Shown here piece after piece: positions 1 through 64,000 of a stretch of DNA of 64,000 nt; position 1 is the stretch's first letter, and every line of letters starts with the position of its first letter. A model generated the notes under the pieces. It ran no database searches, was not told where the DNA came from, and saw only the letters and a program-made list of their open reading frames with translations. A program made the position numbers and the translations under genes. The DNA lies in the NCBI GenBank assembly GCA_965248265.1, contig CBDFJF010000002.1:3200001-3264000 (forward strand), read 5' to 3'. Source of the DNA: Candidatus Latescibacterota bacterium. GTDB lineage: Bacteria > Latescibacterota > UBA2968 > UBA8231.

Positions 1-1405
1 AAGCGGGAGTACTAGGCGACTCCAATCCGATCGTGAAAGGGATGCCAAGCATCACATCCGAGCTGCCGATGCTGCCCACCAACTCGTCAGGGACCCCTGA
101 GGTATCCAGGGTGGCATCCGTGCTCTCGAACAAACGGAACTCCACGAAGTTCCCAGCCACGTCAAGGTCATCGGGAAAGCCGAAAAGAGTCAATGCCAAC
201 GAGTCGACGCTGGTGGTTCCATCGCCGGTGAAAGCGATGCTGAACAGCTGCGTCTCTCGCTGAGGGGCGCCGATGCCTCCCTGCACGGCGGAATTGTCAG
301 GATCGATCAGGCGAATGCGGTGGTTGTCCCGGTCCGCTATGAGAATCTGGCCGAGTGAGTCGACGGTGACATCGACCGGGCTGCGTACCTGGGCATGATT
401 GGCGGGACCACCGTCGCCGGCGTAGTCGAAGATGCCGTCGCCGGCAATGGTCGTCACGTTGCCGCGCGCGTTCACCCGGCGGACGCGTTGATTGAAGGTA
501 TCGGCGATATACAGGTTGCCTTCTGCATCCACGAACAGGCCCCTGGGGAAGGCGAGTCCGGCGTCCGCGGGGGCACCGCCATCACCACCGAAATTTGGCA
601 GGGAGCTGCCGGCGAGGGTGTGCATTTTGCCGTCCGAGGAAACGTAGCGAATGCGATGATTGTTGGTATCTGTTATGTACAACCGGCCTGAAGTCGAGTC
701 GCTGAAGACACCCGAGGGACCATCGAGTTGGGCCTTTACTGCCAGGCTGTCGTCGCCGAAGAAGCCGGCCTCGCCGGTTCCGGCGAAGGTTGAGATCGAA
801 CTGCCCGTGATCACCCGGATGCGGTGATTTCCCGTGTCGGCGACAAAGATGCTGTCCCCGTTCCCACTCACAAACAGCTGCGTTGGTGCTGACAGCCGCG
901 CCTCGATTGCGGCACCATCGTCGCCTGAGGCCCCCGCTACTCCGGTGCCGGCGATCGTGGTGATATCGCCGTTGGCAATCAAACGAATTCGGTGGTTGCC
1001 CGAGTCAGCTACGTAGACGTTCCCGGACGGGGTCACGAATACCCCTATGGGGGCGTTGAGCTGCGCCAACGATGCCGCTGCGCCATCCCCTGAGAATCCG
1101 GCAACACCGGTGCCGGCGATGACCGCAGGGATGCCGGTGGATTCGTCGATGAAGAGGATGCGGTTGTTCCCGGTATCGGCGATATAGAGTCCGAACGGAT
1201 CGACATGGACGGCTCCGGGGAGGTCGAGGCTGGTCGTGATCCCGGTCGCGCCCACACTGCTGCCCTGGGAGCCGGTGCCGACGTTGGTCGTCATGGTCTG
1301 GGACAGGACTACGCTATAGCTCCCAACCGTGGCGGCGGCGATCAGCAGCAGCACTCCTACGGAGGATCGCCATGGTGACTTTCGAAGGCCTGCGGGAACC
1401 ATCAT
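1..1405 (-). CDS. Secreted NHL-repeat (beta-propeller) protein, 3'-truncated by the window edge; absent from the supplied ORF track
   Basis: Manual translation from ATG 1405 stays open to the edge. Signal-like N-terminus (VGVLLLIAAATVGSYSVVLS) followed by about 5 repeats of 'LYIADTGNNRI...IAGTGVAGFSGDG' / 'YVADSGNHRIR' / 'YIADTFNQRVR', then a beta-rich domain. Confidence 0.88.
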   Translation of the reverse strand, partial: MMVPAGLRKSPWRSSVGVLLLIAAATVGSYSVVLSQTMTTNVGTGSQGSSVGATGITTSLDLPGAVHVDPFGLYIADTGNNRILFIDESTGIPAVIAGTGVAGFSGDGAAASLAQLNAPIGVFVTPSGNVYVADSGNHRIRLIANGDITTIAGTGVAGASGDDGAAIEARLSAPTQLFVSGNGDSIFVADTGNHRIRVITGSSISTFAGTGEAGFFGDDSLAVKAQLDGPSGVFSDSTSGRLYITDTNNHRIRYVSSDGKMHTLAGSSLPNFGGDGGAPADAGLAFPRGLFVDAEGNLYIADTFNQRVRRVNARGNVTTIAGDGIFDYAGDGGPANHAQVRSPVDVTVDSLGQILIADRDNHRIRLIDPDNSAVQGGIGAPQRETQLFSIAFTGDGTTSVDSLALTLFGFPDDLDVAGNFVEFRLFESTDATLDTSGVPDELVGSIGSSDVMLGIPFTIGLESPSTPA

Positions 1406-1485
1406 CGACTTAAAAGCCCCAAACATTAAAGGAATCCGAGCAAACGTGCGATAAGTACTAGGAATAGCAACGACTACTACCTCAT

Positions 1486-1512
1486 TTATCGTTGGCAAAC
1501 CGGAAAACCTGA
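1486..1512 (-). promoter_or_regulatory. Possible sigma28 (FliA)-like promoter for the NHL gene
   Basis: Minus strand reads TCAGGTTT-N11-AACGATAA versus consensus TAAAGTTT-N11-GCCGATAA (6/8 in each box), about 80 bp upstream of ATG 1405. Confidence 0.35.
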
Positions 1513-1574
1513 GAATTAACTCAGTGATTCAAGGTCAGGCGCGGGAAATTCCGGATTCCAGGGCACGGACGAGG

Positions 1575-1590
1575 TGGAACGAGGTTTGCT
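1575..1590 (+). promoter_or_regulatory. Putative sigma54 (-24/-12) promoter for the large secreted-protein operon
   Basis: TGGAACGAGGTTTGCT: GG-N10-GC, one mismatch to TGGCACG-N4-TTGCW, about 190 bp upstream of ATG 1778. Confidence 0.5.
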
Positions 1591-1682
1591 CTCTGTGCCA
1601 GAGAGTGTGCCGCCCTGAGCGAAAATCCGCGTGGCGAGCAGACCGGTACAGGGATGCTGACAGTGAGTTGTGACAATTTACG

Positions 1683-1716
1683 GCTCTCGAGTGGGAATAT
1701 ATTTCCACTCGAGAGC
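1683..1716. repeat. 34-bp near-perfect palindrome in the intergenic/leader region
   Basis: GCTCTCGAGTGG-GAATATATTT-CCACTCGAGAGC: perfect 12-bp arms, and the centre is self-complementary except one G/T pair. Confidence 0.9.
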
Positions 1717-1777
1717 GTCTGATAGTGTAACGGTAGGGAATGTGTGTGACATTATCTGGGAAGAATCCGTTGGCTGA

Positions 1778-4700
1778 ATGCTGCGTCTAGTCACCATCAC
1801 GGTTGTCGTCCTAGCACTCGCGGGTATGTGTGGGGCCCAATCCGTCCAGGTTTCACCCTCCGAGCTGGGCCAGGTGCCCTCCTTCTCGGCAGTGCCATAC
1901 TGGCAGCAGTTGGTGATCACCTTCGACCAGGCGGACGTGGCCAGCGACTCCACGGTGACGATCAACATGCCGCTCACGCTGCTGATCTACGACGTCAACG
2001 GTGACGGTTCGGTTCAGGATGACATCCGTTTGATGTACCAACCGGCGGGCGCGGAAACTCCAGGATTCTTCGTGTCCAGTGAATCCGCAAGCGGGCGTGT
2101 CGTCATCGGCAGCATTGCGGAGGCCGCCTTCGGTGGCCGTCTGTACGTCCAGATTCCGATTCTTATTTTCACTCCGCTGCCGGGCTCGATCCTGCGTTAC
2201 GGGGCGATAGAATTTGGCGATCCACGTGAGCGCGATCTGATCGAGGGTCCGTTTTTGACCGTGCTCTCGAACGACGAGTTCGCTCTTCTTGGCTCGATGG
2301 ATATCGCCAAGTTTGCCCCCCTGTTTGCGGCCACCGGCTCCGATACCACCACGTCGACCCTAGGGACCCTCTTTCCCGACGATGCCGGTGAAGTCCTGGC
2401 GGTCCTGCCGGATCTGGTTTTCGATGGCGGCGGCTTGAACTCCAGTGATCTACTGGGGTTTGGCAACGGAGATGACTCCGACGATACAGAATACTCCTTC
2501 CACTTCTCGAATGATGGCTCGCTTAAAGCAGTCGACTCGAGTGTGGCCACGCCTGCTCGGGCCTCGACTGGCGAGGTGTACCGCTTGACGGAGGGAGACG
2601 CCGGCGCAACGGTTCAATTCTTGACCCAGGTACTGGATGCTGGCACCTACTACCTCTACGTGACCAGCAACGTTACTGGTAGTATCCCTCTGGCTCGCAG
2701 TCGAGCCATCAGCGTGCGTCATCAACCTCAAGTGCTGTTGGCTGAACCGAGCCTCGATCTGACTCTCGACACCGGCGATCTGTACGACCTCAGCGGCGAT
2801 CCGAACGGTAACTCGGCACAGGAGGTCACGCTGTCCTACGCCGCGTTGGATCACGACGACGAGGTTTCCGTCCATCTATTCTACAGTGAACAGGCCGACC
2901 TGACGAGCAGTGATGCCAGTGTAGTGGCTGAAGGCCAGGCGCAATTGGCCGGAGCCACAGCCATCACTGAAGAGGCCCTGGTCGAAACAGAGGGCAGTCT
3001 ATCGTGGCACATCTTGGAACCGACGCCAGTGGCAGCTGGAGATTACTGGATCTACACCATGGCCGTGGGGGGCTCCGAGATTGGGCTCAAGCGCAGTGAT
3101 GGCCAGGTCCATGTCAGACACGCTCCATCCTTGAGGCTGGATGCCCTCGATGATGCGGTGCTGAGCGGTGCCAATGCCATCATCACCGGCGGCACTCGTC
3201 CACAGTCCTTCATCACCTTTACATGGGGTCGAGGAGGCAGCGATGGGGATGACGATTTCGACGGCGACGCCGAGATCGCACTGTATTACAGCAATCATGG
3301 CGCCGGTTTGGCCCCACCAGCCGAGAATGTTGAAGAGGAAACCTTTTGGGTACCGGGTGGAGCAGAAGCACTGCTGGCAGACGTTGGCGTCAACACCCAT
3401 TTGATCGTCGCCGGCCTGAACGAAGATCCAGATCAGCGGGAGGATAACCAGTTCGTCTGGGATCTGGCGAATTTGACCGACACCGCTGTACCGGAAGCCG
3501 ATCGCACCTACTACATCTATGGCATCATCTCCGATGGTGATGATGAGCGCCTGGTGCAGATGAATGGTGGTCGTCTCAATGACGCGGCCTCCCGCATCGT
3601 TTTTGAACATCCTCCGACCGTGCGTCCTCTGCAACCGGTCTCCGACATGGACGTCGCGATCGGGCGGAGTGGGCGAGTGAGTTGGCAGGATACCGATCTC
3701 GACACCCAGGCCTGGATAAGGATCATTCTCACCCAAGAGGATCACGGCGAATTTTCCGACTACGGTACCGTCACGTCCGCACCGTCCGCCTACGTGGCCA
3801 ATTCGAGTGATGGACGGGCAAGTCCCGAGGTCGATGTCGAATTCGATCTGGACGAGGACAGCGACACGGACTTCTTCGACGTCGAACCGGATAAGCTACA
3901 ACTCGGTGTCAGTGCGGACGTACCGCTGCCGCCCGGATCCTATCAGGTGTACGTCGCCATTACCGAATCGCAGACGTTTACCGATTCACCGGCATGGCGT
4001 TGCGCCGGGATCATAGAAATTGTCGAAGCGGGGGAAGGGGGCAACCAGGAGGCGGTGTTCAACCTGGCACCCCAACACTTCACACTCGGGACCAACACAC
4101 CACAACTCGTGAACGTCCGGATTGATGACGCCGATGAGTCAGTCGATCTCGTCGTCGTCCATCTCGAGATAGATGGCACCCATTTGTCGGTCGCCGACTT
4201 GGATTCGGAGACAGAAGGGATTCAGCCCTTCGCCGTGTCGCCTGGATTCAGCGCTTCGAACATGGTAATGAACACCCTCACCAATGGAAATGAGGGGGAG
4301 CTCTTTCTCGCCTTCGAGTACTTCGAGGCGACTTCGGCGCGAATCGCCGGGTTGGATGGTGTTACGTCAATAGCCTCCTTCGAGTTGGTCGCTCTGGATA
4401 ATGAGGGTGACGCCGATGTCGAACTGGTAAGCGATCCGCTCATGGATCGCCTGTCGAGGCTCGATCGTGATGGAGTCACCGTTTCCTCAGGCAGTGAATC
4501 AAGCCTGGCGACAGCTCGCATCGTCTCCGGTCGGGCACTGGTTCGGGGCACGCTGCGGCTTGAAGGACGAGACAGCTTGATCGACTCCGTCGACTTCTCC
4601 CTGCGCCCGTGGGCTAGTTACGAGAAACTCGATGACGACGTCTTCAGCGCCGCGAACGACATCGACCCCGTCAAGAGTGGAGTGCAGGTCCAGATTGCCG

Positions 4701-5830
4701 CCGACGGAGTCTTCGAGCTCATGGAGGTGCCGACCGGTCGCCTGGACATCTACGCCCACATGGACGGTTACCTGGATGCCTGGCATTCAGGTTTGGATCT
4801 GCTGCCGGCACAGGTTGTCGAGGACATCCGTCCGGTGACGCCAACCGGGGCTGTCGTTGCCGACGATTCACTGATGCTGGGTGGTGATGTGGCCGGCTAC
4901 ACTGACTTGAGCGGTCGAAGTCTTCCAGACAACGAGGTTACACTGGCCGACTGGGATTTCACCGCCGCCTTGTTCGATCGCACGGCAGCCAGTGTGGGAG
5001 ACAGCGCGAGAGCCGACATCACCGGGGATGGTTTCATCAACGTTAGAGATCTGGCTCTGGTCGGAGCAAACTTCCTGCGCCGAGGACCTCGACCGGTTTA
5101 CAAGGTGGCGCCCCAATCCGAATCATCGCCTCATGCGCTGCTGCGAGTCGAATACAGATCGGGCACGGATGACAACGCTTTTGTGGAGCTGTGGGGGGAT
5201 CGAATATCCGCCGTGGCTGCCTGTCAGTTCGATCTGGCATTCTTACCTGGTGCCTGGAAGATCCTGGAGGTGGTGCCTGGAGCCAGGGGCTCCATGGCGG
5301 TGCACAGGCACAATGCCAATGGTCACAAGGTAGCAGCCGTACTCATGGACGGACATCTGTCAACGGATGTTCCACTGATGAGCTGGCGACTGCAGGCTCT
5401 ACAGGCCGAGCCGAGTCCACCGACACTTGCCGGTGCGCTCTTACTGGATCGCTCCCACCGAGAAATCGTTGCTGAAGTGGTTTCGACGCCAGCCGGGCAG
5501 ACTGAGCCCCAACCCCTCCACTTCGGGCTGAGTCAGAACTTTCCAAACCCGTTCAACCCGGAAACGACCATTGGCTTCACTGTTCCGGCGATGGTGGGGA
5601 GGGTGGCATCCGAGCCGCACGTGCAACTCGAAGTGTATAACTCGGTGGGACAGTTGGTTGCCCAGCTCGTCGACGGAGCGTTCGCGCCCGGGCCGCACAC
5701 CGTGCACTGGGATGGACATGACAGGGACGGTTTGACCGCCGGCAGCGGCGTCTATTTCTATCGTCTGCATATCGTCAGTGATGATGCCGGCAGCCGCACC
5801 CTGGTGCGGCGCATGCTGCTGCTAAGGTGA
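1778..5830 (+). CDS. Large secreted modular protein: repeated Ig-like modules, cohesin-like domain, X-module, dockerin, second cohesin-like domain, C-terminal FlgD-Ig/CTD sorting domain
   Basis: 1350 aa with signal peptide. Dockerin-like 'GGDVAG...DNEVTLADW...ADITGDGFINVRDLALVGANF'; C-terminal 'LSQNFPNPFNPETTIGF...WDGHDRDG..AGSGVYFYRL'. Confidence 0.85.
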   Translation: MLRLVTITVVVLALAGMCGAQSVQVSPSELGQVPSFSAVPYWQQLVITFDQADVASDSTVTINMPLTLLIYDVNGDGSVQDDIRLMYQPAGAETPGFFVSSESASGRVVIGSIAEAAFGGRLYVQIPILIFTPLPGSILRYGAIEFGDPRERDLIEGPFLTVLSNDEFALLGSMDIAKFAPLFAATGSDTTTSTLGTLFPDDAGEVLAVLPDLVFDGGGLNSSDLLGFGNGDDSDDTEYSFHFSNDGSLKAVDSSVATPARASTGEVYRLTEGDAGATVQFLTQVLDAGTYYLYVTSNVTGSIPLARSRAISVRHQPQVLLAEPSLDLTLDTGDLYDLSGDPNGNSAQEVTLSYAALDHDDEVSVHLFYSEQADLTSSDASVVAEGQAQLAGATAITEEALVETEGSLSWHILEPTPVAAGDYWIYTMAVGGSEIGLKRSDGQVHVRHAPSLRLDALDDAVLSGANAIITGGTRPQSFITFTWGRGGSDGDDDFDGDAEIALYYSNHGAGLAPPAENVEEETFWVPGGAEALLADVGVNTHLIVAGLNEDPDQREDNQFVWDLANLTDTAVPEADRTYYIYGIISDGDDERLVQMNGGRLNDAASRIVFEHPPTVRPLQPVSDMDVAIGRSGRVSWQDTDLDTQAWIRIILTQEDHGEFSDYGTVTSAPSAYVANSSDGRASPEVDVEFDLDEDSDTDFFDVEPDKLQLGVSADVPLPPGSYQVYVAITESQTFTDSPAWRCAGIIEIVEAGEGGNQEAVFNLAPQHFTLGTNTPQLVNVRIDDADESVDLVVVHLEIDGTHLSVADLDSETEGIQPFAVSPGFSASNMVMNTLTNGNEGELFLAFEYFEATSARIAGLDGVTSIASFELVALDNEGDADVELVSDPLMDRLSRLDRDGVTVSSGSESSLATARIVSGRALVRGTLRLEGRDSLIDSVDFSLRPWASYEKLDDDVFSAANDIDPVKSGVQVQIAADGVFELMEVPTGRLDIYAHMDGYLDAWHSGLDLLPAQVVEDIRPVTPTGAVVADDSLMLGGDVAGYTDLSGRSLPDNEVTLADWDFTAALFDRTAASVGDSARADITGDGFINVRDLALVGANFLRRGPRPVYKVAPQSESSPHALLRVEYRSGTDDNAFVELWGDRISAVAACQFDLAFLPGAWKILEVVPGARGSMAVHRHNANGHKVAAVLMDGHLSTDVPLMSWRLQALQAEPSPPTLAGALLLDRSHREIVAEVVSTPAGQTEPQPLHFGLSQNFPNPFNPETTIGFTVPAMVGRVASEPHVQLEVYNSVGQLVAQLVDGAFAPGPHTVHWDGHDRDGLTAGSGVYFYRLHIVSDDAGSRTLVRRMLLLR

Positions 5831-5846
5831 GGGAAGGGGGGAGTCG

Positions 5847-8800
5847 ATGATGGGTTTACGCACTGACATGGCGCCTGCAAGCGCAAGAGGATTGATCCTC
5901 ACGGCCGTGATCGCCTTGTTGTCCTTCTCCCCGGCGTTGGTGGATGCCGCACAGATTGATCTGCGTGTCCAGGGATTGCCACCCGGGGCCGATCTCACCC
6001 ACGATATTGAGCTTGGAGATGAACTCGTCGTGGACGTCGTGATCGAAGCAGGTAGCGAGGAAGAGATCACCGGGTTTTCCCTCTTCATTTCCTACGACAA
6101 CGAAGTATTTGCCCTGATGCCGGCAGTGGAAGCCAGCGATCAAGAGACCTTGCAGCCCTTCGAGCCTGGTGGGTACCTCAACGGCGTTCCCTTGTTGAAT
6201 CGCCTCGAGGAAGTGGAGGGGGACACCGAGTCCTTCATCGCTTACGCCGAAGCCTCCGGGGTCTCGCGAGAGGTCGCCACCGGCAGTGGTGTGGCAGCTA
6301 GATTTCGCCTCGAGGTTCTGCGCCGGCCGTTGGGTGATCTCTCCCAGATCGTCGTGGAGGAGCGTGGTCACGATCGGTTTTCCCACTATGTCACCGCCGC
6401 GACCCCAGGAACGGAGAGGCGCTTCGACCAACCAGGAACCCTGTCATTCCGAGTAACCGGATTCCGCGTCAAGTCGCTTCCGGATCAAGTGCTCGTAGAA
6501 GGTGAGGCCTCTTCCGTATTCATCCTGAATGATTTCGTCGACCAGGAGGGAGGACGCATCCTCTGGTCGGCCACCCGACTGAGTGAATTGCCGACGTCGA
6601 TCGACGAAGAGTCCACGCAGGTCACGATCACCCCTCAGATAGGCGGCTTTGGTTCAGGTCCCAATCGCAATGCCAGTCGTCGCATGATCTTTACCGCCTT
6701 CGAGACCGGTGAGGGGCTGACAGCCGCCGACACCATCGACATCGTCGTCAACGCGCGTCCGCAGATCGGTGAAGCCATGCGTGACACCGTCCGCTTTGCC
6801 GAAGACGGCTCGACCACGCGGGACCTCGATGGATTCGTCGCCGATGCCGACGACCTGAACGCGGACCTGTCCTGGACGGCCACGACTTCCGGAAATGTCA
6901 TGGTGTCGATCAACCCGGAGACCAGAGTGGCGACCTTTACGGCCGCGCCCGACTGGTACGGCAATGAAGAGGTGGTCTTTCGGGTCGCCGATGGGGATGC
7001 ACTTGATGACGTGGGCACTACCGTCGTTTCCGTAGCGCCCGTAAACGATCCACCGGTGGCTGGTCGCCTCGAGCCAGTCTACCCGCCCAGCGGTTCATCC
7101 GGGGTGGCCATCCCGTTGTCTGATCTGATCAGCGACCGGGATGATGAGCTAACCGACTTGGAGATCACGCCTGAAGTCGAGGGGTCGGCCACAGCGCGGA
7201 TATCACCAGACGGCACAGCGCTTATAGTCAGTGGGGACGAAGCGGGTCGCAGCGTCATTCGCTTGACGGTCACCGACACCTCGGGTGCCACTGCCCAGAC
7301 TCGACAGGTTGCGGTAGTTCTGGGGCCGAATGAGCAGGTTGCACCGGAGATTCTCAGTCTGCCACAGGTGCAGCTGCGCGCCGGCACATTCACCACCTTG
7401 AGTCTGAACCCATTCGCGCGAGATGATCAGCCCGTGAGCAATCTGATCTGGGCTAGCGTAGCGCCCGACGAGTTGCTGGATACCATCGGCTCAGATAATG
7501 TTTTGCGGGTTGACGCGGACGCCTCGTTCTCGGGGGAGTCGGTCGTCGTGTTGGTGGCGACAGACCAGGCAGGGCTCACCGACACGGCGACGCTGCCCGT
7601 GCAGGTGGCGGGTGAGGGTCAAGACCTTCCACCCCTGATATCGCTACCGGGCAAGATCGGTGTGGTCGGGGAGGACGAATCATCAACTCCGACTGAAGTC
7701 GCGTTGGATCCTCTCGTCATCGACCTCGATGATGTTGACAGCCAGATTCAGTGGGAGGTGTTCACGTCGAGTCCGGGACTCGTCATCAATATTGACGAAG
7801 ATAGAACGCTGATGGTCAGTGCCGGCGCTGATTTTGCTCAGGGCGGATCTGGAATAGGGTCCATCTCGCTGATCGCCCGCAACACCAAGGATCTTGCAGA
7901 TACGGCTGCCGTTCCAGTGATCGTCTCCGTCCCAGGGCAAGAGCCGCAGATGGCACCGTTGCCCGACGTCACCCTGGACAGCCTGGCCGCCGAGGTACGC
8001 GTCGATCTGGATGAGTTCGTCTTTGACGCGGACGACTTCGATTCAGAGGTCTTCATGGTGACGGATCATGATCCGGGCGTCGTCGTCGATGTCGATCCGG
8101 TGACTCACGAAATTACGGTACGTCGCGTGGAGGAGAGCGGACGACCCCTTCCCAGTACGTCCGTGCGAGTTTCCGCCGTTGACACGGATGGTGGCTCCTC
8201 GGTAACCCGCATATTGACTATTCAACTGCCGCCGATCTTCAGCTTGAGTGCCATCCCGGACATTGAATTCTTCGAAGGGGAGGACGCCAGCCTGGATCTT
8301 GACGATCATGTGGCTCAACCCGATCCACCTCCACCGCTGTCCTGGTCCGTCGGTCCGACACAGCATCTTGAAGTCCGTATTGATCCGTTGACGCACCGGG
8401 CATTCATCGAGCCCTCCAATGCCGATTTCGTCGGCAGTGAGGTGTTGACCTTCGACGCCATGGACGAGACTGGACGCACCCGCAGCGGCACGGTCAAAGT
8501 CACCGTCAAAAGCCGCGGCCTGGCCCCCGAGATTCGCGACCTGCCAACGATAGAACTGCAGGCAGGCGGCACTGATCGCAGCATTGATCTGGATCAGTTT
8601 GTCTTCGACGATGATCCGGACGACGCACTTCGGTGGACCTTTACGCAGCCTCCGAGCCTGGAGGTCTTCGTCGATCCGGCCACGAACGAGGTCACGATAA
8701 CGGCGCAGGAGGCCGCGGTCGGGCTCGAGCAGGTGCAATTTGCCGTCCAGGATCCAGCCGGGAACACCGACATCGGCGTGCTCGAGGTTATGGTCGTCAG

Positions 8801-10034
8801 AGGCGGCCTGCCGCCGCAGATCAGCGGCCTGCCGCAGATCACCCTGCTGGCGGGAGCTCCGGAGCAATCGTTGTCACTGGATCTGTACGTGACTGACACG
8901 GACACGCCGGACGATCAAATAGTCTGGGTGGTTCGCAGTGAACCCGGAGTGAACGCCCGCATCCAGGACCGACGCCTGTTCCTCTCGGTTCCAGCAGGGC
9001 AGGAAGGTGGGCGACAGCTCACGCTGACGGCCACCGACCCTCAGGGCAACGAGGCTGAGGCTGTCCTCCAGCTTACGATCGAGTTGGATGCTCAAGCACC
9101 TCGATTGAGCCTGGAGATCAAACGCAATCCTGTGGTAGCGGATCTGATAGAGGTCATCGTGACTTCGGACGAATCCTTACCGCAGGCGCCTGGGGTGCGG
9201 ATCAATGGCGCTGAGGTCGAGGTCTTGACGCTCGCCGATGACAGCCTCTTTGTGGCGGCTACGACGATATCTCCCTCAGGGGAGTTGCAGTTGCTCGAAG
9301 TGCTGGCCGAAGGCGCTGACCGAGCCGGAAATGTGAGTACCCGCGAATTGACGGTGGCTTTACGGTGGATGATCGACGAAGGAGGGACGGTACCGTACAC
9401 GGATGGCGTGGCGATCGCCAACGTTCCCGATGCCGCTGCCGGACCGAGACGCCTGGCCATCCTCTACCGCCTGGGAGAAGAGGAGACCCCCCCGGAGAGT
9501 GCGGGTGAGCCGGTCTACGCGATCGATCTGGACAGTGGCGAGCCAGTCATGGATCCCTACACCATCAACCTGTTCCAAGGCGAACGGTCGGGTCAGGGGC
9601 GCGGCCTGCTGCGTTGGGAGCCCTCGAGGCAGGTGTGGGAGGAAGTTCCGACGATCGTGGATGAGGCTGCCGGATGGCTGACGGCTTCCATTCGCGAATC
9701 AGGCCTTTATCGCCCAGGGGCGGTCGCCAGCACCAACACGCGGCCAACCCAGAAGCTGGCCAATCATCCCAATCCGTTTCCTTCTGCCGGGAGCGACAAC
9801 ACGCAGATCGAGTACGAGATGTCCGTCGCCGGACCAGTCCGACTGGAAGTCTTCAACGTTCTCGGGCAGCGGGTGCGCCTGCTGGTCGATGAGTCGTTCC
9901 AGGATGTCGGCGTGTGGACGGTAGTTTGGAACGGAAGAGACGACGCCGGGAGAACGCTCGGCAGTGGCGTCTATTTCTATGAACTCGCGGAACAGCAGGG
10001 AGTCCAGTGTCGTTCGCTGGTGTTGTTCCGTTAG
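5847..10034 (+). CDS. Large secreted protein: N-terminal cohesin-like domain, about 9 cadherin-like/tandem Ig repeats, C-terminal FlgD-Ig/CTD domain
   Basis: 1395 aa with signal peptide. Cohesin-like 'GDELVVDVVI...ITGFSLFISYD...TGSGVAARFRL'; repeats such as 'LDGFVADADD..LSW', 'VAPVNDPP' and 'LDQFVFDDDPDD.LRW'; C-terminal 'NHPNPF...WNGRDDAGRTLGSGVYFYEL'. Confidence 0.85.
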   Translation: MMGLRTDMAPASARGLILTAVIALLSFSPALVDAAQIDLRVQGLPPGADLTHDIELGDELVVDVVIEAGSEEEITGFSLFISYDNEVFALMPAVEASDQETLQPFEPGGYLNGVPLLNRLEEVEGDTESFIAYAEASGVSREVATGSGVAARFRLEVLRRPLGDLSQIVVEERGHDRFSHYVTAATPGTERRFDQPGTLSFRVTGFRVKSLPDQVLVEGEASSVFILNDFVDQEGGRILWSATRLSELPTSIDEESTQVTITPQIGGFGSGPNRNASRRMIFTAFETGEGLTAADTIDIVVNARPQIGEAMRDTVRFAEDGSTTRDLDGFVADADDLNADLSWTATTSGNVMVSINPETRVATFTAAPDWYGNEEVVFRVADGDALDDVGTTVVSVAPVNDPPVAGRLEPVYPPSGSSGVAIPLSDLISDRDDELTDLEITPEVEGSATARISPDGTALIVSGDEAGRSVIRLTVTDTSGATAQTRQVAVVLGPNEQVAPEILSLPQVQLRAGTFTTLSLNPFARDDQPVSNLIWASVAPDELLDTIGSDNVLRVDADASFSGESVVVLVATDQAGLTDTATLPVQVAGEGQDLPPLISLPGKIGVVGEDESSTPTEVALDPLVIDLDDVDSQIQWEVFTSSPGLVINIDEDRTLMVSAGADFAQGGSGIGSISLIARNTKDLADTAAVPVIVSVPGQEPQMAPLPDVTLDSLAAEVRVDLDEFVFDADDFDSEVFMVTDHDPGVVVDVDPVTHEITVRRVEESGRPLPSTSVRVSAVDTDGGSSVTRILTIQLPPIFSLSAIPDIEFFEGEDASLDLDDHVAQPDPPPPLSWSVGPTQHLEVRIDPLTHRAFIEPSNADFVGSEVLTFDAMDETGRTRSGTVKVTVKSRGLAPEIRDLPTIELQAGGTDRSIDLDQFVFDDDPDDALRWTFTQPPSLEVFVDPATNEVTITAQEAAVGLEQVQFAVQDPAGNTDIGVLEVMVVRGGLPPQISGLPQITLLAGAPEQSLSLDLYVTDTDTPDDQIVWVVRSEPGVNARIQDRRLFLSVPAGQEGGRQLTLTATDPQGNEAEAVLQLTIELDAQAPRLSLEIKRNPVVADLIEVIVTSDESLPQAPGVRINGAEVEVLTLADDSLFVAATTISPSGELQLLEVLAEGADRAGNVSTRELTVALRWMIDEGGTVPYTDGVAIANVPDAAAGPRRLAILYRLGEEETPPESAGEPVYAIDLDSGEPVMDPYTINLFQGERSGQGRGLLRWEPSRQVWEEVPTIVDEAAGWLTASIRESGLYRPGAVASTNTRPTQKLANHPNPFPSAGSDNTQIEYEMSVAGPVRLEVFNVLGQRVRLLVDESFQDVGVWTVVWNGRDDAGRTLGSGVYFYELAEQQGVQCRSLVLFR

Positions 10035-10045
10035 GTGATTTGACC

Positions 10046-13000
10046 ATGAATACCGAATCGAAATTCGAGCCGGGAACGGCCAGACGCGTAGCCGGACAGT
10101 GTCTGCTGGTGTTGCTATGGCTGGCGGGGTGGGCCGCGGCGGGGCAGAATACCTGGACGGCCACCGGCAGTCTGGGCTCCGACATCAACGCCATTGTACC
10201 GCATCCGCAGGATGCGGGTACCCTGTACGCGGTTGGTGAAGACGGTGTTTTCCGGTCCATCGACGGCGGTGAGTGGGTCTCCATCAGCGAAGGCCTTGCC
10301 GCCTCGACGGTATTGAGCCTGGCTATCGACGGGCAAGATGCCAACCGTCTGTACGCTGGCTTGAATGCCGGTCTCTACACCAGCGGTGATGGCGGTCAAA
10401 CATGGACCCTCGTCGACGCCGTGGGGCCGGGTGTGCTGTCCTTGGCGATCGGACCAGAGGGGTTGGTGTACGCAGGCACCCTGGGGCGCGGCATCTACGT
10501 CAGCGAGAATGCCGGCGTTGATTGGCGCATCCCGGTTGAGCTCTCATCCTCGTTGATCTTCGATCTCACGGCATCACCGGTTGACGGTACGGCCTACGCC
10601 GCAACCGCGTCCGGTCTGTACCGTACCCAGGATGGTGGTTTGAGCTGGAATCTTGTGGGATTTGATCTGGCTGAGTTGAGCATTCGTGACATCGATCTGT
10701 CGAAGGAGGATGTCGAGACTCTGTTCGTTGCGACCTTTGGAGGGGGTGTTTTCAAAAGCCTGGATTTCGGTGTTCACTGGACGGCCCTCAATCAAGGGCT
10801 GGATGATCTGTCCGTTCGCTCCATCGAGGTGGCTCGCCGGGACCGGCTGCTGTACGCGGCGACGTCGACGGGGGGGTTCTACCGTTCGTCGGACGCCGGC
10901 CAATCCTGGAACCCGGTCAACGACGGACTATCCTCGCTCACGGCACGCACGACCTACCACGCTGACGATCCGGATCAAGACCGGCTATTCGGGGCAGGAC
11001 CGGCACCGGGCGTGTTCGAGATCACCTTCGCTCCAGAGCCAGACATTCAGGTAGATTCGGCGATCCTCGATTTTGGCGAAATCTCGGTGGGTGTCGTGCA
11101 ACAGCTAGCCGTATCGATTTCGAATTCCGGGGACGCAGATCTACAGATCTCGAGCTTGAGTACTATCAGAAACGGACCGTTCGTGCCACAGGCGGATGCA
11201 GTCCCGTTCGTGATTCCGGCAGGGGGAAGCATAGACCTGGCGATCACCTTTCAACCCCAGGAGGGCGGTGACGAGGCTGACACGCTGACCATTCGCAGCG
11301 ACGATCTGGACAGTCCCGAACTGGAGGTTGCCCTGCGGGGAATCGGCGTCCGCGCTGATTTGCGAGTAGGGGGATCGGGGACGGGGATGGATTTTGGTGA
11401 GGTGCGGGTGGGCGATACCGCAGACACGACCATCGTCATCAACAATATTGGCAACGCAGCTGTCGTCCTCTCGGGCGCCTCGGTCGATGACGACACCTTC
11501 CAGGTGCTCTCATTCGAGGTCGTGGAGGTTCAGGCGCTTGGCAGTGTCTTTGTCCGACTTCGTTACTCTCCGGTGCAACCGCAGGCCAATGCCACCACCC
11601 TCGTAATCTTGACTACCGAGCCGAGCCAGCCGCGTTTCGAGTTACCCCTGCTAGGCACCGGCACCTCTCCCGCGATCGAAGTGCTGCCCGATGAACTGCT
11701 ATTCGGCAACGTCAACCTCGGTCGAGAGACCCGCTTGCTGTTGTCGGTAGCCAACAACGGTAACGCGGACCTGCAGGTGACAGGCCTCGAGATCGACGGA
11801 GATGCCTTCAGGCTGGAGCGCTCGGTCTCAGAGGCGAATCCGATCGTGGTGGCGCCAGGAGGAGCACAGCTTCTGGACGTCGTATTCCTGCCGTTGATCA
11901 GTGGCGCCCATCGGGGCACCCTGACCGTCGTCAGCGATGCACCCGAATCCCCCATCGAGATCTCTTTGTTGGGAACGGGCGGTGCCCTCGACCTGACGCC
12001 AAAGAATCCTGTGGAGGCCGGGACGGATCCCGTGGACTTGATCGTCCTGGATGTGGATGCGGATGGAGATCACGACCTGACCACCATCGACGAAACCTCC
12101 ATCCATGTTCTGCTCAATGATGGAACAGGGGCGTTTCCGCAAGTCGATCGCGTTGCCTACCCGGCTGCGGACTCGCCGTATTCCGAGTGGGATGCCCCGG
12201 TCGCGATAGCCGCAGCGCCCGTGTTCGGCCAGTCTCCTGATTTGATCGTCGCCGACCAGGCGGGACAGGTCGTTTCCATCGTCGCCAACGACGCTCAGGG
12301 TGGCTTCAGCCTGGAACGACAAGACGTGTTCATCGGCCATGCCATAACCGCCGTGATGCCGCTGGACGTTGACGCGGACGGCGACATCGACATAGCCGTT
12401 GCCGATGGGGACAGCCCCAGTATCACGATTCTGCTCAACAATGATGAGGCTGGATTCAACGCCCGCACCTCCATAGCCGTGGAGGACGGCCCGAGAGCCC
12501 TGACGGCCGCCAACCTGAACGACGACGGTCACATCGATCTCGTCGTCGCCAATGAAGACGCCGGAACGGTGTCCATATTACTGTCAGATCGCCAGGGCGG
12601 CTTTTCCGTGCCAAGGCAAGACATCCTCGTCGGCATCGCCCCCATTGCTCTGGGTGTCGTCGACTACGATGCGGACGGAGACAACGACATATTCAGTGCC
12701 AATGCAGGCTCACGCGACGTCTCCATCGTCGAGAGCGACGGGGATGGGGTTTTCGCCCTGGGTTCGCGCATCTCCACGGTGATGCAGCCAACGGGGTTGT
12801 CCTTGTCTGATTTAACCCGTGACGTCTTCGCTGATCTGGTGGTCTCCGGGGATGGTGATCCATTCCTGAGCTTCTTCGAGAATGATGCCGGAGCTGCGTT
12901 CACGGCAAAAGACGTGGTGCCGGCCAGTGCAGCCGCACTGCGAGTCGTCATCGCTGACATGAATGGTGATGGCAACAACGACATCGTCTCTCTCAGCCAA

Positions 13001-15055
13001 GCGACGGTCCGCGTTTTCATCAACGAAGACACCCGCGTCATGGATCCCCCGCGTCCGCCAACGCAGGTCACGGCAGACGATGTTGCCCGTGATTTGGGTC
13101 GCCAGATTGAGATAACCTGGGACGCTCCCGAGTTGGACGAGCAGATCGGCCGGACTACTGAATACCTGATTTTTCGCGCAGAGGACGAGGATGGTCCTTT
13201 CGTCGAGTTGGGTCGTCGGTCCGCTGGTGAGAGAGACTTCATCGATGACGCGGCGACCTTGTCTCAGACCTTCTACTATTTTGTCCAGGCTGGTAACGCC
13301 GCCCTTCAGTCGGGCAACTCAGATACCGTATCCGCCGCATCCAGGCCGGCGCCGTTCTTTGAGCTCGAACTGATCAACGAACCCCGCATCAGCGTCGGTG
13401 ACACTCTCAAGGTGCGGGCTTTGCTGACTCCGGCGGTGCATGACGTTGCCGGGATCTCCCTCTATCTGACCTACGATGACAGCGCCCTGACCCTCATCGA
13501 CGCTGACTCCACCTCCGCAGCCCTGGTGCCGTTCAGATTGGACACCACCCTGACGGCCGGCAGTCTCGTGGAGAACCGGCTTCATCCCAGCACGAGCGAC
13601 AAGATCGATATCTCGTTGACCTCACTGCAGATTTCAAACGGCGTACAACCCGTATCGCTCGGCGAGATTTGGTTCCGTACGTTGAAAGACAGGACGACAC
13701 CGCTGACCATCGACGATGAGGACGCCCTCAACCGTCGCAGCGCCGTGGTCGAGCAGGTGACGGGAAACTGGATTCTGCCTTTCATCCCGAGCCGTCAGAC
13801 TCAGGTTTCCATCAGAGATTTCCAGGTCAGCGGCAGCCTTGAACTGGAGGGCCGGGCGGCCGATAACCTGGGATTGCAGGCGACGATCACCCTCGTCGAC
13901 TCCGCCGGTGGCAGGCTGGAGTCACCGCTGAACGACGAAGATGCCGAGCGGCCTCTGATTCAGTCCACCCTCACCGTCGACGGACAGTTCGAACTCAACC
14001 AGATTCCGCGTGGCAGCTATCGGATTTTTGCCAAGACGCCGAGTCATCTACAGGGGCAGGTCGTAGGGGACACAGTCACCATCGGTGACTCCCTGCGCAC
14101 GATGCTGAGGTTTGCCTGGATGCGCTCGGACTCGACGGTCACGTCCATTCTCCCCGCGGGTGATGCCAACGACGACAATCGGGTCAATCTGGCGGATTAC
14201 GGGCTGCTGGTAAGGCATTTCGACTCCAATTCGTCTGACATCAGCGTTTGGGATGAAGCGCAGATGGTGGACTTCAATGGCGACAATTTCGTCAACGCCA
14301 CCGACTTCTTCCTGCTGGCGCAAAACTTCGGTGAGATCGGCATGGGTTTTTCCGTCACAGCGGCCAAGCGTTCAGCCAGGGGTTGGGTCTCCTTCGACGA
14401 CGATCGGGAGGCGATCGCAGTCGGTGAGGTCGGCGCCATTCGAGGATACTCGCTGAAAGTCCTCATCGGCGGTTCGCCCCGACATGCCGGGCAGCAGGTC
14501 ATCGATGCGCTTGGAGGGAGCCTGTTCTCCGGCGATGATTCGATGGCACATGTGTGGCCGGTGGATGGAGGATCTGCCATCATCGTGGCCGTGGCCATGC
14601 GAGATCCAACCAGGACGATCGACGCTACGGAAGGAGTTCTTGCGCGCTTCAACGAAGCGATATCAGGAGGCGAAGCACCGAGTCTCCGGATCCTGGATGC
14701 GGAAGTTCTGCTTTCGGATTGGAGTGTGGCCAACCCGGAGATCCGGCAATCACGGGCGCTGCCGACTTCGACCTTCCTGCTCCAGAATTACCCCAATCCG
14801 TTCAATCCCTCGACCGTCATTCCGTTTGAGCTGGCCGCGGGAGACGGGTCGGCGAGGGTCACGCTGGAGGTATTCAATTTGCTCGGGCAACGGATTCGGA
14901 CCCTCGTTGATGCGAGGGTGCGTCCGGGGGCGCATGAAGTCGTCTGGGATGGCAGGGACCGTGAAGGACGTGCCGCCGCTTCCGGCATCTACATCTATCG
15001 TCTTTCGATCGGGGGGAGTCAATTGCTCTCCCGCCGCCTGCTGCTAGTACACTGA
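10046..15055 (+). CDS. Large secreted protein: BNR/sortilin-like propeller, 3 ASH (choice-of-anchor D-type) Ig domains, FG-GAP propeller, FN3, cohesin-like domain, X-module, dockerin, FlgD-Ig/CTD
   Basis: Likely start ATG 10046. Asp-box 'S.DGG.TW' repeats; 'LDFGEI.VG...ISNSGDADL' x3; 'DVDADGD.D' FG-GAP repeats; dockerin 'AGDANDDNRVNLADY...VDFNGDNFVNATDFFLLAQNFG'; C-terminal 'QNYPNPFNPST...ASGIYIYRL'. Confidence 0.87.
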   Translation: MNTESKFEPGTARRVAGQCLLVLLWLAGWAAAGQNTWTATGSLGSDINAIVPHPQDAGTLYAVGEDGVFRSIDGGEWVSISEGLAASTVLSLAIDGQDANRLYAGLNAGLYTSGDGGQTWTLVDAVGPGVLSLAIGPEGLVYAGTLGRGIYVSENAGVDWRIPVELSSSLIFDLTASPVDGTAYAATASGLYRTQDGGLSWNLVGFDLAELSIRDIDLSKEDVETLFVATFGGGVFKSLDFGVHWTALNQGLDDLSVRSIEVARRDRLLYAATSTGGFYRSSDAGQSWNPVNDGLSSLTARTTYHADDPDQDRLFGAGPAPGVFEITFAPEPDIQVDSAILDFGEISVGVVQQLAVSISNSGDADLQISSLSTIRNGPFVPQADAVPFVIPAGGSIDLAITFQPQEGGDEADTLTIRSDDLDSPELEVALRGIGVRADLRVGGSGTGMDFGEVRVGDTADTTIVINNIGNAAVVLSGASVDDDTFQVLSFEVVEVQALGSVFVRLRYSPVQPQANATTLVILTTEPSQPRFELPLLGTGTSPAIEVLPDELLFGNVNLGRETRLLLSVANNGNADLQVTGLEIDGDAFRLERSVSEANPIVVAPGGAQLLDVVFLPLISGAHRGTLTVVSDAPESPIEISLLGTGGALDLTPKNPVEAGTDPVDLIVLDVDADGDHDLTTIDETSIHVLLNDGTGAFPQVDRVAYPAADSPYSEWDAPVAIAAAPVFGQSPDLIVADQAGQVVSIVANDAQGGFSLERQDVFIGHAITAVMPLDVDADGDIDIAVADGDSPSITILLNNDEAGFNARTSIAVEDGPRALTAANLNDDGHIDLVVANEDAGTVSILLSDRQGGFSVPRQDILVGIAPIALGVVDYDADGDNDIFSANAGSRDVSIVESDGDGVFALGSRISTVMQPTGLSLSDLTRDVFADLVVSGDGDPFLSFFENDAGAAFTAKDVVPASAAALRVVIADMNGDGNNDIVSLSQATVRVFINEDTRVMDPPRPPTQVTADDVARDLGRQIEITWDAPELDEQIGRTTEYLIFRAEDEDGPFVELGRRSAGERDFIDDAATLSQTFYYFVQAGNAALQSGNSDTVSAASRPAPFFELELINEPRISVGDTLKVRALLTPAVHDVAGISLYLTYDDSALTLIDADSTSAALVPFRLDTTLTAGSLVENRLHPSTSDKIDISLTSLQISNGVQPVSLGEIWFRTLKDRTTPLTIDDEDALNRRSAVVEQVTGNWILPFIPSRQTQVSIRDFQVSGSLELEGRAADNLGLQATITLVDSAGGRLESPLNDEDAERPLIQSTLTVDGQFELNQIPRGSYRIFAKTPSHLQGQVVGDTVTIGDSLRTMLRFAWMRSDSTVTSILPAGDANDDNRVNLADYGLLVRHFDSNSSDISVWDEAQMVDFNGDNFVNATDFFLLAQNFGEIGMGFSVTAAKRSARGWVSFDDDREAIAVGEVGAIRGYSLKVLIGGSPRHAGQQVIDALGGSLFSGDDSMAHVWPVDGGSAIIVAVAMRDPTRTIDATEGVLARFNEAISGGEAPSLRILDAEVLLSDWSVANPEIRQSRALPTSTFLLQNYPNPFNPSTVIPFELAAGDGSARVTLEVFNLLGQRIRTLVDARVRPGAHEVVWDGRDREGRAAASGIYIYRLSIGGSQLLSRRLLLVH

Positions 15056-15091
15056 CGATCGCCTCCCTGGCGATCCCGGCCCGCTCCTGCA

Positions 15092-15871
15092 TCATAAATC
15101 ACCGCTCACATCCGCGCCTTCCTGCCCCGCATGGCGGCGAAAGTCGATGACTCGCTTCTGCGGCGACAGGTTGATCTCGTCGACGACGGTGCCCTCGCGT
15201 GCCTGTAGCGCGCTGCAAACGACGACGGCCACATCCTCGGGGAGAACATGATTGTCCGCGGCATCTCCGGGCTCGAAATCGAGTTCGTCGAAGAACGGGG
15301 TTTGTACCATTCCCGGGTTAACGAGGCAAACACGGATACCCGCGGCTGACGATTCCTCCCTCAGCGCCTGGGCGAAGCCGCGCAAAGCGAATTTGCTGGC
15401 ACAGTACAGACTACCCTTGCGCGATCCGCGCAATGCGGCTTCGGAACCAATGATGACAATGTCTCCACGACCGGATCTTTTCATCCTGGGCAAAAATGCG
15501 CGCACGGCAAAGGCCTGGCTGGTGAAGTTCAGGTCGAGGAGTTCACGTATCTGGGTATAGGAGAATTGCTCCAGGTGACCGAATCGTCCCATTCCCGTGC
15601 AACATATCAAGGCATCGACTTCCTCATACTGCCGCGCGACATCCTCTAGGCGGCCTGGAAGATGGTCGAGTTGACTCATGTCCAGAGACAGGGAGGTGAA
15701 GTCGGGGTGATCGCGGGAAGGGAACTTGGTGAAGTCTCGAGCCAACCCGACAACACGCCACCCGTTTCGCAGCAGCTGTTCACAGATCGCTCTGCCGATA
15801 CCGGAACTGGCGCCGGTCACGACCGCCGTTTGGTGCTTTCCGATCTGACTGTTACCAGCCGATGTGTCCAT
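15092..15871 (-). CDS. Short-chain dehydrogenase/reductase (SDR)
   Basis: TGASSGIG Rossmann motif, catalytic YCASK, NPGMVQT. Confidence 0.92.
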   Translation of the reverse strand: MDTSAGNSQIGKHQTAVVTGASSGIGRAICEQLLRNGWRVVGLARDFTKFPSRDHPDFTSLSLDMSQLDHLPGRLEDVARQYEEVDALICCTGMGRFGHLEQFSYTQIRELLDLNFTSQAFAVRAFLPRMKRSGRGDIVIIGSEAALRGSRKGSLYCASKFALRGFAQALREESSAAGIRVCLVNPGMVQTPFFDELDFEPGDAADNHVLPEDVAVVVCSALQAREGTVVDEINLSPQKRVIDFRRHAGQEGADVSGDL

Positions 15872-15876
15872 TGCTC

Positions 15877-16500
15877 TTAAGCTCCCTCCGGCGAAGCTAC
15901 GTCAGGAGAGGTGGCCATAGTATTCAACACCAAATCCACGGCCTCAGCGCATGAACCGACAAGCTCCTCAATCACACTAGCGGACAGCTCTTTCCACGAG
16001 CGCGTTGGCCCATCCGAGACGATCTTCAAGCACTGCACGGGTCCAGTATCGCTGATTCCGATGGCCGCTTCCAGAAAGCCACTTCCTTCCATGTCATAGG
16101 CCCAATCCGGCTGGTAGGTAGCTTCGGGCTCGTCTACCGTGCACAGACATGTCGTCGCCAACCCTGGGGGAACGGCTCCACGGGGAAACAACCGACGGCC
16201 ACTCGCGCGTTCCAGGACTTCGTGGGCGAGCAGGGCGGTGCCAGGCAGGGCGGTGCCGTGGCCGGCGACGCCGACATTCAACCAGGCCGCCGGAGCGTCG
16301 TCGACGCAGGTACGATGGATCCGTTCCACGGCACGGCTGGCATTGACCCGGCCAACGCCGCAGATCACCAGTGCGAGGTCATTGCTGCTGCTGGCGTAGA
16401 AACCTCGGCTTCTGGTTGATTTGAGGTCGTACCTGGCTATCAGTGGTGTGGCCTCGGCTAAGAGTGCGACCACCATGTTGACGCGAACGCGCGAGGACAT
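15877..16500 (-). CDS. Nucleoside phosphorylase/nucleosidase-fold protein (PNP_UDP_1/MTAN-like)
   Basis: 'VALLAEATPLI', 'GVGRVNA', 'LNVGVAG', 'YDMEGSGF', 'LKIVSD'. Confidence 0.72.
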   Translation of the reverse strand: MSSRVRVNMVVALLAEATPLIARYDLKSTRSRGFYASSSNDLALVICGVGRVNASRAVERIHRTCVDDAPAAWLNVGVAGHGTALPGTALLAHEVLERASGRRLFPRGAVPPGLATTCLCTVDEPEATYQPDWAYDMEGSGFLEAAIGISDTGPVQCLKIVSDGPTRSWKELSASVIEELVGSCAEAVDLVLNTMATSPDVASPEGA

Positions 16501-16630
16501 CCGATTCCCATGTGTTTGGAGGGCTCAGGTTCGTTGACCCTCCAAATGTATCTGGCTACCTTCAGTTGAAACAACACCCTTCAATTGAACCCCGATTTGG
16601 AATGGGGCTCGACACCTCTCCACCGCCTTT

Positions 16631-17509
16631 ATGAGAAACCGCTTTTTCAAAGGGCATGGTCTGGGCAACGACTACATCGCCCTCGATCCCTCGGACCTGA
16701 ATTTTTCTTTGACGCCGGCCGCAATTCGGGCGGTCTGTGACCGCCATTGGGGACTTGGAAGCGACGGCATTCTGGCCCGCACGGCTTCCTCGAAGGCAGA
16801 TTTCGGGTTGCGCATCTATAATCCCGATGGCAGCGAGGCCGAGAAATCGGGAAACGGCTTGCGCATCTTCGGTCGCTATCTCTACAGTACGAAACAGACC
16901 AGACGGAAGCAGTTCACGGTGGAAACTCCCGGTGGAATCGTCGAAATCCTCCTTCACATCGATGGTTCGGGCCATGCCAGTTCGGCCACCGTAGAAATGG
17001 GGCCGGCCACCTTCGATCCGAAGGCGCTGCCGTGTACGGTGCCGGTGGAGGAGCTAGTCGATACGCCGATTCGCGTCGGCAAGAAGACCCACAAGTTCTG
17101 TGGCGTCAGCGTCGGCAATCCCCACTGTATCCTGTTCCGGGAAAAGGGCAGTTCGTGGACTCGGGAGGAATTGCTAGAACTGGGGCCCGCATTGGAGAAC
17201 CACGAGCTGTTTCCACGACGCACCAACGTTCAGCTGGCTGTCCCCACCGGCCCAAAGAGTATCTATATCCTGATCTGGGAGAGGGGTGCTGGAGAGACCC
17301 AAGCTTCAGGATCTTCATCGTGTGCGGCCGCGAGTGCAGCGATCAAGCTCGGTCTGGTCAAGAGCCCGGTAACCGTCAAGGCCCCCGGGGGTACGTTGCA
17401 GATTCAGGTTAGCGAGGACTATGAACTGACGATGAAGGGACCGGTAGCTGAAGTAGCGACCGGTGTATTCACCTCCGCGTTCGTGGAATCCCTTCCCCGG
17501 CGCCGGTGA
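16631..17509 (+). CDS. dapF: Diaminopimelate epimerase, Ser/Ser active-site variant
   Basis: 'FKGHGLGNDY', 'GLGSDG', 'YNPDGSEAEKSGNGLR', 'VGNPH', 'WERGAGETQASGSSSCAA'. Confidence 0.88.
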   Translation: MRNRFFKGHGLGNDYIALDPSDLNFSLTPAAIRAVCDRHWGLGSDGILARTASSKADFGLRIYNPDGSEAEKSGNGLRIFGRYLYSTKQTRRKQFTVETPGGIVEILLHIDGSGHASSATVEMGPATFDPKALPCTVPVEELVDTPIRVGKKTHKFCGVSVGNPHCILFREKGSSWTREELLELGPALENHELFPRRTNVQLAVPTGPKSIYILIWERGAGETQASGSSSCAAASAAIKLGLVKSPVTVKAPGGTLQIQVSEDYELTMKGPVAEVATGVFTSAFVESLPRRR

Positions 17510-17522
17510 GGATCCTACCGTC

Positions 17523-18608
17523 ATGAGGCGTTCCCACGCGCTCGAGGCGGAGCTCCACAACACCTGGAACCGCAAGCTCTATATCTGGTACCAGTACTAC
17601 AATGATCAGTACACCGCAGGTGTTCTGAAGACGCCTCTACTGACCATCGATCGATCGACGATTAATTTCGGGCAATGGAGTTCCTCGCGGCGCACGATCT
17701 CCATCGCCATCTCGCACATCGAGCGCGACCCCTGGTTGGCGGTCATGGACACCCTACGCCACGAAATGGCCCACCAGTACGTCGACGAGGTGCTGCTCGA
17801 GGATGGGGCACAGCGTCCACACGGACCCGCCTTTCAAAAAGCATGCGAACGCCTGCGTTGCTCCGCGGCCGCCAGTGCTGATCCGGACGATCCCGTCACC
17901 GGGGACCCCACGGCAACGCAGGATGACCGTGTATTGGCCCGGCTCAAGAAGGTCCTGTCGCTGGCTTCCAGTCCCAACGAGCACGAGGCTGAAGCCGCGG
18001 TCAAGAAGGCCCGGCGGCTGTTGTTGCAATACAATATCGATGTGGTCGAGCTCGACCGCCGGCGCGCGTACAGCTCCCGGGCGTTGGGTCCGGTGAAGGC
18101 CAGACGGGCATCGTGGGAACTCTGGCTGGCGATGATCCTGAACGAGTTTTTCTTCGTCGAGGTCTTATGGGGATTGTCCTATGATACCGCCCGCGACCGC
18201 GATGGTACGGTGCTTCAGATTTTCGGAACCGATGCCAACCTGGATATGTCCGAATACGTGTATGAGTATTTCTCACATCTGCTCGGTGCGCTCTGGGTCT
18301 CTTACAGAGCGGCCGAGGGCCTGCCGGACAATCGTGAGCGGCAGCGATATTTCGCCGGTGTCACTCAGGGGTTCTACGGAAAACTCCAGGAGCAGGAACG
18401 ATCCCTTGGACAGGAGACGGCACTCGTCTGGAAGGGGGACGGTCAGCTTCGTGAGTACTACCGGTACGTCAATCCGCAGGTCCACACCCGGACCTGCTCC
18501 GGGGTGAGTGCCAGTGCTGCGTTTAAAGACGGATTGGTCGAGGGGCGGCGCCTGACCATCCACCAACCCCTGGAGACTCGGGACGGTTTCGGGGGGTACC
18601 TCAAATAG
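17523..18608 (+). CDS. SprT-like Zn-metalloprotease domain plus DUF2786-like protein
   Basis: 'TLRHEMAHQY', 'HGPAF..AC' (SprT) and 'RLKKVLSLASSPNEHEAEAAVKKARRLL.QYNI' (DUF2786). Likely start ATG 17523. Confidence 0.82.
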   Translation: MRRSHALEAELHNTWNRKLYIWYQYYNDQYTAGVLKTPLLTIDRSTINFGQWSSSRRTISIAISHIERDPWLAVMDTLRHEMAHQYVDEVLLEDGAQRPHGPAFQKACERLRCSAAASADPDDPVTGDPTATQDDRVLARLKKVLSLASSPNEHEAEAAVKKARRLLLQYNIDVVELDRRRAYSSRALGPVKARRASWELWLAMILNEFFFVEVLWGLSYDTARDRDGTVLQIFGTDANLDMSEYVYEYFSHLLGALWVSYRAAEGLPDNRERQRYFAGVTQGFYGKLQEQERSLGQETALVWKGDGQLREYYRYVNPQVHTRTCSGVSASAAFKDGLVEGRRLTIHQPLETRDGFGGYLK

Positions 18609-18610
18609 CG

Positions 18611-21469
18611 ATGATCAGCGCGAGAGTGGCATCCGGCTTGTTGGCCCTCCTCCTTCTCCTCTTCTTGTGTACCCCCGGGAATAGTCAGCTCTACCGTTTC
18701 GGCAAGAACAAAGTTCAGTTCGACCGTTTTGAGTGGCAGAAGATGGAGACGGAGCATTTCGATCTTTACTTCTATCCCGAGGAAACCGAACTGGCTTCCT
18801 TCACCGCCCCCATGGCGGAGGCTGGTTTCCGTCATGCCGAGAGCAAATTCGGCTACACGGTGCAGCGTCGTATTCCCCTGATTATCTATTCCTCCCATGT
18901 CTATTTCGAGCAGACCAACATCATCCCTGGCTATTTGCCCGAGGGGGTGGCGGGGTTTACGGAGTTTCTCAAGGGGCGCGTGGCGTTGCCGCTGAGTGGC
19001 TCTCTGCCGGAATTCGAACGCGTCCTCTACCACGAACTCATTCACGTCTTCATGTTCGACCTGGTACGCCATGTCCTGCGCAGCAGAGGGATCACTGAGT
19101 ATCGCCCTGGCCCCCTCTGGTTCTCGGAGGGACTGGCCGAGTACTGGTCGAGCGAGTGGGACAGCCGAGCCAGCATGATCGTGCGCGATGCTCTGTTCTC
19201 CCAGCGGTTGGTACCGATTTCCCAGATGTACCAAATCAACGGCACCTTCCAGATGTACAAGGAAGGACAATCGATATGCGAGTACATGGCTCGCGAGTAC
19301 GGCGAGGACGTATTTGAGCGAATCCTGCACAACTGGTGGAAAGCGGAGACCTTCGGCGAAGTCTTCGAGATGACGACGGGGGAAACCCTTGACGCGTTGG
19401 ACGAGAGCTGGCAGTACGACCTGAATAAGAGGATCCTCCCCGTCATCGAGGATGCGGATCCACCGAGCCAAATGGCAACCGCGCTCACGCACTCTGGCTT
19501 CAACCTCAAGCCCAGCGTCGCGATGCCCAGCAGCGCGACCACAGAGGCCGATAGCCAACACGTCCTGTATTTCAGCAACACCCAAGGGTACACACAGATC
19601 GTCCGTCAGGCGGTGGTTGGCGGTGAAGTGGATGTTGTCGTCGAAGGAGAACGTTCAGCAGCATTCGAGTCGCTGCATGCTTTCTTCAGCGGCCTGGCCG
19701 TATCCGAAGACGGGGATGCTCTGGCATTCGCTGCCAAGCGCAATGGGCGCGATCACCTGGTTACCTGGGATCTGAGACAGGGGAAGGAAAGCGGTCGATT
19801 CAGTTTTCCTTCCATTGTCGCAATAACCTCACCCTCATGGTCACCAGATAACGAGATGCTGGTGTTTTCCGGGGCAGAGCGAGGTGGTATCACCGATCTC
19901 TACACCGTTGACGTGCGCACGGGTGAGTTGAACGGGTTGACCCGGGATGTTTACCACGACAGCGATCCCACCTGGCACCCCGAAGGGGACCGCATTGCCT
20001 TCAGCTCCGATCGTTGGCAGGGGGGACGGCAGGGGTTATACAATCTTTTTCAGTACGAGCTGACGAGCGGACGGATCATCCAGCTCACGCGCGGCAACCA
20101 CAACGATGTGCAACCTCAATGGGCACCCGACGGCCGGTCGATGGTCTTCAGCTCTGACCGGGACGGCATCTACAATCTTCACAGGCTGGGTTTTGGGGTT
20201 GACCCTGCCGCGGCTCAGGCTCACGTGGACCGCATCAGTTCGACCTTGACGGGATCCTTTGACCCGAGCTGGTTGCCCGATCAAAGCGGAGTCCTGTTCA
20301 CCGGATTCGAGGCCGGGCGTTTCAATATTTACCGAATGGCGCTCGATTCCACGCAAACCGGCAGCACGGCCGCGGACACGATGGCGATGGTCTCCTATCG
20401 CGTCCAGGATCTGTCTGTAGAGGGGGATCAATGGCAGCTGGAAGGCAATGAACTCGAGTCGAGTTTGCTGACGCGCAGGTCCTACAAGCGCAAGCTCTCC
20501 CTCGATGTTGCTCAGAGCCAGATCTCGCAGGATCCACTTTTCGGCACTTCCGGCGGCATCCAAATCGGTCTCAGCGATGTGCTTGGGAATGACCAGTACT
20601 ATTTCGTTCTCTCCCATATTTCCGGTGGTAATTCCAACCTGTTCAACGGCCTCAACCTCGCTTTCGCCCGTGTGTACTTGGCGCAGCAGCTCAACATCGG
20701 CTGGGGTGTTTTTCGATTGAATGACCGGTTTACGAGGCGATTCGGTCGCCAGGTGAGAGAGCGCCGAACCGGGGCGTACCTTGAATTGAGCTATCCTTTT
20801 ACGCGCAACGATCGCCTCGAAACCAGGATGACGATGCGTCACTCGGACATTGACCGTCAGTTCGAGGGGCGGCAGCTCAAAGGTTGGTTGATGTCCAATC
20901 ACATCAGCTACACGCACGACAGCAGCTTGTGGATTCCGACCGGTCCGTTGGAGGGCACCCGGTACAGCGTGGGGGTCGGGCAGGACATCGATTTCAAGAG
21001 CTCCAGGCGCTACAACACCACCGTGTTCGGAGACTACCGACACTACTTCCGCCTGTCACGCCGCTCCAGCCTTGCCCAGCGTTACATGGCTCGTCACAGC
21101 CGGGGCGACGTTCCCGAGTTTTTCTCCATGGGCGGTAGTTGGACCTTGCGTGGTTATCCGTGGCGCTCCATCTGGGGGCGCAATCTGGTGTTGGTCAACT
21201 ACGAGTTGCGTTTTCCGCTGCTCGACCGCATGGTCCTGGCCTTTCCCTTCGGCAACATCGATTTCTCAGCTTTCAGAGGCGCTCTGTTCGTCGACGCCGG
21301 CAATGCTTGGAACGACGAGTTCGGCGAATGGCTGGGTAGCTTCGGGGGAGGCACCCGACTCGGGCTCGGGGGCTTCTTCGTCTTCAGGCTGGATGCGTCC
21401 AGGCGTACTGACTTCAAGTCAGTCGACAACAACACCCGATGGGACTTTTTCTTTGGCTGGGACTTCTAA
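18611..21469 (+). CDS. Omp85/BamA-TamA family outer-membrane protein fused to an N-terminal gluzincin (peptidase MA-like) domain and a PD40/TolB-like propeller
   Basis: Signal peptide; 'FGKNKVQ'; 'HELIH...WFSEGLAEY'; PD40 repeats 'SPSWSPD', 'DPTWHPEG.RIAFSSDR', 'QPQWAPDG'; barrel motifs 'LRGY', 'ELRFPL', 'LFVDAGNAW'; C-terminal aromatic 'FFFGWDF'. Confidence 0.88.
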   Translation: MISARVASGLLALLLLLFLCTPGNSQLYRFGKNKVQFDRFEWQKMETEHFDLYFYPEETELASFTAPMAEAGFRHAESKFGYTVQRRIPLIIYSSHVYFEQTNIIPGYLPEGVAGFTEFLKGRVALPLSGSLPEFERVLYHELIHVFMFDLVRHVLRSRGITEYRPGPLWFSEGLAEYWSSEWDSRASMIVRDALFSQRLVPISQMYQINGTFQMYKEGQSICEYMAREYGEDVFERILHNWWKAETFGEVFEMTTGETLDALDESWQYDLNKRILPVIEDADPPSQMATALTHSGFNLKPSVAMPSSATTEADSQHVLYFSNTQGYTQIVRQAVVGGEVDVVVEGERSAAFESLHAFFSGLAVSEDGDALAFAAKRNGRDHLVTWDLRQGKESGRFSFPSIVAITSPSWSPDNEMLVFSGAERGGITDLYTVDVRTGELNGLTRDVYHDSDPTWHPEGDRIAFSSDRWQGGRQGLYNLFQYELTSGRIIQLTRGNHNDVQPQWAPDGRSMVFSSDRDGIYNLHRLGFGVDPAAAQAHVDRISSTLTGSFDPSWLPDQSGVLFTGFEAGRFNIYRMALDSTQTGSTAADTMAMVSYRVQDLSVEGDQWQLEGNELESSLLTRRSYKRKLSLDVAQSQISQDPLFGTSGGIQIGLSDVLGNDQYYFVLSHISGGNSNLFNGLNLAFARVYLAQQLNIGWGVFRLNDRFTRRFGRQVRERRTGAYLELSYPFTRNDRLETRMTMRHSDIDRQFEGRQLKGWLMSNHISYTHDSSLWIPTGPLEGTRYSVGVGQDIDFKSSRRYNTTVFGDYRHYFRLSRRSSLAQRYMARHSRGDVPEFFSMGGSWTLRGYPWRSIWGRNLVLVNYELRFPLLDRMVLAFPFGNIDFSAFRGALFVDAGNAWNDEFGEWLGSFGGGTRLGLGGFFVFRLDASRRTDFKSVDNNTRWDFFFGWDF

Positions 21470-21491
21470 ACTCCGTACTCGCCAAACGCCG

Positions 21492-22640
21492 ATGCTGCGA
21501 TCCTTCGCGCAGGTTTGGGCGTGGGTCAGTATCTACACGGCTGTCGTCAGCTGCGGGGGAGCGAACCTGCCATACTTTCCGCCTACCACTCAGGATCACC
21601 GGGACCAGGACTGGAATCAGAGTGGTGGGGGGCATTCGGGTCGCTCCTTCAGGCCTCTTGGCGTCGAGCCACCGCTGAGATTGCTGTGGGAACAGCGACT
21701 GAACAGCTCGCCCCTTGGCGGTGGCCTGGTTTCCGGGCCATTGCTGTTCCAGATGACGAAGACCTCGTCACTCTATTCCTTCGATCTGGTCGGACGCGAG
21801 CTTGGCAAGCGGGGTTACGGGGAAATACCATGTGCTCCGCCGGCCATCGCCGGTTCGGCCTCTGAGGTGCTCGTGGTCGCCGAATTCTTCCCTGATCCAC
21901 TCATCAAGGGCGTGTCGCGCCTCGACGGCTCGACCCTGTGGTCCCGCAAAAGCACCGTGTGTGTCCCGACCGTTTCTCGTGCCGACACCATCGTCTTCAT
22001 CGACGATGCGGGCACGGCGACCGCGCTGACAGCAAGTGAAGGCGAAACACTGTGGGAGTTGCACGGCGAGGAGCGCCATGCCAGTGGTCCGTCCATGTTC
22101 GGAGACCTCGTCATATTTGGAGACTCAGCCGGAGCCTTGAGAGCACTGGGCGTACGGGATGGTAAACAGAGGTGGTTGAGCCAGCTGGGAACAGGACTGC
22201 GTTCACGACCGGCCGTTTCCGCAAAGGGTGTTTTCGCCGGTACGGGGGCGGGGGAGATCATCGCCTTGTCCGCCGACACCGGGGATGAGCTGTGGCGCAC
22301 TGCTCTGGGCAGCCTGCTGACCCCCGGCTTGACTCTGTCACAGGACCTGGTCGTAGCCGGCTGTGTGGACCGCCACGTGTATGCCGTGGACGTTGACACC
22401 GGCGACATTGTCTGGAGATTCGAGACCGGCGGCGTGGTCCGCGGTACGCCGGTGTCGACGGAGTCGGTCGTCTACTGTGGCAGCGGCGATGGTTTCATCT
22501 ACGCCCTGGAACTCAGATCAGGGAGCCTGCTGTGGAAGTATCGTCTCGATGGCCCATCGCTTGAGGGGCTTGCGTTGGGACCGCGAACACTGATCGTGAC
22601 GACGGAGAGCGGCAGTATCTACGTCTTCGGAAGGGGTTGA
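21492..22640 (+). CDS. PQQ-like beta-propeller repeat protein (BamB-like, probable lipoprotein)
   Basis: Likely start ATG 21492 with 'AVVSC' lipobox-like Cys; repeats 'VYAVDVDTGDIVWRFETGG', 'IYALELRSGSLLWKY'. Confidence 0.82.
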   Translation: MLRSFAQVWAWVSIYTAVVSCGGANLPYFPPTTQDHRDQDWNQSGGGHSGRSFRPLGVEPPLRLLWEQRLNSSPLGGGLVSGPLLFQMTKTSSLYSFDLVGRELGKRGYGEIPCAPPAIAGSASEVLVVAEFFPDPLIKGVSRLDGSTLWSRKSTVCVPTVSRADTIVFIDDAGTATALTASEGETLWELHGEERHASGPSMFGDLVIFGDSAGALRALGVRDGKQRWLSQLGTGLRSRPAVSAKGVFAGTGAGEIIALSADTGDELWRTALGSLLTPGLTLSQDLVVAGCVDRHVYAVDVDTGDIVWRFETGGVVRGTPVSTESVVYCGSGDGFIYALELRSGSLLWKYRLDGPSLEGLALGPRTLIVTTESGSIYVFGRG

Positions 22641-22643
22641 GGA

Positions 22644-23129
22644 GTGAATGGCCGCTTGACAATCCTGTTGATGCTGACTCTGGCAGCGTCACACACAATG
22701 GCTGAGGCAGCAGAGGAGAGCGCTGAAGCACCAGCATGGAGTCCTCTGCCCAGCATGTTGGCTGGAGTACTGCAGGCCCAGCCAGTCAGCTTTTCAAGAT
22801 CGAGACTCCCCGTCCAGCAGGCCGGGAAGAACTCGCGCATAGATGCGCAGCGGCAAGATGGAGAGGACGACGGTCAGCTGGAGGAGCGGCGTTTTCATCC
22901 CGGTAAAGCGGCGTACTTGAGCGCTGGTCTGGCGCTCTCCAGTGGTGTGATGGCCTGGCTCAGCAAGCGGGAAGCAGACGATGCCTACGATCACTATCTG
23001 CATGCAGCCGGCAGCGAGCGTCAAAAGACACAATTCGATCGGGCTGAGCGTTACGACCGACTCTCCGGGGCGGCCTTCGCCGCGATGGAGGCGGGGATCC
23101 TGATGACGGCCTACTTCACCTTCTTCTAG
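22644..23129 (+). CDS. Hypothetical exported/membrane protein
   Basis: Signal peptide, two hydrophobic segments flanking 'ADDAYDHYLHA...FDRAERYDRLS'; tightly packed in the operon with a GAGGAG RBS. Confidence 0.62.
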   Translation: MNGRLTILLMLTLAASHTMAEAAEESAEAPAWSPLPSMLAGVLQAQPVSFSRSRLPVQQAGKNSRIDAQRQDGEDDGQLEERRFHPGKAAYLSAGLALSSGVMAWLSKREADDAYDHYLHAAGSERQKTQFDRAERYDRLSGAAFAAMEAGILMTAYFTFF

Positions 23130-23130
23130 C

Positions 23131-24525
23131 ATGTCGGATACAACCACACATCGATCCGCCAGACTGGGCTGGCTATGGTGTCCAGACGTTGGTCCTGGTC
23201 GTCCTGCCACGCCATCGCGGATGGTCTCATTCTTAGCGATCGCGCTTCTGGCAAGTGCCTGTACCGATCGCCAGCATCGAAACCCCCTCGACCCGCTGAC
23301 GACGAATCCTGTCGACAACTCCACCCCGATCGATGCAGTCGCCGGCGACGGAGTGGTGTCGCTGGCATGGGATTACAGTCAATTCCAGGACCTGTTCGGC
23401 TACCGCCTGCAGCGCACGGCCTTCGGTGCCGATGGGGCGTCTCAGCAGTTGACACTCCATGATCTGTCGGCGTCGACGCTGCAATTCGAGGACGTGGAAG
23501 TCGACAACGGCCACACATACCAGTATCGACTGTCTCTGGTAGTCGACGGTGACGGTGAGCTTGAGTTGGCCGACATTCAATTGGCAACACCCGGACCGGA
23601 GATCGCCTGGGCCGCAGATCGCGGCTCCGGTCTGGTTTGGAAGTTGAGCCCCGATGGCCGCAATGGGTTGTTCGCGAGCGGTCGCTTCAGCATTGGCGGG
23701 ATGGCGGTGAGCCAGCACGATCGTTCGTGTTGGGTCAGTGATGTCAACACCGGCTTGCACCGGATTGACCCCGAAGGCCAGGTCGACGCGATCGAGAGCG
23801 AGTTGATGGCAGCCGGCGCTCTGAGCTTCGATCCAGACGGAACCACTGGTTGGGTGGCCGATCGTGAAGATGGTGCCGTTTATTCCTTTTCTGCCAACAG
23901 AATCGACTCTCTGGATCTGGTGCAAGTGGATGCCAGCTTCCTGGACCCGTTTCAGCTGGCGCCTATCGAGGGTGGCTGTTGGGTCGCGGATCGCGGGGTT
24001 GCGGATCGCGGGGTCGCGGATCGCGGGGCCGCGGATCGCGAGCAAGGGAGGATCCTGCTGTACAGCGTCGAAGGCAGCCGCATCGTCGATTGGCGCGGAA
24101 TGAGCGACTTGCTGGCAATTGCGGCCTCGGATGCTCCGCTGCTGGCTGAGGGCGGCAACGTCATCTGGGTCATAGCGGATGCGGGAGAGACCCTGCTTCG
24201 GCTCGAGGTTGGCGCTGGAGAAGGACAGGAACTCGACCTGCCCTTCGATCGGGCCATTGACGTGGATGTGGATGATCGTACCGGGGATTGCTGGGTGCTG
24301 GGTGAGCGTGACATCGCTCTGTTCAGCGTGGACGGCACCCAGATCATGCACAGGAGTCAATTCGATCTCGGAGCCGTCTCTTTGACCGTCGACGGTATCA
24401 ATCAGAGCGTTTGGATCGCGGCCGCCAACGCCGTTTGGAAGCTGAGCATCGAGCTCGAAGGCCAGACCCGATTAGGCGGGTTCACCTCAACGCTCGGGAT
24501 TGCAGTGGACCCCGGATCCCGGTAA
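23131..24525 (+). CDS. Probable lipoprotein with FN3-like domain and NHL/Vgb-like beta-propeller (true start possibly ATG 23221)
   Basis: 'FLAIALLASAC' lipobox followed by 'HRNPLDP'; FN3-like 'AVAGDGVVSLAW...GYRLQR...TYQYRL'; repeated 'CWVSD', 'GWVAD', 'CWVAD'. Confidence 0.72.
   Translation: MSDTTTHRSARLGWLWCPDVGPGRPATPSRMVSFLAIALLASACTDRQHRNPLDPLTTNPVDNSTPIDAVAGDGVVSLAWDYSQFQDLFGYRLQRTAFGADGASQQLTLHDLSASTLQFEDVEVDNGHTYQYRLSLVVDGDGELELADIQLATPGPEIAWAADRGSGLVWKLSPDGRNGLFASGRFSIGGMAVSQHDRSCWVSDVNTGLHRIDPEGQVDAIESELMAAGALSFDPDGTTGWVADREDGAVYSFSANRIDSLDLVQVDASFLDPFQLAPIEGGCWVADRGVADRGVADRGAADREQGRILLYSVEGSRIVDWRGMSDLLAIAASDAPLLAEGGNVIWVIADAGETLLRLEVGAGEGQELDLPFDRAIDVDVDDRTGDCWVLGERDIALFSVDGTQIMHRSQFDLGAVSLTVDGINQSVWIAAANAVWKLSIELEGQTRLGGFTSTLGIAVDPGSR
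23981..24040 (+). repeat. In-frame 15-bp tandem repeat x4 encoding (V/A)ADRG
   Basis: GGGTCGCGGATCGCG / GGGTTGCGGATCGCG / GGGTCGCGGATCGCG / GGGCCGCGGATCGCG. Confidence 0.92.
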
Positions 24526-24548
24526 ATGGGAGGTAACGAGTAAACAAG

Positions 24549-25439
24549 ATGGCGAAGATTACCAGCATGACTGGATTCGGTACCGGTACCGCCGAGGTCG
24601 ATGGCTACCGGCTTCGAGTGCTGATTCGCTCGGTGAACGGCCGCTTTCTCGATGTGCAGATCCGTTGTCAGAGCGGCTTGGTGGATTTCGAGCAGACCGT
24701 GCGGGAACGTTTACAGGGAAGCGGAATATCCCGTGGCAAGGTCAACGTGACGCTGGAATGGGAGGAGACACCGCAGTCAGGGTCCCTGCCCATTTTGAAC
24801 CAGGAGGTCGCGGACCAGTACATCGGTGAGCTAAAGCGCCTCGGTGACATCGCCGGGGTCACGCTCGAGCCGGACCTGCACCAGCTCGCCCGCCTGCCGG
24901 GGTTGTTTCGCACTCAGGAGACCGTGGCCTTGGAGCCAGAGCGGACCGCCGCGTTGGTGTCTGAAGCATTGGAGGAAGCCATTGCCGAGTTCGAGCGCAT
25001 GCGCACGGCTGAGGGAGAGGCCCTGCTGGCAGATCTAAAGGGCCGACTATCCAAGATCGAACGTTGCATCGAAGAGATCGCCGTCAAGGCCGATGGCTCC
25101 AAGGAACAAATCCACGCCCGATTACGGGAGCGTGTTGACGTCCTGTTGAGACCGGGCGAACTGGATGAGTCCCGCCTGGCGATGGAGGTAGCTCTGCTCG
25201 CCGATCGCAGCGATATTACTGAGGAGATCGTCCGCTTTCGCAGCCACAATGTCCAATTCACAAACACCTTGGACGAAGGGGGCGATGTGGGGAAGCGACT
25301 CAACTTCCTGCTGCAGGAAATGAACAGAGAAGCCAACACCATTAGCTCGAAGGCATCCGATGCCGACTTGATTCACCAGTCCGTGGAAATCAAGGAGGAG
25401 GTCGAGCGCTTGAGAGAGCAGATCCAGAATCTTGCATGA
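24549..25439 (+). CDS. yicC: YicC/YloC family endoribonuclease
   Basis: 'SMTGFG', 'IRSVNGRFLD', 'DITEEIVR', 'GKRLNFLLQEMNREANTISSK', 'REQIQNL'. Confidence 0.95.
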   Translation: MAKITSMTGFGTGTAEVDGYRLRVLIRSVNGRFLDVQIRCQSGLVDFEQTVRERLQGSGISRGKVNVTLEWEETPQSGSLPILNQEVADQYIGELKRLGDIAGVTLEPDLHQLARLPGLFRTQETVALEPERTAALVSEALEEAIAEFERMRTAEGEALLADLKGRLSKIERCIEEIAVKADGSKEQIHARLRERVDVLLRPGELDESRLAMEVALLADRSDITEEIVRFRSHNVQFTNTLDEGGDVGKRLNFLLQEMNREANTISSKASDADLIHQSVEIKEEVERLREQIQNLA

Positions 25440-26002
25440 GCAGCCACTCCACACAAGCATCGGCTCACCGCCTTGTATCCGTGAGCGGACTGCCAGGCAG
25501 CGGCACGAGTACGGCGTGTAGCCTTCTGGCTGAGATGATTGACTGGCGTTACATCAACGTCGGCGAGATTTTCAGAGACATGGCTCAAGAGCAGGGGATA
25601 TCCCTCAGCTCCTACGGGGCGCAGGCGGAACAGGATGGGGAAATCGACCGTCAGTTGGATGCCCGGGTCATCGCCCTGGCCCAAGCATCAACGGGCGGCG
25701 TCATCCTGGAAGGAAGGCTGACCGGTTGGATGGCCCGGCGCCATAACCTGCCCACCCTCAAGGTATGGCTGCAGGCATCGGTTTCGGCTCGTGCGGAGCG
25801 GGTCGGTCAGCGTGACGGGCAGACTTCGCAGGAAGCAGCAGCAACCATGAGTGAGCGTGAGGCTTCGGAAGCTAAGCGCTATGCCGATCACCACGATATC
25901 GACATCGGTGATCTGACTATCTACGACCTCGTCATCGACTCAGCCGAACACACGGCGGCACAGATCGCTCAGCTCATCGCTGATTCCCTGGACGCCACCT
26001 GA
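25436..26002 (+). CDS. Cytidylate kinase, archaeal-type (family 2)
   Basis: P-loop 'SGLPGSGTST', 'GEIFRDMAQEQGISL', 'IDRQLD', 'ILEGRLTGW', 'RE.SEAKRY...IDI.DLTIYDLVIDS'. Confidence 0.85.
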   Translation: MSSHSTQASAHRLVSVSGLPGSGTSTACSLLAEMIDWRYINVGEIFRDMAQEQGISLSSYGAQAEQDGEIDRQLDARVIALAQASTGGVILEGRLTGWMARRHNLPTLKVWLQASVSARAERVGQRDGQTSQEAAATMSEREASEAKRYADHHDIDIGDLTIYDLVIDSAEHTAAQIAQLIADSLDAT

Positions 26003-27240
26003 TGGCGCCATCCGCGCGGGGAAAGAAAATCCTGATCGCCGTCACCGGAGGTATCGCCGCCTACAAGATTCCGTCCTTGATTCGCCTACTGGTCAAGGAG
26101 GGGGTCGACGTGCGGGTGGTAACGACGGCATCGGCGCGTCAGTTCGTCACCGTGACCACGCTGGAGACACTGTCCGGTCATCCGACCTACTCCTATCTGT
26201 TCGAGGCCACCGACGAGTTTCCGGTCCTTCACGTCGGCCTTGCCGATTGGCCGGACTTGATCGTGCTGGCGCCTGCGACGGCCAATCTGATCGCCAAGAT
26301 GGCTCATGGCATTGCTGATGATCTCGTGACGACCCTGATGCTGGCGACCAAAGCACCCGCGTTGGTCGTCCCGGCCATGGAAGAGGGCATGCTCGACCAT
26401 CCTCAGGTGACGGCCAATGTTCGCCGCTTGAAGGAGCAGGGCTTCGAGTGGGTGGAGGCTGAAAAAGGAGAGCTGGCTTCGGGCAAGGTTGGCCGAGGGC
26501 GCATGGCTGAACCGGAACGGATAACCGAACGGGTGTGCGGATTACTGAGTGATGGAGACAACCTCGATCTGGCGGGTTTGAATATCGTCGTCACCGCTGG
26601 CCCGACCTATGAGGACATCGACCCGGTGCGTTTCATCGGCAACCACTCGAGTGGCAAGATGGGGTTTGCCATTGCCCGTCGCGCTCATGCGCGCGGCGCT
26701 TTCGTGCATCTGGTGACGGGGCCCACGGCGCTGGAAGATCCTCAGGGAATCGAAGTCACGCATGTGCGTTCGACCGAACAAATGCTCGCGGCAACGAAGG
26801 CAGTTTTCGAGGATGCTGATGTACTCATCATGGCTGCGGCCGTGGCCGATTTTCGTCCACGCCAGGTTGCTGCCGCCAAGATGCGCAGATCGGATTCCGG
26901 ATCCGCCACGCTCGAGTTGGTACCGAATCCGGACATCTCCCAGACCCTGGGCAGACGCAAGGAGGGGCGCATCACCATCGGATTTGCCCTGGAGACCGAG
27001 GCTGATGTCAGCGCCGCCCAGGCCAAGCTGCGTCGCAAGCACATGGATCTGATCGTCCTCAACAGTCTCAGTGACGAGGGTGCCGGTTTTAGCGTCGACA
27101 CCAACGTTGTCACCCTGGTTGCAGAGGATGGGGAGGCAACCCAACTGCCGAGAATGCACAAAGAGGAAGTTGCCGACCATCTTCTGGATCGCGCACACGA
27201 TCTGGCAGCTCTCTCAGACAGAGGTCGATTACAGAGCTAG
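26002..27240 (+). CDS. coaBC: Bifunctional phosphopantothenoylcysteine decarboxylase/synthetase
   Basis: 'VTGGIAAYK', 'APATANLIAK.AHGIADD', 'TAGPT.EDIDPVRFIGNHSSGKMG', 'AAVADF', 'GFALET'. Confidence 0.96.
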   Translation: MAPSARGKKILIAVTGGIAAYKIPSLIRLLVKEGVDVRVVTTASARQFVTVTTLETLSGHPTYSYLFEATDEFPVLHVGLADWPDLIVLAPATANLIAKMAHGIADDLVTTLMLATKAPALVVPAMEEGMLDHPQVTANVRRLKEQGFEWVEAEKGELASGKVGRGRMAEPERITERVCGLLSDGDNLDLAGLNIVVTAGPTYEDIDPVRFIGNHSSGKMGFAIARRAHARGAFVHLVTGPTALEDPQGIEVTHVRSTEQMLAATKAVFEDADVLIMAAAVADFRPRQVAAAKMRRSDSGSATLELVPNPDISQTLGRRKEGRITIGFALETEADVSAAQAKLRRKHMDLIVLNSLSDEGAGFSVDTNVVTLVAEDGEATQLPRMHKEEVADHLLDRAHDLAALSDRGRLQS

Positions 27241-27247
27241 TGTCCAG

Positions 27248-27276
27248 TTGACAGGGGTCTATCGGCGCGGCATCTT
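27248..27276 (+). promoter_or_regulatory. Putative sigma70 promoter upstream of udg-dnaB
   Basis: TTGACA-N17-CATCTT in the 100-bp intergenic gap. Confidence 0.5.
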
Positions 27277-27341
27277 CGCCCGCACGTGCCTTTGCATCTG
27301 CGTCGGCATCCGACCAACCCAATCTGCCCTGCTGTGTGCCC

Positions 27342-28070
27342 ATGACCTCCGCCCATCAACGAGCATCCGTTGACGACGACGTCGAACCCCTAGTCCGGCG
27401 CTACCTGGATGACCTGGTCGCCTTCGAGGGGCCGAATTTCCTGCTACCGGAAGATACTCCTGATCCGGTCCAAAGCGGATTGCCAGAGATTGAGGTAGCT
27501 GCTGAGCCCGGTACCGATCTCGAGCATTTCCACCAGCAGATCTGCGAATGTCAGGCCTGTCCATTGGGACAGACGCGTCAGCGTTTCGTCTTCGGTTCCG
27601 GAGCAGCCAACGCCGGCATCATGTTCATCGGCGAAGCCCCGGGCGCCGACGAGGATCGTCAGGGATTGCCGTTCGTCGGCAAGGCCGGTCAGTTGCTGAC
27701 CAAGATCATCGAAGCCATGCAGCTGCGACGTGAGGATGTTTATATCTGCAACATGTTGAAGTGTCGTCCGCCGAACAACCGCGATCCGCTGCCCGAAGAG
27801 ATCGCTACCTGCGAGCCCTACCTGAAGAAACAGATTGAGATCGTGCAGCCTGTGATCATCTGCACCCTCGGCCGGATCGCCACCCAGGCACTGCTCAAGA
27901 CCACGCTATCCATGGGGCGCCTGCGCGGCACCCTGCATAAGTACGAGGGGATCCCCGTCATAGCCACCTACCATCCAGCCGCACTGCTGCGCAACGCCAG
28001 CTGGAAGCGGGATACCTGGGAAGATGTCAAGTGGCTTCGCCGAGAATTTGACGGAACGGAGCTCTCCTGA
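27342..28070 (+). CDS. Uracil-DNA glycosylase family 4 (Fe-S)
   Basis: 'CQACPL', 'IGEAPGADED.QG.PFVG', 'KCRPPNNR', 'TYHPAALLR'. Confidence 0.94.
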   Translation: MTSAHQRASVDDDVEPLVRRYLDDLVAFEGPNFLLPEDTPDPVQSGLPEIEVAAEPGTDLEHFHQQICECQACPLGQTRQRFVFGSGAANAGIMFIGEAPGADEDRQGLPFVGKAGQLLTKIIEAMQLRREDVYICNMLKCRPPNNRDPLPEEIATCEPYLKKQIEIVQPVIICTLGRIATQALLKTTLSMGRLRGTLHKYEGIPVIATYHPAALLRNASWKRDTWEDVKWLRREFDGTELS

Positions 28071-29479
28071 TGTCCCAATCTTCTCCTCCTCCGTCCCCGA
28101 GCAATGGTCGCAGCCTGGAGCGCATGCCGCCCCATGCGCTCGAAGTCGAGCGCGCCGTACTGGGCGCGACCCTGATCGATCAGCGCGCTGTCGGTCGAGC
28201 GATCGAGCTGCTGGATGAGCGTTATTTCTACCACGCGGCGCACAGCAAGATTTTTCAGGCCGTCGTGGCGCTGTACGAACGCAACGAGCCCGTGGATCAG
28301 CTGACCCTGGGTGAGGAGCTGAAGCGACGCGGGCAACTGCAGGAAGTCGGAGACGTCATTTACCTGGCCACCCTGGCGTCGGAGGTGGCCACAGCCGCGA
28401 ACATCGATCACCACGCCAAGATCGTCCTGGAGAAGGCACTGCAACGAGCCCTCATCGATACATCTTCTGCAGTGGCGGAGCGCGCCTATGAAGGTGCTAC
28501 CGAGATTCAGGAGCTCATCGACTGGACCGAACAGCGCATTTTCTCGATTTCGGAACGGCGCTTGTCGGCGGGATTCGAGCCCATCGACAGCGTGCTGCAC
28601 GAGACCTTCGAGTACCTGGAGCGGGCCAACAATCGCGTCAGCTCGGTGTCCGGAGTCGATACCGGCTACGCCGACATGAACGACATGACATCCGGTTTTC
28701 AGTCGGGCGACCTGATCATCCTGGCGGCACGGCCCAGTGTGGGCAAGACCGCGCTGGCTCTGTGTATGGCCCGCAACGCCGCGGTTGAGGCGGGCGTCGG
28801 GGTCGCCATCATGAGCCTGGAAATGTCGAAGCAGCAGGTCGCCCAGCGCCTGTTGTGCATTGAGACCAGAGTGGATCTGCACAAGATGCGCACCGGTCGG
28901 CTGCGTGAGGATGACTGGCTCCACCTGACTCGCAACGTCAACCGGCTTGCTCAGGCGCCGATCTATATCGATGACACTCCGGGGATCTCGGTGCTGGAAG
29001 CCCGTGCGAAGGCGCGACGTCTCAAGCGCGAGCACGGGATCGGACTGGTCATCATCGATTACCTGCAGTTGATGTCATCGCACGAACGCGTCAACAGCCG
29101 GGAGCAGGAAGTATCGCAGATATCCAGAGGAATGAAAGGGCTGGCGAAGGAGCTGGACGTTCCGGTGTTGGCGCTGTCCCAGCTATCGCGAGCGACCGAA
29201 TCCAGAACCGACCGTCGGCCCCAGCTCTCCGACCTGCGCGAGAGCGGCTCGTTGGAGCAGGATGCCGATGTCGTCATGTTCATCTACCGTTCCGACTACT
29301 ACGGAGCCAAGGTCGAAGACGAACCCGAGATGGAGGGCGTCGCCGAGATCATCATCGGCAAGCAGCGCAATGGGCCGACCGGTTCCGTGAAGCTGATGTG
29401 GAATGCAGCATGCGCCAGTTTCGAGAATCTAGCCCCAGAATTCCGAATCGAGCAGGAAACCGAGTTTCCGACTCCCTAG
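28070..29479 (+). CDS. dnaB: Replicative DNA helicase
   Basis: 'LIILAARPSVGKT', 'SLEMS', 'IIDYLQL', 'LSQLSR', 'LSDLRESGSLEQDAD', 'KQRNGPTG'. No intein. Confidence 0.98.
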   Translation: MSQSSPPPSPSNGRSLERMPPHALEVERAVLGATLIDQRAVGRAIELLDERYFYHAAHSKIFQAVVALYERNEPVDQLTLGEELKRRGQLQEVGDVIYLATLASEVATAANIDHHAKIVLEKALQRALIDTSSAVAERAYEGATEIQELIDWTEQRIFSISERRLSAGFEPIDSVLHETFEYLERANNRVSSVSGVDTGYADMNDMTSGFQSGDLIILAARPSVGKTALALCMARNAAVEAGVGVAIMSLEMSKQQVAQRLLCIETRVDLHKMRTGRLREDDWLHLTRNVNRLAQAPIYIDDTPGISVLEARAKARRLKREHGIGLVIIDYLQLMSSHERVNSREQEVSQISRGMKGLAKELDVPVLALSQLSRATESRTDRRPQLSDLRESGSLEQDADVVMFIYRSDYYGAKVEDEPEMEGVAEIIIGKQRNGPTGSVKLMWNAACASFENLAPEFRIEQETEFPTP

Positions 29480-29510
29480 GCCGAAGCCTACTCTGGTGAT
29501 GTGTGCGTGA

Positions 29511-30137
29511 ATGCCAGCCTCCGGTTATCCTGTTCCGGCCAGTACGTGCGAAGCGGAAACACGTTTCAAAAACTCCCGCTTCATCGGCACGGCAGGTCCG
29601 ACCGCCAGCGTTGAGGCCGCCCAGGAATTCATCGATTCGATCCGCAGTCGCTTTCCCGACGCCTCTCATCATGTGTACGCCTTCTCGATCGGCTACGGCG
29701 CAACCGTGACCGAGGGCATGAGTGACGACGGCGAACCCCCGGGCACAGCAGGCCGTCCTGTTCTGGCCGTCGTCAAAGGCTCCGGTCTGGGCGACGTGGC
29801 CGTTGTCATTACCAGGTTCTTCGGTGGCACCAAGTTGGGAACGGGGGGACTGGTGAGGGCCTACACCCAGACGGCACAGCAGGTACTGGGTGAACTCGAG
29901 ACCACTCGCAAGATTGAGCGTATCGGCGCCACCCTGCATGTTTCCTACAGACTGCACGCCGCCTGTCGCCGCGCCCTGGAAGAGGTCGGTGCCATCATAC
30001 ACAATGAGGTGTTCGACTCCCAGGTAACGATCGAACTGCTGTTCGCCGAAGAAGACCGACAGGCAGTGGTCGAGGCCGTCACCGAAGCCAGCGCCGGCGC
30101 TGCTGATCTGACCCTTGCTGGTGGCAACATCCCATGA
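29511..30137 (+). CDS. yigZ: YigZ/IMPACT family protein
   Basis: 'KNSRFIG', 'DASHHVYAF', 'SDDGEPPGTAGRP', 'TRFFGGTKLGTGGLVRAY'. Confidence 0.93.
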   Translation: MPASGYPVPASTCEAETRFKNSRFIGTAGPTASVEAAQEFIDSIRSRFPDASHHVYAFSIGYGATVTEGMSDDGEPPGTAGRPVLAVVKGSGLGDVAVVITRFFGGTKLGTGGLVRAYTQTAQQVLGELETTRKIERIGATLHVSYRLHAACRRALEEVGAIIHNEVFDSQVTIELLFAEEDRQAVVEAVTEASAGAADLTLAGGNIP

Positions 30138-30171
30138 CACATCGAAACACGAACCGAAAAGGAATTCCCGG

Positions 30172-31176
30172 ATGGCCGACAACCCGCGTGTGATCATCAG
30201 CGGCTTCGCCGACGAGGGCCCACTGGACAAGAAAGCTGAGTCCCAGCTTGTCATGTTGGCAGCGCTGGGAATGTCCTACTACAGCCTGCGCTTCACCGAC
30301 GTGGGGGGTGGTGTGAAGAACGTGATGCAGCTCAACAACCGTGAAGTGAAGCGGCTGTGCCGGTTGCACGCCGAGTTCGGGATCCGCGTTTCATCCATCG
30401 GCTCGCCGATAGGCAAGGTGAAACTCTTCGATGTCGATGACGGTACATCCAACGCCTTCGTCCCCTTCGACAGGTACCTGGAGCGGGAGGTGGCACGGGC
30501 GATCGAACTGGCGCAAGCGTTCGATACCAAGTTGATTCGCGGCTTCTCCTTCTATCACCCTAAGGGTACGGCTCCCGAAGATCACCTCGACGAGGCCACC
30601 GAGCGCCTCAGTCGCATTGCCGATGCCTGCTCCAACGCAGGTGTCTACTTCGGTCTGGAGGTCGAGGCCAACCTGGTTGGCCAGAGTGGTCGGCTGCTGC
30701 AGAAACTCTACCGCGGCGTGGATGATCCCCATCTGTGTCTGATCTTTGACGGCGGCAATCTCAGCACCCAGAACATGGACGTGACACAGATTCTCGCCGA
30801 GTACCGCGCCATGCGGGAAGGCATAGGTTGGATTCACATCAAAGACTACAAAATCGATCCGAATCTGAAGTGGAAGGGACACGTGGATGAAGATCGACTG
30901 CGCAACTTCGTACCGTCGGATCGCGGTGATTCCGGCCATGAGGCGATTCTCAGTGACTTCAGGAGCAAGCTACCTGCCCTGGAACGAAAGCTGAAGCGTC
31001 GCGGCATACCCGGAGTGTTCCTGGATCTTGAGCCTCACCTCAAGGGTGGGGGGCAGTTTGGCGGGTTCAGCGGTCCGGATGGATTCGGTGTGGCCCTGCG
31101 GGCGCTGTTGAAGCTGCTCGACTACGTCAACATCAGCTACGATCTCACTCAATACGACCAGTTGGGCTCCCCATGA
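30172..31176 (+). CDS. Sugar phosphate isomerase/epimerase (xylose isomerase-like TIM barrel)
   Basis: 'ISGFADE', 'SSIGSPIGK', 'IRGFSFY', 'FDGGN', 'HIKD', 'LEPHL'. Likely start ATG 30172. Confidence 0.85.
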   Translation: MADNPRVIISGFADEGPLDKKAESQLVMLAALGMSYYSLRFTDVGGGVKNVMQLNNREVKRLCRLHAEFGIRVSSIGSPIGKVKLFDVDDGTSNAFVPFDRYLEREVARAIELAQAFDTKLIRGFSFYHPKGTAPEDHLDEATERLSRIADACSNAGVYFGLEVEANLVGQSGRLLQKLYRGVDDPHLCLIFDGGNLSTQNMDVTQILAEYRAMREGIGWIHIKDYKIDPNLKWKGHVDEDRLRNFVPSDRGDSGHEAILSDFRSKLPALERKLKRRGIPGVFLDLEPHLKGGGQFGGFSGPDGFGVALRALLKLLDYVNISYDLTQYDQLGSP

Positions 31177-32678
31177 CTGATTCGTACGAGCAATTCCTCT
31201 CGCTGGCCAGGGAACTCAACGACCTGGGACACGCACAGACCCTCCTGAGCTGGGATCAGGAAACCTACATGCCCCGCAAAGCGGCTCAACAGCGAGCCAG
31301 TACCCTCGGAGCCATGGCCGGCGTCTTACACGAAAAGCTGGTGGCTCCGAGCTTGGTCGAACTGGTGGGCGAGTTGAGCGAGTCCCGGCTTGAGGGTGAT
31401 CGCGGCGTCAATGTCCGTGAACTCAAGCGCGAACAGGATCGAGCCGTCAAGGTGCCACAGGAATTGGTGGTGAAGTTGACGGAGACCGAGTCGCTGGCCC
31501 ACGAAGCCTGGGTGGACGCACGGGAGAAGTCCGAATTCGACCTCTTCCGCCCCTGGTTGGACAAGGTGCTGGAACTCCAACTCGAGGTCGCTCATCTGAT
31601 CGGATTTGAAGGGTCGATCTACAACGCCTTCCTCGATATCTACGAGCCCGACGCCCGCGTGGAGGAGGTCTGGCCCGTACTCGAAGATTTGGGGCGCCGC
31701 CTGGTTCCGCTGGTGGAACGGATCGGTCAAACCGGAAAGACCCCCGGGTATGTGTTCGGGGAGGGCAAGGAGTTCCCAGTGAAACAGCAGGAGGCGTTCG
31801 GCAAGAGGGTACTCGGCGAACTCGGTTTCGACATGGAGGCCGGGCGCTTGGACGTTTCCGTGCATCCGTTCTGTACCAGCATGTCTGCCAGTGATGTCCG
31901 TCTGACCACTCGTTATGGCACGGACGAGTTCACACAGTCCCTGTTCGGCATCATTCACGAGTGCGGGCACGGACTCTACGAACAAGGACTGCCCCCGGAG
32001 GCCGTAGGCACGCCCTTGTGTAGTGCAGTGTCTCTGGGAATCCACGAGTCGCAGTCGCGCCTGTGGGAGAACATGGTCGGCCGGAGCCGGGAGTTCTGGG
32101 AGCATTACTTGCCGCTGCTGAAAGAGTCCTTTCCCGAACAGCTGCGCGATATCGACCTCGACACCTTTTACGCTGCGGCCAATCATGTGGAGCCTTCCAC
32201 CATCCGCGTCGAAGCAGATGAGGTCACCTACAACCTGCATATTCTGCTGCGCACCGAGTTGGAGATCGGCATGGTCGAAGGGGATATCGCGACAATTGAC
32301 TTGCCCGCCGTCTGGAACGAGCGCATGGAGCAGTACCTCGGTGTCTGCCCCCCAACCGACGCCGAGGGGGTGTTGCAGGACGTGCACTGGTCTTTCGGCG
32401 GGATTGGCTATTTTCCGACCTACGCTCTGGGCAATCTGTACGCCGCTCAACTCTTCGACGCGGCAAAACGACAGATTCCCGGGCTGTTGGCTGACATCAG
32501 TCACGGCTCCTTCGAGAACCTGCTGTCGTGGCTGAGGCAGCAGGTTCACGACCAAGGTGCCAGGCTACGTGCTGGGGAGCTCGTCCAGGCCGTGACCGGC
32601 CATGAGCTTCAATCAAGCTATCTGATGGACTACCTGGAGACCAAATTCGGCCAGCTTTACGAACTGGACGATCAGTAA
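31173..32678 (+). CDS. Carboxypeptidase, family M32 (Taq-type)
   Basis: 'LLSWDQETYMP', 'HPF', 'IHECGHGLYEQG', 'HESQS', 'IRVEADE', 'LQDVHW', 'YFPTY.LG'. Confidence 0.96.
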   Translation: MTDSYEQFLSLARELNDLGHAQTLLSWDQETYMPRKAAQQRASTLGAMAGVLHEKLVAPSLVELVGELSESRLEGDRGVNVRELKREQDRAVKVPQELVVKLTETESLAHEAWVDAREKSEFDLFRPWLDKVLELQLEVAHLIGFEGSIYNAFLDIYEPDARVEEVWPVLEDLGRRLVPLVERIGQTGKTPGYVFGEGKEFPVKQQEAFGKRVLGELGFDMEAGRLDVSVHPFCTSMSASDVRLTTRYGTDEFTQSLFGIIHECGHGLYEQGLPPEAVGTPLCSAVSLGIHESQSRLWENMVGRSREFWEHYLPLLKESFPEQLRDIDLDTFYAAANHVEPSTIRVEADEVTYNLHILLRTELEIGMVEGDIATIDLPAVWNERMEQYLGVCPPTDAEGVLQDVHWSFGGIGYFPTYALGNLYAAQLFDAAKRQIPGLLADISHGSFENLLSWLRQQVHDQGARLRAGELVQAVTGHELQSSYLMDYLETKFGQLYELDDQ

Positions 32679-32730
32679 CCTGAACCGCAGCCCACGGTCG
32701 TCCAAGCAGTGTGTTTGATTATTGCGAGGA

Positions 32731-33285
32731 CTATCTCGGGCTATCAGCGACTGGCCGAATCTCCTCATTCGATATCCTACTGCCGGTTGCGCGGTCCTGG
32801 CCCTGATACTTGCCCCGGTAGGGGGTCTCGGCAGCTCGGTCGAGGCGGGCGAACACGAGCTGGCATATCCTCCGCCCTTCCTGTAGCCTGATGGGCAGTC
32901 GGTTGGCGTTGAACAGCTGCAGGGTGATCGTGCCCTCGAAACCCGGGTCGACCCACCCGGCGTTCTGGATGAACAGGCCGATCCGGCCGATGGAGCTGCG
33001 ACCTTCCACGAAGGCGGTGAGGTCGTCAGGAAGGCGGATCGTCTCCTTGGTGGTGGCCAGCAGAAACGAATGGGGTGGGATCACGATCTCGCTCTGCACC
33101 AGTTCCTGGTAGGTTATTTCTGCGTCGAGACGGATGGCGTCGAGCCGGTTCTCATCAACTTTCAGGAAGTGGTTGCTCAGGCGCAGGTCGACGGAAGCGG
33201 GCTGCAGCTGCTCGGGGGTGAGTGGATCCACCGCAAGCTTGCCGGTTTCCAGGTACTCCCGTATCGAGATGTCAGACAGAATCAT
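32731..33285 (-). CDS. dcd: dCTP deaminase
   Basis: Start ATG 33285 overlaps the pepA stop (ATGA). 'MILSD', 'QPASVDLRL', '[11 protein letters not shown]', '[10 protein letters not shown]'. Confidence 0.94.
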
Positions 33286-34811
33286 TCCCCGGGTGCCTTC
33301 CAGGTGCGTGCCAATTGAGTTAACAGGCGCACGCCGACACCGACGCCGCCCTTCGGGATGTAGGGTTTCGGCTTCGCGGACCAAGCGGTGCCAGCGATGT
33401 CGAGGTGGACCCAGGGATAGGATTTGGTGAATTCGGCAAGCAGCATGGCCCCGGTGATGGCGCCGGCCGCCCGTCCACCCGCGTTCTTCATGTCGGCGAT
33501 CGAGCTGCGGATACTGGCGCGGTAGTCGTCCCACAAGGGCAATTGCCATGTGCGCTCACCGGTCTCCTCACCGGCCTTCGATACCCGGTTCGCCAGCTTC
33601 TGATTGTTCGTCATCAGGCCGCTGGCATGGTGTCCGAGGGCGACGACGCAGGCCCCCGTCAAGGTGGCAAGGTCGATGACGGCCGCCGGCTTGTAGCGCT
33701 GTGCATAACCGAGCGCGTCTGCCAGTATCAGGCGGCCTTCGGCGTCGGTGTTGATGATCTCGATCGTTTGCCCCGTAAGGGTCTTGAGCACATCTCCCGG
33801 CTTGAGGGCAGTGGAACTGGGTAGATTTTCCGTCGCCGCGATCAAGCCGACGACGTGGCGGGGAACCTTCAACGCGGCAACCGCCTGCATGGCTCCGAAC
33901 ACGGCGGCGGCTCCAGACATATCGAATTTCATGTCTTCCATGCCGCTTCCCGGCTTCAGGGAAATACCGCCGCTGTCAAAGGTGACTCCTTTGCCGACGA
34001 AGACCAGAGGGCCTGCGGAGCCGGCTTTGCCTCGCTTGCCTGCATCGTGTTCCAAAATGATGAAGCGGGCAGGTTGCTGGCTGCCTCGCGAGACCCCCAA
34101 CAGGGCGCCCATGCCCAGCTTCTTCATGGCGCTTTCATCCAGGATGCGGCAGCGCAGTCCATACTGTCGTCCCAGGCGGCGCGCGATGCCGGCGAGGTAG
34201 GTCGGAGTCGCGGTGTTGCCCGGTTGGTTGGCCAGATCGCGTGCCAGGCAGGTTGCTTCGGCAATGCTCTTGCCGGCCTTTACCCCTTTGCGAATGGCGG
34301 TCATGCGGGTCGGATCGAATTCCACGACGGTCAATGTCTTCAACCGTTTTCCGGGGGGTTCATCCGATGACGGGGCAGTAGTGTATTCGTCGAAACGGTA
34401 GCAGCCCAGCAGAGATCCCTCAGCCAGGGCTTGAGCGGCATCCTCGACAGCAAGACCACCGGCGCCCGCTCCGTGCAGGATGGTACTGGCGCGCTCTATG
34501 CCTAGGCTCTGCAGCTTGCGAGCCGCCGTGCCCGCGGCCTGGCGGATGCCTTCCAGTGACAGGGCTTTGCGCTTGCCCAGACCGACCAGCAGGACTCTCT
34601 TGGGCAGGCCTCGATTCTGCGTGTAGAGGACGGTGGTCTGGTTCTTCTTACCGGAAAAATCACCGCTTTTCAGTACCGTGCTCACCAGACCGTGTACCGC
34701 CGTATCCATGGCTGCGGTGGCCCCCCCGGGCTTGGTGCCTTCGAAGAGGTTGACGACGACGGCTGCGTCCGTGCGCTTTTGAATTTCGCCCTGCTGTACT
34801 GTAATATTCAT
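33282..34811 (-). CDS. pepA: Leucyl aminopeptidase (M17)
   Basis: '[16 protein letters not shown]', 'MKFDMSGAA', '[12 protein letters not shown]', 'ATLTGA', 'HLDIAG'. Confidence 0.97.
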
Positions 34812-34879
34812 GCTTCTCTCGACTGGTGTAGGCGGTGGATCAGGAGCGGAAAGGGAGGAATCGGGCTCAAGCGCGAGCC

Positions 34880-34908
34880 ATAATACGGGCGCCTATATGG
34901 CCTGTCAA
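34880..34908 (-). promoter_or_regulatory. Putative sigma70 promoter for pepA-dcd
   Basis: Minus strand TTGACA-N17-TATTAT, about 70 bp upstream of the pepA start. Confidence 0.65.
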
Positions 34909-34930
34909 CTCACACAGAGGTGATCGAACT

Positions 34931-35275
34931 ATGAAGGCTTTCGGACTCGCCCTCAACTTGAAAGACGACCCGGATGTGATTGCAAAGTACAGGGAATACC
35001 ACAGAAATCCCTGGCCGGAACCCCTTCAAGGCCTCGGCGAGGTCGGCGTCACGGACATGAAGATCTTTCTGTTGGGCAGGAGTATGTTTATGTACATGAC
35101 CACGGTAGACGATTTTGTTGCTGAGCGTGATTTCGCCGAGTACGTGGAGAAGAACCCGCGGGCGGCGGAGTGGGACGAATTGATGCGAACCTTCCAGGAG
35201 CCGGTCCCCGAGGCCAAGGATGGGGAGTGGTGGGCGTTGATGGAACCGGTGTTTGATCTGCAATTGCATGTGTAA
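34931..35275 (+). CDS. L-rhamnose mutarotase family protein
   Basis: 'LKDDPDVIAKY.EYH..PWPE', 'MKIF', 'EWDELM..FQEP.P....EWW..ME.VF.L'. Start ATG 34931 after a GAGG RBS. Confidence 0.85.
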   Translation: MKAFGLALNLKDDPDVIAKYREYHRNPWPEPLQGLGEVGVTDMKIFLLGRSMFMYMTTVDDFVAERDFAEYVEKNPRAAEWDELMRTFQEPVPEAKDGEWWALMEPVFDLQLHV

Positions 35276-36356
35276 GTATAACTTCAACCCCGGGCCAAGC
35301 ATCTTGCCCGAGTGCGTGCGTGCGGAGGTCGCCGCTTCGCTGGCGTGTCCCAGCGGGGATATCTCCATCCTCGAAGTGAGCCATCGCGGCGGGCAGTACC
35401 GTGCCATCCATGACGAAGCGCTGGCACGCTGTCGTTCGCTGTACGCTGTGCCTGAGGAATTCGCCATTCTGCTGCTGCAGGGCGGAGCCTCGCTGCAGTT
35501 TGCCATGGTGCCACAGAATCTGCTGCGTCCCGGTCGCTCGGCAGACTACCTGGAAACTGGCGCGTGGTCGGCCAGGGCGCTGGCCGAAGCCAGGGCTGGC
35601 GGTACTTCCTGCCGGATCGCCGCGAGCAGTCGCGATCAGGGCTTCGACCACATTCCAGAACAGGGTGAATTCGATCTGGATGATGGGGCCGAGTACCTGC
35701 ACCTGACGACGAACAACACGATTTACGGCACCCAGTTCCCAGAGCTACCCGAGGCCGGTGGAGTGCCGATCGTAGCGGATATGTCCTCGGATCTGTTGTC
35801 GCGGCCGGTTTCCTGGATTGATGCAGGAATCGGCCTGGCCTATGGCGGCGCCCAGAAGAATGCCGGGGTGGCCGGACTGACCATCGTCATTATCCGGCGA
35901 GATCTGTTGAGTCGCGAGTGCTCGTCGACACCGGTCGTTCTGAGGTACTCGACGCACCTCGACGCAAACTCCCTTTACAATACACCGCCGGTATTCTCCG
36001 TCTACGTGTTTGGCCTGGTGCTGAAATGGCTGGAGACCCAGGGGGGGTTGGAAACGATCGATCGGCAAAACCAGGTCAAGGCGAAGATTCTCTACGATGC
36101 CATCGACAATTCCGAGGGCTTTTACCGGGGTCACGCTCGTGTCAGCAGTCGGTCATTGATGAACATCACCTTCAATCTGGGTTCCACCGAAGACACATCC
36201 CGCCTCCTTGAAGAAGCTGCGAACGCCGGCATGGTCGGCCTCGCCGGACATCGTTCGATTGGCGGGGTCCGTGCCTCAGTCTACAATGCCTTGCCGATCG
36301 AGAGCTGCCAGGCTCTCGCGGAGTTGATGGTAGACTTCGCTCGGCGTCACGGATAG
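35268..36356 (+). CDS. serC: Phosphoserine aminotransferase
   Basis: 'NFNPGP', 'EVSHR', 'LQGGASLQF', 'NNTIYG', 'DMSS', 'GAQKN', 'LYNTPP', 'GHRSIGG.RAS.YNA'. Confidence 0.96.
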   Translation: MCKYNFNPGPSILPECVRAEVAASLACPSGDISILEVSHRGGQYRAIHDEALARCRSLYAVPEEFAILLLQGGASLQFAMVPQNLLRPGRSADYLETGAWSARALAEARAGGTSCRIAASSRDQGFDHIPEQGEFDLDDGAEYLHLTTNNTIYGTQFPELPEAGGVPIVADMSSDLLSRPVSWIDAGIGLAYGGAQKNAGVAGLTIVIIRRDLLSRECSSTPVVLRYSTHLDANSLYNTPPVFSVYVFGLVLKWLETQGGLETIDRQNQVKAKILYDAIDNSEGFYRGHARVSSRSLMNITFNLGSTEDTSRLLEEAANAGMVGLAGHRSIGGVRASVYNALPIESCQALAELMVDFARRHG

Positions 36357-36369
36357 GGGAAGGGGAGAC

Positions 36370-37425
36370 ATGAATACGGCTATGAGTGCATTCGGTGGCT
36401 TGTTGTTCCTGGCGCTTGCCGTCGCCGGTACCTTCCTCATGTACCGAATCTGGGGCTATCCCTACGATGAGAAGGCGGGGCGCAGTACCGCTCCCGCGGG
36501 ACTGGTCGTAACCCACCGCATCATCGGCACGTGTTATGTAATCCTCTACGTGTTCATGATGTGGCACATGGTACCGCGGCTGTTGGAGTACCAGGTCGAG
36601 TTTCCGGTGCGCACGGTCGTCCACTTCACTCTCGGTGTGACGATCGGATTTCTCCTGGTGATCAAGCTGGCGATCATCCGGTTTTTCAAGCACTTCAGTG
36701 GTGCCCTGCCGTACCTGGGATCGGGGCTTCTATGGTGCACGGCCGTGCTGGTGACCATGTCGGTGCCGTTCGCGCTCAAGGAATGGTATTGGAGTGGCAA
36801 CGTGACGGGAGGGAATGTGTTCAGCGGCGAAAACATGGCCCGTGTCAGCAAAATTCTGCCGGTGGCCGGTTTTCCCGAGGAGGCACCATTGACCAGGTTG
36901 GCCAGCGAAGAGGGGTTGAAATTCGGCCGCAAGGTGCTGTTGTCGCGGTGCGTGACCTGTCACGATCTGAAAACCGTTCTCAGTCGACCACGAACCGCCG
37001 TGGATTGGGTACGGACAGTTCAGCGCATGGCCGAACGGCCGATATTCGGTAACCCGATCAACACCGACGAGCAGTGGGCGGTGTCCTCCTACCTGATCGC
37101 GATATCACCTGAACTGCAAAAGTCGGTCAAGCGACGTCGCCAGGATTCGGCGCGAGCCGCCGACTCAAAGGATGCAGTGCGAGCTGCCGATGCCGATGAA
37201 CTTAGGGACACCTCGGTAGCTGATTTCGACCAGGTGGCGACGGCTGAACTCTTCGAGCAGACGTGCTCGCAGTGCCACGGACTCGAGGAGGTCGAGGCCT
37301 TTCCGTTACTGACCAGAGAAGCGGTCCACGATCTCCTTGGTCGTATGGTTGAGAACGGGCTCGACGTCACGGAGCAAGAGTTGGAGCAGGTAGCCTGGTA
37401 TTTGAATGAAACCTACGTTCGTTGA
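36370..37425 (+). CDS. Membrane-anchored diheme c-type cytochrome with a 4-TM N-terminal domain
   Basis: About four hydrophobic helices in the first 140 aa; two CXXCH motifs (CVTCH, CSQCH), each followed by a candidate Met ligand ('VQRM', 'LGRM'). Confidence 0.8.
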   Translation: MNTAMSAFGGLLFLALAVAGTFLMYRIWGYPYDEKAGRSTAPAGLVVTHRIIGTCYVILYVFMMWHMVPRLLEYQVEFPVRTVVHFTLGVTIGFLLVIKLAIIRFFKHFSGALPYLGSGLLWCTAVLVTMSVPFALKEWYWSGNVTGGNVFSGENMARVSKILPVAGFPEEAPLTRLASEEGLKFGRKVLLSRCVTCHDLKTVLSRPRTAVDWVRTVQRMAERPIFGNPINTDEQWAVSSYLIAISPELQKSVKRRRQDSARAADSKDAVRAADADELRDTSVADFDQVATAELFEQTCSQCHGLEEVEAFPLLTREAVHDLLGRMVENGLDVTEQELEQVAWYLNETYVR

Positions 37426-37537
37426 CTTAGGATCCGTTTGTTGAAACAGCCACGGATGGTTAATTTCACCGAGCTACATCAACGGTCGCGCCGTCCGGCG
37501 CGACTCCTTCAATACTGAATTTTTCTGACGGAAACCG

Positions 37538-38506
37538 ATGAAGGCCATTCGATTCCATCAAGTTGGGGGACCGGATGTTCTCACCTATGAGGACGTCGCA
37601 TCGCCATCTCCGGCCAGCGGGGAAGTCTCCATCGCCATCGAGGCGATCGGACTGAACTACATCGACACCTATCACCGCAGCGGCCAGTACCCGGCTGATT
37701 TACCATGTATTCCTGGCATGGAGGCCGCAGGTAGCATCGTCGGCGTCGGGGAGGGTGTGACCGGGTTTGCCGAGGGTGATCGTGTGGCCTATGCCGGGGT
37801 CTTGGGGAGCTATGCTGAACAGGCATGTGTCGCCGTCGAGCGCCTGGTTCCCCTGCCAGACGAAACCAGTTTCGAGGATGCTGCGGCGGTGATGCTACAG
37901 GGCATGACAGCGCACTACTTGAGCCACGGCTCCTACCGACTGAGTGCTGGTGATACCGCGCTCATTCATGCCGCGGCCGGTGGCGTGGGATTGCTTTTGA
38001 CGCAGATGGCGAAGCGTTTGGGCGCCCGGGTTATCGGCACGGTGTCGACGGAAGAAAAAGAGGCGCTGGCTCGCCAGGCTGGCGCCGACGAGGTCATACG
38101 CTACACCGAAACTGATTTTGCCGATGAAGTCAGACGGTTGACGGACAACCTGGGAGTGGATGTCGTCTACGATTCCGTGGGCCAGACAACCTTCGAAAAG
38201 GGCTTGGGTCTGTTGCGGCCGCTCGGTTACATGGTCCTCTTCGGCCAATCGAGTGGTGGTGTGGCTCCGATCGATCCCCAAGTTCTGAGCGCCAACGGTT
38301 CGATTTTTCTCACCCGTCCGACGATGATGCACTATTTGCGAAGCCGTGAGGAATTGCTGTCACGCAGCGGCGACATCCTCGGTTGGGTCGGAAGCGGGGA
38401 GTTGGATGTGCGCATCGGGGAGCGCTTTGCTCTCGAGAATGCCGCTGATGCGCATCGAGCCTTGCAGGGAAGAAAAACCACGGGAAAAGTTCTGCTGATT
38501 CCGTAG
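37538..38506 (+). CDS. qor: NADPH:quinone oxidoreductase (zeta-crystallin/MDR family)
   Basis: 'GLNYIDTYHRSG', 'MLQGMTAHYL', 'HAAAGGVG', 'VYDSVG', 'TTGKVLL'. Confidence 0.94.
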   Translation: MKAIRFHQVGGPDVLTYEDVASPSPASGEVSIAIEAIGLNYIDTYHRSGQYPADLPCIPGMEAAGSIVGVGEGVTGFAEGDRVAYAGVLGSYAEQACVAVERLVPLPDETSFEDAAAVMLQGMTAHYLSHGSYRLSAGDTALIHAAAGGVGLLLTQMAKRLGARVIGTVSTEEKEALARQAGADEVIRYTETDFADEVRRLTDNLGVDVVYDSVGQTTFEKGLGLLRPLGYMVLFGQSSGGVAPIDPQVLSANGSIFLTRPTMMHYLRSREELLSRSGDILGWVGSGELDVRIGERFALENAADAHRALQGRKTTGKVLLIP

Positions 38507-38600
38507 AGAGCCATCCCTTCACCCAGCACGGACGTTGCCCACCGAGACGACCGGGCACGGCTATGAGATCCGTACCCGATTCATATCAGGAGCAGGAAGG

Positions 38601-39953
38601 ATGCAGGAAATCGCCGGCGTAGAAGACGAACCCAAGGAAACGGGAAGTGATCAGAGTCAGCACGAGTTGGCAGACCAGCCAGCAGGCTCTGGCGACGCGC
38701 AGGACTCCGACAGAACGCAGGACTCCGACAGAACGCAGGACAGCACAGAAGCGAATCCGGCGGTCCGACCCGAAGTGGACAAGGCCGTGGAGCCACGTAG
38801 CACGGACGACACCAGCATCAGCGTCGGTGACAAGGTCAGCGGGGTGTTAACCCGTGTTGGTGAAGACGATTCCTTCGTCGATTTCGGTGGAGCCGCGGAG
38901 GGAAGAATCCCCTCTTCCGAGTTACGTGATTCCGCATCCGGTAGCTCGAGTTTCGATACGGGCGATCCGCTGGAGGCTTTCGTCTCGGCTCTGGATGGAA
39001 CTGGGATTGTGCTCTCACGCGAACAGCCCGAGAGTGCCTCTGGTGCTGAGAGGGCGACCGACTTGCTCTACAACGCCTACAAAGCTGGCACCCCGGTAAA
39101 GGGGCGTGTCGTCGTCGTCAACAAATGGGGTCTGGGGGTGGATATCAGTGGCATCCGGGGGTTTTGCCCGGTGTCCCTGATCGATGTCGGTTTCGTCAAA
39201 GACACCGCTTCCTATCGCGATCAGGAGCTCGAATTCAAGATCACCCGTTTCAAGGATGAGGGAAGGACTCTCGTCGTATCCCGGCGCGCACTGCTGCAGG
39301 ATGAGCAGGGCAAGGAAGCGGAGGAAGTACGCGCGACCATCCAGGTGGGGGCCAGGTTGGAGGGAACGGTGACGAGGGTCCAACCCTACGGGGCGTTCGT
39401 CGATCTGGGGGCAGGAGTTGAGGGCCTGATTCATGTTTCCGAGCTAAAGCACGAGCGCGTCGAGCATCCACAGGACGTCGTAGAGCAAGGCGCTCAGGTG
39501 ACGATAGCCGTTATCCGTGTGCAAAAACTGGGTGACCGCAAGGCGGAACGAATCTCACTCTCTTTGAAGGCACTGGTAGAGGATCCCTGGGACAAGGTCA
39601 AGGGACAGTTTTCCACCGGCAGCGTCGTCGACGGCAAAGTCGAAGCGCTTGAGGAGTACGGTGCCATGGTGGCGCTCGCTGACAACGTCAAAGGCATGAT
39701 CCACGTGTCGGAGATCGCTCAGAAGAGGATCGCGCATCCTCGAGAGATGCTCTCGGTCGGTGAAAGCGTGCGGGTGGCGGTGATCGAGATGGACGATCGT
39801 CGCCGGCGTTTGCGCCTGTCACTGCGGCGCGCTGAGCAGATGGAAGATGCCGCCAACCTGCGGGAGTTCCAGAAACGTGACGAGGAAGAAGCGAAGTCGA
39901 GTGATCCGCAGAACGCTTTGACCGACGCGCTTCAGCGAGCTCGCCTGGCTTGA
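38601..39953 (+). CDS. S1 RNA-binding repeat protein (short RpsA-like paralogue, 4 S1 domains, acidic N-terminal extension)
   Basis: 'GFCPVSLID', 'YGAFVDLGAGVEGLIHVSEL', 'GMIHVSEI', 'RISLSLK'. Start assumed at ATG 38601 after AGGAGCAGGAAGG. Confidence 0.85.
   Translation: MQEIAGVEDEPKETGSDQSQHELADQPAGSGDAQDSDRTQDSDRTQDSTEANPAVRPEVDKAVEPRSTDDTSISVGDKVSGVLTRVGEDDSFVDFGGAAEGRIPSSELRDSASGSSSFDTGDPLEAFVSALDGTGIVLSREQPESASGAERATDLLYNAYKAGTPVKGRVVVVNKWGLGVDISGIRGFCPVSLIDVGFVKDTASYRDQELEFKITRFKDEGRTLVVSRRALLQDEQGKEAEEVRATIQVGARLEGTVTRVQPYGAFVDLGAGVEGLIHVSELKHERVEHPQDVVEQGAQVTIAVIRVQKLGDRKAERISLSLKALVEDPWDKVKGQFSTGSVVDGKVEALEEYGAMVALADNVKGMIHVSEIAQKRIAHPREMLSVGESVRVAVIEMDDRRRRLRLSLRRAEQMEDAANLREFQKRDEEEAKSSDPQNALTDALQRARLA
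38698..38741 (+). repeat. In-frame 18-bp tandem repeat x2.4 encoding QDSDRT
   Basis: CGCAGGACTCCGACAGAA twice, then CGCAGGAC. Confidence 0.85.
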
Positions 39954-41248
39954 CGACCGAGAGCGTTTTGTCCTCCCGTCCGGCACCCAAAAAGGACAGT
40001 CTGCGAGCGTCCATCCTGTCTCCGCAACGACCGGGATATTTTGGAGCTTACGGCGGCGCCTTCGTGCCGGAGATTCTGCGTTCCACCCTCGACGAACTGG
40101 CCGAGGCCTTCGACGAGGCCAGTCGCGATCCGTCGTTCTGGGAAGATTATATCAGCGTCATGGGTTCCTATTCCTGTCGTCCGACGCCGATAACGCACCT
40201 CGAGAACCTCTCGAGGCAGATCGGTGGGGCCCAAGTCTATCTCAAGAGAGAGGATTTGAACCATACCGGTGCCCACAAGGCCAACAACGTCATGGGCCAG
40301 GGCTTGCTTGTGCAGCGGATGGGCAAGAAGCGTGTGATCGCCGAGACCGGGGCTGGCCAGCATGGTGTGGCGACGGCGACGATGGCTGCCAGGTTTGGTC
40401 TTGATTGTACAGTGTACATGGGAGCCGAGGATGTCGAGCGACAGCGTCCGAACGTGTTCTGGATGGAGCAGCTCGGAGCAGAGGTCGTCTCTGTCAGTGA
40501 CGGCACCGCCACGCTCAAAGACGCAATCAATGAGTGCTTTCGCGATTGGGCGTACTCGATGGAGGACACCCATTACGCACTCGGGACTGCCTGTGGGCCG
40601 CACCCCTTTCCTCAAATGGTGGCCTATTTCCAGCAGATCATCGGGTTGGAGAGCCGTGAGCAGATGCTCACGAATCTGGGAGGGGAACTCCCTGACCGCG
40701 TGTATGCCTGTGTCGGGGGAGGCTCCAACGCCACCGGAATCTTCCTGGGATTCCTCGATGACGAGGAGGTTGAACTGGTCGGTGTCGAAGCTGGAGGCCG
40801 TGGACTCAGTTCGGGTGCACACGCCGCCCGCCTGGCCGGCACGGATGGCTCACCCGGCGTGGCTCAGGGGTACAAGACCTATTTCCTGCAAAACGATGAA
40901 GGGCAGATGCGTGACACCCATTCGGTCTCGGCCGGTCTCGATTACATCGGCGTCAGTCCGATCCTCGCCTATTTGCATGAGCTGGGACGTGTGCGGTTCG
41001 AAGCCGCAACCGATGAAGAGGTCATCACCACCTTCAAACGTGTGATGCGGGCAGAGGGAATCATCGGGGCATTGGAAAGCACACACGCAGTGGCCGGGGC
41101 GCTGCGCGAGGCGGGTGCCATGGAGCCGACTCAGGCCATCCTGGTTAGCCTTTCCGGTCGCGGTGACAAGGATATCTTCACCATCGGCGACGCCCTGGAT
41201 GACGCCAGCTGGAAGCAGTTCCTGAAGAACAAGGCATCAACGCTGTGA
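39950..41248 (+). CDS. trpB: Tryptophan synthase beta subunit
   Basis: 'LKREDLNHTGAHKANN', 'AETGAGQHG', 'CVGGGSN', 'SAGLDY', 'LSGRGDKD'. Confidence 0.97.
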   Translation: MTTESVLSSRPAPKKDSLRASILSPQRPGYFGAYGGAFVPEILRSTLDELAEAFDEASRDPSFWEDYISVMGSYSCRPTPITHLENLSRQIGGAQVYLKREDLNHTGAHKANNVMGQGLLVQRMGKKRVIAETGAGQHGVATATMAARFGLDCTVYMGAEDVERQRPNVFWMEQLGAEVVSVSDGTATLKDAINECFRDWAYSMEDTHYALGTACGPHPFPQMVAYFQQIIGLESREQMLTNLGGELPDRVYACVGGGSNATGIFLGFLDDEEVELVGVEAGGRGLSSGAHAARLAGTDGSPGVAQGYKTYFLQNDEGQMRDTHSVSAGLDYIGVSPILAYLHELGRVRFEAATDEEVITTFKRVMRAEGIIGALESTHAVAGALREAGAMEPTQAILVSLSGRGDKDIFTIGDALDDASWKQFLKNKASTL

Positions 41249-41272
41249 CCGAGCCGCGAAGATGATGGTTCT

Positions 41273-42052
41273 GTGAACCTTGCCGACTACATAACTGAGC
41301 GACGAAGGTCTCGGCAGATTCTGCTGATGACCCACGTCATCGTCGGATATCCCTCGGTAGAAGCCAACTGGCGAATGCTCGAGATCATGGCGGCGGCGGA
41401 CGTTGATCTGGTTGAGTTGCAAATGCCCTTCAGCGAGCCAGTCGCTGACGGCCCGACTTTCGTACGGGCAAACCAGCACGCCCTGGAGAAGGGGTTACCG
41501 GTCGAGGAGTACCTCGACTTGATGAAGCGGTCTACTTCCAGCTTCAGTTTTCCACACATCTGGATGGGGTACTACAACACCGTCTACCAGATGGGCCATG
41601 AACGCTTCTGCCAATCCCTGCGAGAGAACGGCGCTGTTGGACATATCCTTCCCGACTTGCCGTTCGAGGAGTACGGCGATCTGTTCGAATTGAGCCGTCG
41701 CGATGAATTGAGTCCTGTGATGCTGATGACCCCGACGAACACGGAGGAGCGCCTGCGTGCCATCGGTGAAAGGGCTTCGGGATTCGTCTACGCGGTGGCT
41801 CGCAAGGGTGTTACAGGTAAGAAGACGGAACTGGAGCAGGACCTATTCGGTTTCCTCGAGCGTTGCCGGCGAGCAACAGACTTGCCCTTGGCCCTGGGCT
41901 TCGGGTTGCGCAACGGACAGGATCTGAAGGATCTCCATGGTGTAACCGAGATGGCCATCGTGGGGTCGGCGCTGCTGGATGCCTGGGAACAAGGGGGTGA
42001 GAGTGCCTACCGTGATCTCGTCGAGGAGCTGAGCGAGCACAGAAGCAGTTGA
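41273..42052 (+). CDS. trpA: Tryptophan synthase alpha subunit
   Basis: 'ELQMPFSEPVADGP', 'MGYYN', 'PDLP.EE', 'GVTG', 'GFG', 'IVGSA'. Confidence 0.95.
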   Translation: MNLADYITERRRSRQILLMTHVIVGYPSVEANWRMLEIMAAADVDLVELQMPFSEPVADGPTFVRANQHALEKGLPVEEYLDLMKRSTSSFSFPHIWMGYYNTVYQMGHERFCQSLRENGAVGHILPDLPFEEYGDLFELSRRDELSPVMLMTPTNTEERLRAIGERASGFVYAVARKGVTGKKTELEQDLFGFLERCRRATDLPLALGFGLRNGQDLKDLHGVTEMAIVGSALLDAWEQGGESAYRDLVEELSEHRSS

Positions 42053-42073
42053 CCCACACGCGCAACTTTCCTG

Positions 42074-42958
42074 TCAACTGGCGCTTTGTTCGAGAGCTTG
42101 TTGCAGGTAGGTGGCGTAGTCACACGTGGGCAACTGGTCAATGATGGCCTGCAACTGGGACTTGTTGATGTATCCCTGATTGAAGGCGATTTCTTCCAGA
42201 CAGGCGATTTTCAATCCCTGTCTTTTTTCGATGGCCTCGATGAAGGCATTGGCCTCTTGCAGGCTGGAGGGTGTTCCCGTGTCTAGCCACGCGATACCGC
42301 GACCCAATTTCGACACCCGCAGTTCATCCCGTTCCAGGTAGGCGCGGTTGACGTCGGTGATCTCGAACTCTCCACGAGCCGACGGCTTGAGTGATTTGCT
42401 GATATCGATGACTTCATTGCCGTAGACGTACAACCCCGGAACGGCGTAGTTCGATTTCGGGGCAGTCGGTTTCTCTTCGATGCTGAGAACGGCTCCCGCA
42501 TGGTCAAACTCGATGACACCGAACTCTTCAGGATTGCTGACGTAGTAGCCGAATATCAACCCTCCTCCGGGAAAATTCCCGACCACACCGGCGAATCCGT
42601 CGTTGTCGTAGAAAAAATCACCGTAGAAGATGTTGTCTCCCAGGATCATGGTAACGGAGCCGTCACCGATGAATTCTTCGGCCAACAGAAAGGCCTGGGC
42701 GATCCCCCGAGGCTCTTCCTGGACGACATAGGTGAAGGAGATGCCCAGATCGCTTCCGTCCCCGAGGAAGTCTTCGAACAGGGGCAGATCACGGGGGGTC
42801 GAGATGATGCAGATTTCGGTGATGCCACCCAGCATGAGGGTCGCCAGGGGATAGCAGATCATCGGTTTGTCGTAAACGGGGAGCAGCTGTTTGCAGACGA
42901 TACGGGACAGGGGAAACAGCCTCGAGCCGGTTCCTCCTGCCAGGATGATACCTTTCAT
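42074..42958 (-). CDS. rfbA: Glucose-1-phosphate thymidylyltransferase
   Basis: 'MKGIILAGGTGSRLFP', 'KQLLPVYDKPMI.YP', 'LGDNIFYG', 'EEKP', 'WLDTGT'. Start ATG 42958. Confidence 0.96.
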   Translation of the reverse strand: MKGIILAGGTGSRLFPLSRIVCKQLLPVYDKPMICYPLATLMLGGITEICIISTPRDLPLFEDFLGDGSDLGISFTYVVQEEPRGIAQAFLLAEEFIGDGSVTMILGDNIFYGDFFYDNDGFAGVVGNFPGGGLIFGYYVSNPEEFGVIEFDHAGAVLSIEEKPTAPKSNYAVPGLYVYGNEVIDISKSLKPSARGEFEITDVNRAYLERDELRVSKLGRGIAWLDTGTPSSLQEANAFIEAIEKRQGLKIACLEEIAFNQGYINKSQLQAIIDQLPTCDYATYLQQALEQSAS

Positions 42959-43358
42959 AGGCCTTTCGCCATGAGGTGGGGGACGACGGTCGCGGTTGGA
43001 GTGTTGGTGGTGAAAGCGGGCAAGGTACGGGAGATCCTTGGGGGCGGCAAGAGCGAGCGGATCAAGGGGTGACAACATCAAACCGCATTGTATATTTTAT
43101 CCTACAACAATTTGGCCTCGCTCATGAAGCATCGCCCGCGTACGGCTGCATCATCGAAGTGAACCTATTGCCCTGTCACGAAAGTACTCTTGTATTCGAC
43201 CGCCGATTTCATCCCGACCTGCGGCGTCGCGCTCAATCGGCATGTCCTACCGATATGCCTTTCTCGCGCGCCTTGCAGGCCGGGCGACTCGGGACCCTCA
43301 TTTCACAAGCCTACTTCTGTGACAGGGCACTATACGTGAATCCTGGATGTAGCGATCC

Positions 43359-43796
43359 TTGACGTCGACTACCAAGACAGTTGCCAGCGTGGTCCTCAGC
43401 GCATTGGTGGTGGGTGCACTCGTGCACTGTGATGACTCCGCTGATGATGAAGAGTTTCACGGTCCCGCAGCCGGGTTCGTCAAAACGGCCGAGATTCGGC
43501 AGGGACGCCGGCTGTACATGACCAGCGGATGTCCGCTGTGTCACGGCAAACAGGGCCGCGGTGATGGTGCGTTGGCGGGCAAATACAATCCCAGGCCGAC
43601 TGACCTGACCAATCCTGAGGCCTTCAGAGGCCGCAGCGATGTAGAGACGCTGGCCAGGGTGATTCGGGACGGCTTTGGGGACAAGGACAACCTGACGATG
43701 CCGGCGTATCCGCACCTCTCGGACAAGGACCGCCGCCGTATCGCTCACTTCATTCGCTCGCAATTCAGCAATGAAGGCAAATCAGACACGGACTAG
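43359..43796 (+). CDS. Exported monoheme c-type cytochrome
   Basis: Signal-like N-terminus; 'GCPLCHGKQGRGDG...PRPTDLT'; distal 'MPAY'. Confidence 0.85.
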   Translation: MTSTTKTVASVVLSALVVGALVHCDDSADDEEFHGPAAGFVKTAEIRQGRRLYMTSGCPLCHGKQGRGDGALAGKYNPRPTDLTNPEAFRGRSDVETLARVIRDGFGDKDNLTMPAYPHLSDKDRRRIAHFIRSQFSNEGKSDTD

Positions 43797-43822
43797 AAGC
43801 GCAGGAAAGTGAAGGGGTTCTC

Positions 43823-44914
43823 ATGAGCAGAGGGGTATTCGGTTCTTTCTTGATGGCAGTCGTCGTCGCCATGGTGTCCCCAGTACTGGGCCACCAGATG
43901 AACACCAGTTACACCAGTGTTGCAGCGACAGAGGATCGGCTACAGGTGACAGTCACGTTGGATGAGGCGGATCTGTTGGCCTTCTTTGACCTGGATGGCA
44001 ATGATGACGGCGTGATCTGGTATGGAGAAATGAAGAGCGGTGCGGCCCCGGTGTTCGATTATGTCGAAGAGCGCACCTGGATCCTCATCGACGGTGAGGC
44101 CCTGGCCCTTACCAGGGGAGATGCCGAACCCCGGTTGGACAAGAAGGGTACCCTTCTCCTCGACTTGCGGTTCGAGGGCCCGATATCGGGACTGCCGGCA
44201 GTGATCGAGGTGCACACAGCCGTGTTCGAGCGCCTGAGCCCCGACCACCGGAACCTGGTCGATGTCTCAGCGCCCCAATTGGAGCCTCAGGTCGCCGTGC
44301 TTTCTAGGGAAGTGGCGAAACAGCGATTCGTTTTGCGTGAGCCCGGAGTACTGGAACGCGTCGGCCAGTTCACGTGGTGGGGAGTAGAGCACATTTTCAT
44401 CGGCTACGATCACATCATGTTCCTGCTAGCGCTGATCATCATCGGGGGCAGTCTGCGGGGATTGGTGAAGATCGTTTCGGCTTTCACCGTAGCCCACAGT
44501 ATCACCTTGATCTTGGCGGCGCTCGAGGTCGTCGTGTTGCCCGGCCGTTTGGTCGAGTCGGGCATCGCTCTGAGTATCGCCTACGTGGCGCTGGAGAATT
44601 TCTGGGTCAAGGATGCCGGTCATCGGTGGATGCTCACGTTCTTCTTCGGTCTCGTCCATGGATTCGGTTTCGCCAACGTGCTCCTGGATCTGGGCTTGCC
44701 GTCGAAGGGGTTGATCGCGTCCCTGCTCGCCTTCAACGTCGGTGTCGAACTGGGACAGGTAGCCATCGTCTCGATCCTGTTCCCGCTGCTATACGCGCTG
44801 CGACGGACCCTGCATCGACAGAAGATCGTGTGGCTGGTTTCCGCGATCGTGTTCCTGTTCGGCATAGGATGGTTGATTGAGCGAGTCCTGGACCTGTCCT
44901 ACATGCCCTTTTGA
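43823..44914 (+). CDS. HupE/UreJ family membrane protein with an N-terminal periplasmic domain
   Basis: Signal ending 'VLG-H'; 'GVEHIFIGYDHIMF', 'AFTVAHSITL', 'FGLVHGFGFA', 'FNVGVELGQ'. Confidence 0.9.
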   Translation: MSRGVFGSFLMAVVVAMVSPVLGHQMNTSYTSVAATEDRLQVTVTLDEADLLAFFDLDGNDDGVIWYGEMKSGAAPVFDYVEERTWILIDGEALALTRGDAEPRLDKKGTLLLDLRFEGPISGLPAVIEVHTAVFERLSPDHRNLVDVSAPQLEPQVAVLSREVAKQRFVLREPGVLERVGQFTWWGVEHIFIGYDHIMFLLALIIIGGSLRGLVKIVSAFTVAHSITLILAALEVVVLPGRLVESGIALSIAYVALENFWVKDAGHRWMLTFFFGLVHGFGFANVLLDLGLPSKGLIASLLAFNVGVELGQVAIVSILFPLLYALRRTLHRQKIVWLVSAIVFLFGIGWLIERVLDLSYMPF

Positions 44915-44929
44915 GCCCGGGAGCCAGGC

Positions 44930-46249
44930 TCAGTCGTCCGGCTCAGATCGTTCAGGTGAGGGTGTGGGTGGGGCATGGGCGCCAATACCGCCGACTTCCA
45001 GAATCTGGTGCTCGTACACTTGCCTGACGATATCTTTTTCTGCCGCAGAGGTGAGTTCTTCGAACTTAAGCTTCACGACGGTCGAGGTCCCTCTGCCTTT
45101 CTGCTCCCCGACAGCCGTACAGACGATGGCCGCCAGCGGAAACGAACCTCTGAAGTCGGGATCCACAAGCCATCGCTGAGAGCCGGTGGGCAAGCCCTCA
45201 TCGAACAGTACGCCCATGCCGCCTGCACTGATATTGACGGCCTGGCCGTGGATCGGACGGGACTTGTCCAGTGGTTGTTGGGATCCGCCAGGTTCCGATT
45301 CCTTCGCATCCACTGAAGCGTCAAGTGCCTCCCATCCTCCTTCAGAGGCGTCTGGGACGCCGTCGGCACCATCGAGGTCAGCCGCTTCTGTGTCACCATC
45401 ATTGTCCAACAGGGCCACAGCGGCCTGTGCCTGTTCCGCCGGCCCTGCATCCTCGGGCTCGGGGGACTCCTCCAGTTGGTACAGCGTGATCGGGAAGTGT
45501 ACGTTGACGCGCACGAAGTCTCGTTGTTGCAGCCGTTCCACCTCCCCCGTGTGCCGGAGTATCAGGGCGGATTCGGCACCCAGGTCGATGATGCGGGTGT
45601 CAAAGCGATACTCGGTATCTCCGTCTCGCCAGAACCGGATGGACATCTCATCACCTGGGCGAAACTGTGACGGAACCTCGTGATCCCGCTCTCTGAGCAG
45701 GGGGCTCATCGTCAGCGACGCCTCATCGCGATCGACCAGAATCCAGGGGGTGAAGCCCTCCTTGTGATCATCGGATTCCCACACCAGAAGGGTCTGTCCC
45801 TTCTCCACCTGCCGGGTCGAAGTCAGGGCCTGCGCCAAGGATATTTCGTCGAAACCAAGAGCCTGCCGGATTTCAGCGATGCGTGACAGATCGCGGTGCT
45901 CTAAATTCTTGGCGGCAAGGTCGGTGGCATGGTCGCCAACGTGACGCTCGAAGAACGAGGCGGAGGATAGCAAACGGCGGGGATTCTTCAAGTGCAGGCG
46001 ACGGCTGATCAATCGGATGAACTCGATCTGCCCGGATTTCAATCCCAACTCGCGGCCTAGTTGCACGAACAGATTCTCCTGTTCGCGATGTTGGCGGTAC
46101 CGCCGAGTCAGGTAGAGGATGACGATGAGGACCAGGCCGATGCCGAGCAGATAGAACACGGTCTGACTGAACAGAGTCGGTTCCGCGCTTCGAGGGCGAA
46201 GCAGCGGCAGGATCTCGCGGATGCGATCGTTATCTATGCCTGCCAGCAT
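44930..46249 (-). CDS. Membrane-anchored PilZ-domain (YcgR/flagellar brake-like) c-di-GMP receptor
   Basis: N-terminal TM helix; YcgR-like N-domain 'IRFWRDGDTEYRFDT'; RxxxR 'QQRDFVR'; 'NISAGG'. Start uncertain (46249 or 46276). Confidence 0.8.
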   Translation of the reverse strand: MLAGIDNDRIREILPLLRPRSAEPTLFSQTVFYLLGIGLVLIVILYLTRRYRQHREQENLFVQLGRELGLKSGQIEFIRLISRRLHLKNPRRLLSSASFFERHVGDHATDLAAKNLEHRDLSRIAEIRQALGFDEISLAQALTSTRQVEKGQTLLVWESDDHKEGFTPWILVDRDEASLTMSPLLRERDHEVPSQFRPGDEMSIRFWRDGDTEYRFDTRIIDLGAESALILRHTGEVERLQQRDFVRVNVHFPITLYQLEESPEPEDAGPAEQAQAAVALLDNDGDTEAADLDGADGVPDASEGGWEALDASVDAKESEPGGSQQPLDKSRPIHGQAVNISAGGMGVLFDEGLPTGSQRWLVDPDFRGSFPLAAIVCTAVGEQKGRGTSTVVKLKFEELTSAAEKDIVRQVYEHQILEVGGIGAHAPPTPSPERSEPDD

Positions 46250-47168
46250 TGGAACGTCGCAAGGCTTCGGTTTCAATGGCGGTCGGAATCGAACTCATGG
46301 CGCCAGCACGGGTGACGGACAGGGCAGCCGCTGCGGCGGCGATCTCGAGTGCTTCCGGTGTGGAGTCGCCGACAGACAAGGCGGCAACGAAATACCCGAT
46401 GAAGGTATCGCCGGCCCCGGTGGAGTCCACCACTCGGTCCACCGGGACAGGCTCGACGACGACCGGATCCGCCTGCCCTTCTCCAGCAACGAACACGGCC
46501 CCCGCTGAGCCGAGGGTGATCACCAACTCCGTTTCCGGAAGCCGTGATCGAAGGTCCCCGACCATCTGCTCGAGGGTCGCTTTCTCTTCATCCACTCCGA
46601 TCAACAGTGCGGCCTCCGACTGGTTGACGAACAGCAGACTCGCCTGGTGCAGGGGGAGGTACTCCAGTATTCCAGAGGAAGCTGGAGCAGGATTGACGCA
46701 GACCCGCAACCCCTTTCTGCACCCTTCCTTAATAAGATACGGTATTTCGCTTATCTCATTCTGCAGCAATAAGAAATCACCAGGTTGGAAGTTCTCGAGC
46801 ACCGCTTCGATCTGGCTCTTCCTGATGTTGTGATTGCACCCGGGAAACACTACGATCGAGTTCTCGCCACGGGCGTCTACCTGGATGATGGCATGGCCGC
46901 CGGGGGTTTCCTCATCAACGACGATGTGAGTGACATCAACGCCGCGCTTTTCCAGTTCCAGCGCCAGCCAACGCCCTTCAGGGCCAACGCGGCCGCAGTG
47001 ATAGACTCGCGCGCCGGCAGCGGCCAGCGCGGCAGACTGGTTGGCTCCTTTTCCTCCGGCGAATACTTCGTATGAAGCGCTGGCCAGAGTCTCACCGGGC
47101 CGGGCGACGTGATCTACATGATAGACGTGGTCAATGTTCAGAGAGCCGATGTTCAGGACGCTATACAT
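46230..47168 (-). CDS. rbsK: Ribokinase (PfkB family)
   Basis: 'GSLNID', 'GGKGANQSAA', 'GENSI', 'LLQNE', 'VDSTGAGDTF'. Confidence 0.9.
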   Translation of the reverse strand: MYSVLNIGSLNIDHVYHVDHVARPGETLASASYEVFAGGKGANQSAALAAAGARVYHCGRVGPEGRWLALELEKRGVDVTHIVVDEETPGGHAIIQVDARGENSIVVFPGCNHNIRKSQIEAVLENFQPGDFLLLQNEISEIPYLIKEGCRKGLRVCVNPAPASSGILEYLPLHQASLLFVNQSEAALLIGVDEEKATLEQMVGDLRSRLPETELVITLGSAGAVFVAGEGQADPVVVEPVPVDRVVDSTGAGDTFIGYFVAALSVGDSTPEALEIAAAAAALSVTRAGAMSSIPTAIETEALRRSNAGRHR

Positions 47169-47236
47169 CAGCGTTGGACGCTACACATCAGCGTTGGACG
47201 CTACGCATCAGCGTTGGTGCGCTACACATCAGCGCT
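47156..47236. repeat. 20-bp tandem repeat x4 overlapping the rbsK start codon
   Basis: GGACGCTATACATCAGCGTT / GGACGCTACACATCAGCGTT / GGACGCTACGCATCAGCGTT / GGTGCGCTACACATCAGCGCT; no spacers. Confidence 0.92.
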
Positions 47237-47256
47237 GGAGACGCAGGCCGTCAGCG

Positions 47257-48000
47257 TCAGGGGCGCTGGACATCAGCCAGGGCTTGCTTGGCTGCCCCTT
47301 CCATCAACCGGAAGTCGCTGCCCAAATCAATGAAGGAAAAGCCTTCGCGGATTCGCTGACGGGCGGCGGCGGCGTCGGGTACGGGAATTCCGGAGGGTTT
47401 TCCGGCGCGTTCGCTTCCCTCGCGCAGACGCTGGAGTGCGGCCTCGTGGTCCGGGTCGCCGGCGGCCACGCCCATCGACAGGGCCAAATCTCCTGGTCCC
47501 AGAAAGACAATGTCTACCCCTTCCACATTGCCGATGGCCTCCGCGTTGTCGATGCCTTCGAGGTCTTCGATCTGCGGGATGCACAGGACGGCGTCGTTGA
47601 AGGTACTCCGATAGTCAGATCCCAAGGTCACGCATCGGCCGGTGCCGGCCGAACGAGTACCCTGGGGTGGAAAGCGCATGGCGCGGGAGAGCTCCTCTGC
47701 CTGCTCCGGTGTGCTGACATGAGGATAGACGATACCCCAGGCTCCAGCGTCGAGGACGCGAGCCGTCGTCACCGGGTCGTGGTCCCACACGCGCACCAGA
47801 GGCAAGGCTCCGCGGGCCTCAATGGCTCTGAGGCTGTGAGCGATTGAGCTGATGTCGTAAGGGGCATGCTCGGCGTCGACGACGAGCCAGCTGAAACCGA
47901 CGGAGGCCATCACCTCGGCAGCCATGGGTGATTCGAGGTTGAGCCAGGATCCTATGGAGGGTTTGCCAGACGCCAGTCTCTCTTTGATCGGATTATTCAA
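47257..48000 (-). CDS. HpcH/HpaI aldolase family protein
   Basis: 'IGSWL', 'VDAEH', 'LDAGAWG..YPHV', 'PPQGTR', 'QIE', 'FLGPGDL'. Likely TTG start at 48000 after AGGAAGG. Confidence 0.92.
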   Translation of the reverse strand: MNNPIKERLASGKPSIGSWLNLESPMAAEVMASVGFSWLVVDAEHAPYDISSIAHSLRAIEARGALPLVRVWDHDPVTTARVLDAGAWGIVYPHVSTPEQAEELSRAMRFPPQGTRSAGTGRCVTLGSDYRSTFNDAVLCIPQIEDLEGIDNAEAIGNVEGVDIVFLGPGDLALSMGVAAGDPDHEAALQRLREGSERAGKPSGIPVPDAAAARQRIREGFSFIDLGSDFRLMEGAAKQALADVQRP

Positions 48001-48065
48001 TTCCGCTGTGCCTTCCTGTGTGTTCGGCAACGGTGTGGCGTGAGCCGAGGGGTGGTGACGGGCGA

Positions 48066-49202
48066 TCAACCCGCGGCGATAAGCAGGTCGACTTCATGCC
48101 GGAGCCGAGTCAGGACTTCGTCATAGCCGAATTGACCGACCAACTCCGTCCCTTTCTTCAGGTTGACGAAGTTCGGGGCGCACCAGAGTCCGAGATCGGC
48201 ATCATCGGTTTCACCCGGTCCGTTCACCCTGCATCCCATGACCGCTATCGTGAGATTGTGCTTCTTGGCGTAGTCGGTCGTCTCGCGAACTTTGTGAGCC
48301 AGCTCGACGAAGGCGTCATTTTCAACGCGCGAGCAAGAAGGGCAGGATATGATGTTGAGTCCGTCGGCCTCGAACCTGGGCACCGAGCGGAAGCGGCCGG
48401 CGCTGATGTCATCGATGATCTGTCTGCCGACCGTGATTTCCTCTCCTTTGTCGTCGAAAGGCACGGTGAGCGATACCCGGATGGTGTCGCCGATTCCCTT
48501 GGACAACAGCTGTTCGAAGGCCACCCGCGTCTTGATGATGCCATCAGGCGGCATTCCCGCCTCCGTCACACCCAGATGCAGGGGCACGTCCGGCCGTTGC
48601 GCGGCGAAGCGCTGGTTGGCTTCCACCACCTTGTTGGGATCGGAGTCTTTGAGAGATACGCAGTAGCGGTGGAAGCCAAGGCGGTCGAGGATATCACAAT
48701 GCTCGAGTGCCGAGGCCAACATTGGCGAGATGGAATCATCAGGATCGAACTGACTGAGCTTCTCGGGGTCGACGGAACCGCAATTCACCCCGATGCGAAT
48801 GGCACAGTCGTGATCGACGGCCTGACTCGCGATGAAGGCGACCTTGTCTTCGGTCGGCCGCTCCTTCTCGTGATGATAGAGGTGACCGGGATTGTAGCGG
48901 ATCTTGTCGACGAACGGTGCCACGTGCTCGGCGAGGCGGTAGTTCTCCTGCAGGTCGACGGACAACGGTGCGGTCGCCTGCGCGCTCACCTGAGCCAGGC
49001 ATTCGACATCCTTGCGGCTGTCCACGGCAATGCGGATGACGTCGGCGCCGGCCTCTTCGAGAAGCTGCACTTGACGGGCTGTCGCCGCCACATCCTGTGT
49101 CCTCGTCGCCGCCATGCTCTGCACCGCGATCGGGTGTTGGGCCCCGATTTCCAGGTTGCCGATGCGGACGGCTCGGGTCGGATTTCGCTTAATCGAAGGC
49201 AT
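48066..49202 (-). CDS. ispG: (E)-4-hydroxy-3-methylbut-2-enyl-diphosphate synthase
   Basis: 'VQSM', 'IRYNPG', 'IRIGVNCGS', 'LHLGVTEAG', '[11 protein letters not shown]', 'SCPSCSR', '[11 protein letters not shown]'. Confidence 0.95.
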
Positions 49203-49265
49203 GTCAGTTTGAGCGCGTGGGTGGGTGGTCAGGGACGGAGCGCGGCGCCAGCGGGGGAAGGCAGT

Positions 49266-49556
49266 TTATTCCTCGTCAGGAAACCAGTCGCCAATCTGTT
49301 GCCGTACCGCTCGTGCCTGTGTGGGGCTGGAAATCTCAAACTTGCTGCGTTGCAGGTAGGTGCCTTCCCGCTTCTGGTAGCGGCGAATGGAGACCTTGTG
49401 CGGGCCATAGTCCCCGCTTTTGCGATTAAGATCCTGGTACAGGAACATGATCGTCGTCCACGAACCCTTGGTCAGGACCTCTTTGTCCAGCTGTTTGCGT
49501 AAGACCTGTCCGTCCTCTTCGTAGTGAATCGTCAGCTCATCGATCGTTTCGGCCAT
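49266..49556 (-). CDS. Small hypothetical protein (96 aa)
   Basis: ATG 49556; globular-looking sequence 'ETIDELTI.YEEDG...KEVLTKGSWTTIMFLYQ...IRRYQK...SKFEISS'; co-oriented with ispG. Confidence 0.75.
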   Translation of the reverse strand: MAETIDELTIHYEEDGQVLRKQLDKEVLTKGSWTTIMFLYQDLNRKSGDYGPHKVSIRRYQKREGTYLQRSKFEISSPTQARAVRQQIGDWFPDEE

Positions 49557-49716
49557 GACAAACCAGTTGGTATGGTCAAACGTAGGGCGCCACGTAACGG
49601 CGCAAGGCACTACATCACGATGGGTGGGACTGCCTCAGCTAATAAACGGCAACGTGGATGGTCTGGCAACCATCGTGATCGATCCAACAACCGCTCCAGC
49701 GACTGCTTCGACCCGG

Positions 49717-49746
49717 TTGACGGGCGTTCTGGCAGCTGAGTATACT
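49717..49746 (+). promoter_or_regulatory. Putative sigma70 promoter for the IOR gene
   Basis: TTGACG-N18-TATACT, 30 bp upstream of ATG 49776. Confidence 0.5.
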
Positions 49747-49775
49747 CATTACAACTGCATAAAAAACTGAGAGAT

Positions 49776-52700
49776 ATGACAGATACAGCGATGGCGGATC
49801 GGGGGTTGGACCAGTACGGAACCGATTCCAAGTACCTACAGCAGACTGGGGTGGTTTTTCTTACCGGAGTCGAGGCGATCATCCGGCTGTTGTTGGAGAA
49901 GCAGCTGCGCGACCAAAAAGCTGAAGGCGGTGAGATCAACCAGACCTTCATTTCCGGGTACGAAGGTTCGCCGCTGGGAGGGCTGGATCTCAAGGTTGTC
50001 GAGAATCTGGACCTGCTGAACCAGCACGGGAGGACGGTACATCAGTTCGGCGTCAATGAGAAGACGGCGGCGTCGGCAATGTTGGGGAGCCAGTACGCCC
50101 CGACGGGAGATGTCGACGCCTTCTGGTACGGGAAAGCACATGGGACCATGTGGATTCCCGACGAGGTCTGGCTGGCCAACCTGGCGGGCACCTCCAGCCG
50201 CGGCTCCATGGTGCTGCTGTGTGGCGAAGACCACCGTTCGAAGAGCTCGGTGTCTCCCGGTACCAGCGACTGGGTGCTTCGCAGCAGCATGGTCCCCGTG
50301 TTCTACCCGGCCAGCGTCAGCGAAATCCTGAAGCTGGGGATGCACGCCATCCAGTTGTCGCGTTATCTGGGTGTGGTGACCGCCTTGAAACTGGTGACTC
50401 CGTTGTGTGACGGCGCCTCTACCGTACGCCTGGAGACACCGGATTCACGGCCGCAGATCCTGCTGCCGGATCCCGACTTCCGCAAACAGTTCAATCGCAT
50501 CGTCATGGCGCTGGGGGCGCTGCCGATGCAGAAGGCGCTGGTCGAAGACAAGCTGCCGCTGGTGGAAGAGTACGTGCGCCTGAATCAGCTCAACACCATC
50601 CACGATGGTGACGCTGGCGGTGACGTCGCCATCATCGCCACGGGCAAGAGCTACACGGACGTGCGCGCGGCTCTGAGCGCACTCGATCAGCGGGTAGCGG
50701 TGCTGCAGTTGTCGGTTTCATACCCTCTGGATGGCCAGACGATTCGCTCATTTGCCAAAGGCAGACGCTGGATCTACGTGGTCGAGGAGCCTGGACCGTT
50801 CGTGGAGGAGGGGGTGAAGGCGGCTCTGTGGGGGAGCGATGTGGAGGGTGTTCACGGGCAATACGACGAAAACGGCCGGCCATTGATCCCATCCTACGGT
50901 GAGATCGATCCTGAGAACCTGGCCCGACTGCTGTGGCCGCGTCTGAACTCCGACCCTGAACAGGACAATCCTTTTCTGTCCGGATTGACCCGCATCATGT
51001 CGCGGGTTTATCCGCACATACCGGCTGTGTCACCGATGTCGTGCGGTGGCTGCCCGTACAACGTCTTCAAAGATCTCGACGAGAAACCGGGTGGAGCTAT
51101 CGGTTGCAGCTCCATTCGGGCCATGGACGCCTACGACAACCAGGTTCTCTACATCCCGACCATGGGAGCCGGCGGGTCTATGTACAGCGGCACGGCACCG
51201 TTCAATGGCAACCAGCACATCTTCCAGTACCTGGGAGATGGCAGCTACTTTCACAGCGGTCGGGGGGCCGTGCAGAGCTGCGTTCAAAGCGACGTCAACA
51301 TCACCTTTCTGTTGCTCTTCAACGGGGCTGTGGCGTTGACGGGTGGTCAAGAGCCCGGTGGCAAGAGGTCGATCCCAGACGTCGCCAGGGAATTGCGAGC
51401 GCTCGGCGTGCGATCGGTGGGTATCGTCTCCGAGGAGACGCAGCAGTACCGAGGTCTGGAGGCTGATGGGCTGCGTGTTTTTCCCCTTCAGCAGCATGCC
51501 GCGGCACTTGAACAATTTAGCAGAACAGCTGGTACGACCGCGTTGATCCTCGACAAGGAGTGCGCTACTGAGAAAGGCCGTCGCCGCCGTCGCGAGCGCG
51601 CGCAGCCTGAACGCTACGTCATGATCAACGAGGACATATGCGAGGGCTGCGGTGACTGCTACCGGCAATCTGAGGGCTGTGCGGCTCTCTACAAGGTATC
51701 GACAGAATTCGGTGAGAAGACGCAGATTCGGCAGTCAAACTGCGTCCAGGATGAACTCTGCGTGGACGGAGAATGCCCGTCGTTCGTCACGGTGCGCCCG
51801 GCCGCCGGGGTTGGGCTGCGACGCACGCGGCCCGACCCGGTGGAGGAGGCCTTGCCTGAGCCGAGGGCCAATCCGTCCGTCAATCCCTACATCATATACG
51901 CGGTCGGCCGCGGTGGCACCGGAGTGGTGACGATCTCTCATCTCATCGCCTACGCCGCCATGATGGATGGCAAGCAGGTCTATCTCTCGAACAACACCGG
52001 ACTGGCACAAAAGGGAGGACCGGTAGAGGCTCCAATCGTCATCGGCGACAGTGAGCCGCCCGTGTTCAACCGTCTGTTACCCGGAAGTGCCGATCTGCTG
52101 CTGGGATTCGATCTGCTGCGGGCGGCCGAGCCGGGGAATCTAAAGTACGCCTCGGCCGAAAAAACCACGGCGCTGGTGAGTACGACGCGTTTGCCTACAG
52201 CGGAGATGAACCGCAATCCAGACAGGGAATTTCCTGATCCGGACAAGCTGGCCGACCTCATAGAGCAGTTCACGATTCCGGCTGCCAACGTCTACGTGGA
52301 CACCTACTGGATGTCGGAACAGCTGTTCGGAGATGTCCTCTACGCCAACATCTTGCTGCTGGGAGCCGCATACCAGGCTGGACAGTTGCCGGTATCGGCG
52401 TCCTCCCTAGAGGCGGCGGTGCGGCTCAACGGCAAGCAGGTCGAGGAAAATCTCCGTGCTTTCCGCTGGGGACGTCTGGCCGTAGCCGATCCGAAGCGGG
52501 TGGAGTCCGTGACAGGTCGCAGTGGGGTAGAAGATGGAGACGATGTCATCGCCCGGAATCGCGGCGATCTCCTCCACCGTAACGGACGGTCAGGGTTGCG
52601 ACTGCATGATGAGGTCCTGGCCGAATTCTCCGGGTTGGAGACTGAGGCGCAGCAGCAGTTCAGTACCAGGATTGTGGAGCTGGCCGCGTATCAAAATGTG

Positions 52701-53282
52701 GCCTATGCCAAGCGCTACGTAGAAACAGTGCGGGCGGTTTGGCATGCTGACGGGCAGTCGCCGGACGAGTCGTCCGACGCTTCTCCTTCAAACGGATTGA
52801 CCCGCACGGTCATCCTGCAGCTCTTCCAGCTGATGGCGTACAAGGATGAGTACGAAGTCGCTCGGCTGGCCACGCGCGCGACGGGCTCCGACCAGAAACT
52901 CAGGGAGCGCTTTGACGGCCCGGTCCGCATTGCCTACAACCTGAATCCGCCGACCATACGCCGGCTCGGTCTGGGCAAGCTCCAGGTCGGACCCTGGCTG
53001 CGTCCCGCGCTGCGAATGCTGGCGAGGCTGAGGGTTCTGCGAGAAAGCACTCTGAATCCCTTCGGGTTCACCGCATGCCGCCGGCTCGAGCGGGAACTCA
53101 TCCCATGGTACGAGGGTTGCGTGAGGAGAGTGTTGAAGGTGCTGACGGCAGACAATCGTGCCGAAATTCATCAGTTGCTGCAGCCTGTGAATACGATCCG
53201 AGGCTACGAACACGTAAAGATCGATGCCGCTGAAAGAGCCGTCGCGCAAGTCGAAGAGGGTCTGCGCAAGCTGGAGGGTTGA
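49776..53282 (+). CDS. Indolepyruvate:ferredoxin oxidoreductase family protein, fused single chain
   Basis: 'FISGYEGSPLGGLD', 'FWYGKA', 'CGGCP', TPP motif 'GDGSYFHSG...NGAVALTGGQ', ferredoxin 'CEGCGDC', 'GGTGVVT', 'TGLAQKGG', 'MAYKDEYEVARL', 'IRGYEHVK'. Confidence 0.93.
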   Translation: MTDTAMADRGLDQYGTDSKYLQQTGVVFLTGVEAIIRLLLEKQLRDQKAEGGEINQTFISGYEGSPLGGLDLKVVENLDLLNQHGRTVHQFGVNEKTAASAMLGSQYAPTGDVDAFWYGKAHGTMWIPDEVWLANLAGTSSRGSMVLLCGEDHRSKSSVSPGTSDWVLRSSMVPVFYPASVSEILKLGMHAIQLSRYLGVVTALKLVTPLCDGASTVRLETPDSRPQILLPDPDFRKQFNRIVMALGALPMQKALVEDKLPLVEEYVRLNQLNTIHDGDAGGDVAIIATGKSYTDVRAALSALDQRVAVLQLSVSYPLDGQTIRSFAKGRRWIYVVEEPGPFVEEGVKAALWGSDVEGVHGQYDENGRPLIPSYGEIDPENLARLLWPRLNSDPEQDNPFLSGLTRIMSRVYPHIPAVSPMSCGGCPYNVFKDLDEKPGGAIGCSSIRAMDAYDNQVLYIPTMGAGGSMYSGTAPFNGNQHIFQYLGDGSYFHSGRGAVQSCVQSDVNITFLLLFNGAVALTGGQEPGGKRSIPDVARELRALGVRSVGIVSEETQQYRGLEADGLRVFPLQQHAAALEQFSRTAGTTALILDKECATEKGRRRRRERAQPERYVMINEDICEGCGDCYRQSEGCAALYKVSTEFGEKTQIRQSNCVQDELCVDGECPSFVTVRPAAGVGLRRTRPDPVEEALPEPRANPSVNPYIIYAVGRGGTGVVTISHLIAYAAMMDGKQVYLSNNTGLAQKGGPVEAPIVIGDSEPPVFNRLLPGSADLLLGFDLLRAAEPGNLKYASAEKTTALVSTTRLPTAEMNRNPDREFPDPDKLADLIEQFTIPAANVYVDTYWMSEQLFGDVLYANILLLGAAYQAGQLPVSASSLEAAVRLNGKQVEENLRAFRWGRLAVADPKRVESVTGRSGVEDGDDVIARNRGDLLHRNGRSGLRLHDEVLAEFSGLETEAQQQFSTRIVELAAYQNVAYAKRYVETVRAVWHADGQSPDESSDASPSNGLTRTVILQLFQLMAYKDEYEVARLATRATGSDQKLRERFDGPVRIAYNLNPPTIRRLGLGKLQVGPWLRPALRMLARLRVLRESTLNPFGFTACRRLERELIPWYEGCVRRVLKVLTADNRAEIHQLLQPVNTIRGYEHVKIDAAERAVAQVEEGLRKLEG

Positions 53283-53298
53283 AGACTACAATTGAAGA

Positions 53299-54195
53299 CT
53301 ATAATGCACAGAGCCGGCCTTCCTTCAGGGCGCGGCGCATTGCCTGCAACAGTCGACGGCTGTCCTTCATTTCCGAGGCATCCGTCTGCAGCCCTACTCG
53401 CTTGTCTGCGATGAAGTCGGTGATCCATTCCACCTCTGACCCGGTCGGGTTGGTGTCAATGACATGACGCTGGTCGCCACGGGCGACGACGATGTCGCCA
53501 TCCTCGCACCGGCTCGAAATCGTCCCTCCAGATCCCAGCAACCAGGTGTCAGCAAGCGTGCCACCCCGGCCAGGCGCCACGCACAATTGCGCGTTGGCGC
53601 GGTTGTGCATCGCCACCGTCACGGTTACGTGCAAGTGTGCTCGCCCACTTCTGGTGGCGCCGACGACCGTCCTCACGGCGGTTGATTGCAGCAACCAGGT
53701 GGCGCTGGCGAGCAGTTCCCACATCGACCACCAGGCGGCGTCCATGGAAGTTCCGCCACCGGCGACGCAGCGTGCATAGACGGGTTCACCAAAGGCATCA
53801 GAAGCCCTTAGTTGATTCATTCTCTTCAGTCTCGGCTCATGGCGTTCGCGCCCACCCCAACGAATGCGAGCGCCATGTTGTTCCGCCAGTTGCTGGAGTT
53901 GCGCGTTTTGCGTCGCAGTGGCTGAGAGCGGACCGGCGCACAGAACGTGGACGCCGGCACTGACGATGCGGCGGATGGACTCGAAAGCTGCCTGCTTCGG
54001 GCTCAGCAAGCATACCGTACCCGCGTCCGTCGATTGCAGGGCATGTTCAAGGTCAGGGAAGTGCTCGGCCAGGCTCGAGTCGATGCCGACGACACCGACT
54101 ACCGGCATTGCCCCACAAACAGCGTCAATGGCCGGCTTGTCGTTGCGGTCGCCGGCGAGGATGAGACGGCTGACCTTGGCCTTCCGTTCACTCAT
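53299..54195 (-). CDS. Divergent Gfo/Idh/MocA-like protein
   Basis: Weak family pattern ('AGVHVLCAGPL' in place of GKHVLCEKP; 'FGEP'; 'WLLGSGG'); overlaps the upstream Gfo gene by 4 bp. Confidence 0.6.
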   Translation of the reverse strand: MSERKAKVSRLILAGDRNDKPAIDAVCGAMPVVGVVGIDSSLAEHFPDLEHALQSTDAGTVCLLSPKQAAFESIRRIVSAGVHVLCAGPLSATATQNAQLQQLAEQHGARIRWGGRERHEPRLKRMNQLRASDAFGEPVYARCVAGGGTSMDAAWWSMWELLASATWLLQSTAVRTVVGATRSGRAHLHVTVTVAMHNRANAQLCVAPGRGGTLADTWLLGSGGTISSRCEDGDIVVARGDQRHVIDTNPTGSEVEWITDFIADKRVGLQTDASEMKDSRRLLQAMRRALKEGRLCAL

Positions 54196-55328
54196 GACTC
54201 TATCAAATCGACGGGCGCCTGCTCCACGATCGAACGATAGCCGGCGAGGAGGGTTTGCATGTTGTCGCGAGCCAGTTGAACGGTGTAAGCGGGCTCAACG
54301 TCTTCGTCCAGCGCTCGCACGAAGTCATCCAGACCACGGGAGAGCCCGGCGGTATCGCCGGAGACAGGGACGGAAACGGATGGCGGGCCGCTGTGCCATT
54401 GCATCGGGTCGTCGGTTGCGGGATGATAGTCCGACTCGACGATTTCAGCGCGCAGGAAGGTGTCGACTCCAGGACGCTTGGCCTCCACGGCTGCAGTGGC
54501 TTGCGTGCCCATCAACCAGGCCCTGGCTACTCCGCCTGAGGGATGAGTAGCGACTCCATTGCGACCAGCACACAGGGTGCAGACCCGGCCGGCGTCATCG
54601 ACGAGCGTCAGGGTCGCGAAGTCCTCGGCGCCATGGTTGGCATGTTCTGGGAAGAAATAAGCGTCGGCCTGGGCGTACACCTGCACGGTCGCCCCGCACA
54701 AGCGCTGAATCAAGCCCACACCGTAGGCTCCTACGGTGAGCAACTCGCGTTTGATGTCGTCGAACTTCCAGCGGCCTGCCGGCAGGAAGGGGGTGGCGCG
54801 CTGATCCTCCGAAATCGGCCGCGGCCAACCCTTGGCGAAGAGCAGGTCCACGTGTACACCAAGCAGATCGTCTCCAAGCTGGCCGCTGCGCAGGGCGAAT
54901 TCAGCTCGGTTGACGAGTTCGCCGTAGGCATAGCTGGGCACAATCGCCCTGACGCCAGCACGCTCAACAGCCTTAACGGCAGTGTCGCACTCATCGATTG
55001 AGGCGCCCAGGAACTTGTCGATCCACAGATGCTTTCCCGCTGCGGCGGCGCGACAGATCAGGTCAGTTCGGCGCTCGATCTCATGGCCGATACTGACGGC
55101 ATCGACGCCATCCAGTTCGAGTGCGCGATCGATTCCGGTGACATAGGGGACGCCCAATTGTTCGGCCCATCGTCGGTTGGTCTGGTCAAGGTGGCCATCG
55201 ATATCCGCTTCGTCGGCAACGGCGACGATACGAATTTGCGGGTGATCCTGGAAAAGGGGGACAAAACTGCTCTGATGACTGTGACGACTGAAACTCGCCA
55301 GCAGTACACCGTAGGTCCGAGTGCTCAT
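54192..55328 (-). CDS. Gfo/Idh/MocA family oxidoreductase
   Basis: 'IRIVAVAD', 'VDAVSI', 'AAAGKHLWIDKF', 'AEDFATLTL'. Confidence 0.85.
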   Translation of the reverse strand: MSTRTYGVLLASFSRHSHQSSFVPLFQDHPQIRIVAVADEADIDGHLDQTNRRWAEQLGVPYVTGIDRALELDGVDAVSIGHEIERRTDLICRAAAAGKHLWIDKFLGASIDECDTAVKAVERAGVRAIVPSYAYGELVNRAEFALRSGQLGDDLLGVHVDLLFAKGWPRPISEDQRATPFLPAGRWKFDDIKRELLTVGAYGVGLIQRLCGATVQVYAQADAYFFPEHANHGAEDFATLTLVDDAGRVCTLCAGRNGVATHPSGGVARAWLMGTQATAAVEAKRPGVDTFLRAEIVESDYHPATDDPMQWHSGPPSVSVPVSGDTAGLSRGLDDFVRALDEDVEPAYTVQLARDNMQTLLAGYRSIVEQAPVDLIES

Positions 55329-55373
55329 GTAGGGAGGTAGATGGGAAAGGGTACTATCAGATGGTTACTCGTC

Positions 55374-55910
55374 TTACCACCTGGTGAGGTTGCCCATGAT
55401 CTTGTTCAGGTCTTTCTGCAGCTCGCTTTTTTCATCCTGCAGATCGCGGATGCGATCTTCGCAGTGTTGCACCGACTGCGCCATTTCTCCCAGCCGTTTC
55501 TCTAGCTCCGACGAGCGTTCCGACAGGGTCGCGTTCTGTTCGGTCGTCTCTGCCCGCTGGCGCTGCTTTTCGTCTAACTCCTGGCGCAGCGTGTCGATGC
55601 GGATTTCCGTTTCCCGCACGCGCCGTTCGGTTTCTGACTTGAGCTCCTCGCGTTCGCGTACCAGTTGCTCTTGCAGCTGCTTCTGCCGCTCCTGGAGCGC
55701 CTTCTCTTTGGCAGCGAGCTCATCCCGCAACTTCTGCGACTGCGCTTCAAGTTGTTGCGATTGACTGGTTTGCGTTTCAGCCCGCTTTTCCGCTTCCTGC
55801 CTTTGCGAAACCTCCATGTCGAGCATCTGGTGCATGCGCGCGATTTCATCACGCTGGCGAGTCAGCTCAGCCTTGAGTCTGGAGGCCGTCAAAAACGAGA
55901 GAATTCCCAT
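55374..55910 (-). CDS. Coiled-coil protein with amphipathic termini, downstream partner of the MamK-like actin
   Basis: 178 aa, almost entirely E/Q/R/K/L heptads with no Pro; N-terminus MGILSFL, C-terminus LNKIMGNLTRW. Confidence 0.8.
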   Translation of the reverse strand: MGILSFLTASRLKAELTRQRDEIARMHQMLDMEVSQRQEAEKRAETQTSQSQQLEAQSQKLRDELAAKEKALQERQKQLQEQLVREREELKSETERRVRETEIRIDTLRQELDEKQRQRAETTEQNATLSERSSELEKRLGEMAQSVQHCEDRIRDLQDEKSELQKDLNKIMGNLTRW

Positions 55911-55963
55911 CTTATCTACTCACGCAATCCTTGAAGTGTTGTCCGCTCAAACCCGAAACCAAC

Positions 55964-57046
55964 CTACTCGTCGGCGTATCGACGCCACTCAGATTCCGGC
56001 ATGTCCTGCGCAAGCTTCAGTGCCCCGAGGGCTCCGGCGTAAATGGGATCATCAACGATGGTGACCCTGCAAGGCCCGAATTCGGACAGATTGGAGCGAA
56101 CTTCTTCACCCAGGCCTCGGATCTGGCTTCCACCCCCGGCAAGCAGGATGTTCTGTCTCAACTCGTTCTGGAATTCCGGGTCGAAGCCGACGATCAGTTC
56201 CTTGGCACTCTCTATGAGATCGGGTAGCACACTCTCGCAGGCTTCCCGCAACTCGTTCGTCAGGTCATAGGTGCTGGGCTTTCCGTCCACCTGGAAATCC
56301 ACCGCAATGACTTCCTTGTTCGACGAGACGAAGGCGTACTGTTCCTTGATTCGGCGGGCCATCTCCAGCGTGACCGGTGAATCGTTGACCTTTTCCTGCA
56401 GAAGCATATGGAACCGTGCATCTACGTAGTTGCCTGCCTTCAACAGCGTTCGCTGGTCGTCCTCGCCGGGTATGGTACCGTGCATGCAGCACAGGTCCAG
56501 GGTCCCGGCACCTATGTCGATGATGAGGGCGTTGTTGAATAGCTCGAGACCATACGCCACCAGAAAGGGCTCCGAGGCTACCATGGACACCTCTACCATG
56601 CTCCTGACCGCTTCCGTCAACGCCGCGCGGTCTTCCGCCGTGGCGCGTGCCGGCGATCCAATGACGGCACGGATTTCCTGACCCGGATTGGCTTCGGCCA
56701 TATCAACTATGTATGAGACCAGGTGCTGGATCGCCTCTGCCTCGCGATCAGACTCCGGCGCAGCTGCCTCCTCATCCTCGCTCGGCCGGTGTCTGAAGAC
56801 ACCGTGCTCAAGAGGCCAGATCATATCGACGGCCATCCTGTTCTCCAGACACTCGTCGCCAATGACGACCTGTTTTTGGAGAAACTTGTAGGAGATAAGG
56901 TCCTTCGGCCAACCCACTACGCTGGTAACCGTGCGACGAACACCAGTGCTCGTCACTATAAAACTCTGCGACGTCCCCAAATCGAGACCGATGTACAGGA
57001 TGCCATCATCCTGCGGCGTGGTCGCAGTCCGACCTTCTACGCCCAT
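55964..57046 (-). CDS. MamK-like bacterial actin (MreB/MamK superfamily ATPase)
   Basis: Phosphate-1 'IGLDLGTSQS'; 'SVVGWPKD'; 'SEPFLVAYG'; phosphate-2 'IDIGAGTLDLC'; 'GTIPGEDDQRTLLKAGNYVD'; 'IKEQYAFV'; adenosine 'LAGGGSQIRGL'. RBS AGGAG upstream. Confidence 0.88.
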   Translation of the reverse strand: MGVEGRTATTPQDDGILYIGLDLGTSQSFIVTSTGVRRTVTSVVGWPKDLISYKFLQKQVVIGDECLENRMAVDMIWPLEHGVFRHRPSEDEEAAAPESDREAEAIQHLVSYIVDMAEANPGQEIRAVIGSPARATAEDRAALTEAVRSMVEVSMVASEPFLVAYGLELFNNALIIDIGAGTLDLCCMHGTIPGEDDQRTLLKAGNYVDARFHMLLQEKVNDSPVTLEMARRIKEQYAFVSSNKEVIAVDFQVDGKPSTYDLTNELREACESVLPDLIESAKELIVGFDPEFQNELRQNILLAGGGSQIRGLGEEVRSNLSEFGPCRVTIVDDPIYAGALGALKLAQDMPESEWRRYADE

Positions 57047-57120
57047 TTGGCTATTGCTCCTGGAAATTCGAAGGGAGGGATTGGATGGTGCTAAAATGAC
57101 CTAATTCACTATTTCACAAC

Positions 57121-57166
57121 CAAATAACGAGCAAATAACGGGACCTACCCGATAGTTCAAATAACG
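57121..57166. repeat. Three 9-bp direct repeats (CAAATAACG) upstream of the actin gene
   Basis: Exact copies at 57121-57129, 57132-57140 and 57158-57166 in an AT-rich gap; minus-strand TTGACA at 57184-57189. Confidence 0.85.
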
Positions 57167-57200
57167 GGGCGGACCCTGCGAATTGTCAAGCTCTTTTCAG

Positions 57201-58265
57201 CTAATCGATGATGGCAGCCGCGGGCAGGAAAGCGGTGGTAAAAGCCCGGCTCAACTCGAGAGTGCCATCGGCGATGAGCCCGCAGGCGACCATCTGGTCC
57301 AACAAGAGTTCCCAGCGGGCCGATTCCATGTGCCCGACGCCATGCACGCGGGCGGTTTCGTCGACGACGAGCGGAACCGACTGGCGGGCTCCCTCTCGCA
57401 AGACCTCCATGTCGATCTCCGGATTGAGCTGCTGGATGAGCGTGTTGGTTTCTTGCGGGTTCTTGAGGTAGTGCAGCCAACCCTCGACGGAGGCTTCGGT
57501 GAGTGCGCGCGCCAGGTCGGAGTGCTTTTCGATTATTTCGCGAGTCGTGATGAGTACGCTGGCGTAGGGATTGAATCCGGTGTCGGCTACCAGCAAGGCC
57601 CGCACCTTCACGCCTTGCTGGCGGGCGATGACCGGTTCGCTGAAGAGATAACCCTGCATCGCATACTCCGGATTCGCGACCAACGGCGTAACGCCTCCAT
57701 AGGGCACGACGGTTACCCCCGGAAAGTCGTATTTCCAGCGCAAGAAATGCGAAAATGCCGGGCGCTGTGAAAGGGCAAGGGTCAGGTTGGAAAGCTGTTC
57801 AATTGAGCGTATTCCAGAGGATTCATGGACGACGATACAACGGGGATTGATCTGATAGGGGGCCATCAGAGCGACCACGTCAGCTCCGGCGACCCGGGCG
57901 TTCAGGACTCCGTCGGCGTTGGTGATGCCGAAGGCGACCTGCCCGCTGGCAACTCGTTGCATGACGGGGGCGTCCGGTCCTCCTCCAAGTATCTCGACGG
58001 CAACCCCACGTTTGCGGTAAAAGCCGTTTGCCTGAGCCGCGTAAAACCCCCCGTGCTCGGCCTCTGGAAACCAGTTCAGCGCCAGTTGTACCTTCTTCAT
58101 GGGCGCGGTGCCATCTGCCTGCGATAGCTGAACGCCACCGCTGCCGCTGTCGTCGTCCGCGCACCCCCACAACAAGGCGACACATACGAGGATCCGACTC
58201 CAGCGTCGGGAGATCCAGCCGTTGGCAACAACCCTTCGCATGTGAAGTCCTCTATTTGTTTCCAT
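57201..58265 (-). CDS. ABC transporter substrate-binding lipoprotein, NMT1/THI5 (SsuA/TauA-like) family
   Basis: Lipobox 'LLWGC'; 'LALNWFPEAEHGGFYAA..GFY...G..VEI..GGP'; 'FNPY'. Start may be 58241. Confidence 0.88.
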   Translation of the reverse strand: METNRGLHMRRVVANGWISRRWSRILVCVALLWGCADDDSGSGGVQLSQADGTAPMKKVQLALNWFPEAEHGGFYAAQANGFYRKRGVAVEILGGGPDAPVMQRVASGQVAFGITNADGVLNARVAGADVVALMAPYQINPRCIVVHESSGIRSIEQLSNLTLALSQRPAFSHFLRWKYDFPGVTVVPYGGVTPLVANPEYAMQGYLFSEPVIARQQGVKVRALLVADTGFNPYASVLITTREIIEKHSDLARALTEASVEGWLHYLKNPQETNTLIQQLNPEIDMEVLREGARQSVPLVVDETARVHGVGHMESARWELLLDQMVACGLIADGTLELSRAFTTAFLPAAAIID

Positions 58266-59037
58266 GCCAATGAGATAGAATGATGCTGTTAACAGCGCTA
58301 ATGACGCCGAAGAAAGCTAAGCCGAGGCCAGTGGAAAAGAGGATCATGGCGAACAGATAAGCCGTTTTCATCTGCGTCGTCGAGTGGATGATCAGATAGC
58401 CGAGTCCGAAGTCGTCGGTGCCGTAGCCGGCGAAAAATTCACCGACGATGGCGCCGATGACGGACAGGCCACAGGAGATTTTGGCGCCCGTCAGCAACGA
58501 GGGTACGGAGTTGGGAATCCGCAGTTTGATCAGCGTTTGCCAGCGCGACGCACCGTTCAGGGTGAACAACTCAAGCAGTTCGGTCGGGATCGAGGTCAAG
58601 CCGGCTGTTGCATTGACTATTATAGGGAAGAGGGAGATGATAAACGACACGGCGACAACGCCATAGAGTCCGTAGCCTATCCACAAAATAATCAGCGGCG
58701 CGATTGCGACGATGGGGACCGTTTGTAGAAAAATAGCGTAGGGGTAAAGGCTGCGTTCGATGACTCTGGATTGAGAAAACAACACGGCGATGGAGAAGCC
58801 AACGACAAAAGCCAGTAGGAACCCTCCCAGAGCTCCAACTGCCGTTAGTCCGGCAGCGTGCAAGAGGCGGGGAAGGTTGGCGACAGCTGCTTCGACCACG
58901 CGCATTGGTCCAGGCAGAAGAAACGGCTGGATGTCGAAGAGTCTGACCGTGCTGTGCCAGACAACCAACACCAGGACGAAGAAGGTGAGCGGTGGCCCCC
59001 AGGATCGTGTCATGCACTTGATGCTCGACCGCGACAT
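58252..59037 (-). CDS. ABC transporter permease (SsuC/TauC-like)
   Basis: 'LQTVPIVAIAPL', 'FPII.N...GL', 'GASRWQTLIKLRIP', 'IGAIVGEF'. Confidence 0.92.
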   Translation of the reverse strand: MSRSSIKCMTRSWGPPLTFFVLVLVVWHSTVRLFDIQPFLLPGPMRVVEAAVANLPRLLHAAGLTAVGALGGFLLAFVVGFSIAVLFSQSRVIERSLYPYAIFLQTVPIVAIAPLIILWIGYGLYGVVAVSFIISLFPIIVNATAGLTSIPTELLELFTLNGASRWQTLIKLRIPNSVPSLLTGAKISCGLSVIGAIVGEFFAGYGTDDFGLGYLIIHSTTQMKTAYLFAMILFSTGLGLAFFGVISAVNSIILSHWHGNK

Positions 59038-59042
59038 GGATT

Positions 59043-59792
59043 TCAACCTTCGAGCTGCTTCGACACCGAGGCGGAAAATTCGACGAAACCTTGTTCAGAC
59101 CGCAGTGCCGGAGAACGCGGAAATCCGAACGGGACTTTGAGATCAGCCAGGATTCGCCCCGGCCGAGCGCTCATCACCAGCACCCGTTGGCTCAAGAAGA
59201 CCGCCTCTTGGACGCTGTGGGTGACGAACAGGCATGTCCACCGATCTCTTTCCCATAATCCCAGGAGTTCCTCATTGAGCCGGATCCGGGATAGTTCATC
59301 GAGTGCTCCGAAGGGTTCGTCCATCAATAAGAGTTCCGGCGAAAGGGCCAGAGCCCTGGCAATGGAAGCGCGCATGCGCATTCCACCAGAGAGTTGGTGG
59401 GGAAAGCTGTGTCTGAATTCGTTCAATCCAACCATGTTGAGGGCATTGGTCACACGCTTCGCGATTTCATCATTCGGGAACCTCCTCAATTCGAGTGGCA
59501 GGGCCACGTTCCCTTCGGTGTGCCGCCAGGGTAAGAGGGTGGGATCCTGGAGCACATAGGCGAGTTTGGCAGTCGAGGTGCGATCGGACGTCACGGTCTC
59601 TCGGCCATCGACGGTGATCACACCTTGTGTGGGCACATGCAGGCCAGCCACCAGGCGGAGGATCGTTGACTTGCCGCATCCCGAAGGACCGACAATGGCG
59701 ACGAACTCGTGCTCTTTGATGTGAAGATTCACCCCTGAGAGGGCTTCGACGCCGTCGCTGAAGCGCACGGTGATATCCTCGCCCATTATCAT
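59043..59792 (-). CDS. ABC transporter ATP-binding protein (SsuB/TauB-like)
   Basis: Walker A 'GPSGCGKST', signature 'LSGGM', Walker B 'LLMDEPFGALD', 'VTH'. Confidence 0.95.
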   Translation of the reverse strand: MIMGEDITVRFSDGVEALSGVNLHIKEHEFVAIVGPSGCGKSTILRLVAGLHVPTQGVITVDGRETVTSDRTSTAKLAYVLQDPTLLPWRHTEGNVALPLELRRFPNDEIAKRVTNALNMVGLNEFRHSFPHQLSGGMRMRASIARALALSPELLLMDEPFGALDELSRIRLNEELLGLWERDRWTCLFVTHSVQEAVFLSQRVLVMSARPGRILADLKVPFGFPRSPALRSEQGFVEFSASVSKQLEG

Positions 59793-59793
59793 C

Positions 59794-60486
59794 TCAGATG
59801 CCCTTCATGCTCCCCCCCCACTCCTCGATATGGCGTCTGCCACTGAAGTTGAGCCCCTCGCGTTCACAGATGCGTGACACCGTTGGTTGCCGGGTGCGCA
59901 GCTGCTCGGAGCTCGCCGCTTCGGGCATCAGATAGACCTTGTGGCGTGGGACGTCGAAACGCTGAATGAAGCCCAGGATTTCCGGAGTGTCGCCTTCATC
60001 CTGCACGACGAATTTGATTTGGTAGTCGGCGTCGCTGTGGATGAATGCGGGCATCACGTCGAAACGATTGTTCCGGCGATGCAGGGCCCGTTGGCTCGGA
60101 TACTCCTCGCCGGGTTCGCTGTGACGAAGCTTGGGGGAGATGCTGAAGAAATCAGGCCTGACGTCCTCGTGGTAAACGGTGCCGGCTGTCTCGATGGTGA
60201 TGTACCGGTCTCCCCGGTCACGCAGGCCGTCGACGAGATCCGATAGATCGCGCTGGATGAGCGGCTCGCCGCCCGTGATAACGATGTGTCGGACGCCGGG
60301 CCATCGGTCCGCTTCGTCAAGGATGGAAGAGATGCTGCGAATGGTACCTTCGGGCTTCCATGAGGTGTAGCGGGTGTCGCACCAAACGCAGCGCAGGTTG
60401 CATCCGGAGGTGCGCATGAACAGACTGGACGTTCCGCTGTGGACACCCTCACCCTGGCGTGCGTGGAAAATTTCCGAGACCAGCAT
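59794..60486 (-). CDS. queE: 7-carboxy-7-deazaguanine synthase (radical SAM)
   Basis: 'EIFH..QGEG', 'RTSGCNLRCVWCDT', 'ITGGEP', 'IETAGT', 'SISPKL', 'KFVV', 'YLMP'. Confidence 0.9.
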   Translation of the reverse strand: MLVSEIFHARQGEGVHSGTSSLFMRTSGCNLRCVWCDTRYTSWKPEGTIRSISSILDEADRWPGVRHIVITGGEPLIQRDLSDLVDGLRDRGDRYITIETAGTVYHEDVRPDFFSISPKLRHSEPGEEYPSQRALHRRNNRFDVMPAFIHSDADYQIKFVVQDEGDTPEILGFIQRFDVPRHKVYLMPEAASSEQLRTRQPTVSRICEREGLNFSGRRHIEEWGGSMKGI

Positions 60487-60551
60487 CGACTGTCAGAGAC
60501 TTACTCCTTGGAAGGAAACTGAAGGGTTGCTGCGGCGTCACCTGACTGGTC

Positions 60552-60884
60552 CTACTCTATCAGCTGGTTTACTTTTGCCGCGCATATGAAATCGTTTTCC
60601 GACATGCCGTCGATGGCATGTGTCCAAAACTTGACCGTGCACTGCCGGAACCCGACTTCGAGCACCGGGTGGTGGCCTTCCTTGTTCGACAGCCAGGCGA
60701 TAGCGTTCACGAACGAGATCGTCTGGTAGTAGTTGTTGAAGTCGAACGCCCGTTGCAGTTGTCCCTCTTCGTAACTCCATCCGGGGACCTGGGGCAACAT
60801 GCCGGCGATCTGCTCCTCACTGAGGGGAGGCACGCCGGATTCACAAGGTTTGCACACTTCCGCAGTCAGATCGATTGTCGCCAT
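60552..60884 (-). CDS. phhB: Pterin-4-alpha-carbinolamine dehydratase
   Basis: 'CKPC', 'FVNAIA', 'EGHHP', 'WTHAIDG.SENDFICAAK'. Start ATG 60884 with a GGAG RBS. Confidence 0.94.
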   Translation of the reverse strand: MATIDLTAEVCKPCESGVPPLSEEQIAGMLPQVPGWSYEEGQLQRAFDFNNYYQTISFVNAIAWLSNKEGHHPVLEVGFRQCTVKFWTHAIDGMSENDFICAAKVNQLIE

Positions 60885-61043
60885 GGATTGAGTCTCCGTG
60901 TTTTCGGGCAGGGTGGTTGTGGCAGGTCCGGCTCCCTGAGGACAGTCCCGAGAGCCGGGTGCTAGCACCGAACATAGTCAGGAAAACGGCAGGCGCAATT
61001 GTAAGTGAAGCGACTCGAGTCGCCACGAAGGGGTGGAGGACGC

Positions 61044-61586
61044 ATGGAGAAACATTTCAGACAGATCATCCGCTCAACGGGAGAAGACCTGGACCGAGAG
61101 GGACTCGTCGACACCCCGCAACGGGCGGCCGCGGCTTTCGAGTACCTCACCAGAGGATACTCACAAACGGTCGAGCAAGTCGTAGGGCGAGGAGTGTTCC
61201 GGAGCGATACCGATGAAATGGTCGTCGTCAAGAACATTGAGTTGTACTCGCTGTGTGAACATCACATGCTGCCATTCCTTGGCAAGTGTCATGTGGGGTA
61301 CTTGCCAGATGGAAAGATCCTCGGTTTGTCCAAGGTAGCTCGAATCGTCGACGTGTTTGCGCGGCGGTTGCAGATTCAGGAGGAGCTCACGCGTCAGGTC
61401 GCCACCTCGATTGAGGAGCTACTCGGGGCGTCAGGTGTCGGGGTGGTAATAGAGGCGCAGCACCTGTGCATGATGATGCGTGGAGTCGAAAAACAGAACT
61501 CGGAGATGACGACGTCCTGCATGCTGGGGGAATTCAGGAGCAATGGCCAGACGCGGAGTGAGTTCCTGAGTTTGATTCGCGGCTGA
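61044..61586 (+). CDS. folE: GTP cyclohydrolase I
   Basis: '[15 protein letters not shown]', '[10 protein letters not shown]', 'GLSKVAR', 'RLQIQE', '[11 protein letters not shown]'. ATG 61044 with a GGAGG RBS. Confidence 0.97.
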
Positions 61587-61600
61587 TTCCCGAGACGTCC

Positions 61601-64000
61601 GTGTCCTCCCTCAACCGCAAGCAGCAACACCCCGTGCTGTCATCGGTGCGAGCATGGTCCGCGGCCGCCCTGTGTTGCTATGCCGGCGTGGCGTCGTCCG
61701 ATGCAAAGGAAGCATATGGCGGCGCTCATATTTTGCTGAAAATGAGCTCCGTTGCGGGCAAGGCCCTCCCGGGCGCTGGCGTGCAACGCCTTCACGAGCG
61801 CTACGGTGTCGTCTCCGCGACGCCATTGCTGAAAACGATCGGTCGTCGCCTCGAGACGGCCAAATCCACGGTCGGTACCGACCAATCCTCCACAGCCGCC
61901 GCCACCGATCTTAACCGGTGGCACGCCGTCGAGTTCTCCGGGTCGATCGATCCTGCCATTGTGTCTGGAGCCTACGCGAAGCTCGACGCCGTTGAGGCCG
62001 CGCAACCGAATTACGTGCGCCGCTTCTGTGCTGAGCCTGACGATCCATTGTACCCACAACAATCCAATCTGCGTGCGATTGGGGTGGGTGAGCTGCCGGC
62101 GGGTGGTGCCCGGGGGATCATCGTGGCCGTCGTCGACTCTGGAGTCGATTACCTGCACGGTGACCTTGCCAGCCAGGTTTGGATCAACACGGCGGAATCG
62201 ACCGGCGAAGCTGGCGTGGATGACGATGCCAATGGCTACATCGATGACATCAGGGGCTGGGATTTCACCGATGCACCCGGGCAGGCCGGCAATGGAGATT
62301 TCCTCGGGCGTGACGACGATCCGATGGACGAATCTGGGCACGGAACCCACGTAGCCGGCATCGTCGGCGCCGTTGTCGACAATGGCATCGGCATCGCCGG
62401 CTTGGCACCTGGTGTGCAGCTGATGGTTCTGCGTGCGGGGTTTCAGGTGGGCAGCGCCGGATTCCTCGAAGATGATGATGTCGCCGCCGCCATCGTCTAC
62501 GCCGTCGACAATGGGGCCCACATCATAAATCTGAGTCTCGGGGATCCGTCGTTCTCGCCCTTGCTGCGGGATGTCGTCCGCTATGCCAATGACGCTGGAG
62601 TGCTGGTGGTGGCAGCGGCCGGCAACGAGGGAAACGGCGACGTTTTTTTTCCAGCGCGCCTGGACCACACGGTAGCGGTCGCTGCTGTCGACGACTTCGG
62701 ACGAATCGCGACTTTTTCGAACTGGGGTTCCAGTGTCGACATCGCTGCTCCGGGAATAGCCATCCTGAGCCTGTCACCAGGAAACACCTACGTGGAGCGA
62801 TCTGGCACATCGATGTCGACGGCCCACGTCTCTGGAGCGGCAGCGCTTGTGCTGGCACGTTGGCCGCATCTCAATCCCGAGCAACTCAGGTCAGCTCTCA
62901 TGCACGAGGCTCTTGACATCGGTTCCCCGGGCTGGGACACACGAACCGGAGCCGGCCTATTGCAGGCCTCAGCCGCGTCGTCATCGAGTCCCCTTACAAT
63001 CCAGGTTGAGGTCGGGGCCAGCACGGCCGAGGATTCCGTCGAGGTTGGGGTGACGCTGATGGGGGATGGCGCCGTGACCTACACCTTGAGTTGGGGTTAT
63101 GGGGCTTCGCCCGAACAGTGGACGACATTCGTAAATCAGAGACTGGTTATCGAGCCAGGAACCAGAACCGTCTTGCGGGAGATTTTGTCAACGGCCGCGC
63201 TCCCCGACAGTTCCTACGTCATTCGCGCCGAAGTGGTCTCGGCCAGCACCAGCCACAGCGATCACTCCAGTCTCGAGCTGCGACGAGCCGAGCCCACCGT
63301 GCAGTCCGTGCAATCGGGTAGGGCGCTCGAAGGCGATCATTGGGACTATTGGATTGAGTGGCAGACGGCTGTTCCTTCCCGCGGCCTCGTTGAAGTGTAC
63401 GGGGAGGATGAAGGACTTCTGTTCGAGCTGCCGGCTCCCCAACGCCGGAGCATGCACCGGGTGGTCCTTCCCAAGGATCTGCCCATCGGAGACTACGAGG
63501 TTTCCGTGCGGAGCCAGCCTTCGGGGTCGGCAACCGAATCAAATCTCGGCCTGAACATTCCGCGGCGCTCTGTCCTTCGCTGGCACTTTCAACTGGAGGC
63601 TACCGCAGCCGACGGCTACGTGCTGCCCATGATGACGGACTTTGATGATGATGGTTTGCGGGAGTTGTCAGCCATGATCTTCGGTGAAGGCACCTACGGC
63701 GCGACCTCCTTTTTTGAACTGCCAGCAATGGGGCTCGGATCGGATCTGCTTCTTCCCGTGCATACCAGTTCGCGGCTGTTCATTCCCTGGAGCGTGCACG
63801 ACCTTGACGTCGATGGGGTGCCGGAGTTGATGGCCGTCGACGCCGAACGCGTTCGTCTGCTCGAAGCCGGCGATGGCACTGCACGGTTTCCGGACACGGT
63901 GATCTGGGCGCAGGACGACGTCTGGGGAGGAGCAACAGGCGACCTGGATGCCGACGGCCGCCGGGAGATGTACCTGCGATCGAGCCGAGGTCCCTTGTTC
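61601..64000 (+). CDS. Secreted S8 (subtilisin-like) serine peptidase with C-terminal FG-GAP-like repeats, 3'-truncated; absent from the supplied ORF track
   Basis: Manual translation from GTG 61601 (start uncertain) gives the triad 'VAVVDSGVD', 'GHGTHVAG', 'SGTSMSTAHVSG', oxyanion 'AAAGNEG', Ca-loop 'DDDANGYIDDIRGWDF', then 'DFDDDGLREL', 'DLDVDGVPEL', 'GDLDADGRREM'. Confidence 0.92.
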   Translation, partial: MSSLNRKQQHPVLSSVRAWSAAALCCYAGVASSDAKEAYGGAHILLKMSSVAGKALPGAGVQRLHERYGVVSATPLLKTIGRRLETAKSTVGTDQSSTAAATDLNRWHAVEFSGSIDPAIVSGAYAKLDAVEAAQPNYVRRFCAEPDDPLYPQQSNLRAIGVGELPAGGARGIIVAVVDSGVDYLHGDLASQVWINTAESTGEAGVDDDANGYIDDIRGWDFTDAPGQAGNGDFLGRDDDPMDESGHGTHVAGIVGAVVDNGIGIAGLAPGVQLMVLRAGFQVGSAGFLEDDDVAAAIVYAVDNGAHIINLSLGDPSFSPLLRDVVRYANDAGVLVVAAAGNEGNGDVFFPARLDHTVAVAAVDDFGRIATFSNWGSSVDIAAPGIAILSLSPGNTYVERSGTSMSTAHVSGAAALVLARWPHLNPEQLRSALMHEALDIGSPGWDTRTGAGLLQASAASSSSPLTIQVEVGASTAEDSVEVGVTLMGDGAVTYTLSWGYGASPEQWTTFVNQRLVIEPGTRTVLREILSTAALPDSSYVIRAEVVSASTSHSDHSSLELRRAEPTVQSVQSGRALEGDHWDYWIEWQTAVPSRGLVEVYGEDEGLLFELPAPQRRSMHRVVLPKDLPIGDYEVSVRSQPSGSATESNLGLNIPRRSVLRWHFQLEATAADGYVLPMMTDFDDDGLRELSAMIFGEGTYGATSFFELPAMGLGSDLLLPVHTSSRLFIPWSVHDLDVDGVPELMAVDAERVRLLEAGDGTARFPDTVIWAQDDVWGGATGDLDADGRREMYLRSSRGPLF

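What the first reader, a model, noticed from the sequence alone, without database searches (positions are those of the whole stretch)
55374..57189. Stand-alone MamK-like actin plus coiled-coil partner with no magnetosome genes: candidate undescribed cytoskeletal or organelle-positioning module
Seen: a 360-aa actin-fold ATPase, then 53 bp downstream a 178-aa pure coiled-coil protein with short amphipathic ends (MGILSFL..., ...LNKIMGNLTRW). The flanks are unrelated metabolic and transport genes. Established: motifs such as SVVG(W/Y)PKD, SEPFxVxYG, DIGAGTxDxC, GTxPGxxDQxTLxKAGNYVD and AGGGSxIRGL match my recollection of magnetosome MamK far better than MreB. MreB would normally sit with mreCD, and MamK normally sits among mamA/B/E/I/M/Q genes; none of these is in this 64 kb. 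Inference: a two-gene filament-plus-adaptor system that positions a non-magnetosome cargo (microcompartments, gas vesicles, storage granules or membrane), with the coiled coil as a membrane-binding linker analogous to MamJ/Mad proteins or crescentin. The alternative is an orphan of a magnetosome system encoded elsewhere in the genome.
Basis: partly seen in the sequence, partly recalled or inferred. Interest (0 to 1): 0.85.

Follow-up and report, generated by a model that had tools for sequence, protein, structure and literature searches.

The report
MamK-type actin with private coiled-coil partner
A non-magnetotactic marine bacterium carries a two-gene unit, a MamK-type actin and an undescribed rod-shaped coiled-coil protein, that is always inherited and lost together, which suggests a filament-plus-partner system for something other than magnetosomes.

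Summary
A 360-aa actin-fold ATPase (55964-57046, minus strand) is followed after 53 bp by a 178-aa all-helical protein (55374-55910). The actin is MamK-type: NCBIfam MamK 419.6 bits (cut-off 400), solved MamK 304 bits, MreB 44-58 bits. It lies outside the canonical MamK clade and outside the clade found inside magnetosome gene clusters. The 92%-complete, two-contig genome shows no MamI, MamP, MamQ, MamM or magnetochrome domain. The two genes share a conserved sigma-70-type promoter. They co-occur in every related genome where this could be checked, sit as a clean two-gene insertion/deletion at a conserved chromosomal site, and in one genome have decayed together to a ~360-bp relic. The coiled-coil family (about 40 proteins) matches no known family. 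New context: partner type tracks the actin clade. The sister clade carries a short ParB in the same downstream slot, another clade a peptidoglycan amidase gene upstream, and others mam genes. Binding, cargo and mechanism are untested: the one complex prediction gave no verdict. Stand-alone MamK-like actins are already published (saltatorellin, BeeR), so this is a new variant of a known kind, of moderate interest.

The parts
57184..57189 (-). -35 box TTGACA of the operon's own promoter
   Evidence: CTTGACA is invariant in all 14 aligned upstream regions (window plus 13 relatives); coordinates.
57158..57165 (-). -10-like box (GTTATTTG), 18 nt after the -35 box
   Evidence: A TTATTT/TTACAT-like box at the same spacing in the relatives; coordinates. 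Function as a promoter is inferred.
57121..57139 (-). Two further copies of the GTTATTTG box: a local duplication peculiar to this genome
   Evidence: Direct repeats D1/D9. 10 of the 13 relatives have no repeated 8-mer in the 260 bases upstream; L016, L018 and L026 have repeats of unrelated motifs, and none repeats the window's box. So this is not a conserved iteron or centromere array.
57100..57118 (-). Conserved leader box TGTGAAATAGTGAATTAGG
   Evidence: Recognisable in most of the 14 aligned upstream regions; role unknown. RNA-library contigs of relatives reach 57139 and 57119 and no further.
55964..57046 (-). MamK-type actin-like ATPase, 360 aa
   Evidence: NF040964 MamK 419.6 bits (cut-off 400), BeeR 202 (530), MreB 58 (293). 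PDB MamK 304 bits, E 9e-90. Nucleotide-binding motifs invariant.
55911..55963 (.). 53-bp spacer between the two genes
   Evidence: A 618-nt contig from an RNA library (about 90% identical) spans 55667-56275 across it.
55374..55910 (-). Coiled-coil partner, 178 aa, single predicted helix
   Evidence: Family of 40 proteins without a curated family. Always next to the actin.
55788..55910 (-). Partner's conserved N-terminal block (residues 1-41: MGIxxFLTxSRLKxELTRQRDEIARLHQ...)
   Evidence: Invariant or nearly invariant columns in 33 sequences.
55518..55598 (-). Partner's conserved central block (residues ~105-131: TLRQELDEKQRQR..TEQNAxLAEK)
55377..55421 (-). Partner's conserved C-terminal amphipathic block (residues 164-178: L..DLxKIMGNLTRW)
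   Evidence: Hydrophobic moment 0.69 over the last 11 residues.

Best explanation
This is a dispensable chromosomal two-gene operon with its own conserved promoter. It encodes a MamK-type, presumably polymerising, actin-like ATPase and a lineage-specific coiled-coil rod of about 26 nm that acts as the filament's dedicated partner. It is not part of a magnetosome system. Most likely the rod is an adaptor or tether: one of its conserved blocks holds the actin filament, and another (the C-terminal amphipathic helix is the candidate) holds the membrane or a cargo. The filament would then position or anchor something other than magnetosomes. Shown: family assignment, lack of mam genes, strict co-inheritance and joint loss, own promoter, conserved ends with a variable rod, and clade-specific partners in the wider family. 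Inferred: polymerisation, physical binding, which end binds what, and the cargo.
For: Actin identity. Outside both magnetosome-linked clades: trees (coiled-coil clade SH-aLRT 99; ParB clade 99; joined at 96 and 91). No mam genes in the genome: MamP best 26.5 bits against 218 bits for a true cluster's MamP; MamQ none; MamM none against 413 bits in a true cluster; MamI none and MCR none. Co-inheritance: the partner ORF follows the actin in 9 of 9 and 5 of 5 family-f1 loci with downstream DNA. The actin precedes the partner in 17 of 17 loci (these overlap the same species set). Across 168 genomes of the phylum, all 18 f1 genomes with the actin have the partner, and the partner occurs nowhere else except G011 (partial actin) and G159 (relic). 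Unit character: the flanking gene F2 is present in 10 of 13 f1 relatives without the actin and missing from 2 of 11 with it. In pair-less genomes the same upstream genes abut F2. G159 keeps the promoter plus a ~360-bp relic made of pieces of both genes. Own promoter. Rod design: single helix; three conserved blocks; lengths 149-327 aa with both ends kept, 178 aa in 15 of 23. Adaptor logic: the same downstream slot holds a ParB_N+HTH_ParB protein in 11 of 12 sister-clade loci (the twelfth is cut by its contig end; 5 of 5 tested by Pfam). Partner type tracks actin clade: 7 label changes against a shuffled mean of 23. Published analogues: MamK works with coiled-coil Mad proteins in RS-1 (PMC12748827, passages), and a MamK-like actin from a non-magnetotactic bacterium forms filaments in E. 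coli (10.1101/817700, passages). Relatives' sequences of both genes, and one contig across the junction, occur in three marine RNA libraries.
Against: No evidence of physical contact was obtained. The partner's N-terminus is hydrophobic but not amphipathic (moment 0.25) and too short to span a membrane. The C-terminal amphipathic helix could equally be a protein-binding peptide. No cargo gene is linked to the pair: its neighbours are background synteny. Patchy distribution (17 of 75 other f1 genomes) and the relic in G159 show the system is dispensable, so it is not a core cell-biology function. Positions fixed differently between the coiled-coil-linked and ParB-linked actins are scattered (28 sites, densest at residues 60-85 and 242-267) and define no obvious single docking site. 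The RNA evidence comes from assembled contigs of relatives, which cannot prove transcription or a single transcript. The canonical MamK clade is anchored by model scores and by one PDB comparison only; the organisms behind those representatives are unnamed.
Confidence: 0.5

Rival explanations
1. Chromosome or DNA-segregation machine (ParMRC-like). The actin pushes or pulls DNA as in the sister clade with its ParB-type adaptor, and in this family the coiled coil has replaced ParB as the link to the nucleoid, directly or through another protein.
For: The sister actin clade (55-60% identity) has a short ParB (ParB_N + HTH_ParB) in the same slot. The partner's N-terminal block is rich in invariant Arg/Gln (R11, R18, Q19, R20, R25).
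Against: The partner has no recognisable DNA-binding domain. No conserved repeat array or palindrome lies upstream; the window's repeats are a private duplication of the -10 box. The genome keeps one ordinary ParB elsewhere. The locus is chromosomal housekeeping DNA, not a plasmid.
Confidence: 0.15
2. Side-binding stabiliser or structural cytoskeleton. The rod lies along or bundles the filament (tropomyosin-like, joining head to tail through its conserved ends) or forms its own scaffold (crescentin-like), giving a structural element instead of a cargo tether.
For: The ends are the most conserved parts, as expected for head-to-tail overlap. The rod length of about 26 nm is close to five subunit repeats of a MamK strand (the subunit repeat is recalled, not computed here). 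Weak sub-threshold hits to Tropomyosin (8 of 33 members), Filament (13 of 33) and Rod_CreS (10 of 33).
Against: All those hits are far below the curated cut-offs (Rod_CreS 20.7 against 100 bits) and are typical coiled-coil noise. Rod lengths differ from 178 by -29, -7, +11, +37, +58 and +149 residues, with no common quantum matching an actin subunit repeat.
Confidence: 0.2
3. The two genes are co-transcribed and co-inherited, but their products do not touch; for example the coiled coil acts on a third component or is a regulator of another process.
For: No contact was demonstrated, and operon partners need not bind.
Against: Strict joint presence, joint loss, and a partner family that exists only beside this actin clade.
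Confidence: 0.1
4. Orphan mamK of a magnetosome system encoded elsewhere in the genome.
For: The family model is named MamK and the score passes its cut-off. A magnetosome cluster has been reported from Latescibacteria (recalled, not read here).
Against: No MamI, MamP, MamQ, MamM or magnetochrome match over cut-off in the two-contig, 92%-complete genome, whereas true clusters found score 218-413 bits with the same models. No CDF or LemA homologue was found at all. The actin lies outside the two magnetosome-linked clades. The pair is conserved as a unit in about ten genera.
Confidence: 0.03

Closest known systems
MamK of magnetotactic bacteria (solved: 5ljw, 5jyg, 5ljv)
   Same: Same actin subfamily by NCBIfam (419.6 bits, cut-off 400). 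Best solved match, 304 bits over residues 15-359, about 44% identity (148 matches counted by hand in the alignment). All nucleotide-binding motifs are kept.
   Different: Outside the canonical clade, whose representative P0174 scores 508 bits on the model and 463 bits on the solved MamK. No mam genes nearby or in the genome. An 11-residue acidic insert at about residues 86-96 relative to the solved MamK. A different partner.
MamK with the coiled-coil proteins Mad20/23/25/26 in Desulfovibrio magneticus RS-1 (PMC12748827, passages read)
   Same: A MamK-type actin working with coiled-coil proteins encoded nearby, with two-hybrid interactions among them.
   Different: Those act on magnetosome chains inside a magnetosome cluster. 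The window's coiled coil shows no detectable homology to the coiled-coil ORFs next to mamK in two magnetosome-type metagenome loci (hhalign probability 1% and 0.2%). I held no named Mad sequences, so Mad20-26 themselves were not compared.
Saltatorellin (10.1101/817700, passages read)
   Same: A MamK-like actin beside an ordinary MreB in a non-magnetotactic bacterium; it formed filaments in E. coli and M. gryphiswaldense.
   Different: A different phylum. No partner gene is mentioned in the passages read. I had no saltatorellin sequence, so its place in my tree is unknown.
BeeR of Verrucomicrobiota (PMC11929497, passages read; PDB 8r2n)
   Same: A MamK-related actin of unknown function in non-magnetotactic bacteria.
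   Different: Much more distant: BeeR model 202 bits against a cut-off of 530; 8r2n 133 bits. It forms a separate clade.
ParMRC / type II partition systems
   Same: An actin gene followed by a small adaptor gene. The sister clade even has a DNA-binding (ParB-type) adaptor in that slot.
   Different: Chromosomal. The partner has no DNA-binding fold. There are no conserved centromere repeats.

Membership tests
MamK family (NCBIfam NF040964, subfamily model) | Whole-protein score over the curated cut-off of 400 bits | tested here: met
   419.6 bits, E 7.7e-126, profile positions 1-331 of 335. The margin is small; many MAG proteins score 370-426 bits.
MamK family (NCBIfam NF040964, subfamily model) | Actin fold with intact phosphate-binding and adenosine motifs | tested here: met
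   D22-G24-T25, D177-G179-A180-G181 and G304-G306 are invariant in the alignments and align to solved MamK.
Magnetosome MamK in the strict sense | Belongs to a clade of MamKs encoded in magnetosome gene clusters | tested here: not met
   It lies outside the canonical clade (P0174, P0216, P0203) and outside the 6-row clade from mamP/mamM-bearing loci.
Magnetosome MamK in the strict sense | Genome encodes core magnetosome genes (mamI, mamP, mamQ, mamM/B, magnetochrome) | tested here: not met
   none over cut-off. Genome 92.28% complete in 2 contigs. The MamI and MCR searches had no ringing control; the MamP, MamM and MamQ models were validated on true clusters.
Magnetosome MamK in the strict sense | ATP-dependent polymerisation into filaments | not testable with these tools
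   Needs protein biochemistry or expression with a fluorescent tag.
MreB | Score over the MreB model cut-offs | tested here: not met
   PRK13927 58.4 bits (cut-off 293) and TIGR00904 46.5 bits (cut-off 365.75). A separate 339-aa MreB-like gene lies at C2:3416623-3417498.
BeeR | Score over the cut-off of 530 bits | tested here: not met
   202.3 bits.
ParMRC type II partition | Adaptor with a DNA-binding domain, plus centromere repeats beside the operon | tested here: not met
   No DNA-binding family in the partner. No conserved repeats upstream.
Crescentin / intermediate-filament-like (for the partner) | Pfam Rod_CreS or Filament over the gathering score | tested here: not met
   Rod_CreS 20.7 bits against 100. 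Only sub-threshold hits in 10 and 13 of 33 members.
PspA/IM30 (for the partner; a lead from a recalled similarity of the first residues) | Match to PspA_IM30 or to solved PspA/Vipp1 | tested here: not met
   Not among the Pfam hits shown for the window's protein, nor among the 25 of 152 families listed for the 33 members at E up to 1, nor among 56 PDB hits of the family profile.

The most novel reading that the evidence does not exclude
MamK-type actins are a modular family of cytomotive filaments whose cargo is set by a clade-specific partner encoded beside the actin: mam/mad proteins for magnetosomes, a short ParB for DNA, a peptidoglycan amidase for the cell wall, and here a private coiled-coil rod. 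The magnetosome role would then be one specialisation among several. The window's pair would be an undescribed cytoskeletal system of marine Latescibacterota-like bacteria that tethers filaments to the membrane or to an unknown structure.
Probability: 0.3. Interest if true: 0.75.

Novelty: new variant of a known kind. Interest (0 to 1): 0.58.

Why it matters
MamK is usually treated as a marker of magnetotaxis, and mamK has been used as a marker gene for magnetotactic bacteria (10.1101/682252, abstract in a search listing). This analysis shows MamK-type actins that pass NCBI's MamK model in genomes without magnetosome genes, each clade having its own adjacent partner. That cautions against reading 'MamK' annotations as evidence of magnetosomes. 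It also offers compact two-gene systems (actin plus coiled coil, actin plus ParB, amidase plus actin) that can be tested in E. coli to learn how bacterial actins are coupled to different cargoes and how the magnetosome cytoskeleton arose.

Tried and rejected
Complex prediction of actin (alignment A4) with the full-length partner (A3): the queue was full and the job was accepted. The result was 'no answer' (score 0.00 in both runs, mark 0.32, controls not run).

ESM Atlas look-alikes of the partner: only generic coiled-coil clusters, recognition below the usual level, nothing usable.

Partner profile against PDB and Pfam: only apolipoprotein, myosin or other generic coiled-coil hits below cut-offs.

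Search for fused forms of the partner: one 488-aa protein, P0145. By its sequence it is a secreted multi-LysM protein joined to the coiled coil at a shared EIAR motif, as a single sequence on a 2-kb contig. I regard it as a probable assembly chimera and not as a fusion with the actin.

Idea that the two Gfo/Idh/MocA-like genes downstream belong to the module: rejected.

Idea that the 19-nt direct repeats upstream are a centromere: rejected. They are a private duplication of the -10 box.

Two guessed NCBIfam accessions (NF040962, NF040967) turned out to be unrelated families.

Source names for ten representative actins gave no magnetotactic organism names, so the canonical clade had to be anchored by model scores and one PDB match.

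The search of earlier findings was not open.

Parts of the operon without cover in the RNA-library contigs (55300-55666 and others) say nothing. Runs with small shares of words that I did not lay (X6-X9, X11-X17) are not used for habitat.
Full report
OBSERVATION. Both ORFs exist as described: a 360-aa protein at 55964-57046 and a 178-aa protein at 55374-55910, both on the minus strand and 53 bp apart. The window is ordinary chromosomal DNA (DnaB, DapF, TrpAB, ribosomal protein S1, CoaBC, peptidases and others). None of the 43 other ORFs scanned, nor the three flanking ORFs scanned, hit a mam-type family. Directly upstream lies an ABC transporter with an NMT1-type binding protein, then QueE and pterin genes. 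Directly downstream lie two Gfo/Idh/MocA-like genes.

THE ACTIN. NCBIfam places it in the MamK family with 419.6 bits (cut-off 400). BeeR scores 202 bits (cut-off 530) and the MreB models 46-58 bits (cut-offs 293 and 366). Among solved structures the best matches are the three M. magneticum MamK entries (304 bits, E 9e-90, residues 15-359). BeeR (8r2n) follows at 133 bits and MreB at 44 bits. I counted about 148 identical positions by hand in that alignment, roughly 44% identity. The genome has one such gene plus a separate 339-aa MreB-like gene. The protein is therefore not an MreB.

NO MAGNETOSOME SYSTEM. The genome (7.32 Mb, 2 contigs, 92.28% complete) gave these results:
- MamP: best 26.5 bits against a cut-off of 300, covering the PDZ part only.
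- MamI: nothing (no control genome rang).
- MamQ/LemA: nothing at E 0.001.
- MamM or any CDF transporter: nothing (the control rang in 13 of 14 genomes).
- Magnetochrome domain: nothing (no control rang).
The same models recognise true clusters that I met in the metagenome scan. In L131, mamK is followed by a MamP-like protein (218 bits, with a magnetochrome domain) and MamM (413 bits, cut-off 350). L140 has a LemA/MamQ-type gene. The 'orphan mamK' alternative is therefore very unlikely. Two caveats remain: the genome is about 92% complete, and a magnetosome cluster from Latescibacteria is something I recall but did not read.

THE PARTNER. AlphaFold2 on 33 family members predicts one unbroken helix, residues 2-177 (mean pLDDT 94.1), which would be about 26 nm long. 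The family has three conserved blocks: residues 1-41, about 105-131 and 164-178. The rod between them is variable. Of 23 members with both ends intact, 15 are 178 aa long and the rest are 149, 171, 189, 215, 236 or 327 aa. The last 11 residues form a strongly amphipathic helix (moment 0.69). The first eight residues are hydrophobic but not amphipathic. The family is small: 40 proteins in 5.8 billion, unnamed or auto-named 'chromosome segregation ATPase'. It matches no Pfam, NCBIfam or solved protein beyond coiled-coil noise. It is not detectably related to the coiled-coil ORFs next to mamK in two magnetosome-type loci.

A TWO-GENE UNIT.
- The relatives are MAGs mostly labelled Latescibacterota, some Gemmatimonadota.
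- In the GTDB family of the window (f1), the partner ORF follows the actin in 9 of 9 and 5 of 5 loci with downstream DNA.
- Conversely, the actin precedes the partner in 17 of 17 loci found with the partner as query. These sets overlap in species.
- Across 168 genomes of the phylum the actin model hits 30, of which 18 are in f1 counting the window. The partner profile hits 20, all in f1: those same 18, G011 (partial actin on a fragmented contig) and G159.
- The downstream gene F2 looked linked at first (11 of 15 loci). However, it is present at 59-62% identity in f1 genomes without the actin (10 of 13) and missing from 2 of 11 with it.
- In pair-less genomes the window's own upstream genes sit directly against F2: QueE and PCD in G015, the NMT1 binding protein in G001 and G007.
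- G159 is a congener of genomes with intact pairs. It keeps the promoter region (92% identity over 73 bp), followed by a ~360-bp relic built from about 35 codons of the actin and pieces of the partner gene. So both genes are gained, kept and lost together.
- All 14 aligned upstream regions share an invariant CTTGACA, a TTATTT-like box about 17-18 nt later, and a conserved leader box. The window's direct repeats are a private duplication of the -10 box.
- Contigs from three marine RNA libraries match both genes at 85-97% identity. One 618-nt contig spans the junction. This is weak evidence, from relatives only.

WIDER FAMILY. The exhaustive search found 917 representatives at E 0.001 and 144 at 1e-30.
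- Trees (LG+G4, 83 rows; LG+C20 PMSF, 74 rows; both quick searches rooted on the genome's MreB) place the coiled-coil-linked actins (support 99) as sister to actins of families f2-f4 (support 99; joint support 96 and 91).
- The f2-f4 actins are followed not by the coiled coil but by a ~204-aa protein with ParB_N and HTH_ParB domains. This holds in 11 of 12 loci (the twelfth is cut by its contig end), with 5 of 5 confirmed by Pfam.
- The canonical MamK group is a separate clade, anchored by P0174 (508 bits on the model, 463 bits on solved MamK). The BeeR-like proteins are another.
- In 80 metagenome loci (the best of 424 relatives), 78 have a full actin ORF. Of these, 29 have an Amidase_3 peptidoglycan amidase gene immediately upstream, 8 have mam-type neighbours, 5 show three minor recurrent upstream families, and 36 have no recurrent neighbour.
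- On the tree the amidase, coiled-coil and ParB labels each form one clade (support 99), and 6 of 7 mam-linked rows form another (support 100). All labels together need 7 changes, against 23 on average when shuffled.

MECHANISM. What is shown is the anatomy and the inheritance pattern. The inference is by analogy with three cases. In ParMRC, an adaptor encoded after the actin couples the filament to DNA (my own knowledge). In Magnetospirillum, MamJ links magnetosomes to MamK (PMC10653835, passages). In RS-1, coiled-coil Mad proteins interact with MamK (PMC12748827, passages). A rod with conserved ends, a length-variable middle and strict co-inheritance with one actin clade fits an adaptor or tether best. 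Which end binds the actin, whether the C-terminal helix binds membrane, and what is positioned all remain open. The rivals are DNA segregation, a side-binding stabiliser, no contact at all, and an orphan mamK. They are weighed in their own sections.

LITERATURE. Searches for MamK with Planctomycetes, saltatorellin, MamK-like with non-magnetotactic, BeeR, and actin-like with ParB, MamK, segregation and Latescibacter listed no paper whose title or abstract describes this actin/coiled-coil pair, or a MamK-type actin paired with ParB or with an amidase. The library holds open-access papers and preprints only. Stand-alone MamK-like actins are in print (saltatorellin, BeeR), which lowers the novelty of the actin itself.

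VERDICT. The pair is a real, conserved and dispensable two-gene module: a MamK-type actin outside the magnetosome clades with an undescribed private coiled-coil partner. It is a new variant of a known kind (bacterial actin plus adaptor). Interest is moderate, at 0.58. The comparative pattern of clade-specific partners is the most valuable result, and function remains untested.

Noticed in passing
L035-L046 (genomes G026-G107, families f2-f4); also L064: The sister clade of MamK-type actins is followed by a short ParB (about 204 aa, ParB_N + HTH_ParB) with a conserved C-terminal tail (...RENDPPIExLExxIDRVRxGxAPxI). This looks like a chromosomal actin-ParB hybrid partition-like pair, which I did not find described in my searches.
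   Followed up: partly
L068-L082 and others (29 of 78 metagenome loci with a full actin ORF): A separate clade of MamK-type actins (about 45% identity to the window's) has an N-acetylmuramoyl-L-alanine amidase (Amidase_3) gene immediately upstream, often overlapping the actin's start. This suggests a cell-wall-linked role.
   Followed up: partly
P0165-P0194 (representatives of 523-1232 aa): Many MamK-model-positive proteins carry long N-terminal extensions: a conserved helical module (...KKDRFREWTKSLGE... or ...EKxKFEEWAxYFG...) followed by acidic or proline-rich low-complexity linkers with no Pfam domain. P0203 is an FtsZ-MamK fusion.
   Followed up: partly
L142 3351-3713 (G159:C12): A decayed relic of the actin/coiled-coil pair (pieces of both genes, about 360 bp) sits behind an intact promoter region, between the NMT1 gene and F2.
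   Followed up: yes
window 53299-55328 (-): The two Gfo/Idh/MocA-like genes after the pair overlap by 4 bp. By eye, both lack a clear GxGxxG glycine loop at the N-terminus (YGVLLASFSRHSHQ..., RLILAGDRND...). Their Pfam scores are low (30 and 34 bits). They may be non-catalytic.
   Followed up: no
window 57100-57118 (-): A conserved leader box (TGTGAAATAGAGCTTTAGG-like) lies downstream of the promoter in most relatives. It may be an operator or an RNA element.
   Followed up: no
window 1778-15055 (+): Three very large ORFs (1350, 1395 and 1682 aa) with Ig-like, ASH/HYDIN-like, FG-GAP, dockerin and FlgD-Ig domains; presumably surface proteins.
   Followed up: no
P0145: A 488-aa protein in which six LysM repeats with a signal peptide join the coiled-coil family at a shared EIAR motif. 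It is a single sequence on a 2-kb contig and probably an assembly chimera.
   Followed up: partly
L094, L096, L100, L116: Magnetosome-type loci with mamK plus a second actin that hits Pfam Volactin at 275 bits (possibly Mad28-like) and a 338-343-aa coiled-coil ORF.
   Followed up: partly
L066 3415-4677: Near a MamK-type actin of the next-closest clade lies a fusion of a ParA/MinD-type ATPase with a response-regulator receiver domain (421 aa). The same ORF family (F2) recurs in 8 of the 80 loci, some members being receiver-domain proteins without the ATPase part.
   Followed up: no
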